Part shown: positions 1 to 38,132 of the stretch, one piece after another
How positions within the stretch are numbered: position 1 is the stretch's first letter
How the letters are laid out: each line of letters starts with the position of its first letter
Notes under the pieces: generated by a model
The model's input: the letters and a program-made list of their open reading frames with translations, nothing else
Told to the model about the DNA's origin: nothing
The model's database searches: none
Assembly (NCBI RefSeq): GCF_964194025.1
Contig: NC_134474.1
Coordinates: forward strand, 20,398,001 to 20,436,132
Reading direction: 5' to 3'
From: Convolutriloba macropyga
Lineage: Eukaryota
Length of the DNA stretch: 38,132 nt
Translations under genes and position numbers: made by a program

Positions 1-124
1 CTTCATATTGTCAAATTGTCAACTTTGGTCCTATGTTTCAGACAAAAGTTTTCTCTGTTGACCTCTTCGTATTATTTGTTTCCCTAATCAGAGTATATAG
101 CCAAGAAAGCGATGTTTTCCTCGT

Positions 125-960
125 CTCATGAAATCAGCAGTTAAAAAAGGAGAAGCAGTGATCTCAAGAAGTTTGTTCATCGGATTTTGTCAACTTGTCT
201 CCGATGAGAAAAAGAAGAGAAGGTGCCACGCCCCGCAGTACTTGATACATGTCGTCACATGGCACAGTAAGTGGAACATTTTTGATCAACGTAGAAATAT
301 CAGTAGGCCCATTGAAGGCTCTGAGAAATCAAACTGTGTTTTCATTACACTTGTGTAGGCTTCATATCGTCAAACTGTCAACTTTGTTCCTATGGATCTG
401 ATAGAAGAATCCTTTGTTGCCGTCTCCGTTTCATTTGTTTTTTAATCAGAGTGTATAGCCAAAATGAACAATGTTTTGCTGAGTATGCGAGTACGGAAGA
501 TTCAGTTGGTTACATAGCCAATAACGTTTTGATTGGAAACTTAACTTACTGAAACATTCTAAACAAATGAAAACTCGCTTTGAAGAGTTTCTGTAAACTG
601 TCTGAAAAGCGTGTTCCAATCAGGTTTGCCTCAGTCAATCCATTATTAACCAAAAATAATTTTATCAGAATTGGATTTCCAGATCTGAAATATGTGATGA
701 ATCCCAAGCAAGAGAGGCCACAAATACAATTAAAAAAAATTAATTGCGAGAACAGAAATAAATGCAAGTCTTTTGAAGAACGCGATGCAGAAATGAACGT
801 AGACATTGAATTGAGATTCTTCCTTAGAAAAGCTAAAGGTCTGTTTTGGATTATAGTGCAATTGACAGGTCTTCATCACGTGATAAATTATTCTTTAAGG
901 CAGCGTTAACGGTCTCGTCATTCATTTGCTTTGTTGATTTCTGCGATGGCGCACAATTTT
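125..960. repeat. Copy A of a diverged segmental duplication (copy B ~2333-3230; partial third copy 1-120)
   Basis: tctcatgaaatcagcagttaaaaa... occurs at 125 and 2333, with colinear similarity to ~715/~2940 and again at 774-960/3045-3230. Positions 1-120 match 359-480 (cttcatat.gtcaaa.tgtcaacttt...). Confidence 0.9.
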
Positions 961-2332
961 CGCTGCTCGGAAATGACATTTTTATTAGTTTCATCTAAAC
1001 TAAATGTAAAGTACTATACGAATCGATGCATATGCGATATCTAAAACACAAGTAATTTGACAAAAGATAAAATCAATCTTGCGAAATTAAGCACCAGTTT
1101 TTTAAATCTTTTATGGCTCACTCATTGTAGTTTACATCGCAGCACTGAGCGAAATATGAGAAATTTTGTCACATGAAAAGTAACATCAACATTAACTGCA
1201 AGAAACTTCCAGAATTGGCTTGGGGTTGTGAAAGCTCTCAAACCAAAAATGCCAAACAAACAGGTACTTCACCGCTAAAATCTACTACCAATCAATTCCA
1301 GATTTGCATTTTTTGTCCGACCCCGAAGCATGGAAAATTGGGATCCAGTTCATTTGCTGGTCTTGAGTATGTTGCAATGACTTTCTGTAGATGACTACAA
1401 CAAATAATAATTTTTAGATCAAACTTCTAATGAGGATTTGTTTCCACGGTCTAGATCAATTTTTAAGAACTAGCGTCTGAACGTCGATTTTGAAACAAAA
1501 TGGTTTGTCTGACACCTCAGGAGTGGAACTCAATCGACTCTTTTGTTTTGTCTGTCAGCTGCAATTAAATTATCAGGAGAATAATTTGCAATTGTTTTAC
1601 ACAAAAAAATTTTAAATACAGTCAATTTCATGAGTTTTTCAAATATGACATCTTCATTAATAGTTTGTACAATTTCCCAATTCCGAATAAAAAAATGGTA
1701 CACTTTTACCGTTGAGTGAGAATATCGGTTTAATTTATGCAATTGGCTGAACAAAACAAAAACAAATTTTTGTTTGCTGATTGCAAAGAACACTCAGATT
1801 GACATGTTTTTTGTACCTTTAGAGATAAAAGAAACTATGCGCTATGAACGAGAAACAGAGTCAAGCAAAAAATCTGTAATTTTTAAGTAGAATGAAGCTG
1901 AGCAGCAAGAAGTTTATGATCAACTTTAAACTGCTACAGCTCCTTGTTTTAAAAAATTTTGTTCCAAAGAGGCAGACACAGATCGCAACGCTTAATTGAA
2001 AGATTTTTGCGGTAACAACTCCTCCTTATATATCGTTCTATCAAAAAACTTTCAGCGAAACACTTTTTCACACTCAGAGGGTAACTGGAGTGATGTTACA
2101 CCAAAAACACCTGATCGGATCTGCAGTTAAAAGATGGAACCGTTCAATTGGGTTTTCAGCCAACAGACAATGTCGGGAAGAAAATAAAAGTAAATGTGTG
2201 GAAAGCCTCTACATAAAACACGTATAAATTTTTGTTAGCAAAATCCCTGTCCCCAAACACAGCTGCCAGATAGAAAAGCCAGTTTTTCAACTCTTAGCTG
2301 TGCTAACTCCAATTCATCCAAAGTCGCCGAGA

Positions 2333-3230
2333 TCTCATGAAATCAGCAGTTAAAAAGGAGAGGCAGTGATCTCATCAAGTTTGTTCATCTCAAGTTTGTT
2401 CATCGGATTTTGTCAACTTGTCTCCGATGAGAAAATGAAGAGAAGGTAACACGCCAGGCAGTACTTGATACAGGTCGTCACATGGCACAGTAAGTGGAAC
2501 ATTTTTTATCAACGTAGAAACATCAGTAGGCCCATTGAAGGCTCTGAGAAATCAAATTGCGTTTTCATTACGCTTGTGTAGGCTTCATATCGTCAAACTG
2601 TCAACTTTGTTCCTATGGATCTGATAGAAGAATCCTTTGTTGGCGTTTTCGTTTCATTTGTTTTTTAATCAGAGTGTATAGCCAAAAAAACGATGATTTG
2701 CTGAAAATGCGGGTACGGAAGCTTCTCTCGGTTAATTAGCCACCAATATTTTGATTGGAAACTTTACTTACTGAACCATTCTAAACAGCTGGAAACTCGC
2801 TTCAAGTTTCTGTAAATTGGTTGAAAAACTTGTTCCAATCAGGTTTGCCTCAGTCAATCCATTATTAACAAAATCAATATTATCACAATTGGATTGCAAG
2901 ACCTGAAATAAATGATGAATCCCGAGCACGAGAGGCCATAAGGGTTGCTTCTTCGAATAGAAAAACTCAACAGCCGCAGAGTAAGTTGATAATCAAATAA
3001 CTATTATATTGAACAAACAAATATAGCGGGTTGTTTGAGTACTCTGAAGAACGCGATGCAGAAATGTACGAAGATTTTGAAGTGAGAGTACTCCTTAGAA
3101 CAGCTAAAGGTCTGGTTTGGAATACAGTGCAATTGACTGGTCTTCATCACGTGATAAAGTAGTCTTCAAGGCCCCGTTAACGGTCTCATCATTTATTTGT
3201 TTTGTTGATTTCTGCAATGGCACGCAATTT
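2333..3230. repeat. Copy B of the 125-960 duplication
   Basis: Colinear near-identity with 125-960. It carries an extra short internal duplication (tcaagtttgttcatc twice, ~2375-2404). Confidence 0.9.
2385..2902 (-). pseudogene. Two phase-compatible exons of an unidentified, probably decayed host gene
   Basis: Minus strand: acceptor tttcag, exon 2902-2772 (VLQSNCDNIDFVNNGLTEANLIGTSFSTNLQKLEASFQLFRMV-ca), donor gtaagt, intron 2771-2544, acceptor ttctcag. The next exon continues in frame (Q-AFNGPTDVSTLIKNVPLTVPCDDLYQVLPGVLPSLHFLIGDKLTKSDEQT*). The same splice sites are present in copy A (exon 684-550). Stops follow and the product is not recognised. Confidence 0.4.
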
Positions 3231-5137
3231 TTGCCGCAATTTTTGCTGCAATGGCACGCAATGGCTCGCAAAATCAAAGAAATGAAATTTTTGTTCAATC
3301 TTGAAAGCTTGCGTCTGATGTACATCGACGGTTATTAACTCCTATGACCCAGATCACAAAATTCTGCTGCACAAACATATGTGCAGATCCGCTCAGTAGA
3401 GTTTCCTTGGCACGTTTGTGTGATGAGTCAAAGAAATGGTCTTTAATTGCTCCTAAAGAGAAACTGAGGGTCATAGTATATTCTACACCGATTGGCGAGG
3501 AAACGAAATAGTTTTTCTTCCGTTCAAAGTTGGTTACCTATTTTTCCAGAACCGATGCCAATTTGTAATGAACTGATTGTCCTTTTCATGGAGGCAAGAA
3601 TGGAGCAGAAAATGATTAGGTTTGGCGTCGTTTTTTTCATAGCAAAAGACATTAGCTTGACATCTGTTGGCATTATTACGAAAGCACTACTGCACAGATT
3701 TCTTTCTCCAGAAGAATCAATGCCGTTTGTTACTCTTATTTCATTGTTTTGGTCTACATACCCAAGTGTGTGCAACTGGCGTAATTTGATCTCTTTCAGG
3801 ACAACGATGCTTATCTTTGCATGATTGGTTGGCCTAGCATGTTTGACCTAACATGACCCGATCAATTCAATCGTTCTGCGCCTTTCTAAAAATTGAAGCG
3901 TCCTTGAACTCGCCATTTCCTCATTTGGAAATATGTCAAAAAATAGCCAATAATCGAGGGCTCAGAATGTTATTGTTTTGACTTCCTAGTTTGGAAGCTG
4001 TTCTCACCTACTTATAATACACGGTATCCACAAAAGAGTCTCGTTTGAAGAACATTGTTTCACCCATGCCGTTTAATAGGTGTCACTTAACAGACAATTG
4101 AACTCAAAAAGTGCAGAATTGTTAGCCAAATCTTTCCTATATCCTTTTGGTGAAAGCATCAGTGCCAACGATTCAGAAGGAGAGTCTTCTGTTTAAATAA
4201 TTCTTTCTGTTACTGGTTCAGACACCTTGCCCAACTCTCAAGCAATTAAGATTTTTGTAAAGGCAATGGAACATTAATTATTGGAACTGAAAATGTGCAA
4301 CTCATTTTCTAAAAAAAGTAATTACACTAGTTCAAATCTATATAGGGTGGTTCAAACACAAAAAAAAACATTATCACCTAAAATGTCCGTGACTAGCCTA
4401 CCAAAAAACATTGAAGATTTAGAAGTTATAAAAAGGCATAAATTAAACTCAACAAGACTGAGCTACGAAATGCAGGTTAGAGAAAAAAAGGTCACGCGCA
4501 AAGTCGTCAATAACAAAAACATATGCACAGAATGCAAACTTATATTTTGACTTTTTCTTGTCAAGTTTGAGTTTTATATAGAAACGCAGCTTTTATGTGG
4601 CACGGTGAATGTCTTTGTATGCTGCTTCCAGGGTATCTTTTTTGTACAACCAGTTCAACTATACACCCTCTCGTTCAAACATTGCTGTTTAAATCACTTT
4701 CCGATGCTGTTGTTTGGCTACGATGTGTAGTTTGAGTTTCAATTGCTTACGTTTACTATACAAAGCGCAACCCAGCTGAGATTCAAAATTGGCAGCGCTG
4801 CTTTGGGCTAGAACTTGACTGAAAGTATTACCTTCGTGCATGACTGGCAGATAAATAGCCGTATTGCCCTCAGACGGTAGCTAGCCTGTCTTGATAAGAG
4901 AATAATACGTCAATACGTTGATTTCGTTTGCTCATATATGAACAGCAAGGCATGAGTTTGATTTCAATTTTGTCGCCATTTTAGTCTATTTATTCATCAG
5001 TTTCAATGTCAAACGAGTACCAAACTTGATCCTTAAACTCCAAAACTTATACTTTCAAATTTAGTTAGTTTATCAAAAGTTGTATGAAAGTAGCCACAAT
5101 TTGCAAAGATTAGAATCTGCGCTAACGCGGCGGAACT

Positions 5138-5450
5138 CATTTCCGACAAGATTTTGTTAGCTTTAGCAACATTTAATGAGACCATGTTGTTAAAACTGAA
5201 ATTCCATACTGGGCTGTTAATATGCCCCAATTATGAATCTTCCTGGTAATGTGCTTCCAAGTACAGCTTCGACCCTTTGACCATTGACATTTTTTATGAC
5301 CGGAATATTTCGTGCCAAAACGCACTGTTTTGATTCGGCAGAAAAGGCTAGCTATCGTTATTTTCTGAGGGAAAATCCAGCGAAGACCTTTTGCTCTCTT
5401 TTCATCCTGTCGTGAGGTTTTAGAATAATTTATTCGGGCGTATTGCTTCA
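5138..5450. repeat. ~310-bp dispersed direct repeat (second copy ~7846-8150)
   Basis: atttccgacaagattttg(t/c)tagctttagcaacattta ... ttttcatcctgtc(g/a)tgagg ... tttattcgggc is present at both sites. Confidence 0.85.
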
Positions 5451-5889
5451 TGTGGGCCCGGTACAAGTTGGAATAAAATGATTGCCGTTATTTACAGAAG
5501 ACATAGTTTTATATGCAAAGTGGACAGATTGGTTGCATCTAATGATTAGAAAAGAACGAAAAGTACGGACGATTGACTCTTCTTTTTGGCGCAGCGAACT
5601 TTAAAGAGGTTTCAAGCTGGAAAGCTACGCTTCCACTTCCCTTTCAATATTTTCACCGAACTAAAAAAAACTGGTTTCCGAAGGTTTTTCCTACAAAATC
5701 AATCAGTTCAAGGTTGGTAACCGAAAAACACAAATAAGTGGTTGACCATTCTCAATACTTTAGCTGATCAGATTACAAGACTACTCTAGCTGTAATTAAG
5801 TTTTAGGACAACCCAATAGAAGCAGTGACGGAATGGAATCTAAAATAAATTGATTTGTTTACCACAACTTTCAGTTTCAATTTGATTGC

Positions 5890-8800
5890 TGTTCAAATTA
5901 TTTTCCAACTAACGAATCGAAATGTTTTCCCCCAGTTATCAGATGAATTGCGATTAGGCTGAAGACTCAAAAACAGGTTTTTTGAAAAATGCGTGTTTAT
6001 GAACTCTCCTGCGTTTAGCGAGAATGAAAAACAAAATGGAAATACACACCAAATCCCAAGTGTAATTTGGAGATCACGAAAGTGATAAGATATTACGTCT
6101 TGCAATTTTTGTGCAATTTATTGGCTGTTTTTAGGGGATCGGGCAACAAAAAATCAGGTTCTTTTTTTGATAGGCGTTTACGAACTCTCTAGTTTTTGGG
6201 TGAGACTGAAGAGAGAAGAAAAATATTTCCCCAGCATCCAGTGGAGGTAGTATGTTTTAAATATCATGAAGTTCGGAGTAATTATGTCTTCGGGACTATC
6301 AGCCAAGTATGAAGTACACTATGATTGAGTAGACTACAAAAAAGTTGTTTTTGATAAGTTGTGTTTATGAACTACCCTGTTCTTGGGCGAAACTAGAAAA
6401 GAGCGAATATACTCCCCGACTATTGGGTAGGGCTATTATAAACCAAAGGTCTTTAATTTCAATAAAATTGTGTTCTCGGAATGGCCAGCCAACTATCGGG
6501 TAGAATTTGTGTAAGTCGCCGCCAAAAAAAGAGGTCATTTTAATGATATGCGTTCTTGGATTTGCCAATTTTTGGTTCACACTATAAAAGGTAGAAAATA
6601 TCCCTAAACTCTCAACTGGAACTAGTATTAAAAGGTTCTTTAGTTAAATTTGAAGTGAAATTGAAAAAAAGGAAATTTCCCTCAAATATCAGCTGCAATC
6701 AGCGGTTAAATAATGATCTTTTTCCAAATGAAGCCCTAATTTTCGCTTCGTAGTTGAGTGGTCCGACGACAGAAAACAGAATATGTCAATGATGTGCATA
6801 TATGAAGTCATTAGGTTTTGGTTGAGACCGAAAAAAATTGAAATTTACTCCAACTATTGCCTAGATTTAGCGAAAACTAAAAAACACAATTTTTGAAAAA
6901 AATTATATTCTACGATTTATCCCCGAATTATCGTTTGGAGCTCTAGTGAGCCAACTACATGAAAACAGGTTTTTTTAATCGCTTAACTTTTTGAATGACC
7001 AAGCGTTGGTGTAGGAACGGACAAAGAATTGAAGCATCCCAACTGTCGGGCGAGCTGGTGTATATTGAAGGTTTTGATTTTCGGAAAAATTGTGCGTTAC
7101 GAAATATTTAAAAAATTATGGAATTAAAATCGAGAGATTTGGGAGCAAAAAAACAGACTCTTTTTATGATGTGCGTTTTTTAATCCCACGTTTATGTGTG
7201 AAACTTTAAAAAGAATAAAAATTTCCGGAAGTATTATTTTTTTGAATTATCCCCCACATGTCACGTGGACTTGGGTAGAACCGATGACAAAAACAGGCTA
7301 TTCTAATGATACGCATTTATGAAGATGTAAGTTTTTGGTTGCGACTGAAAATAGGATGCGAAATTATCGGGTGGAACCAATGTATATTAAAGATGACGAC
7401 CTTATGAAAAACTATGCTCTAGGAATTACCCGCCAACTATCGGTTAATTTGCGAGAGCCGAGAACATGAAAGTAGACTTTTTTTTAATGTGCGTTCATTT
7501 ACCCCGCTATTTTTTGGGTGAGACTGAAAAAAGCGGAAATATCCCCAAAGTATCATGTCAAATTAGTGTAATTTGAAGATCATGAAATTCGGATAAATTA
7601 TATTTTGGGAGTTACCCGCCGACTATCAGTTGGAATTTATTATAATATCCATCAATTATCGGGTAGAACTTGTGTAAATTGAAGATCATGATTTTCAAAA
7701 ATTTTATGCTTTCGGAAAACAATGACAATTATTGGATTGAAAATGAGTGAACTGGCAACAAAAAGGTTACCTTAATGATGGGCGTTTACAAACTCTTTAA
7801 TTTTTGGGAGCCGATAACATAAAAACAGGCGCTTCCAATAAACCTATTTCCGACAAGATTTTGCTAGCTTTAGCAACATTTAGTGAGACCGGATGGTGAA
7901 AAATTTAACTCCATAATATGTTATCAGTGCGCCCAGTCACGAATCTCCTGGTGATATGTTCCGACGTACAGCTTCTACCCTTTGACCTTTGAAATTTTAT
8001 CGAGCAGACACGGTTTGCGCCAAAACGGACCTTTGTGAGCTGGCAGAAAAGGCTAGCTATTGTTTTTTTAAATAGAAAATTCTTTTAAGACCTCTTGCTC
8101 TCTTTTCATCCTGTCATGAGGTGCTTCAACATTTTTATTCGGGCATATGCCGTCGATATTGTACCCCAATTGTCAAGCGGGTAATAAGTGAGCCGACGTC
8201 ATAAATGTCATCAATGACTTGCGTTTATGAAATCCACAGCTTTAAGTCGAGAGTGATAGAAGAATTGAAATTACCCACAACTTTCGAGTGGCACCATTGT
8301 AATTCAAAATCCTGCATTTCGCAACAACTATGTCGAGGGAATTATCATCCATCTACCAAGTGCGAACTTTGAATGAGCCAGCAACACATAAAGAGGCTCG
8401 TTTAAGGATGGGAGTGCACCAACACTCCAGTTTTTGTTGAGACTGTTAACACCCCAACTAACGGGTACAAAAAGTATTAAGTAAAGATCATGGGTTTTGG
8501 AAAGATTATGTTCTTGGCTATTTTTCACAAAATATTGGATGAACTTGGAGCAAGCCGTCTCTTTTAAAGATGTGCTTTTACGAACTCCCCATCTTTTGGG
8601 TGAGACTAATAAAGAAACGAAATATCCCCGAACAATAGGTTGAAACTAGAGCAAATTTGAGAACTCTTCGGTATTTGGGGTGAGACTAAAAAAGAATGTG
8701 AACACTCCGATACTAGCAATTGGAACTAGTGTACTTCAGAGATCATAAATTTCGGAAAGATAATGTTTCTGTAATTATCCCGGGTGGACTTTCGGGTGAG

Positions 8801-9030
8801 ACTCCTTGTGATCCGTCAACAAAAACAAGGCTCTTTTGACGCTGTGCGTTTACCAACTCCCCAGTTTTTGGACGAAATTGAAAACCAGAATTGAAATATC
8901 TCTCAACTATCGAGTAGAGCTAGTGTAAATTGAAGGAATTATCGGCCAACTACCGAGTGGATTTCAATTGAGTCAGCAACAGTAAAATAAGATCCTTAAA
9001 GATGGGCGTTTACAGACTCCCAGTTTTTCT
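5890..9030. repeat. Degenerate tandem satellite, unit ~185-190 bp, roughly 15 copies, interrupted by the 7846-8150 insert
   Basis: A motif approximating gtgcgtttatgaactccccagtttttgggtgagactgaaaa...aactatcgggtggaactagtg recurs at about 5990, 6173, 6360, 6548, 6793, 7170, 7310, 7488, 7780, 8220, 8571, 8843 and 9003. Confidence 0.8.
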
Positions 9031-9335
9031 TCAGAGTGCAATATCAGAAAAATCGTAAAAGTTTCAAAACAAAACTTTAGAAAGGCCAGGTGGAAAAAAG
9101 CTGCACTCATTATCTAAACGTCAGAAATTGTGAATCAATATTTGGAGAGATGTGTCGGGGCACTTGGCAAATTGTCTCTGAGGGGACTAGACAGACATTT
9201 TTTTTGTTTTTAAAAAGGTATTCGAAAATCGATGAAATATAAGACTCTTTAAATCACTTTTAAGACAAAAAATTTATCTATTGTCGTTGAATAAAGTAAA
9301 AATGAAAGCGATTGAGCAGTAATTATTTTCAGAAA

Positions 9336-11340
9336 TTTTCCACCTATGTTAGAGTAGGTTCAAAGCCATCCTCGCCAGGAAAATTGGAGAAGATAAATGA
9401 GTAAAATGTAGATTGATAGGCGTTTAATATGCGTTTTTGAAGCCATGAACGAAAAACAAGTAAACTCCCACAAAGAAATAAGGACATCAATAATCAGATA
9501 TTTCACTTTTTTTTACTTTTCTCTCCAGATTAATGGAATTTTCCAATTTGTTAGTTTTGGAAATGCTAACTTTGATCAATCGCACACAAAAGGAGTTTAA
9601 CTATTGTATTACAATAACCAAAAAGCCTCTTTATATCCATGGCAAAACATCTATAATCCAAAAAAGACAGTTACAAAAATTAATCGTTTCTTTCGATGTT
9701 CAAAGGTACAATAAGAAATTTTTGGATAAAATCATTTGGATATAAAGTTCCAGCGTCAGAAAAATTATACAGTTTGAAGAAATTGTTAGTTTTGAGAGAT
9801 GGTAGAGCAATTACATTCTCTGTAGAACAATAAACAATGTTTCTTTATCAAAGAAGCATTATAAAAAGGTCGAGTAGCAACAAGAGTAATGTTATAGTGT
9901 TCAGAAATATGGATGGCAGTATTTTGCAACGTCAATGTTGCCCAAATAACCGCATAATAAGCAATAACAAAGTAAAAAAATGAAGGAATTTGACATTCCG
10001 TTGTTTATTTAATTTCTTCTTTTCCAGGGACGTTGCAGAGGCTATTTCTGCATAGAAAAAGAAATCATTAAATATTTTGTATTATGATGCGACACACTAA
10101 ATAAGCTGTGTTTTGTTTCTGAAAAACTTAGAAAGCAAAATCCGAGCAGAAATTTCGAGGCAACAATTAGAGATTAGAAGGGGTTTGACATTTCGTCTTT
10201 TTTCGGAGTTATATTTTCTTCAAAAGTTGTGGCCTTATTTCGCTGAAAAGAAACTGAAACGCAAATATTTATTTTCTATTATGATAAAAAGACCTAAAAT
10301 GAGTCCATTTTTATACCAAGAAGGTTGCAAAACAGAATTCCTACAAAAAAAACAGAATTTTTGCAGTGTTTTTTCAGGATCAATTGCTTTTCTAAAACAA
10401 TGAATTGCTCTCAAACAAAAAGTTTTTAAAATAATCATTTTGCAAAAATGATATGCTCTCTCTTTGTCTCTTCTTCAAGTTTTCCACTTATGTTAGAGTA
10501 GGTTCGGTGCCATCTTCGCCAGGGAAACTATAAAAGATAAATGAGTAAAATGTAGATTGTTATGCGTTTAACCTGCGTTTTGGATGGCATGAACGCAAAC
10601 AAAAAAAACTCCCACAAAAACAAGGGCGTCAATAATCAGACATTTCACTTTTTCACTTTTCCCTCCAGATTAATGGCCTTTTCCAATTTGTTAGTTTTGG
10701 AAATGCTAACTCTGATCAATCGCTTATAAAAGCAGTTTAACTTTTGTATTACAATAACCAATTCTTAGTATATCCATGGCAAAACAACTATACTCCAAAG
10801 AAGACAGTTACGTAAATCAATCGTTTTTTCGAAGTTCAATGGTATAATTAGACATTTTTGGATAAAAACATTTGGATATAAAGTTCCAGCGTCGGAAAAA
10901 TTATACAGTTTGAAAAAATTGTTAGTTTTGCGATATGGTAGAGCATTTACATTTTCTGTAGAAGAATAAGCAAAGTTTCTTTGTCAAAAAGGAGCATTAT
11001 AAAAAGGTCCAGTGTCAATATGGTAACATTATAGTGTTCAAAATCGGGCTTTTTTCTTTTTTGAGAAGTTGCAGACTTATTTCTTTGAAAAGAACCTGAA
11101 AAGCAGATATTTTTTTGTATTATTTTAATACGACTTAAAATGAGTCCATTTTGATACCAGAAAAGAAATCAAAATTCTTACAAAAATTATTGCCCGAACA
11201 ATTAGAGATTTCTCTTAATTGCAGCGTTTTTTTTCAGAATCAATTGCTTTTCTAAAACAATGAAATGCTCTCAAAATTAAAAGTTTTAAAGATAATTCCT
11301 TGGTAAAGATGAAATGCTCTGTCTCTGTCTCTTATTCGTC
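9336..11340. repeat. Tandem duplication, unit ~1.14 kb (9336-10478 and 10479-~11340), with more diverged relatives downstream
   Basis: ttttccac(c/t)tatgttagagtaggttc occurs at 9336 and 10479. The shared motif caattgctttt(c/a)taaa occurs at 10381, 11241, 12633 and 15651. Confidence 0.9.
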
Positions 11341-12589
11341 TCTGTCAAAATCATCGTCTCTGCCAAAGTTCAAAAACACAATATGAAATATTTTAAATAT
11401 TTTGAAGATTTTGTTAAGATGATGAAATTTTTTGAAGTTTCATCATCTTAACAGTTTTGGGTCTCTTAAAAATCATAGGAGACTTTGAGAGCACACTATT
11501 GCACTGAGTGACGACGGTGGATCAGCTACATTTTCTGTAGAAAAAAACAAACAATGATTTTTTAAATTAAAACCATCTTTGAAAAAAATATCTAATGTGA
11601 ACGTCATGGTATCCAGGTTTATAGATAGTCGTAAATGCAAGCTTTTAAACTGTCCTCATTGAATGAGCTTGACATTTTGTTTTTTTTAAAATTTTTTCAT
11701 CTCAAGGTATTTCGCAGAGGTTTTTCAGATTGAATCAAGCTATTATTTGTTGTGTATTAGGATATCACGCTCTAAGTCACTTCTATTGCAATAATAGGTA
11801 ACTTGGAAAACACAATTCCAAAAAACATTGGCTCAAGAATTAGTCATGTTTAATTTACTACAATGCTATTTTACCACAATATGTTATTTTGCTACAATAA
11901 CGAAAAACTCAATATATTCCTTGAATAGCAACTTTTTTTAAAAGACAGCTCAGGAATATAATAGTTACTTTCAAAGTTCAGAAACACAATTTGACATTTT
12001 TAATGATGTTATTGAAATTTCATGATCTCAAAAATTTTGGAGCTGAAAAGAGGTTTTTCTTACAATTACAACAGGAAAATGACTACAGAAAAATACACAA
12101 TGTTTCTTTATGAATTAAAGTTTTGAAAAAAAAACGCCAAGAGTCAACGTCATTATCTTCGAATTTGTAGATGACCGTAAATGCAAGTTTTTCAAATATC
12201 TTGAATGCCTGATTTGATTATTCATCTTTTGTTTACCTTATTCGTCTAAAGAAGCTGAATATGTTGTTTCTACATGAGAACGTTATTAAAGCAGATAAAA
12301 GTTATGTATTATAAAGACGTTAAACAATAATTGCGAAACCATGTAACAGCGAAACAGAACATAATTATTCCTTGAAATTTTTCGTTTTTCTTTTTTTATT
12401 TTTCCCCAGCTAGGGCAGTTGCAGAACTTTCCTGCTACAAACTGGAGAAAAAAGATAAGTTTTTTAATCTATCTTAACAAGGCGCATTAATTAATTAAAT
12501 TTTGATATCAAGAAAGTTATATATTTTGACAAGGCGCATCAATTAATTAAATTTTGATATCAAGAAAGTAATAAAATCCAACAAAAATG

Positions 12590-13730
12590 TTCCAAGAATT
12601 AAAAATTTCTAATTGTAATGTGTTTTCAAAATCAATTGCTTTTATAAAGTATTAAATGGTTTTTAAAAGCGAGATCTGTTAAAATCAACAGAATGCGGAG
12701 ACAATGAGCCCTGTTTTTACTACAATAACCTATGATAATTGTATATCCATTTTATAACCACTATTTCCTTAAAGGCCGAAGTTTCGTCATCTTAAAATCT
12801 CTGGTGCTAAAAAAACGTAGGAAACTTTTTGGAACACATTATTGGTTTGGAGCAACGACGGTAGGTCAATTACATTTTCTGAAGAAAATTAACAATTTTT
12901 TAAAAATTATACAGCAGTCTTGAAAACAATTGCCCTAAGTCAACATCATAATAATCAAAGGTATGTATCTAAAGCTATGATAACCAAAGCAAGGCACATT
13001 TTAAATGAAAGTTTTTCATCTATCTTTTTTTCTATGTAACGGCAAAACAAAAAAACACAATCTTTGAATCATATTGATACATCAATGTTTTTCATTTCTA
13101 GTGCAGTTGCAGATTTTTTCTGCTTAAAAACTGAAACATAAGTTAATAGGTATCATGTATCACAAGATGGAATAAATAAGTTTTTTCAGATTCCATGAAC
13201 GAAACAAAAAAAAACTCCAAAAAATGTCTTCCCAAGAGTCAGAAATCTGTCCATCATTTGGCTCTCGTAAAACTCCCCTAAAATAAATATCCTTTCTAAA
13301 ATAGTGAGTTTTTATCAATATTTAATCAACTGAACGATTGATGAGCTTTATTATGGCACTAGAGCAACTATGGCAATTTTATTAACTGGTATAATGAAAA
13401 TTCCTTATTGCAAAACGTTTTTTGCGCAAAAAAGTTTTGTAAGAAAAAACTCTGACTCATTGTTAGTTGGGAGTGACGGTGAAACGAGATACAGCACAAA
13501 CGATTCGATGTGCAATTGTTATTAGTTGTTGATGTTGTAGAACTTTTCAAACAATGGCTATATAGCACAGAATACCAACTCTAAACTGACCACCAACTTA
13601 ACCAACTCTAAATCACAATAAAAACTCTCAACTGACCACCAGGCTCTACTAACAGCCATAAAAAATTGAGGAAAACAAACGTACCAAAACCATTTAGCTT
13701 GTTGGGTAGACAAACTGCCACCTTTTACTT
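12590..13730. repeat. ~1.1-kb direct repeat (second copy ~15610-16680); both copies end in a Gypsy RNase H fragment
   Basis: Colinear shared blocks: ctaaag(g/a)ccgaagtttcgt, gatgagcttt(a/g)ttatgg, gagtgacggtg.aac.agatacagcacaaac and ccaccaggctctactaa. Confidence 0.85.
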
Positions 13731-15420
13731 TTTTGATCAAACATATTCACGAAAAAACTTCAAAGCGATTGGCAGACAATCTCAGTCAAAATCCTAACAC
13801 CCCTGCTCCTCATTCATCAATAGAAAAGACGCATTACATAAATAAATAAAAAAAACGTAATTTCAATTTTCTACTAAAAAAGACACATTCTGTACAATCA
13901 AAGCGACGCCAAAATGTAACATAGACAAATACGAACATTTGATGACGTCACAATGTAACCAATTGTAAACGCAACACAAGAATAATTTTTGCCAAATTTG
14001 TTGAACAATTCAGTCGCGCTCTGTTTGCTCCTCCATTGAATCCACTAACTCATTCACAAAGAAGATTTCTAAGTCAACAGAAATTTTTTTTGTACCACTC
14101 GTAATTGTCCTCAATAAAACAGCTCGAACAAAAAAACTGTTAAACGAAAACGAGCTCTGTATAAAAATTTGTTAACAATGGAAAATCTGCAAAACATTTG
14201 GTACCCAAATAGAGAGAACTAGTAATAAAAGTTGGGGGAGCGAACCCGTGAAAGACAATCCCGATGGCCCTATCATTCCCTATAGTACTCAAATAGTTAT
14301 GCCCAAGAACAGAGAAATTTTAAGTTAGTGTTGACAGAAATAATCTTTGCTGAGGCAACAGCTAATGATAAATAATTGCGCCTTATTTATGAGAAAAAAA
14401 TGGAATAGTCTTAAATCAAGTAAATGTTTCAAATTTGTCCAATTTTTCCTTCAGAAGCTAGTTATTGATTCCTTAACCCAGACCAACAATCCAGGCTAAG
14501 CGGGCATGCGTTGATTAGCAAATACAATCTGGTCCCCGATCATGTTCGGACTGCATAAAGAAAAGTCAAAATCCAAAAGCAATAATACCTTGATGAAGTA
14601 TAGGTGTTCTCTTTTAATGTTATGATGCAAATGGTGAAATACAAATAAATTTTGTGGGCCAATTTTCTTTCGAGAACACTAGAATAACTATTAATTCTTA
14701 GGAACAGTCAATAGGTTTAGAAGGTTCCGCTCATGCTCAAGTATTCGAAGACTGTCAAACTAGCTCTGCCATAGAATACTTAGACGATTATTGCAGATTT
14801 CACAAAATTGCAAAAACAAATTAGTGTGACAAAGCGCAGGCACGCAAATCGAGAGTACTTAAAATTTCGATGCAAAATCAAAAACATTAAGCTAGGACCG
14901 GCTCCAGCGGGAAATCAATACGCAACGGATATTGTTAAAAGTCGGATTCAAAATATAGAGAGAAAAATTTCCGTAATGTAATCAGACTCATAATGGCCAA
15001 CTGCGCAAGACAAGCTCCGGCGGTTCAGAGAACGCATCACTGCTCAGTGTTACGTGTACCTCTGGTAACGTCAAGATTCGAAGTAAAATCTTCGAATCTT
15101 GAAATTACGTTCGAGGAAAAATTTCTTCGTGTGGTCTTAAATAAGAAAAACAGCGCGTAAAACGTTAGCATTGAAAACTCCCAACTAACAAGGACCACAA
15201 GAAGCACAATCGATATCAATTCCGTGTGGGAAGACTACGAAAAATTCTCCACACACTATAACTTTTGATACACATAATCGGAAAAAAATTGTGAAACGAA
15301 AAAATAATATGGCTATTGTATTAGATGCAAAAACACAAGTACGTCTAATCAACATGGCAGCATGTAAAACAGTGGTATAATATAAGCAACGTAATAAAAA
15401 AAACGAGAAAATTCCGTCTA
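13631..15420 (+). mobile_element. Decayed Ty3/Gypsy LTR-retrotransposon pol fragment (RNase H C-terminus, integrase N-terminal region and catalytic core)
   Basis: 13631: TDHQALLTAIKN*GKQTYQNHLACWVDKLPPFTFLIKHIH...LADNLSQNP (RNase H TDH...RW...ADxLSR pattern). ~14449: LQKLVIDSLTQTNNPG*AGM..IW. ~14630-14980: NGEIQINFVG / FLGTVNRFRRF / HAQVFEDCQTSSAIEYLDDYCRFH..CDKAQA / CKIKNIKLGPAPAGNQYATDIVKSRIQNIERK (rve core with two of the D,D,E positions apparently mutated). Many stops and frameshifts. Confidence 0.85.
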
Positions 15421-16570
15421 TACATTTATAAGGAGAAACCAAAGGTAATGCTCTCCAACCCCTTTCAACATCAGCTCATCAACCCATTTGCATGCATGGA
15501 ACCCCTATGAAATTAGGCCATCGCGCTGAGAAAAACCAGAAAACGCCACACAAACGATCAACCACGAAGGCTACATAAAACAAACAAAAAACCCAACAAG
15601 AAAGATCGGTCAAAGAATTAGAAATTTCTTCTAATTAATTTTTTTCAAATCAATTGCTTTTCTAAAATACTAAATAGTTTTCAGAAACCAGAGTTTTTTA
15701 AAATAAAACTGACTGCACAGACATCAGCTCTGATTTTTACTATAATGACCGACAATATCTATTTCACTATTTAATAAAAACTGTTTCCCTAAAGACCGAA
15801 GTTTCGTAATCTTGAAAGCCAAACAACTTTTTAGTTGACTTTTCTGACACATTATTAGTTTGGATCAACGACAGTAGATCAACTGCATTTTCATTACAAA
15901 TGTAAACTCGAAGTTTTAAATAATACAGCAGTTTTTAAAACAATTGCCTTGAGTCCTCCACATCATGGTAATCAAAGCTATAAATCGCCGTAAGGAACAA
16001 TTTAAAGGCAAGGTTTTCATCTATCTTGCAATGCATGTAACGGAAAAAGAAAAAGGAAGCGTTCTTTGAAGTTTTTTGATTTTGCGATTTCTAGAGGAGT
16101 TGCAGAGCCTTTTTTCTGCCTAAAAACTGAAACATACAAAACTCCGAAACAAAACTCCGAAAAACCTTATCGTTCAACAATCAGAAATTTGTCTTTCATT
16201 GGCGCCTCTTAAATCTCCCGTAAAATAAAATAATGTTTTTTTAGATTACTAAATAGCTTTCAGCGTTATCATCATTATTTAATCAATGGAGCAATCGATG
16301 AGCTTTGTTATGGTACTAGAGTAACTTAAATTTTTTCAAAATTCACTGCATGTCAATTATGCTGAACGCTATAAAACCTCCCTATTTACTAATAAAAAAC
16401 CTTTTATCATTAAAAAAACGGTTTTACGCTAGAAGTTTTGTAAGAAAACCCGTTGACACATTGCTTATTGAGAGTGACGGTGGAACAAGATACAGCACAA
16501 ACTTTATAGAATTGCTATCAGTTGTTGGGGCTGAACAACATTAGCTACATGTAACAAATTGCCAACTTTA

Positions 16571-16680
16571 GGCTGCCACCAGGCTCTACTAATAGCACTC
16601 AAAAACAATAGGTGAAACAAAACGTACCAAAGCCACTTAACAAGTTGGGTAGACCGATTGGTTCCTTTTAATATTTTCTT
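16571..16680 (+). mobile_element. Second Gypsy RNase H remnant, carried by the duplication
   Basis: Translates as GCHQALLIALKNNR*NKTYQSHLTSWVDRLVPFNI. Confidence 0.8.
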
Positions 16681-17232
16681 AGTTCTGTTAGTGTACAGTT
16701 GCCTTATACTCACACTAAAACATGAAGTTTCATGGCAACGATTTGCGTAATTGGGTTGAGATGTTTCTTCTGCTCGAGTGAAAGTCGAAAGCGCAGTATT
16801 TCATGAGGCAGAACTCGATGACATTTATCTTAGCTCCAGCCAAAACGAAGAACGCAAACAAATTAGTATTGGCAGAAGGCGGTGTTCTTATGAGTGTAGG
16901 TCTTGACTAGGGCGTTGACGAGAACTGAACTAAAATTTTGTTTGCAGATTTTACAAGACGTGGACATCCTCCTTTTCCAGTTATGCATCTTACGGGGAAT
17001 CTCAGACTCACGTGGAAAACTTTTCACTGCACGTTCAAGCATCTTTTTTGCCATTGAGATGCTAAAACCAAGGGTAAGAAGTGTTCAATGTCAAGTTCAA
17101 AATAAATTAGCTTGTTTAATAGAAAACGAATGCCGATTAATTGAAATTTTTTCATTCAAAACTTGCATGATGAAGATTTACCTTTGGTCAAGCTATAGGA
17201 CTGTGAAGAGAGAGCAAAATATGGGCTTTTAA

Positions 17233-17659
17233 CCCTAGTAACGAGGGAATTCAAAACTTGCAAGAATCTTTCAAGATTTCAAATTCTTTTGGAAGACTAT
17301 GTTGTAACTTTTTCTCCGAATAAAATCGAAAGAAAAAAAATATTTGTGTTTGAAAAACGCCTGCGACTAACTTGTGTCATATCAGAAATTCTCGAAATTT
17401 TTTTGCGGGTGTTATACAAAAATTAAGTTTGACATAATTCTTCCCCTTGAGTAGCTTAAAGAAATTGACTCTAAGAATTGACTCTTAAAGAAATTGATCT
17501 GATTAATTGACTCTCTCATAAACTTATGTTTAAGTTGATCAAATCCATGCCGTTTTCAAAATTGGAACACTGATTTTGGAGAAAATAAAAAGCACCCTTC
17601 CAAAAGAATTCAAAATCTTGCAAGATTCTTGCAAATTTTGAATTCTTTAATAACTAGGG
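17233..17659. mobile_element. MITE, 427 bp, ~60-bp imperfect TIRs beginning CCCTAGT; possibly CMC/EnSpm-type
   Basis: The left end ccctagtaacgagggaattcaaaacttgcaagaatctttcaagatttcaaattcttttggaag matches the reverse complement of the right end (ccctagttattaaagaattcaaaatttgcaagaatcttgcaagattttgaattcttttggaag). Both flanks are aa. Confidence 0.85.
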
Positions 17660-18530
17660 AAACTACCAGTGTTGCTGCTTGCCTACATAATTACTCAAGT
17701 TAAAAACCGAGGCGAGCGATGGTTCTCTTTTTTAAAAAATCGCGAGGATGAGTTATAGTGATTTTGTGAAGACCAGAAAAAAATGTGGCTTTTCATCATA
17801 TTTCGGGGGCAAGAAAAGGAGTTGATCTGTGTTAGTACCTCATTTTGAAACAAATAAATAACAGCAGAAATGAGGATTTTGATATTCGAGCAAAATCTTT
17901 ATAACCATATTTTAACCTATTTAACATAGCAAATATTTTCCTTTTGTAATGTAGTGCCGCATATATTTTACTATGTCACTGCTACCCTTATTGGACCTTT
18001 TGCTGAATTGATCACGAGGAGCTCTGTGATCAGTTCATGAAAATTAAACCTGATATTGCATCTTTTATAATATTCCACCCAAAAACCTGCTCATTCTTTA
18101 TTCTCTATAGTTTGAAACTCGAAGGGCCAGAGCTGTCACCCATTTTGAGCCTTGCATTATGTTAGTTTTGACCTTAGTCAAATTTTGTTGTTTTCTTCCG
18201 AGGTATGTAAACTTATCGTTGTTTAAGAGTTTATAAAAAACTATTGTTTGTGCAAATAAACTTGTGCACATTCTAATTGACTTGATTTTTGTGTGGAAAA
18301 TTAAGATTTTCAAGAATTTGACAGTTGTTCGCAAGTCCTTAACATTTATGTCAGTTTTAACAAAGTTGACTTTTTCAGAAGAAAAAACATTAGAGTGTCT
18401 TTTTATCCACGTGACTTTCAAAAATCAGTGCAGCGCTTTTGTAATTCTGCTCGTTTTTTCGCTAGAGCTTGCTTAATCTGATTTGAAACTATAATTTATG
18501 AAACTAGAAACCTCGAAATTAAATTCAATG

Positions 18531-18905
18531 CCCGGGTTGACTTTTCCTGGCAACCATATCCAAGAGCCATATATTTTTCCATAGAGGCCTTGAAAGAAGT
18601 TCCTGCATGATCTTTCCATGGTTGCCAAGAAAACTTTGTATGGTGTTTCAATGGATGCCAAGAACTCCATGATGAGTTTTTCATGGTTGCCAAGAATACC
18701 ACGAACAAAACTCGTTTTTTGCCTCAAATGGTAAAAACTGCTTGAAAACGTATCTGATGACATTTCAGGAGGTAATTTTAAGAGCTTTTTGAGCAAGCAA
18801 TATTGATTTTTTTATTTGGTCAGCTATATGGTTGCCAAATTACCATAAAATCCATATGTGACATGCATATGGTTGCCGAGAAAGGTTTCTGGTGGTCGAC
18901 CCGAG
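18531..18905. mobile_element. MITE-like element with imperfect TIRs and internal atggttgccaag repeats
   Basis: The left end cccgggttgac...ctggcaaccatat matches the reverse complement of the right end ctcgggtcgac...ctcggcaaccatat. The internal motif atgg(t/a)tgcc recurs at about 18618, 18651, 18684, 18828 and 18869. Confidence 0.65.
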
Positions 18906-19936
18906 TAGCTTTGGAAATGGTTCCGTAGAAATTACAACAAAACTTGTTTACTTCCGATGTGCGAAAGCTTTCAAAAGTTCAGAAAAATACAAAAGCAACC
19001 CATGTATCTAAAGATTAGCACCACAGAGCCAATATCTGTATTCTCTTTAACATACTCACTGTTCAGTATTTAGAATTTCTACTCTGACAAGCGTTTTTTG
19101 ATCTTTTTGGCTACTCTCCACTTAATTTTGCAACCCCATTTATGCATTTTTAATAGCCGCTGTCAGCCTCTCAATGGCTATTATTCAGGCGTTCTCTTTT
19201 TTTGAATTAAAGAAACTTGAACTGTATTGGTGCGCTCTCCTTTTTTTAAGATCTTTTCACACATTTTAAAGATTTTTGAAGCCAAATAGGATTATTGATT
19301 TTCGTAGAGCAAAAAATCAAGTGCTTTTGAGGCGCGAATTTTTATTTTCACTCGAATTTTAACGCAGAGTGAGAAAATGGCGTTTGAACAAAAAGTCGCT
19401 TTCGCGATTGTTTTTTTAAAGCGGCAATTTTACTCCGATTTGTTTCCGTTGTTTCGAGTTTTTTAATTTGCTTTAAATTTTTACTACATTTTTCGTTGTA
19501 CATAAGTCACGATTTTCACATTTGACTCTTGACTTACCTCACTCACTGCTTCAATTGAATGTTTTTTAAATTCTTTCACGCATTAAATCCCGCAATGTAG
19601 CGAATACGGTCAAGGTCAAAAGAGCAAAATCAAAAGAAACTCGATAAACCCATAAAGCCCGGTCATTAAGTCATCGTGCATTAAGTTATAAAATTTAATT
19701 AGAATGATTGCTAGCTGACTTTAGTATTAAAGTTAAGCTTTCACTTCAGAAGATAAAATAAGTGTAGTTTTTGAATCTAACTGGAACTACACTCCAAATT
19801 AGAACACTTTTAAAAATTTGGAAAAATTGTATACAATTTTTATCTCTTCTTATTTTTTCAAGCACGTCAACGGCGGCTAATTTCCGGTTATCTGCGGGCT
19901 ATGTTTAAATATACTGTTTAAGTTAAGTAAGATATT

Positions 19937-19941
<5 letters not shown>

Positions 19942-19983
<42 letters not shown>
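19942..19983. repeat. (TA)n microsatellite
   Basis: Perfect run of about 21 TA units. Confidence 0.97.
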
Positions 19984-19987
<4 letters not shown>

Positions 19988-21754
19988 CTGCTACTGAAAA
20001 GTGCATTTTACGGCTTTTGTTGTCTTAAGAAAAGTCTGTTTAGAGATAAAGGCATCATGAACCGAACAAACTGATAAATCTCAAAAACATGTTGTGGTGG
20101 TGTTGTCATTTGAGTGGCGTTAGTAGTCTAATGAGTGCAAAGTGGGATGAATTTGACAGAAGACCGTTTAAGCTATCTCAAATGGGGAAGTCTGTAGTGG
20201 TTTTGATCACCGTGAGTTAAACTGTTCAGTTTTCGGTTCGTTATTTTCAATTTTTGACTCATTGATCGTATTTGAGCTCAGTCACAGTTCTGATATGTCT
20301 CAATCATTTCTAATGTTACTTTCAATTTAACATTATATGTTATATGTGATGTTAAACAGCAAATTTGGCAATAAAATTTGCTTTGGTTTTCTGAGTCTAT
20401 TTGGTAACTTTTTTGTCATTTGTTTGTCTTCTTGATTACAAGATCAACAGTGAATTGCTTACAGATATTATTTTGTGTTTTTTGTGTTTTACTGTTTTTT
20501 TAGGGATATTTACGTCAAAAAGTTTCAGCAAACTCGTTTTTTATTGCCAGCTTGTCCATCCGGCCTCCGTGTATCATTTAGTGGTCCATTGATTTTTCTT
20601 TAGCCGTGAATATTTGTTTGATTGATTGATTTGAATTCAGATGGCAGATGATACAAATAATTATCTGTATTGGGTGGCAGTAGGTTTTCGTTTTTGCATT
20701 AGGGCGGATTTGGGACAATTTTGCCTGAGTTTTCGTGTTATGGTCGAGATGTCAAAAAGAGATTTTTTTTGATGCCTACATTATCATTTATTTTCAACAA
20801 ACAACAGATTTCATCTCAAATTTTATGGTTTTTTTACTTTATATTTGTTTGTTTATCGAGGTTTGGCTCATAAAACCAAAATGCTTAAAAACAAGTTGTC
20901 ATTGGAACTTTGTGAAAACTTTCAATTCTATCAATGTGTTAATTATTTAGCTTTAAATAAATCATACGTCTTTCTGTTCTCTTGTATTTTTTAATGCTTT
21001 TGAGTTTTTAAAGAGATACTTTTCGTTTGCAGAAAAGTGTGTTTTGATCTGGTTTGCGAGTCGTAACATGTTTTTTTCAGTGTTTGTTTTGACTTTCGAA
21101 GTTCACGCAAAGAAGAAAATTAAAGTTGGTGTGAATTAACTTACAAGGTGCCAACTTTTTTGGATGCATGTTACGTACGTTTTGAGCAAAATTGAGAATC
21201 AAGTATCGAAAATCACATGAAAGAACACGTACTAGTGAGTATATGCTTTTACAGCACCTTATGGCGCGTTGTATCTAGCACCCCAGTGCAAACGCCCTCA
21301 TTTTAGGGCACTTAGTCATTCGGGTGCCTACAATTTCCGTTGTAATATGTACAGAGAAGCAAGCGATAGCAGAATTTTTTATGGAATTAATTGTTCATGT
21401 TTAGATGTCTGATTAGATTGTCATATGCTTGAAGCTGCAATTGTGTTGACGTTTATTGAACGCTCAAGCGCAAGATCTATCGACATGATAATGATCATAC
21501 CTAGTCTATATACATAAGAAATCCATCTTTGTGATAAAAACAGGACTCAAGAGAAGAATACATATGCCGATAGGGTGATACTCGGCACCCAATCAGCACA
21601 TGCATTCTTCCTCGGTTTTCGGAGCCTACCCGACTAATCATGTTGTTCTATTTTTAGATGAGACAGTAAGCTTGTTCATTTTACTTTTTCAATTTTTAGC
21701 AAAACATATAGAGTCATAACTCCCCCCACTTTTTTCAGCTGCCGTATTGTTCCC

Positions 21755-22260
21755 TTTTGAGTGCGCGTTTGTGTTTGTTGTGTGTGTGTGTGTGTGTAAG
21801 AGTGTATGCGTGCGTGAGTATGTGTGTTTGCTTGTGTTGCGTATGAGTGTGTGCGTGTGTGAGTATGTGTGTTTGCTAAAATAACTTCCTGTTTGTTAGA
21901 GCAAGCACATTAATTTGTCATAGCTCTTAATATCAACACGCTTTATCCTCACGTACAAAAAACAGTATTTTTGCCTCAACAATTTTACTCATTCTAAACA
22001 GTTAATTCTATTCCTAACTTATTCAACCTAAGTATTCGAAAAAGGCTGCGTGTTTTCTAAAAAAACTTATCAAAAAAGTTATCAAAAAAGTAGTTACAAA
22101 AAATGTGTACCCCCCCCCCCCCTCCATCAACCCTACCCACCCGCCCACACACACACCCACACACCAACCCACACACACACACACCTAAACACACACACAA
22201 ACACACACACACACACACACAAGCGCGCACACACACATTCACGTGTTTATACGCAACAAC
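21755..22260. repeat. Inverted pair of simple-sequence tracts: (TG)-rich 21755-21877 and poly-C plus (CA)-rich 22109-22240
   Basis: gtgcgcgtttgtg (21761) pairs with cacaagcgcgcac (22218). gttgcgtat (~21836) pairs with atacgcaac (~22249). Confidence 0.75.
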
Positions 22261-22306
22261 TGACTGATACATGCACACTGTCAGCTTATCTTATATTTGC
22301 AGAAAA

Positions 22307-22780
22307 ATTTACATTTTGTAAAATAATTTTTACAGAATGTAAAAAATTTGTTTTTACAAATTGTAAAATTTTTTTACAAATTGTAAAAACTGCTTTTCTT
22401 CAATAGTATTTCAAATTCTAAAAACAATCAGTTTATCTTACAAAATGTAAAATTTTTACAAATTGTACAAAGATTTTACAAATTGTAAAAATTTTTTTTT
22501 ACAAATTGTAAAAATTTTTTACAAATTGTAAAAAATTATACTTCTCAAAAATTATTTTAAATTCTGAAAACAAACAGTAAATTTTACAAGTTTTTTTACA
22601 AATTGTAAAACTTTCATCGTTCCAAGGAATCTTTCAAAAACTAAAAAATGCGTAATTTTTACAATTTGTAAAAGAAATTTTACAAAATGTAAAAAACTCT
22701 TACTCTTTTTATCGTGATACCTGTCTGCCGGATCAACTCATTTTTACAAAATGTAAAAATTTTTTACAAATTGTAAAAAA
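22307..22780. repeat. Array 1 of the 17-bp near-palindrome TTTTACAAATTGTAAAA (~14-15 copies)
   Basis: Copies at about 22307, 22328, 22352, 22372, 22437, 22454, 22474, 22497, 22517, 22594, 22657, 22678, 22742 and 22762. Confidence 0.95.
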
Positions 22781-23174
22781 CTTGATTCACTATGAGAACA
22801 ACCTTTTTGTTTATTCGTTTTGTGTTTTCAAGTTTTAATTTGAGTTAGCGAAGAAAACTGATTGGTTAATTTTTTCTCTACTTTTCATTCATTCTTTGCT
22901 CGTTTTTCGTTTTTGATAAATTTTCCGATAGGACTCAATGCTTTAATTCTTTGTTTTTGTGGATCATTTTTCCAGATTTTTTCTGATTGGTTGGCGTATC
23001 GACTAACAAGTTGAGTTTAGCTTTGCCTCGCTCCAAGTAAATCATTTTTGCTCACACTGTTGCTAACCGTCATTTGGTTGCTCCTTCTCAACTAAATTTT
23101 TTGCTTTTGTCCTAGCGTTGTTGTTTATTCGAACAAGCTTTACTTATTTTTGTCTTGCTGCTCTAATTTTTTAG

Positions 23175-23612
23175 TTTTTACAAATTGTAAAAAATTCAGC
23201 TTCTACATTTTACAAATTGTAAAAATTTCAGCTTCTACATTTTACAAATTGTAAAAAATTCAGCTTCTACATTTTACAAATTGTAAAAAGTTCAGCTTCT
23301 GCTTTTTACAAATTGTAGAATTTCAACTACGTTTCTCCTACAAATTGTCAAACTTTTAGGCATCTCATTTTACAATTTGTAAAAACTCAACTTCTACTTT
23401 TTACAAATTGTAAAAAACTCAGCTTCTATTTTGTTTACAAATTGTAAAAAACTCAGCTTCTACTTTTTTTTATAAATTGTAAAATTTCAACTACGTTCCT
23501 CGTTCGGAATATTTGTAAGTTCTCTATATTGCTCCTGTTTACAGATTTCAAAAAAAAGGATTATTTCTAACAAGCGAGGGATGTCTTGATCCAATTTTAC
23601 AATTTGTAAAAT
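23175..23612. repeat. Array 2 of the same palindrome within a ~32-bp tandem unit (ttttacaaattgtaaaaaattcagcttctaca), ~11 copies
   Basis: Copies at about 23176, 23208, 23240, 23272, 23304, 23337, 23368, 23399, 23433, 23468 and 23595. Confidence 0.95.
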
Positions 23613-23954
23613 TCGGTCTTTCGCTGTTTTTGTTTTTAATCAGCAAAAAAAATAAATTAAAGTGATTTCTCATTTTTACTTAGAGCTCTTGTTTGCGTTT
23701 TTGAAAAAAACAGCCCTTCCACTTCATTTCAGATTAGCTTGCACTACTACATTTTGTTTCTCATTGGAAGAAAACAAAAAGTGGAGGAGTGTCATCCAAC
23801 TTATATCCAAAAACATCTTGGTCTTCATTCCGACAACATTGTTAGTAAGTAAAAATTTTGATTAAAACACAGTTTGAGCCATGAGCGGTTTTTTTATTTT
23901 TTTTAAAAGAGGAAGTGCTTGCCAACTTTAGGCAGTAGTGATTGCAACGTTTTG

Positions 23955-24823
23955 ATGACAAAATTAGAAAACAGTTTCTTTACGATCGATTTATCATCCA
24001 ATGCGTCGCTTGATTGCTATCCCGACAATACACTTGCATCCTTCCTTACATCACTCAGCGCACCTCAAGAACTTGACGATAATCAGTGCACCGTTTCCCT
24101 CTCTAGCATAACTTGCCCAAAAAAGTTCTCCAATATCGTTGAAGGTAAATTTGACTATATCAATGGAAAACTTGGCATCTACTTATCAAATTGTCGTGTT
24201 CCTAAAGGTTTGTACAATAGCGTGTTCGAATTGATTGATGGCATGGAAAAAGGAATCTATGCATCTAGAAGACAAGAATCTATTTTCGATAAAAGTAAAA
24301 AAGATTTTCAGTTTTCCCGAGAAAAGAACTTACGTCCAAAGGTGTGGTTGTTCTATGCGAAGGAAAGGATTGTGTTCATCTGACAAATGTTTCAGATGAT
24401 CTCAGATACATATTAGGATTGGAGAAATTTCTGTTGGAGACGCATAATAAACTTTCCTCTGGAAACAACCAGTTTGGAGATAAGCCAATTTTTCCAACGG
24501 ATATCAATTTGTATCATCTTGCTTTTGTTTATTGTGACATTATTGAGCCACAGTGTGTTGGCAATACCAAGGCACCCTTATTAAGATCTTTCCCCCTATC
24601 TGACGCAACTCAAATTGGTCCTGAAAAGGTGGAGTCCTCCATCGCAGGCCGTTTCGGATATCCAGCTGTATATCGTCACTCTTTTGACAAAACTCAATCT
24701 AAGCTTGTCAATAAAAAATATATTCACGATATTTTGATTGAAATTCGAAGTGATACTGGGAAACTGATACCTTTCACGGGAGTTGGTCGTACCTACGCAA
24801 CACTTTTCTTTGAAAAAAAATAG
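23955..24823 (+). pseudogene. Polinton/adintovirus minor capsid protein (penton), one frameshift near 24330-24345
   Basis: The N-terminal FFTIDLSSNASLDCYPDNTLASFLTSLSAPQEL...VSLSSITCP and C-terminal FVYCDIIEPQCVGNTKAPLLRSF...IHDILIEIRSDTGKLIPF...ATLFF match the patterns typical of Maverick minor capsid proteins. ORFs 23919-24383 and 24344-24823 overlap in different frames. Confidence 0.8.
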
Positions 24824-24854
24824 TTCATAGTTTCATTGCTTCCAATAATTTAGA

Positions 24855-25528
24855 ATGGGGCAGTGGATCAGAAAACGAAAAGAACAAAGTGACCTCGAGC
24901 GACAAAATGCACAGCCTCTCACCGGAGTAACGCCTGAAGAAGATCTTGAGGTATCAAAACTGGATAACGTGTGGGACCTGGATCCAAAAAACAACCGAAT
25001 TGTCAGAGTCGGGCTCAGAAAATCTGAAACGAGCGTATACGCCTACATTAAGGTCTTCAAACTAACAACTACGGTTGATTCAAAAATCAATACAATATCT
25101 GATAAATGGACCAGACAATCGAGTTTATCGCTCACAATGGACGAATTGATCAACGTCACAAAAATTATTGGTCGTGAATCCAGTGAAACCTTGACCGAGA
25201 CAGATTTGCAGATTTGGCACTGCGGGAGTCTTTTGAGTTGGCAATGACTTCATCCCTTGAAGCGATAAGATGCAATAGCGCTCCTGTTGAAGAGAAGAAA
25301 ATGAAGACGGAAGTTGTGGAAGTTGAACACAAATTAAATGGCGAAACGATTGGCGACGAAGGTGAAGTTTACACCCAGTCTCAAATTGGGGACGACTTTC
25401 CCGAGGACTTTGCTATCCCTGTTACAGAGGATGTATCATTTAGAAATGAACAAGATGCAGATATTTGGCGATCCCCAATCAAATTCAAAGCTAGTCAAAA
25501 AGTGAAAAGAGCAATTCTTCCAATATGA
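24855..25528 (+). pseudogene. PC4/Sub1-like ssDNA-binding domain protein with an acidic C-terminus, frameshifted by an 8-bp duplication
   Basis: WDLDPKNNRIVRVGLRKSETSVYAYIKVFK...SSLSLTMDELINV resembles the PC4 beta-sheet plus SLT.(E/D).. helix. Removing one copy of cagatttg (25201-25216) fuses the two track ORFs into a 221-aa frame (ETDLALRESFELAM). Confidence 0.55.
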
Positions 25529-25770
25529 AAAAATTTTAAATCGTCTGAATGATATCACACAGCTTTGGTTCAACTGATTGATTGGCTACCAGATTATTAT
25601 TCTCCTCTCCTCGATCAACCTATATACAATACTTTTGTATTCTCTTGCTACTATTTTTTAAATAAAAAATTTTTTTGCAGCTTTTACTCGTTATCTCATT
25701 CCAGCCATTGTTGGGCCTTTTTTCAAACCTTGAACAAACTTATAGTGCTGTGTTTTTCAGAAAAGTATCA

Positions 25771-26567
25771 ATGACTTCTGTCAGTTCTTCTGAAGCAGTG
25801 AGTTGCGAAGCAATTGACCTTAGTCGCGGCCATAATCTTGCTGTGAAGCGGGCACGTTTGACAAGGCAACCGGACGGTTTTCATGTTACACTGGAGGATG
25901 ATGAAGGCAATTCTACCCGGATTGAAATCGAAGAGTCTGTCGATGACAACTCCCAACAAGCGAGCTCTACCACTGAAGTTGTTGACTTGGACAATGAGGA
26001 CGTTAATGACGAGGTAATAAGAACCTTTTTGCTTCAAAAGCACCTCCTTTTTTCGAGGATGACATATACTGTACTGTATTGAGATGGGCAGTATCGAACC
26101 CTAAAAGATACAAAAAACAAATCACTTCGATAATTTGCTGAGCCTCAATAATTTTATTGTGTTTTGTTTAGGATAGTGGAAATGTTCAAATAACCCAGAT
26201 AGCGCAAATGTTTGGGATTGACGTAGTGAAGGAAGTTGTCAGTAATCAATCAAATCAAATATCGCTGGGCAATATGATACTCAAGGCTATCGAAGAGGGT
26301 CAATGTAATGATCTTTGTGCGAAGTTCAAATATGTTGCAACGCGAGAAGAATTGAATACGGCTTTTGACTTCATGATAGCTCATTTAAAGAGCCTACTTC
26401 TCCAAATAAACATAGGTTCCTCGGAGACAAATAACATCAAGCGTTATTGTTGGATGCTTGGTTTTTTGTACAAGGCAAAAAGCGATCTGTTCAATGACAA
26501 TGAAGACGAGAGGCGATCAAAAGTGTATAAAAAACTTTGTATGAAAATGCTGTCATGTGACTCTTGA
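25771..26567 (+). CDS. Two-exon hypothetical protein, 212 aa (exons 25771-26013 and 26172-26567); acidic N-half, helical C-half
   Basis: ATG at 25771 follows a tttttcag acceptor. Donor gag|gtaata at 26014 and acceptor ttgtttag| at 26171 are both phase 0, joining ...DVNDE to DSGNVQITQIAQMFGIDVVKE in frame with track ORF 26208-26567. Confidence 0.65.
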
Positions 26568-26927
26568 AGACTTGATTCTTCGCTGCCAAACCATAGCATA
26601 GCAAAACGTTCGACCTACCATAATTCATTTTTCTTGCGCGGATTTTGTTATGTCTAAAAATTTATTGTACACTTATTTCTTCTTTCATATGTGTATTATT
26701 ACATTTCATCTTATGCTAAGACAGTCAGTCATTTATTGACTATTTAGTTGTTTTACTACCAAATTTTTTATCTTATTTTGAATTTCAACGACCAACTGCA
26801 AGAAGCTAGTTTATTCAAAACCACCTTGTCTTCAATAATATTATTAGGAATGATTGTTAAACTCATTAGAAAAAAAAAGTTCTCACAAGATCACCAATTC
26901 AGCCACTTCTGTTTTTCAGACCACAAA

Positions 26928-27344
26928 ATGCAGAGTGGAAATCAACCGTGTGCAATGTGCGACAACCCGTTATGCTCAAAAGAAGTTGAAGTTTACGAAA
27001 AAGTTGAGATAGCTGTTCGTCAACTGGAGCTGTCACATCAGTCTATTACCATTTCGATAGATAACGGATCCTGTACATGGATAGAAGCTCTGAGAAACCT
27101 GGAAAGCACAAAGGCTTTTGGAAATGTGCTCTACCATGTGGGAATCATCAGACGCTTCGCTTCCTTATTCCAATGGAATCGACTGAACAAGACTCTCGAA
27201 CAAATTTATCTGAGGCTCGCGGATTGTTACAGAAAAATTGATATGCACGACGACGCAAAAGCACTCAGCTTAAGAGCATTCAATTTATCGCAAGAATATA
27301 GACAGCGTAATGAGGCACAGAAACCAGTGACGATCCCAGAGTGA
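26928..27344 (+). CDS. Hypothetical alpha-helical (TPR-like) protein, 138 aa, N-terminal CxxC-x4-C
   Basis: Intact frame, with the ATG 8 nt after gtttttcag. It aligns by eye with 27641-28006. AATAAA follows at 27504. Confidence 0.65.
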   Translation: MQSGNQPCAMCDNPLCSKEVEVYEKVEIAVRQLELSHQSITISIDNGSCTWIEALRNLESTKAFGNVLYHVGIIRRFASLFQWNRLNKTLEQIYLRLADCYRKIDMHDDAKALSLRAFNLSQEYRQRNEAQKPVTIPE

Positions 27345-27640
27345 TTGTTCCTAAACTATATTATAACGTTTTTTCGAACGTTTATAATTTTTGTAAGCTG
27401 CCTATCTTTCACCTTCAAATATTATGTATAGTTCAGAGTGTTTTTACTGCTATTAAAGTACTTTAATTTATATCCGGGTTTAACCTACAGCTTTTTTGAG
27501 AGGAATAAAAACGTGTCAGCTATTGAACAGACTCTTTTTCAAAAGATTTGAATGATATCTTTCCAATCAACCGTTAATCAAACTTGATCAAACTGATTTT
27601 GTTGTTGCGGTTTCTAACGTATTTCCTGCGTTTCAGTGAA

Positions 27641-28006
27641 ATGAATGTACACGCCAGTGCAGATGAAAGGTTTGTCTATCTTGACAAATGTATTGCGGCC
27701 TGGAACGATTCACTAATGGAAGCAAGTGAAGGTATTCGATTAAAAGAGATGAACGATGTGAAGGCGGTGCAGCTTTTAAAAGGCCTCAGAGACGAAGGTT
27801 TACGACTTCATTCGCTGCCAAATATCAAAGAGTTTTTGACTGGTTTTCAGTGGTTCAGCATAACATATCTGATGGAACGAACCTATCAAAAACTTGGAGA
27901 AATTCTTCTACGTCTTGGTGGTTCCTCTAAATCTGAAGCCAAAGAATTTCTTTATATGGCAGCGGTTTTTGCCTGCAAATATGTTCAGAAACCAGCCAAC
28001 AATTGA
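27641..28006 (+). CDS. Hypothetical alpha-helical (TPR-like) protein, 121 aa, paralog of 26928-27344
   Basis: The ATG follows a branch-point-like ttctaac (27612) and tttcag (ending 27636). It shares F...FQW......E..Y..L...(D/E)AK.....A......Y with the upstream ORF. Confidence 0.65.
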   Translation: MNVHASADERFVYLDKCIAAWNDSLMEASEGIRLKEMNDVKAVQLLKGLRDEGLRLHSLPNIKEFLTGFQWFSITYLMERTYQKLGEILLRLGGSSKSEAKEFLYMAAVFACKYVQKPANN

Positions 28007-28359
28007 TTAAATTGTGCCTTTAACTGTTGCTTTCAAATAATAAGTAAAACTTGCTCCAACCTTTTACCACCCATGCTGCTGTATTTAAAGCCGCTAATCA
28101 TTTTCCAAACAAAACATTTTCTTTTGTCATTTCTGATGCGCTCACTTTTTGTACTCGAGTTTTCTAATTATTTTATGATGACACAATACTTTATTCTTGT
28201 CTCAACTTAAAAAAGAACACGAATTCTGTTTAACATTTTTTTTGCTGTTCGAAATTGATGATTGTTCTCTCTCTATAAACCACACAAACAGACCGTCGTC
28301 TAAAACTAATAATTGAAGAATCAGGTTCTAAATTTGATACCTGTTTTCAGACACTGATC

Positions 28360-31300
28360 ATGTCAACTGAAAACACACACACTAATGGCAGCAGCAGCAA
28401 CGCTACTGTAGCAGAAGCACCAGACCTGAGCTCAGCTAGTGGTTTTGATCCCTCAACCTTTTATCAAATAACACGAAGACCGAAAAGAAGGAGCTCCTTA
28501 CAAGCGGTCAGTCGCGACTTCGAGGTCAGTTTCCGAGGTATTGAAACCCAAATTGACAAAGTCAAAGACGTTTTTAATCACTTGATAAATTTCCTCATTG
28601 AAGAATTAAACCGTGAAAACGAAAATACTAACCACCGTATACGCTTGGTTCTAAATGCTCCGAGTCTGAGTTACCCAGTTCATATACCTTTTCAGGAAGC
28701 GGCTGATTTTAACATCGATTTTGTGTTAAATGAAATTGAGCGTGTTTAAAATTCAAACGAAGGGTTTGACATCAGTAGCGATATGAAAGTGAATGTGTTA
28801 TCGGTGTCTTTACCTGCAATGGGTGGCTATAAAATAGGCGGAATTCATAATTGAACTATCCCCGACGTACTAACTTTCATATCACAGAAGCGATCAGTTA
28901 TATCTATTCATACTGATGAATAAAATAATTGCTTATTAGCAGCACTAGGCGTAGGCATGGCTCTGGCAGATAACGGATTACAGCAGGCAAAGAAACAATT
29001 TTCAAAAAATTACAAACAGGAGTTGGAAAAAAAGCAGTTGATATTCAAACTGAAACGGTTTTCAAATTGGGATATTGATTTCGGAAACAGCGCGAATAAA
29101 AAATGGACTCTTGACGATCTCTCTATGTTGGCCAAAACCGCAACTCTAAAACCATACAACATAACTGTGTACGATGCAAAGTTCATGGGTGTTTATTTGA
29201 AAAGTTTCAACGACGGCCAGGAGAAGCACATTGATTTGTTGTACAACTCAAACGCAGAGCACGTTGATGTAATCACTTCAATGAAGGGCCTGTTCAGCGT
29301 TCGGTTTTACTGCTATGCTTGTCATAAAGGATTTTCTACTGTTAAACACTTGTGTGCAGCTAGTTCGTATGCCAAAGTGTCGTATGCCAAAGTGCAGAAA
29401 CAGGGCTTCTACTGCGTTCAATACTGATTTTTTTGGACAACAGACGTGTTCTACGTATGTTCTAGGTATTTTGTAGAGTCAGCTGTGCTTGGATGCGCAT
29501 ATAACACAACGTATTTGCTCTTATTTCTACAAATGTCCTGGGTGCAATCTTACTGTTTCCCGGCACTCGGCGTCCACTCATCAATGCAGCAAAAAACGAT
29601 GCGTTACTTGTTCTCAATTTTACAATTTCTCACAAGGAAAGAAACACGAGTGTTTTGTACAGAGCCCCAAAAAACGGGCACGTGCAGCCCTGGAGACTGA
29701 TGTTGGTGAAAGAACGACTGTTGATGGTGATAACGGAAATTTTGCCAGCAAGAAATCAAAGAGGAGTAACCTCTTCAATTCAGTGTCCAGTTCTGACGCT
29801 TCTTTCTCGCGACAGGAAGAAGAAGCAGAGCAAGCAGTGCCAGACGAACAAACTTGGGCCTTTGACTTTGAAACTGATCAGAGCTGCGAACAAAAGAATG
29901 TACACAAACCGGTTCTTCTGATTGCAAAATCATTTTCCGGAGTTGAAAAATCTTTTGTTGGTTACAATTCAGTTAACGATTTTTGTCTTTGGTTGTTCGA
30001 CAACAAAGAGCGTTTCAGAAAGTGCGAATGGTTCATTGCTCATTTTGGAAGTGGGTACGACTTTCTGCCAATCTTGGAGTGGCTATATCAGAAACAAAGT
30101 TTCATTCCAAAAATTGTTCTGAGAGGCAATAAAGTTGTGTCACTCAAAGTGGGAAATAAACGGTTTATTGATTCATACCTGTTCAAACCTATCCCTCTTC
30201 GGAAATTTCGAAGACATTTACCATTGAAGAGACGGAGAAGGGATATTTCCCCCACTTTTTTACTTCATCTGCAGCTTTTGAAGGTAAAACACCTTTTCAT
30301 ACAATTTCTTCGTGCCCCAATGGACAGGAATGCGGCTTAGTGAACATAGTTTCCGCTGATTGCCCTCACTGCATTAGTAGGAGAGTTGACAGACTTTCAA
30401 AACTCCAAGGATTAAATTGCACAGCACGGACGCTAACAAGAGAATGCGATGAGAATTCAAGAGAATGCCAAGAACCAGATTTTGCCTTCCTACCCGGACA
30501 GTTCCCGCCGCGGTGTCTGTTTGGCGTTAATTCCCTACAAGATACTGAGTATTTTAATCACTTCATTCAATGGCATCAACAACAAGAGGTAATTTACAAG
30601 GAAAACTTGCTAAATTACGAATTTCAGCTAGAGTTAACAAAATACTGCCAGTCAGACGTTGAATTATTGAAACAAGGTGTTACCACTTTTTGACGACTGA
30701 TTAAGAAAACATGCAACAACATTGACCCCTTTCAAATAGCATGTACTGCTGCATCAGCCTGTAACTATATATACCGACAACTGTTCATGCCTCCAGCCTC
30801 TATAGCGATTTTACCATCAAACGGATATCGGTCGATGGAGAAAACTTCGTTCCCGGCTAATCAATGGCTCTGCTGGATCGAACGTACCGAGAGGGAAAAA
30901 AACAGGAATTTTGAAATCAAGTTCTACAAATCAAACTCGTTGGGTGGTTCTGCTTCAAAAAACGATAAAGAAGTTCGAGAGCAAAAAATTGGCCCGTGCC
31001 GTGTAGATGGCCTCATGTTAAAAAAAGAGCGCTCCGATGAACAAGATTGGATCAGCGATTCTAAAGTTGTGTACAGAGCAAATATTTATGAGTTTTTTGG
31101 TTGTTATTATCACGGCTGCTACAAATGTTATCCAAATCGCAAAGAGTTTAATAAGAAAAAGGGAATGACTATCGAAGAGCTTCATTTCACCACTTTTCAA
31201 GAAAGATTTCAGTTTCTCCAATCTCAAATTGAAAACAAAGTTCGCCACAAAACGACGGATGGTTTAAATTATGTTATTGAGTCATGTGAAAATATCTGGG

Positions 31301-32986
31301 AATGTCAATTTAACGATTTAGTTAAAAATCATTCTTTTGAGGAAGCGGCAAAAATTGCTCCTTTTTCTAACGGCCACTATCATAACTAAAAGTTGAAACA
31401 ACTGGTGAGCAGTAGCGAGTTTTTTTCACCACTCAAAGCCAGAGACGCTTTTGTTGGCGGTCGGACAGAAAGTTTCTGCACACGTTGGCACAAAAAGAAT
31501 TGTAACCAAAAGTTTCGGTATGTTGATATTTGTTCCTTGTACCCGTATGTTAACGCGTCGTGCCCTTATCCTGTTGGTCATCCGGATTTTGTGCTTGTGG
31601 CTCCAGTTTTTGATGAAAATGTGTCGGAAAATCCGTTAAGTCTTCAGCGACGAAAAGTGCTAGCATCACGCTCGAATGATTGCATTTATTGTCAGCCCTT
31701 TTCGGAAGTTGAACAAAAAATTTTGGATGAAGAATATTTTGGATTAATCAAATGTCTTGTTCTGCCGCCGAGGAATCTCTGGATACCAATTATCCCTTTC
31801 AAGTATAATGCGAAACTTTTTTCCCGCTCTGCAGGAAGTGCGTGGAAACCACTAGTTCTAACAAATCCCAGCAGGCAAATATCCCAATCGATGGGTCAAA
31901 TTGCTCGCACAGTGATTACCTTGATAGGGCTTTCTGGGGCACATTTGTGACTGTTGAACTACGATTAGGGATTCGTTGGGGCTACAGAGTTATTGATGTG
32001 TCGGAAATTTGGTCATAGAGCACTGCAAGACGCTCATCAAACTTATTTCGGGAGTACATAAACACTTTTTTGAAGATAAAAACAGAAGCGAGTGGGTGGC
32101 CAGTAGAGTGTAACTGTGATCAGACTGAAACTTGTAGCCACAGAAGAGACTTTCTGCGCGACTTTGAACCTAAAGAGGGGGTTAAACTGAATGAGGAGAA
32201 TATGGAGCGGAACGAAGGCTTACGTTTCATCTCAAAAATTCTTCTCAATTCTTTTTGGTGTTATCTTGGTATGCGTGAGAACCTGCCAAAGACGAGGTAT
32301 GTCAACAATTACCCTGATGTCGTAAAATACTTCACGTCTAATTTTTCTCGCGTTTTTGACGCAACTCTAGTGGAAGAAGATTTGATGCTTCTTCAGTACC
32401 AAATGATTGACGATGCGGCTGATATTCCGAGAAAATCTAATGCTGTTTTGGCTGCCTTTACAACCGCCCACGCCCGAAGCATACTATATCAGCATATTTC
32501 GAAAGTGAAAAATCCTCAAAACGTTTTATACTGTGATACAGACAGTATAATGTACATTGATGAGCAAGTTAGTGGTTTGGATGCTCATAGGGATATACCT
32601 ATCGGTTCCTATCTCGGTGATATGCCGGATGAGCTTCCAAAAACGGTCACGGTTGATAATTTTTTTTTGGCGGGCCAAACTTTTACTGTATCAATGGACG
32701 CAATAATGAAACAGCTGCTGAGTACTATGTTTTTAAAGTCAAAGATCTCACTATTAACAGAGCAGTGGAGAAAACGTTCGATATCGAAGCGTTCAAAAAA
32801 CTGGTTCTTCAGGAGGTGCACGAGCTGCGCTCCCCATTTAGCTCAATGCGTCGTTGCGTTAAAACTGATAAAATTCAAACACAGTTTTGCAAAAAAATGA
32901 CTAAGATAACTTGTACTAAACGCTGCTTCGATACTGATACTGGCTTATCTGTCCCCTATGGTTTCTTATCCAACTTCAAACATTAA
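28360..32986 (+). pseudogene. polB: Protein-primed family B DNA polymerase (pPolB), Polinton/alpha-adintovirus type, ~1500 aa ancestral
   Basis: N-terminal IERV*NSNEGF...KRSVISI..NNCLLAAL..EHVDVI; Cys-rich zinc region; ExoI FDFET, ExoII AHFGSGYD, FIDS, KGYFPHF, ExoIII YCQSDV; insert VDG...YEFFGCYYHGC...IWECQF; Pol A YVDICSLYP; FPLCRKC; KTEASGWP; Pol B SKILLNSFW; Pol C YCDTDS; C-terminal KR...SVPYGF. Stops at 28747, 28852, 28921, 30691, 31387 and 32016. Frameshifts near 29370-29490, 30208, 31820 and 32670. Confidence 0.96.
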
Positions 32987-33109
32987 TGTAGCCAGTTTGT
33001 ATTTGGTAACAGTAATTTAATTTTTGTTTCTTTTTTCAATTTGAAGTATTAATTTCTTTTCACACTTTTTTTCTCCAATTGTTTATTTTTTGAACAGAAA
33101 TTTCAAACC

Positions 33110-34123
33110 ATGCACAAACTTTGTCTTGTTTTTAGATTATTGAACGTTATGTCTCAAACCAAGTCAGACAGCACTCAACATTGGAGCTCAGAGACGATAA
33201 CAGACTGGTCAAGTAACAGCTATCTAGAAAAACTGACTTGTCACTACATTGCGGTCGACTCCTGTCAAATGAAGAATAAGGCCTGTTGCATGAGCGTTGA
33301 TGGGTTTTATTGTTGCGGGCCAAGGGGCCAACTAAGAGCTGACTTAGATCTAATTAATGACACTATTGTCAGCTCTATTGTGCGCGCAAACTATATTTCC
33401 TTGTTCCTGTTCATCCTTTCGATAAATTTGCTGTCTGTCGTTGTGTGTTGTTTTATTGATGCTAGCCATTTCCGATGGTCCTGAAAACAGGAAATTCAGT
33501 CAGCCTTTAAAAGGAAATCGAAAAACCGGCCGGCGACTGCGGTTCTAGGGAAAGGGATTGCGGTGGACGGGCAAACACGCTTGCAAGAAGACAAAAATTC
33601 ATCTGACTTGATTTGCAGGGGTTGCTCTGCTACAACGCAAGGCGAAATGTCCGCGGCTTCATGGTGGCAACACGGTTAAAATTCTGTCCAAGCTCTCCAG
33701 ACTACTGCGCAAGTTCACTCCGTTCCTCCCGATCTCTTGGTTTCCAATGCAAGTAGGGAAAACATCACTGCAGTTTTACCACTGATTGGACCAAAAAAGT
33801 ATAGGCAGTATCTGGTTTTGTATGAAAGAAAACACTCTTTACCAACAAGCTCTCGAAACATTTATTATACACAAATTTCCGTTCAGAGAAACAATTCTTT
33901 CACGACAATTTCAAAAGACAAGCCAGCAAATGTGAGTCATTTCAAAGATAATAACCCCTCTACTTCTCACTTTGGAAGCCTGGTCGAAGACGTGCCCGCC
34001 CGAAAAAAGAGGTTGCCATCTAAATCAAGTGTAGATGATAACACTTCTACAACAACAACAACAACTTCGACTTTTTCTCGTAAGCAATTGTATAGTTATG
34101 GAGACCTTGAAACGCTAGTTTGA
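33110..34123 (+). pseudogene. Type I single-pass membrane protein (six-Cys ectodomain, TM helix, S/T-rich tail, C-terminal ETLV) with two premature stops
   Basis: Track ORFs 33110-33484 and 33737-34123 share a frame, and the only stops in between are 33482 (tga) and 33677 (taa). The ectodomain pattern is C-x7-C-x6-CC-x7-CC and the TM segment is YISLFLFILSINLLSVVVCC. Confidence 0.65.
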
Positions 34124-34520
34124 TTGATGGATTGATCATATCTTGCAAAAGAAGAGGAGCACTTGATGATCATTTTTAAAGCAGAGACTTATGGCTGTCT
34201 GTCTGTCTCTCTATGTTTGTATATCATATCTCGAAGTTTTGTATTGTATTTCAGCAAACATTTGTGATGAATTAGTCTTTATTGATGACAGTACTTGTTG
34301 CTTTTTACTGTACAAAAGATTGAAATGAATGAAAGGAGAACTGCCAATTTGAGGCATTTTTTTGTAACTTTTAGATTTTTGATAGTTGTAGGTAGAACTA
34401 ATTGTTTAATTACTAACTACCGCACTTATATGTTTTTCTTTTAGTTTTCATTTGTTGTTTCATTTGTGTACCTATTATTAATTGTGATGCAGGGGGGCAC
34501 TGATTCTTCAGAGTTTTGGT

Positions 34521-35213
34521 ATGGAGTTTCGTCAAGGTGCCACCAGGATTTATGCGCATTTTGCGTTCTGCCCCACCAATGATTGTGAGAAAGGAGCAAT
34601 AGAGCAATGTGATCACATTTTGGAGGAGCTCTGTGTAATGCTACAGCGTGAGCACATTGAGTTTGTGATTGGTGCCTATGTCTTTAACTGCCTAAAACAA
34701 TGCGGTTTTCCAAATGCAGTGTTTGTGACACGAAAAACTTCACAGAATCAACATCGTGTTCCAAATTCAGCTCAAAGGCGCAATCTTATGTCGTCCACTA
34801 ATAAGGAAGCACCGGAACTTTGCGAGAACCATCTTCATTTGTTGATATACTGTAGAGATGACTCCCAATAATCTACAAGTAATGCCCAACCAGCGACCAC
34901 AACAAACTGGAGACTTGAAGAAGCCGTAGCACGCGTAAGGCACTATTTCAGTTTTCAACTACCGAGGTCAGAGATGAGATCAGGCTTCAAGTTCTTTCAA
35001 ATACAAGTGTGGTGTCCCTTCTCTGTGTATGCTGCTTTCGCTGGACAAATAAAAAATAAACAGTCTTATGCTCTTGCGCGCGGGGAACAATTCGACTTGT
35101 TCAGTTCTACATATGACGCAAATGCTGACTTGAACAAATATTTTCCAAAGAGAGCACCAATTCTCCGTTCCAAGTGCCTGTTTGAACTGCAGATAAAATT
35201 CTTGGTAAAATAG
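34521..35213 (+). pseudogene. HUH-endonuclease-like protein, ~230 aa, one premature stop at 34869
   Basis: Track ORFs 34521-34871 and 34974-35213 are in frame and the sequence between them is open. HLHLLIY lies at 34830-34850, with a downstream helix PFSVYAAFAGQIK. The ORF itself is well supported; the family assignment is inferred. Confidence 0.5.
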
Positions 35214-35408
35214 TGTTGTGCATATGGACCGCAATTTAGATTATGACATCTTTGGTTTTTCTTAATACAGTTTAATACATAAATGTAAGATTGAAGGCAG
35301 GCAAGTAGTATGTATCCTTGACTCAACTTTCACGCTCTCTACGCAACATTATCATGGTTGGTAGCCTTTCTCATAATACAAGGTTTGGTCATTTCAGAGA
35401 GAGATTCA

Positions 35409-38132: not shown

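What the first reader, a model, noticed from the sequence alone, without database searches (positions are those of the whole stretch)
22307..23612. Helically phased arrays of a 17-bp palindrome at the start of the element: candidate origin or enhancer
Seen: about 25 copies of TTTTACAA-N-TTGTAAAA in two clusters. In cluster 1 the copies come in pairs 20-21 bp apart (about two helical turns). In cluster 2 the period is ~32 bp (about three turns). The palindrome is conserved while the spacers vary, and this array is not seen elsewhere in the window. Known: baculovirus hr regions, polyomavirus and papillomavirus origins and plasmid iterons are arrays of phased sites for an initiator. Inference: these are binding sites for a dimeric element-encoded or host protein, acting in replication, packaging, HUH recognition or enhancement of the downstream transcription unit.
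Basis: partly seen in the sequence, partly recalled or inferred. Interest (0 to 1): 0.7.

Follow-up and report, generated by a model that had tools for sequence, protein, structure and literature searches.

The report
Palindrome array heading a Polinton's genes
A virus-like Polinton element lying in many copies in an animal genome carries two dozen regularly spaced copies of a short mirror-symmetric DNA motif just in front of what looks like the single promoter for all its genes, most likely as an enhancer, though binding and activity are untested.

Summary
The array is real: 24 copies of TTTTACA-NNN-TGTAAAA at 22307-23611 and none elsewhere in the window (0.14 expected). The arms are more conserved than the 3-nt centre or the spacers. 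Helical phasing is only modestly supported.

The array lies about 760 bp inside the inferred left end (21550, AGAGAAG) of a multi-copy Polinton/Maverick-like element with a minor-capsid gene and a protein-primed polymerase gene, both broken here. Contig depth over the array follows the element, not a dispersed MITE.

New here: all element genes lie on one strand, and most have a splice acceptor just before the ATG. The element's only two perfect + strand splice donors, an ATG-free exon and a TATA box lie between the array and the first gene. This suggests one leader-spliced transcription unit, as in adenovirus, with the array as its enhancer. There are no RNA data and no binder was identified.

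Against specificity: the same 17-mer forms unphased arrays in introns of unrelated host genes in another eukaryote. HUH recognition has no support. The far end lies outside the window, so membership of the terminal repeat is untested.

The parts
21550..21556 (+). Inferred left terminus of the element, AGAGAAG (Polinton-type 5'-AG start; 5 of the 6 letters of the (AG)3 end motif)
   Evidence: A flank contig of run X1 (depth 42, no differences) ends at 21579, which with 31-letter words puts the start of repeated DNA at 21550. Seen in one run of four. End motif from PMC8097293.
21770..21877 (+). (TG)n-rich tract, inverted partner of the (CA)n tract
22146..22237 (+). (CA)n-rich tract directly before the array
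22307..22778 (.). Cluster 1: 14 palindromes TTTTACA-NNN-TGTAAAA in pairs or fours 18-24 bp apart, groups separated by 46-48-nt spacers (63-65 bp centre to centre)
   Evidence: Spacer 22695-22741 has the same length as the other three but no sequence similarity to them.
22779..23175 (.). Non-repetitive gap between the clusters; multi-copy like the element body
   Evidence: Contig depth 700 at 23045 in X1 against 42 for the flank
23176..23484 (.). Cluster 2: ten units of about 32 bp, each with one palindrome (one degenerate, at 23336)
23471..23476 (+). TATAAA inside the last cluster-2 palindrome; candidate TATA box (inferred)
   Evidence: Only TATA[AT]A on the + strand of 21550-23920
23515..23520 (+). 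Splice donor GTAAGT closing candidate leader exon 1 (inferred)
   Evidence: One of only two GTAAGT on the + strand of 21550-38132
23595..23611 (.). Lone perfect palindrome, in the candidate first intron
23733..23844 (+). Candidate leader exon 2: 112 nt without ATG, between a TTTCAG acceptor and the GTAAGT donor at 23845 (inferred)
   Evidence: Two of its three frames have no stop, so a coding role is not excluded.
23919..24823 (+). Minor capsid (penton)-like gene, in two pieces in this copy
   Evidence: A 303-aa relative, P0001 (92% identical; cluster of 26), maps in two frames. Atlas hits of 0.97-0.98 to viral clusters, one with Sputnik V18/19 in 26% of members. No Pfam hit.
24855..25247 (+). 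Small gene, possibly PC4-like (weak lead)
   Evidence: Low-confidence model, pLDDT 43.5, three strands then a helix. PC4 homologues only at E 0.28-0.8.
25771..28006 (+). Four small genes of unknown function; three have an acceptor within 10 nt of an ATG
   Evidence: The ORF at 26928 has a 20-member cluster.
28360..32965 (+). Protein-primed DNA polymerase B gene, in several pieces in this copy; TTTTCAG acceptor 9 nt before its ATG
   Evidence: PF03175 E=4.6e-9; 2,539 relatives at E<=0.001; tblastn pieces in several frames; acceptor
33110..37870 (+). Further co-oriented small genes; the element runs on beyond the window end
   Evidence: Multi-copy depth continues to 38132.

Best explanation
The array is the upstream control region (enhancer plus promoter-proximal sites) of a Polinton/Maverick-like endogenous DNA virus. 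A dimeric protein, from the host or the element, binds each TTTTACA-NNN-TGTAAAA site. Spacings near 2, 3 and 6 helical turns put many bound dimers on one face of the DNA, so that they act together. They drive one promoter at the right edge of cluster 2 (TATAAA at 23471). Its short non-coding leader exons (donors 23515 and 23845) are spliced onto acceptors in front of each downstream gene, as in the adenovirus major late unit. Shown: the array, its conservation pattern, its linkage to the multi-copy element, the one-strand gene order and the pattern of donors and acceptors. Inferred: protein binding, the promoter, the splicing and the enhancer activity.
For: Arms are conserved and the centre is free, 9 of 350 against 10 of 75. 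Cluster-2 palindromes are more conserved than their spacers, 5 of 119 against 24 of 90. Four cluster-1 spacers are 46-48 nt long although one is unrelated in sequence to the other three. Depth in the array bins is 1,470-2,853 (X1) and 1,624-2,004 (X3), against 445-2,600 and 756-3,378 in the element-body bins, 43-48 in the flank bin 20860-21524 and 67,000-87,000 over the neighbouring dispersed repeat. No ATG-started ORF of 95 aa or more lies on the minus strand of the element. An acceptor lies within 16 nt of the first ATG in 6 of 11 ORFs against 12 of 227 other ATGs (p=3e-5; 8 of 11 with two starts moved). Both + strand GTAAGT of 16.6 kb lie between the array and the first gene. Baculovirus hr palindrome arrays are a precedent for enhancer function through a dimeric protein (PMC2834656; bioRxiv 10.64898/2026.05.26.727872).
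Against: The same 17-mer forms arrays in introns of an ABC-transporter gene and a legumain gene of an AT-rich eukaryote, with no element gene seen on those short contigs. In the four loci only 11 of 27 spacings are in phase, about chance. In run X5 (organism B) contigs match palindrome pairs and run on into unrelated DNA. So the motif also exists outside this element. Phasing rests on few independent spacings (6 of 12, p about 0.03). The acceptor pattern was chosen after looking at the sequence. GTAAGT is also scarce on the minus strand (1 site). No sequence-specific DNA-binding domain was found among the element's ORFs.
Confidence: 0.5

Rival explanations
1. The array is a subterminal packaging or end-recognition signal, like the seven A repeats of the adenovirus packaging domain or the internal repeats of transposon ends. 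It is bound by a packaging protein, terminal protein or integrase of the element or of a helper.
For: It lies 0.76-2.06 kb from the inferred left end, the position of the adenovirus packaging domain (position recalled; A repeats bound by IVa2 and L4-22K in PMC4346872). The element has a minor-capsid-like gene. Maverick terminal repeats reach 1,447-1,500 bp, so cluster 1 could lie inside one.
Against: No ATPase, major capsid, protease or integrase gene was recognised in the 16.6 kb seen. The sites are two-fold symmetric, whereas A repeats are directional (recalled). Depth at 23045 and 23512 in X1 (700, 812) is not above the element body (920-996 on single contigs), which argues against cluster 2 being repeated at the far end. 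This role does not explain the adjoining TATA box and donors, though it does not exclude them.
Confidence: 0.2
2. The array is a neutral AT-rich palindromic minisatellite that grew by slippage and unequal crossing-over inside the element's non-coding left arm and is carried along passively. The periods reflect duplication units, not selection.
For: The identical 17-mer forms arrays in host introns of another eukaryote (4 loci among 241 million metagenome records, 3 of them from one data set). Cluster 1 holds a 147-bp duplication and cluster 2 is a plain tandem repeat. One X3 contig shows a joint going back 92 bases within cluster 1, a length variant. The strand folds strongly (z=-9.3), which favours slippage.
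Against: Two clusters with different periods and unrelated spacers share one invariant motif. Arms are far more conserved than spacers and centre. One spacer keeps its length while having lost all similarity. None of the 25 copies carries a mirrored double change in its arms, as hairpin correction would leave (read from the list). No exact palindrome pair occurs in 596 Gb of prokaryote genomes or in IMG/VR, so AT richness alone does not make it common.
Confidence: 0.2
3. The array works through chromatin: as bent or nucleosome-excluding DNA, or as docking sites for an anti-silencing protein that keeps the integrated element active in the germ line.
For: The array is made of A and T tracts. The same motif in host introns elsewhere recalls periodic A/T clusters of nematodes (recalled). 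The element has many near-identical copies (pieces about 98% alike), so it has been active in the germ line recently.
Against: Autocorrelation of A/T triplets peaks at 7-8 and 20-21 (cluster 1) or 32 (cluster 2) and is negative at 10-11, so the 10-bp signature of periodic A/T clusters is absent. The invariant C and G in the arms point to base reading rather than shape alone.
Confidence: 0.1

Closest known systems
Polintons/Mavericks (adintovirus-like endogenous Preplasmiviricota); PMC8097293 and PMC10748475, passages read
   Same: Protein-primed polymerase B, a minor-capsid-like gene, a size above 16.6 kb, many near-identical copies and an inferred end starting AGAGA.
   Different: No integrase, ATPase, protease or major capsid gene recognised in the part seen. 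All genes lie on one strand with acceptors before the ATG, whereas the intact vertebrate elements are described simply as intronless ORFs. No internal palindrome array appears in the passages read.
Baculovirus homologous regions (hr) bound by dimeric IE1; PMC2834656, PMC6669502, bioRxiv 10.64898/2026.05.26.727872, passages read
   Same: An array of palindromes with variable spacers, suited to a dimer and acting as an enhancer. One AgMNPV hr7 unit begins GTTTTACAA, a superficial likeness.
   Different: hr palindromes are 28-30 bp and imperfect, sit in about 75-bp repeats, are dispersed round a circular genome and also serve as origins. Here the unit is 17 bp, near perfect, at one place in the part seen, and no IE1-like gene was found.
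Adenovirus major late transcription unit and A-repeat packaging domain; PMC4346872, passages read
   Same: One long unit giving many mRNAs by alternative splicing to a shared leader; a repeat array near one genome end; the same broad lineage (protein-primed polymerase, penton).
   Different: The unit here would include the polymerase and start about 2 kb from the end. The repeats are symmetric 17-mers rather than TTTG-containing A repeats. The splicing is predicted from sequence only.
Foldback/Mutator terminal repeats such as Tm1 of root-knot nematodes; PMC3169594, passages read
   Same: A variable number of short repeats near an element end.
   Different: The Tm1 unit is a 14-bp non-palindromic motif with no likeness to this one (0 occurrences of TTACA or TGTAA in that text). 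No inverted second arm lies in this window.

Membership tests
Polinton/Maverick | Protein-primed DNA polymerase B | tested here: met
   PF03175 E=4.6e-9; relatives of 1,300-1,650 aa map along 28462-32965; broken in this copy
Polinton/Maverick | Minor capsid protein | tested here: met
   Atlas features 0.97-0.98 to viral clusters, one with V18/19 in 26% of members. One source only: Pfam gave nothing and the single-sequence fold failed (pLDDT 29.6).
Polinton/Maverick | Retroviral-type integrase, packaging ATPase, protease, major capsid protein | tested here: inconclusive
   None recognised among 21 ORFs in Pfam or 13 proteins in PHROGs; the element runs off the window
Polinton/Maverick | End motif 5'-(AG)3 or (AGT)2 | tested here: inconclusive
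   AGAGAA at the inferred end 21550, 5 of 6 letters; the end rests on one contig end in one of four runs
Polinton/Maverick | [quoted passage not shown] | not testable with these tools
   The right end lies outside the window and no whole genome is held; no inverted copy of 21550-23900 within the window
Baculovirus hr enhancer/origin | 28-30-bp imperfect palindrome, dispersed copies | tested here: not met
   17-bp unit at a single locus in the window
Baculovirus hr enhancer/origin | Enhancer activity through a bound dimer | not testable with these tools
   Needs reporter and binding assays
Dispersed host MITE or minisatellite | Copy number far above that of the element, independent of it | tested here: not met
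   Array bins are of the same order as the element body in X1 and X3, and about 25-55 times lower than the dispersed repeat at 19147-19906. Scattered single palindromes elsewhere in the host are not excluded.
Periodic An/Tn clusters (PATC; definition recalled) | About 10-bp periodicity of A/T tracts | tested here: not met
   Autocorrelation is negative at 10-11 in both clusters
HUH (rolling-circle) origin | Linked HUH endonuclease gene | tested here: inconclusive
   No HUH family hit; the ORF at 34521 was not folded
Adenovirus-type leader-spliced unit | Common leader exons joined to alternative acceptors in mRNA | tested here: inconclusive
   The donor and acceptor pattern fits; no RNA run was available to show the junctions

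The most novel reading that the evidence does not exclude
This Polinton lineage expresses its whole gene set, polymerase and capsid genes alike, from one promoter through adenovirus-style leader splicing. It controls that promoter with a phased array of a palindrome read by a conserved animal DNA-binding protein, the same site that forms arrays in host introns of another eukaryote. The array would be a defined on-switch for a Polinton, and would make the open question of what activates these endogenous viruses directly testable.
Probability: 0.25. Interest if true: 0.75.

Novelty: new variant of a known kind. Interest (0 to 1): 0.55.

Why it matters
Polintons are known almost only from sequence, and how they are switched on is open (my knowledge; my paper searches found no account of their promoters, enhancers or splicing). 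A compact, recently multiplied family with a clear candidate enhancer, TATA box, leader exons and acceptors gives exact junctions to look for in RNA and a 17-bp bait to find the activating protein. If confirmed, it links Polinton gene expression to the adenovirus late-unit design. If the array proves neutral, it is an ordinary minisatellite, and only the splice architecture remains of interest.

Tried and rejected
No whole genome is held, so a genome-wide motif count and the far end could not be examined. No RNA holder was listed; this is no evidence either way.

An exact pair of palindromes was found in 0 stretches of IMG/VR and 0 of the GTDB genomes. A looser pair pattern hit 68 IMG/VR loci. 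None is a comparable array: at most 2 strict copies per locus and at most 6 loose cores per 1.5 kb.

Three scans of IMG/VR for relatives of the capsid-like and polymerase proteins found no locus, so no related element could be checked for an array.

Rfam: 0 matches in 21000-24500 at E<=0.1. Pfam: 0 of 56 host-side frames matched, so the host lineage is not established. The PDB hits of ORF 24855 to designed 'Pizza' repeat proteins were rejected as an artefact of summed repeat scores. Folds: ORF 24855 pLDDT 43.5 with no match at E<=0.001; P0001 pLDDT 29.6, not searched. The Atlas search for ORF 35409 gave nothing above 0.86. The sigma-70 scan is at chance level and irrelevant for a eukaryote. 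Tm1 was rejected as the source of the motif.

Known animal factor motifs (forkhead, SOX, DMRT, POU, bZIP, steroid receptor) were compared from memory only, and none fits the 7-3-7 geometry well. Doubling of depth near 21674-21720, which would mark a terminal repeat, was not accepted, because depths there are sums over overlapping contigs.

Full report
A scan for TTTTACAA-N-TTGTAAAA finds 24 copies with at most two mismatches, 15 of them perfect, all between 22307 and 23611 and none elsewhere in the window. A Markov model of the region gives 0.05 on average. Written as TTTTACA-NNN-TGTAAAA with one mismatch allowed, the count is again 24, against 0.14 in 100 shuffles. Cluster 1 (22307-22778) has 14 copies, cluster 2 (23176-23484) has nine plus one degenerate copy, and one copy stands alone at 23595.

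The unit is a 7-3-7 site. Over 25 copies the arms deviate at 9 of 350 positions and the centre at 10 of 75; the centre is AAT in 17, ATT in 3, AAA in 3, TTT in 1 and GAA in 1. In cluster 2 the six 15-nt spacers deviate from their majority at 24 of 90 positions and the seven flanking palindromes at 5 of 119. In cluster 1 the spacers between groups are 47, 48, 46 and 47 nt long. Three are related, and the fourth (22695-22741) is no more like them than a shuffle. Conserved arms, a free centre and a conserved spacer length are what a bound dimer would leave (inference).

Phasing is real but modest. Spacings cluster at 20-21, 32 and 63-64 bp, and 16 of 22 spacings under 100 bp lie within 1.5 bp of a multiple of 10.5. 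Many are copies of one duplication: of 12 distinct classes only 6 are in phase (p about 0.03), and 18, 23, 24, 34, 35 and 77 are not. A/T-triplet autocorrelation is negative at 10-11 bp, so this is not a 10-bp periodic A/T cluster.

The element downstream is Polinton-like. Pieces at 28360-32965 encode a protein-primed polymerase B (PF03175; 2,539 relatives; mapping of full-length relatives). The first gene, 23919-24823, has a 303-aa relative in a cluster of 26 ENA proteins, the 15 listed lying on contigs of 23-639 kb. That relative resembles minor capsid proteins of Preplasmiviricota by language-model features (0.97-0.98). Both genes are in pieces in this copy. Another small gene has a 20-member cluster. 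No integrase, ATPase, protease, major capsid or HUH family was recognised, but the element continues past the window. The best named polymerase relative among ten looked up is from a sea urchin at 44%. The host lineage is not established.

The array belongs to the element. Four runs were laid on 18200-38132. In X1, flank contigs have depth 42-44, and contigs of the element body about 98% alike to the window have depth 520-996. The array bins have summed depth 1,470-2,853 in X1 and 1,624-2,004 in X3, the same order as the body bins (445-2,600 and 756-3,378), while a dispersed repeat at 19147-19906 reaches 67,000-87,000. The non-repetitive gap between the clusters (700 at 23045) and the DNA just after cluster 2 (812 at 23512) are multi-copy too. 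These depths are not copy numbers, but they agree with the cluster sizes of 20-26 and show that the array is not a high-copy MITE of this host. One X3 contig goes back 92 bases within cluster 1, so array length varies between copies.

The X1 flank contig ends at 21579. With 31-letter words that places the start of repeated DNA at 21550, where the sequence reads AGAGAAG, close to the (AG)3 end motif reported for Mavericks (PMC8097293, passages). This end rests on one run of four. It puts the array 0.76-2.06 kb inside the element. Terminal repeats of 46-1,447 bp (same paper) or 100-1,500 bp (PMC10748475, passages) could cover cluster 1. Depth gives no sign that cluster 2 is doubled, and the far end cannot be seen.

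The surroundings point to transcription. No ATG-started ORF of 95 aa or more lies on the minus strand of the element. An acceptor of the TTT[CT]AG type lies within 16 nt of the first ATG in 6 of 11 ORFs, against 12 of 227 other ATGs (p=3e-5). It does so in 8 of 11 if two starts are moved to the next ATG. The 11 are the 14 ORFs listed less three internal polymerase pieces, and the pattern was chosen after inspection.

The only two GTAAGT donors on the + strand of 16.6 kb lie at 23515 and 23845, between the array and the first gene. An ATG-free 112-nt stretch lies between an acceptor ending at 23732 and the second donor. The only TATA[AT]A in 21550-23920 is at 23471, inside the last palindrome of cluster 2. 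I read this as one promoter with two short leader exons spliced onto each gene, as in the adenovirus major late unit (PMC4346872, passages). Host trans-splicing would explain the acceptors but not the donors. No RNA tests this.

Results against. An exact pair of the 17-mer occurs in 4 loci among 241 million metagenome records. Three come from one data set, are 20-25% G+C and carry 9-13 copies each. Two of these are in introns of an ABC-transporter gene and a legumain gene; they look nematode-like to me, which I did not test. No element gene was seen on them, and across the four loci only 11 of 27 spacings are in phase. In run X5, contigs match palindrome pairs and continue into unrelated DNA. 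The motif is therefore not specific to this element: either a host-type protein reads it, or AT-rich palindromes of this form arise repeatedly. It is still rare: none in GTDB genomes or IMG/VR. No binder was identified, and the PC4 reading of ORF 24855 stayed a weak lead.

Mechanism. Most likely (0.5) the array is an enhancer and promoter-proximal platform for a dimeric factor that drives the element's single spliced unit. A packaging or end-recognition role (0.2), a neutral minisatellite (0.2) and a chromatin role (0.1) remain. An internal replication origin is unlikely because protein-primed polymerases initiate at the termini (recalled). The array works like a baculovirus hr enhancer, a palindrome array bound by dimeric IE1 (PMC2834656, PMC6669502 and bioRxiv 10.64898/2026.05.26.727872, passages). 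It is not an hr: the unit length differs, it occurs at one place in the part seen, and no IE1-like gene was found. It is not Tm1 (PMC3169594, passages).

Novelty. A full-text search for the 13-letter core found 0 papers. Searches joining Polinton or Maverick with palindromes and tandem repeats (8 papers), subterminal repeats (1), splice acceptor and leader (0), adintovirus and spliced (2) and enhancer terms (none of the 15 listed mentions Polintons) showed no description of such an array or unit. I saw those only as listings. The library lacks most subscription journals, including the founding Polinton papers, and I read no supplements; element annotations there could mention such repeats. Earlier notes of this scan describe other motif arrays in related elements; they are unchecked leads. 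Verdict: a real, element-linked array and a new variant of a known kind, interest 0.55.

Noticed in passing
window 23471-35409: One-strand gene run with a splice acceptor just before most ATGs and two perfect donors upstream: a predicted adenovirus-style leader-spliced unit, possibly of more interest than the array itself.
   Followed up: partly
window 21770-21877 and 22146-22237: (TG)n and (CA)n tracts form an inverted pair about 270 bp apart inside the element's left arm; a single strand could fold back there.
   Followed up: no
window 19147-19906: Very high-copy dispersed repeat (summed depth 67,000-87,000 against about 45 for flanks), with sharp loose ends at 19147 and 19906 and many internal deletions; probably a non-autonomous transposon.
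   Followed up: no
L001 551-818, L002 647-958, L003 24-566, L004 153-392: The same 17-bp palindrome forms arrays with 24-60-bp spacings in introns or non-coding DNA of other eukaryotes; unexplained.
   Followed up: partly
L005-L072 (IMG/VR): TTACA-NWN-TGTAA pairs in viral contigs have spacings that peak at 21-24 (32 of 76) and 31-33 (20 of 76), with none at 18-20, 25-27 or 29, as for phased operators; L069 has 15 such sites spread over kilobases. Redundancy among loci was not checked.
   Followed up: no
window 17233-17659: Inverted repeat with 63-nt arms (86%) 301 nt apart, MITE-like.
   Followed up: no
window 5960-8890: Degenerate repeat family of about 180-bp units in the host DNA (families D3, D6, D7).
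   Followed up: no
window 30706-32924: Contigs about 83% alike at depth 29-36 in X1 and X3 show older, diverged subfamilies of the element in the same host; useful for testing conservation of the array.
   Followed up: no
window 37937-38010: (AACTC)n tandem tract inside the multi-copy element near the window end.
   Followed up: no

What the first reader, a model, noticed from the sequence alone, without database searches (positions are those of the whole stretch)
34521..35213. Stand-alone HUH-endonuclease-like gene inside a pPolB/penton Polinton-like virus
Seen: one frame broken by a single stop reads strand(IYAHFAF)-helix(IEQCDHILEELCVMLQRE)-strand(FVIGAYVF)-loop-strand(HLHLLIY)-helix(LEEAVARVRHYF)-strand(FKFFQIQV)-helix(PFSVYAAFAGQIK). 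Known: this is the order of elements in HUH nucleases (rolling-circle Reps, parvovirus NS1, IS200 TnpA, Helitron Rep), which have an H-hydrophobic-H metal site and a catalytic Tyr in the later helix. Canonical Polintons use an rve integrase (some relatives a tyrosine recombinase) and protein priming, not HUH chemistry. Inference: this may be an undescribed Polinton-like lineage that uses a helicase-less HUH enzyme for integration, excision or terminal resolution. No rve integrase appears in the 16 kb shown.
Basis: partly seen in the sequence, partly recalled or inferred. Interest (0 to 1): 0.85.

Follow-up and report, generated by a model that had tools for sequence, protein, structure and literature searches.

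The report
Rolling-circle-type protein hitchhiking in Maverick virus
A virus-like jumping element with its own ordinary integrase also carries a conserved extra gene that is predicted to fold like the DNA-nicking proteins of rolling-circle viruses but has no fixed cutting residue, so it likely grips the element's hairpin ends rather than inserting it.

Summary
The frame is real. It is broken by one stop in this copy but uninterrupted in 14 of 14 other close copies. The integration idea is refuted. The element runs past the window, is 27.2 kb, has ~107-bp TIRs, a perfect 6-bp TSD and an rve integrase gene downstream: a canonical Maverick/Polinton. The HUH call is probably right but not proven. 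A 45-sequence AlphaFold model (pLDDT 77) is a ferredoxin-like fold whose longest structural alignments are to AAV Rep, B19 NS1 and TnpA-REP (Z 5.6-6.7, below significance; generic folds reach 7.7). Across 9 lineages at 27-45% identity, HUH (8/9; one HUQ), a third His on strand 2 and four Cys are kept, but the motif III helix has no invariant Tyr. A second Maverick family in the genome carries a homolog after pPolB with no Tyr in that helix. Both families have hairpin-forming TIRs; 15 other Polinton loci lack the gene. Best reading: a captured HUH-fold, metal-binding end-recognition protein assisting protein-primed replication (0.45). An active nickase is the rival (0.25). I found no report of such a gene in pPolB Polintons.

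The parts
34521..35213 (+). HUH-like gene (230 codons); this copy is broken by one stop and has lost four conserved residues
   Evidence: uninterrupted in 14 of 14 other close copies
34869..34871 (+). premature TAA, found at this place only in this copy among the 15 examined
34551..34574 (+). strand 1 / motif I region (family pattern H-F-h-F-Y-P; His and Tyr 8 of 8 lineages that cover it)
34659..34679 (+). strand 2 ending in the family's invariant His (residue 54, 9 of 9 lineages), predicted third metal ligand; altered in this copy
34689..34781 (+). insertion with four invariant Cys (58, 62, 69, 88), inferred zinc site; low-confidence part of the model
34830..34838 (+). HUH motif on strand 3 (H105-L-H107; 8 of 9 lineages, one representative HUQ)
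35010..35054 (+). W-C-P plus helix 167-179, the place of HUH motif III; no invariant Tyr
21546..21551 (+). left 6-bp target-site duplication CTCAAG, repeated exactly after the right end
21552..21658 (+). left terminal inverted repeat (~107-109 bp, starts AG); first ~60 nt fold into a hairpin (z -4.5 on +, -7.0 on -)
21552..38132 (+). Maverick/Polinton provirus, left 16.6 kb of 27,236 bp; right end at G000:C7:20446787. ATPase, rve integrase, major capsid and protease genes lie beyond the window
23907..24823 (+). penton/minor capsid-like gene, split over two frames here (label from recalled motif and context; no Pfam hit)
28360..32986 (+). protein-primed DNA polymerase B, broken by several stops and frameshifts in this copy
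   Evidence: (PF03175 E 4.6e-9)
35409..36447 (+). downstream neighbour gene of unknown function; its N-terminus resembles the gene that follows the HUH-like gene in family 2 (24 aa, 50%, E 2e-5)

Best explanation
The gene is a conserved accessory gene of a canonical, integrase-using Maverick/Polinton lineage, and its product is predicted to be a captured HUH (Rep-type) domain that likely binds metal and the element's hairpin-forming ends without cutting through a tyrosine. Shown: gene, element, integrase, TSDs, residue conservation, TIR self-complementarity. Predicted: HUH fold, His54/His105/His107 metal site, Cys4 zinc insertion. Inferred: it acts as an origin/end-recognition factor that holds or opens the terminal hairpin so that pPolB and its terminal protein can start protein-primed synthesis on the excised element, much as Rep-derived domains serve as origin-binding modules elsewhere. 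The rve integrase does the insertion.
For: Integrase PF00665 over cut-off in both families (E 2.8e-9; 1.5e-11). 6-bp TSDs in 6/6 and 2/2 complete copies; HUH transposases generally make no TSD (PMC10288648, passage). Model pLDDT 77, pTM 0.79, HUH on strand 3 and His54 ending strand 2, as in RepB His39/His55/His57 (PMC5030251) and B19 NS1, where the third ligand is Glu or His (PMC9440244). The four longest alignments among 50 rows of the wide structure search are all HUH proteins (123-136 residues); AAV2 Rep aligns over model 7-208 vs chain 1-198 (Z 6.7, rmsd 4.9, 137 residues). The best BFVD row is a Rep (E 0.024) and several parvoviral NS rows follow. No invariant Tyr in helix 167-179: position 171 is Y4/W3/F2, 168 is F5/Y4, 173 never Y; the multi-copy family 2 has none. 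Gene sits right after or one gene after pPolB in both families. Both families' TIRs fold into hairpins (z -4.5 to -7.3, 0 of 200 shuffles) with different stems and a shared core. Precedent for captured Reps kept without nicking: avipoxvirus apvReps and HHV-6 U94 (PMC10193959; PMC4499131).
Against: No structural score is significant: Foldseek has no hit at E<=0.001, and unrelated ferredoxin-like folds score as high or higher (Z 7.7, rmsd 2.8, 98 residues). Profile comparison with pMV158-family Reps gave only probability 1.9%. No Pfam, PHROG, NCBIfam or PDB sequence hit. Keeping the full His triad argues for chemistry, not just binding; the avipox and U94 precedents lost the HUH motif. 7 of 9 lineages have a Tyr at either 168 or 171, and Tyr18 is invariant (8/8). 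Terminal hairpins are not exclusive: 2 of 13 control Polintons with TIRs (one family) fold one (z -3.4, -4.4) with no detectable homolog, and 15 of 15 control Polintons lack the gene. Gene context is known only for the two families in this genome. DNA binding was not tested.
Confidence: 0.45

Rival explanations
1. It is an active HUH nickase with a wandering or unusual nucleophile (a Tyr at 168 or 171 of the motif III helix, or the invariant Tyr18), cutting the terminal hairpin to release a single-stranded copy from the chromosome or to resolve ends, while the integrase still inserts.
For: Complete His triad in nearly all lineages; Tyr at 168 or 171 (same helix face by spacing) in 7 of 9 lineages, including the window's family; Tyr18 8/8. 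Hairpin TIRs. The standing model of Polinton propagation needs a single-stranded intermediate (PMC4196379, passage).
Against: The catalytic Tyr is highly conserved in HUH enzymes and its loss abolishes cleavage (PMC9440244). Family 2 has no Tyr in the helix yet has recent TSD-flanked copies. F/Y/W interchange looks like stacking. No YxxK Lys. A Tyr at the place of Tyr18 is invariant in pMV158-family Reps too, where Tyr99 is the nucleophile.
Confidence: 0.25
2. The HUH metal site is used for hydrolysis: a metal-dependent nuclease that trims hairpins, flaps or host DNA without a covalent intermediate.
For: Metal ligands kept without a fixed Tyr. HHV-6 U94, a captured Rep, has Mg-dependent 3'-5' exonuclease and no detectable endonuclease activity (PMC4499131, passages).
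Against: U94's activity was tied to a different residue (E27), not a His triad. pPolB already has a proofreading domain (established knowledge). No direct data.
Confidence: 0.12
3. It is not HUH-derived: an unrelated ferredoxin-like protein whose His and Cys bind zinc for structure or for another activity (for example a host-interaction or transcription factor).
For: Top Z scores go to generic ferredoxin-like domains; all HUH scores are below the tool's stated noise level of Z 8; no sequence-profile support. Family 2 also carries a TBP-like gene nearby, so a transcription module is conceivable.
Against: Generic folds align only ~90-100 residues and stop near residue 166; HUH proteins align 123-137 residues, out to 208-214. 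Three conserved His fall exactly on the strands where HUH ligands sit. The weak profile alignment with RepB still puts strands 1 and 2 in register.
Confidence: 0.16
4. One reading: a Polinton-like lineage that integrates with the HUH enzyme instead of an rve integrase.
For: No integrase inside the window.
Against: rve integrase in both families; 6-bp TSDs and AG...CT ends on all 8 complete copies examined.
Confidence: 0.02

Closest known systems
Maverick/Polinton (class Polintoviricetes; adintoviruses)
   Same: TIRs, 6-bp TSD, pPolB, rve integrase, A32-like ATPase, adenain-like protease (Pfam hit in family 2), capsid-like genes (definition in PMC4196379 and 10.64898/2026.06.19.733378, passages).
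   Different: Longer (22-27 kb), with a conserved HUH-like gene, hairpin TIRs and, in family 2, a TBP-like gene. The other Polinton lineage sampled in this genome (~16 kb, AGTA ends) lacks the gene.
Parvoviral Rep/NS1 nuclease (origin-binding) domain: AAV2/AAV5 Rep, B19 NS1
   Same: Best whole-domain structural alignment (Z 5.9-6.7, rmsd 4.4-5.0, 123-137 residues); HUH on strand 3; third ligand on strand 2; hairpin-ended replicon.
   Different: No SF3 helicase, no invariant motif III Tyr, third ligand His, ~50-residue Cys4 insertion; about 10% identity.
pMV158-family plasmid RepB (Rep_2)
   Same: Strand 1 ends in F-x-h-Y-P, strand 2 ends in a His ligand, then HUH.
   Different: RepB has an invariant catalytic Tyr99 and an Asp42 ligand; profile match not significant (probability 1.9%).
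HUH genes of mriyaviruses and Zora/VC218 viruses
   Same: Stand-alone HUH gene in a mid-size eukaryotic dsDNA virus; some of these groups also encode RVE integrase (PMC11253617; 10.64898/2026.06.19.733378 section 6).
   Different: Mriyaviruses lack a DNA polymerase, are circular or terminally redundant and keep all catalytic motifs; they are Nucleocytoviricota-related. Here the gene sits beside pPolB in a linear TIR element and lacks motif III.
Captured Reps: avipoxvirus apvRep, HHV-6 U94
   Same: Rep domain captured by a dsDNA virus, kept under selection, catalytic Tyr mostly missing (PMC10193959; PMC4499131).
   Different: Those lost the HUH motif; this family keeps the whole His triad.
Replitrons and IS200/IS605 TnpA (helicase-less HUH transposases)
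   Same: Helicase-less HUH domain, hairpin ends; weak structural hits to TnpA.
   Different: They have an invariant Tyr and mobilise the element themselves, generally without TSD (PMC10288648); here the integrase does.

Membership tests
Maverick/Polinton | terminal inverted repeats of 100-1000 bp | tested here: met
   ~107-123 bp in family 1; 77-78 bp in family 2, slightly short
Maverick/Polinton | 6-bp target-site duplication | tested here: met
   6 of 6 complete family-1 copies (5 perfect, 1 with one mismatch; a 7th copy had no right end in the fetched range), 2 of 2 family-2 copies
Maverick/Polinton | protein-primed PolB | tested here: met
   PF03175
Maverick/Polinton | rve integrase | tested here: met
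   PF00665 over cut-off in copies of both families; frameshifted in the window's own element
Maverick/Polinton | A32-like ATPase and cysteine protease | tested here: met
   PF04665 E 1.4e-8; PF00770 E 5.7e-6 in family 2, 41% to the family-1 ORF
Maverick/Polinton | double jelly-roll major and single jelly-roll minor capsid genes | tested here: inconclusive
   453/447-aa and ~290-aa conserved ORFs in both families but no Pfam hit; labels from recall and context; not folded
HUH endonuclease superfamily (Rep class) | ferredoxin-like core with HUH topology | tested here: inconclusive
   fold compatible; longest alignments are to HUH proteins, but Z 5.5-6.7 and no Foldseek hit at E<=0.001
HUH endonuclease superfamily (Rep class) | motif II HUH/HUQ on strand 3 | tested here: met
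   H105 9/9, H107 8/9 (one Q) lineages; strand 105-111 in the model
HUH endonuclease superfamily (Rep class) | third metal ligand (Glu/His/Asp) at the end of strand 2 | tested here: met
HUH endonuclease superfamily (Rep class) | motif III invariant catalytic Tyr (YxxK) in the helix after the last core strand | tested here: not met
   no column of helix 167-179 has Tyr in more than 4 of 9 lineages; family 2 has none
HUH endonuclease superfamily (Rep class) | metal-dependent ssDNA nicking with covalent Tyr-DNA adduct | not testable with these tools
   needs biochemistry
HUH transposons (Replitron, Helitron, IS200/IS605) | HUH enzyme mobilises the element, no TSD, no DDE integrase | tested here: not met
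   TSDs and rve integrase present
Mriyaviricetes | no DNA polymerase, no integrase, intact HUH motifs | tested here: not met
   pPolB and rve present; motif III absent (definition)

The most novel reading that the evidence does not exclude
A Maverick lineage has acquired a zinc-finger HUH nickase that cuts its own hairpin-shaped terminal repeats with a non-canonical nucleophile, releasing the single-stranded intermediate that pPolB then copies. This would be the first element to join rolling-hairpin chemistry, protein priming and a retroviral-type integrase, and would supply an enzyme for the unexplained excision step of Polintons.
Probability: 0.2. Interest if true: 0.85.

Novelty: new variant of a known kind. 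Interest (0 to 1): 0.55.

Why it matters
How integrated Polintons get out of the chromosome and start replication has never been shown. A lineage that keeps a Rep-like, metal-binding protein next to pPolB, together with hairpin ends, gives a small soluble protein and a 60-nt substrate with which to test end recognition or nicking directly. The protein family itself (about 20 representatives, no Pfam/PHROG/NCBIfam/PDB match) appears undescribed and would be an unusual HUH derivative: full His triad, Cys4 insertion, no fixed Tyr. If it only binds, it parallels the origin-binding domains that other DNA viruses derived from Reps; if it cuts, the chemistry is new.

Tried and rejected
Single-sequence AlphaFold: pLDDT 32, not used. 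Sequence searches with no hit: Pfam, PHROGs, NCBIfam, PDB sequences, phage genomes. ESM Atlas: only low-score leads or none, no structure search possible. No related locus in IMG/VR or JGI metagenomes, so gene context outside this genome is unknown. Search for longer, fused homologs found none among 3195 candidates; the tool calls this weak evidence. Profile comparison with pMV158-family Reps (probability 1.9%) and HRPV-1 ORF1 (0.2%) not significant. Sequencing runs: no RNA holder listed; laid contigs show presence only; nothing on expression. Earlier scan notes: nothing found. Idea that terminal hairpins mark HUH-bearing Polintons: only partly holds, since 2 of 13 control elements have a hairpin without the gene. 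The control set was 15 loci that I picked for long open pPolB frames from 77 listed matches (3891 candidates, 91 scored), mostly one lineage, so it is not a random sample. The YFPK segment was considered as motif III and rejected: Tyr in 3 of 13 sequences. No complex prediction was run. Dropped before the 9-lineage count: fragments and near-duplicates among the 45 aligned sequences (21 non-redundant; 17 printed; P0017 lacks the N-terminus, hence counts of 8).

Full report
OBSERVATION. The frame 34521-35213 exists as described, with one TAA at 34869-34871. The host genome (1.18 Gb, chromosome-scale contigs, probably an animal; not determined) holds 22 full-length copies at 92-100% identity, the window's included, plus 3 partial matches (a lower bound). 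All 14 other copies fetched have an uninterrupted frame. In 16 gap-free copies, private variants are near neutral (pN/pS 0.82) and shared variants mostly silent (5 syn, 2 nonsyn; 0.11), as expected for a selected gene whose integrated copies decay (small numbers). The window copy has also lost four conserved residues. Residue numbers below are those of P0001 (a natural copy, L005), in which the start Met is residue 2.

THE ELEMENT. With the neighbouring 20 kb it is 27,236 bp, from window 21552 to G000:C7:20446787, bounded by ~107-109-bp inverted repeats and a perfect duplication CTCAAG. Of 7 family-1 elements examined, 6 had both ends and all 6 had a 6-bp TSD (5 perfect, 1 with one mismatch). 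Beyond the window lie an A32-like ATPase (PF04665, E 1.4e-8), an rve integrase (PF00665, E 2.8e-9 in the C8 copy; frameshifted in the window's element), a 453-aa capsid-like ORF and a protease-like ORF. A protein search found a second family with a 36% homolog: 22-kb elements, 77-78-bp TIRs, perfect 6-bp TSDs in 2 of 2 complete copies, rve integrase (E 1.5e-11), pPolB, protease. Core genes of the two families are 41-56% identical. The homolog lies directly after pPolB in family 2 and one gene after it in family 1.

THE FAMILY. Twenty representatives were found among 1.84 billion proteins and a few more by profile; the ten clusters looked up are unnamed, from ENA/Logan. None matched Pfam, PHROGs, NCBIfam or PDB sequences. 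Nine lineages at 27-45% mutual identity were compared. Invariant: His54, Cys58, Cys62, Cys69, Cys88, Asn104, His105, Trp131, Cys166-Pro167, Ser169, Pro210-Lys211 (9/9); His14 and Tyr18 (8/8). His107 is 8/9 (one Gln; HUQ is a known variant, PMC10288648). Position 168 is F in 5, Y in 4. Position 173 is never Tyr. Family 2 has no Tyr in the helix at all. Against my reading: 7 of 9 lineages have a Tyr at 168 or 171.

STRUCTURE. A 45-sequence AlphaFold model has mean pLDDT 77, pTM 0.79: strands 12-18, 48-54, 105-111, 157-162, helices 24-44, 131-150, 167-179; the Cys-rich insertion is low confidence. Foldseek finds nothing at E<=0.001; IS200 TnpA is rank 7 in PDB (E 0.36), and in BFVD the best row is a Rep (E 0.024) with several parvoviral NS proteins further down. 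In the wide VIA search the best Z (7.7, rmsd 2.8, 98 residues) is a generic ferredoxin-like domain, but the four longest alignments of the 50 rows are AAV5 Rep (136 residues, Z 6.1, rmsd 5.0), B19 NS1 (129 and 123; Z 5.5, 5.9) and TnpA-REP (127, Z 5.6). AAV2 Rep aligns model 7-208 to chain 1-198 (Z 6.7, rmsd 4.9, 137 residues). The tool warns that Z under 8 may mean only a common arrangement. The case therefore rests on fold plus motif position: HUH on strand 3 and a conserved His closing strand 2, where RepB has His39 with His55/His57 (PMC5030251) and B19 NS1 has Glu72 with His81/His83 (PMC9440244). Strand 1 ends in F-h-F-Y-P like pMV158-family Reps, whose Tyr at that place is invariant but not the nucleophile; the profile match itself is not significant (1.9%). 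I put HUH ancestry at about 0.8.

ENDS. The first 60-70 nt of both families' TIRs fold into hairpins (z -4.5 to -7.3; 0 of 200 shuffles), with different stems around a shared core. Control: 15 other pPolB loci, chosen by me from 77 listed, have no homolog (best E 0.17); 13 had TIR and TSD, and 2 of these (one family) also fold a terminal hairpin (z -3.4, -4.4). The hairpin is thus suggestive, not specific, and the gene is dispensable for Polintons in general.

MECHANISM. Most likely (0.45): a captured Rep-type domain that kept its metal site and gained a zinc insertion but lost the fixed Tyr, and now recognises the hairpin ends for protein-primed initiation; the integrase inserts. Shown: gene, selection, element, integrase, TSD, conservation pattern, hairpin potential. 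Predicted: fold and metal site. Inferred: end binding and its role. Rivals: active nickase with a variable Tyr or Tyr18 (0.25), hydrolytic nuclease (0.12), unrelated ferredoxin-like protein (0.16), HUH integration (0.02).

KNOWN SYSTEMS. The element is a member of Maverick/Polinton (capsid genes not confirmed by profile). The protein looks like a Rep nuclease domain but fails the motif III test, so I do not file it as an HUH endonuclease. Stand-alone HUH genes are described in mriyaviruses (no polymerase, motifs intact; PMC11253617) and in Zora/VC218 viruses, some with RVE (10.64898/2026.06.19.733378). Captured, mostly inactivated Reps are described in avipoxviruses and HHV-6 (PMC10193959, PMC4499131). 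I found no report of an HUH-like gene in pPolB Mavericks in these searches: Polinton+HUH+endonuclease+integrase, Maverick+Polinton+HUH (43), adintovirus+Rep+HUH+parvovirus+NS1 (111, 15 of 146 listed), pPolB+HUH (134); 'HUH' occurs 0 times in two Polinton surveys (10.1101/2024.03.18.585575; 10.1101/2023.08.22.554363). Subscription papers are not in the library.

WHAT I SAW OF EACH PAPER. Passages only: PMC11071296, PMC11296320, PMC11253617, 10.1101/2024.03.18.585575 (65), 10.1101/2023.08.22.554363 (71), PMC10193959, PMC4499131, PMC10288648, PMC5030251, PMC9440244, PMC4196379. Passages plus section 6 in full: 10.64898/2026.06.19.733378 (14, 135). PMC9943647: term search returned nothing. No supplements were read; the annotation files of the adintovirus surveys could already label this gene. 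Recalled, from no call: the penton, major capsid, PC4-like and VSR-like labels; HRPV-1 ORF1 being a Rep; origin-binding domains of polyoma- and papillomaviruses being Rep-derived.

VERDICT. Real gene, canonical integrating Maverick, probably HUH-derived, not the integrase, no fixed catalytic Tyr. New variant of a known kind; interest 0.55.

Noticed in passing
L072:1574-2203 (family-2 Maverick, G000:C5; also C3 and C15 copies): A TATA-binding-protein-like gene (PF00352, E 1e-6, over cut-off) two genes after the HUH-like gene; not seen in family 1. 'TBP' occurs 0 times in two Polinton papers checked.
   Followed up: partly
window 21552-21621; L074:9152-9226: TIR hairpins of the two families share a core with a CCAAT-like word (GCCGATAGG...ACTCG.CA.CCAATCAG) although their stems differ.
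   Followed up: partly
window 30694-31389 (inside pPolB): Inserted segment with a G-x-x-x-V-D-G ... E-F-x-G-C-Y-Y-H-G-C pattern that I recall as a VSR-like nuclease; such inserts are reported in mollusc and marine nematode pPolB2. Not tested.
   Followed up: no
window 24849-25528: Gene after the penton, conserved in both families (37%), resembles PC4-type ssDNA-binding proteins by recalled pattern; no Pfam hit.
   Followed up: no
window 26748-28006; L033:7437-8579: Two short tandem helical ORFs with weak TPR-like scores (E 0.02-0.1) upstream of pPolB; a similar short ORF sits at that place in family 2.
   Followed up: no
L016 (first ~1.7 kb past the window end): A long tetranucleotide microsatellite inside the element, ~1.6 kb in this copy versus ~0.3 kb in others; it accounts for this copy's extra length.
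   Followed up: no
G000, genome-wide: Very high Polinton load: 3891 pPolB candidates. The sampled ~16-kb lineage has AGTA ends; one family (L126-L133) has its own terminal hairpin without an HUH-like gene.
   Followed up: partly
L082 (G000:C10:9095000-9104000): Two identical-scoring family-2 HUH-like genes 5.6 kb apart on one strand, suggesting a tandem duplication.
   Followed up: no
window 1-21000: Host flank made of degenerate tandem repeats (~2.2 kb, ~185 bp and ~1.14 kb periods) with no long ORF.
   Followed up: no
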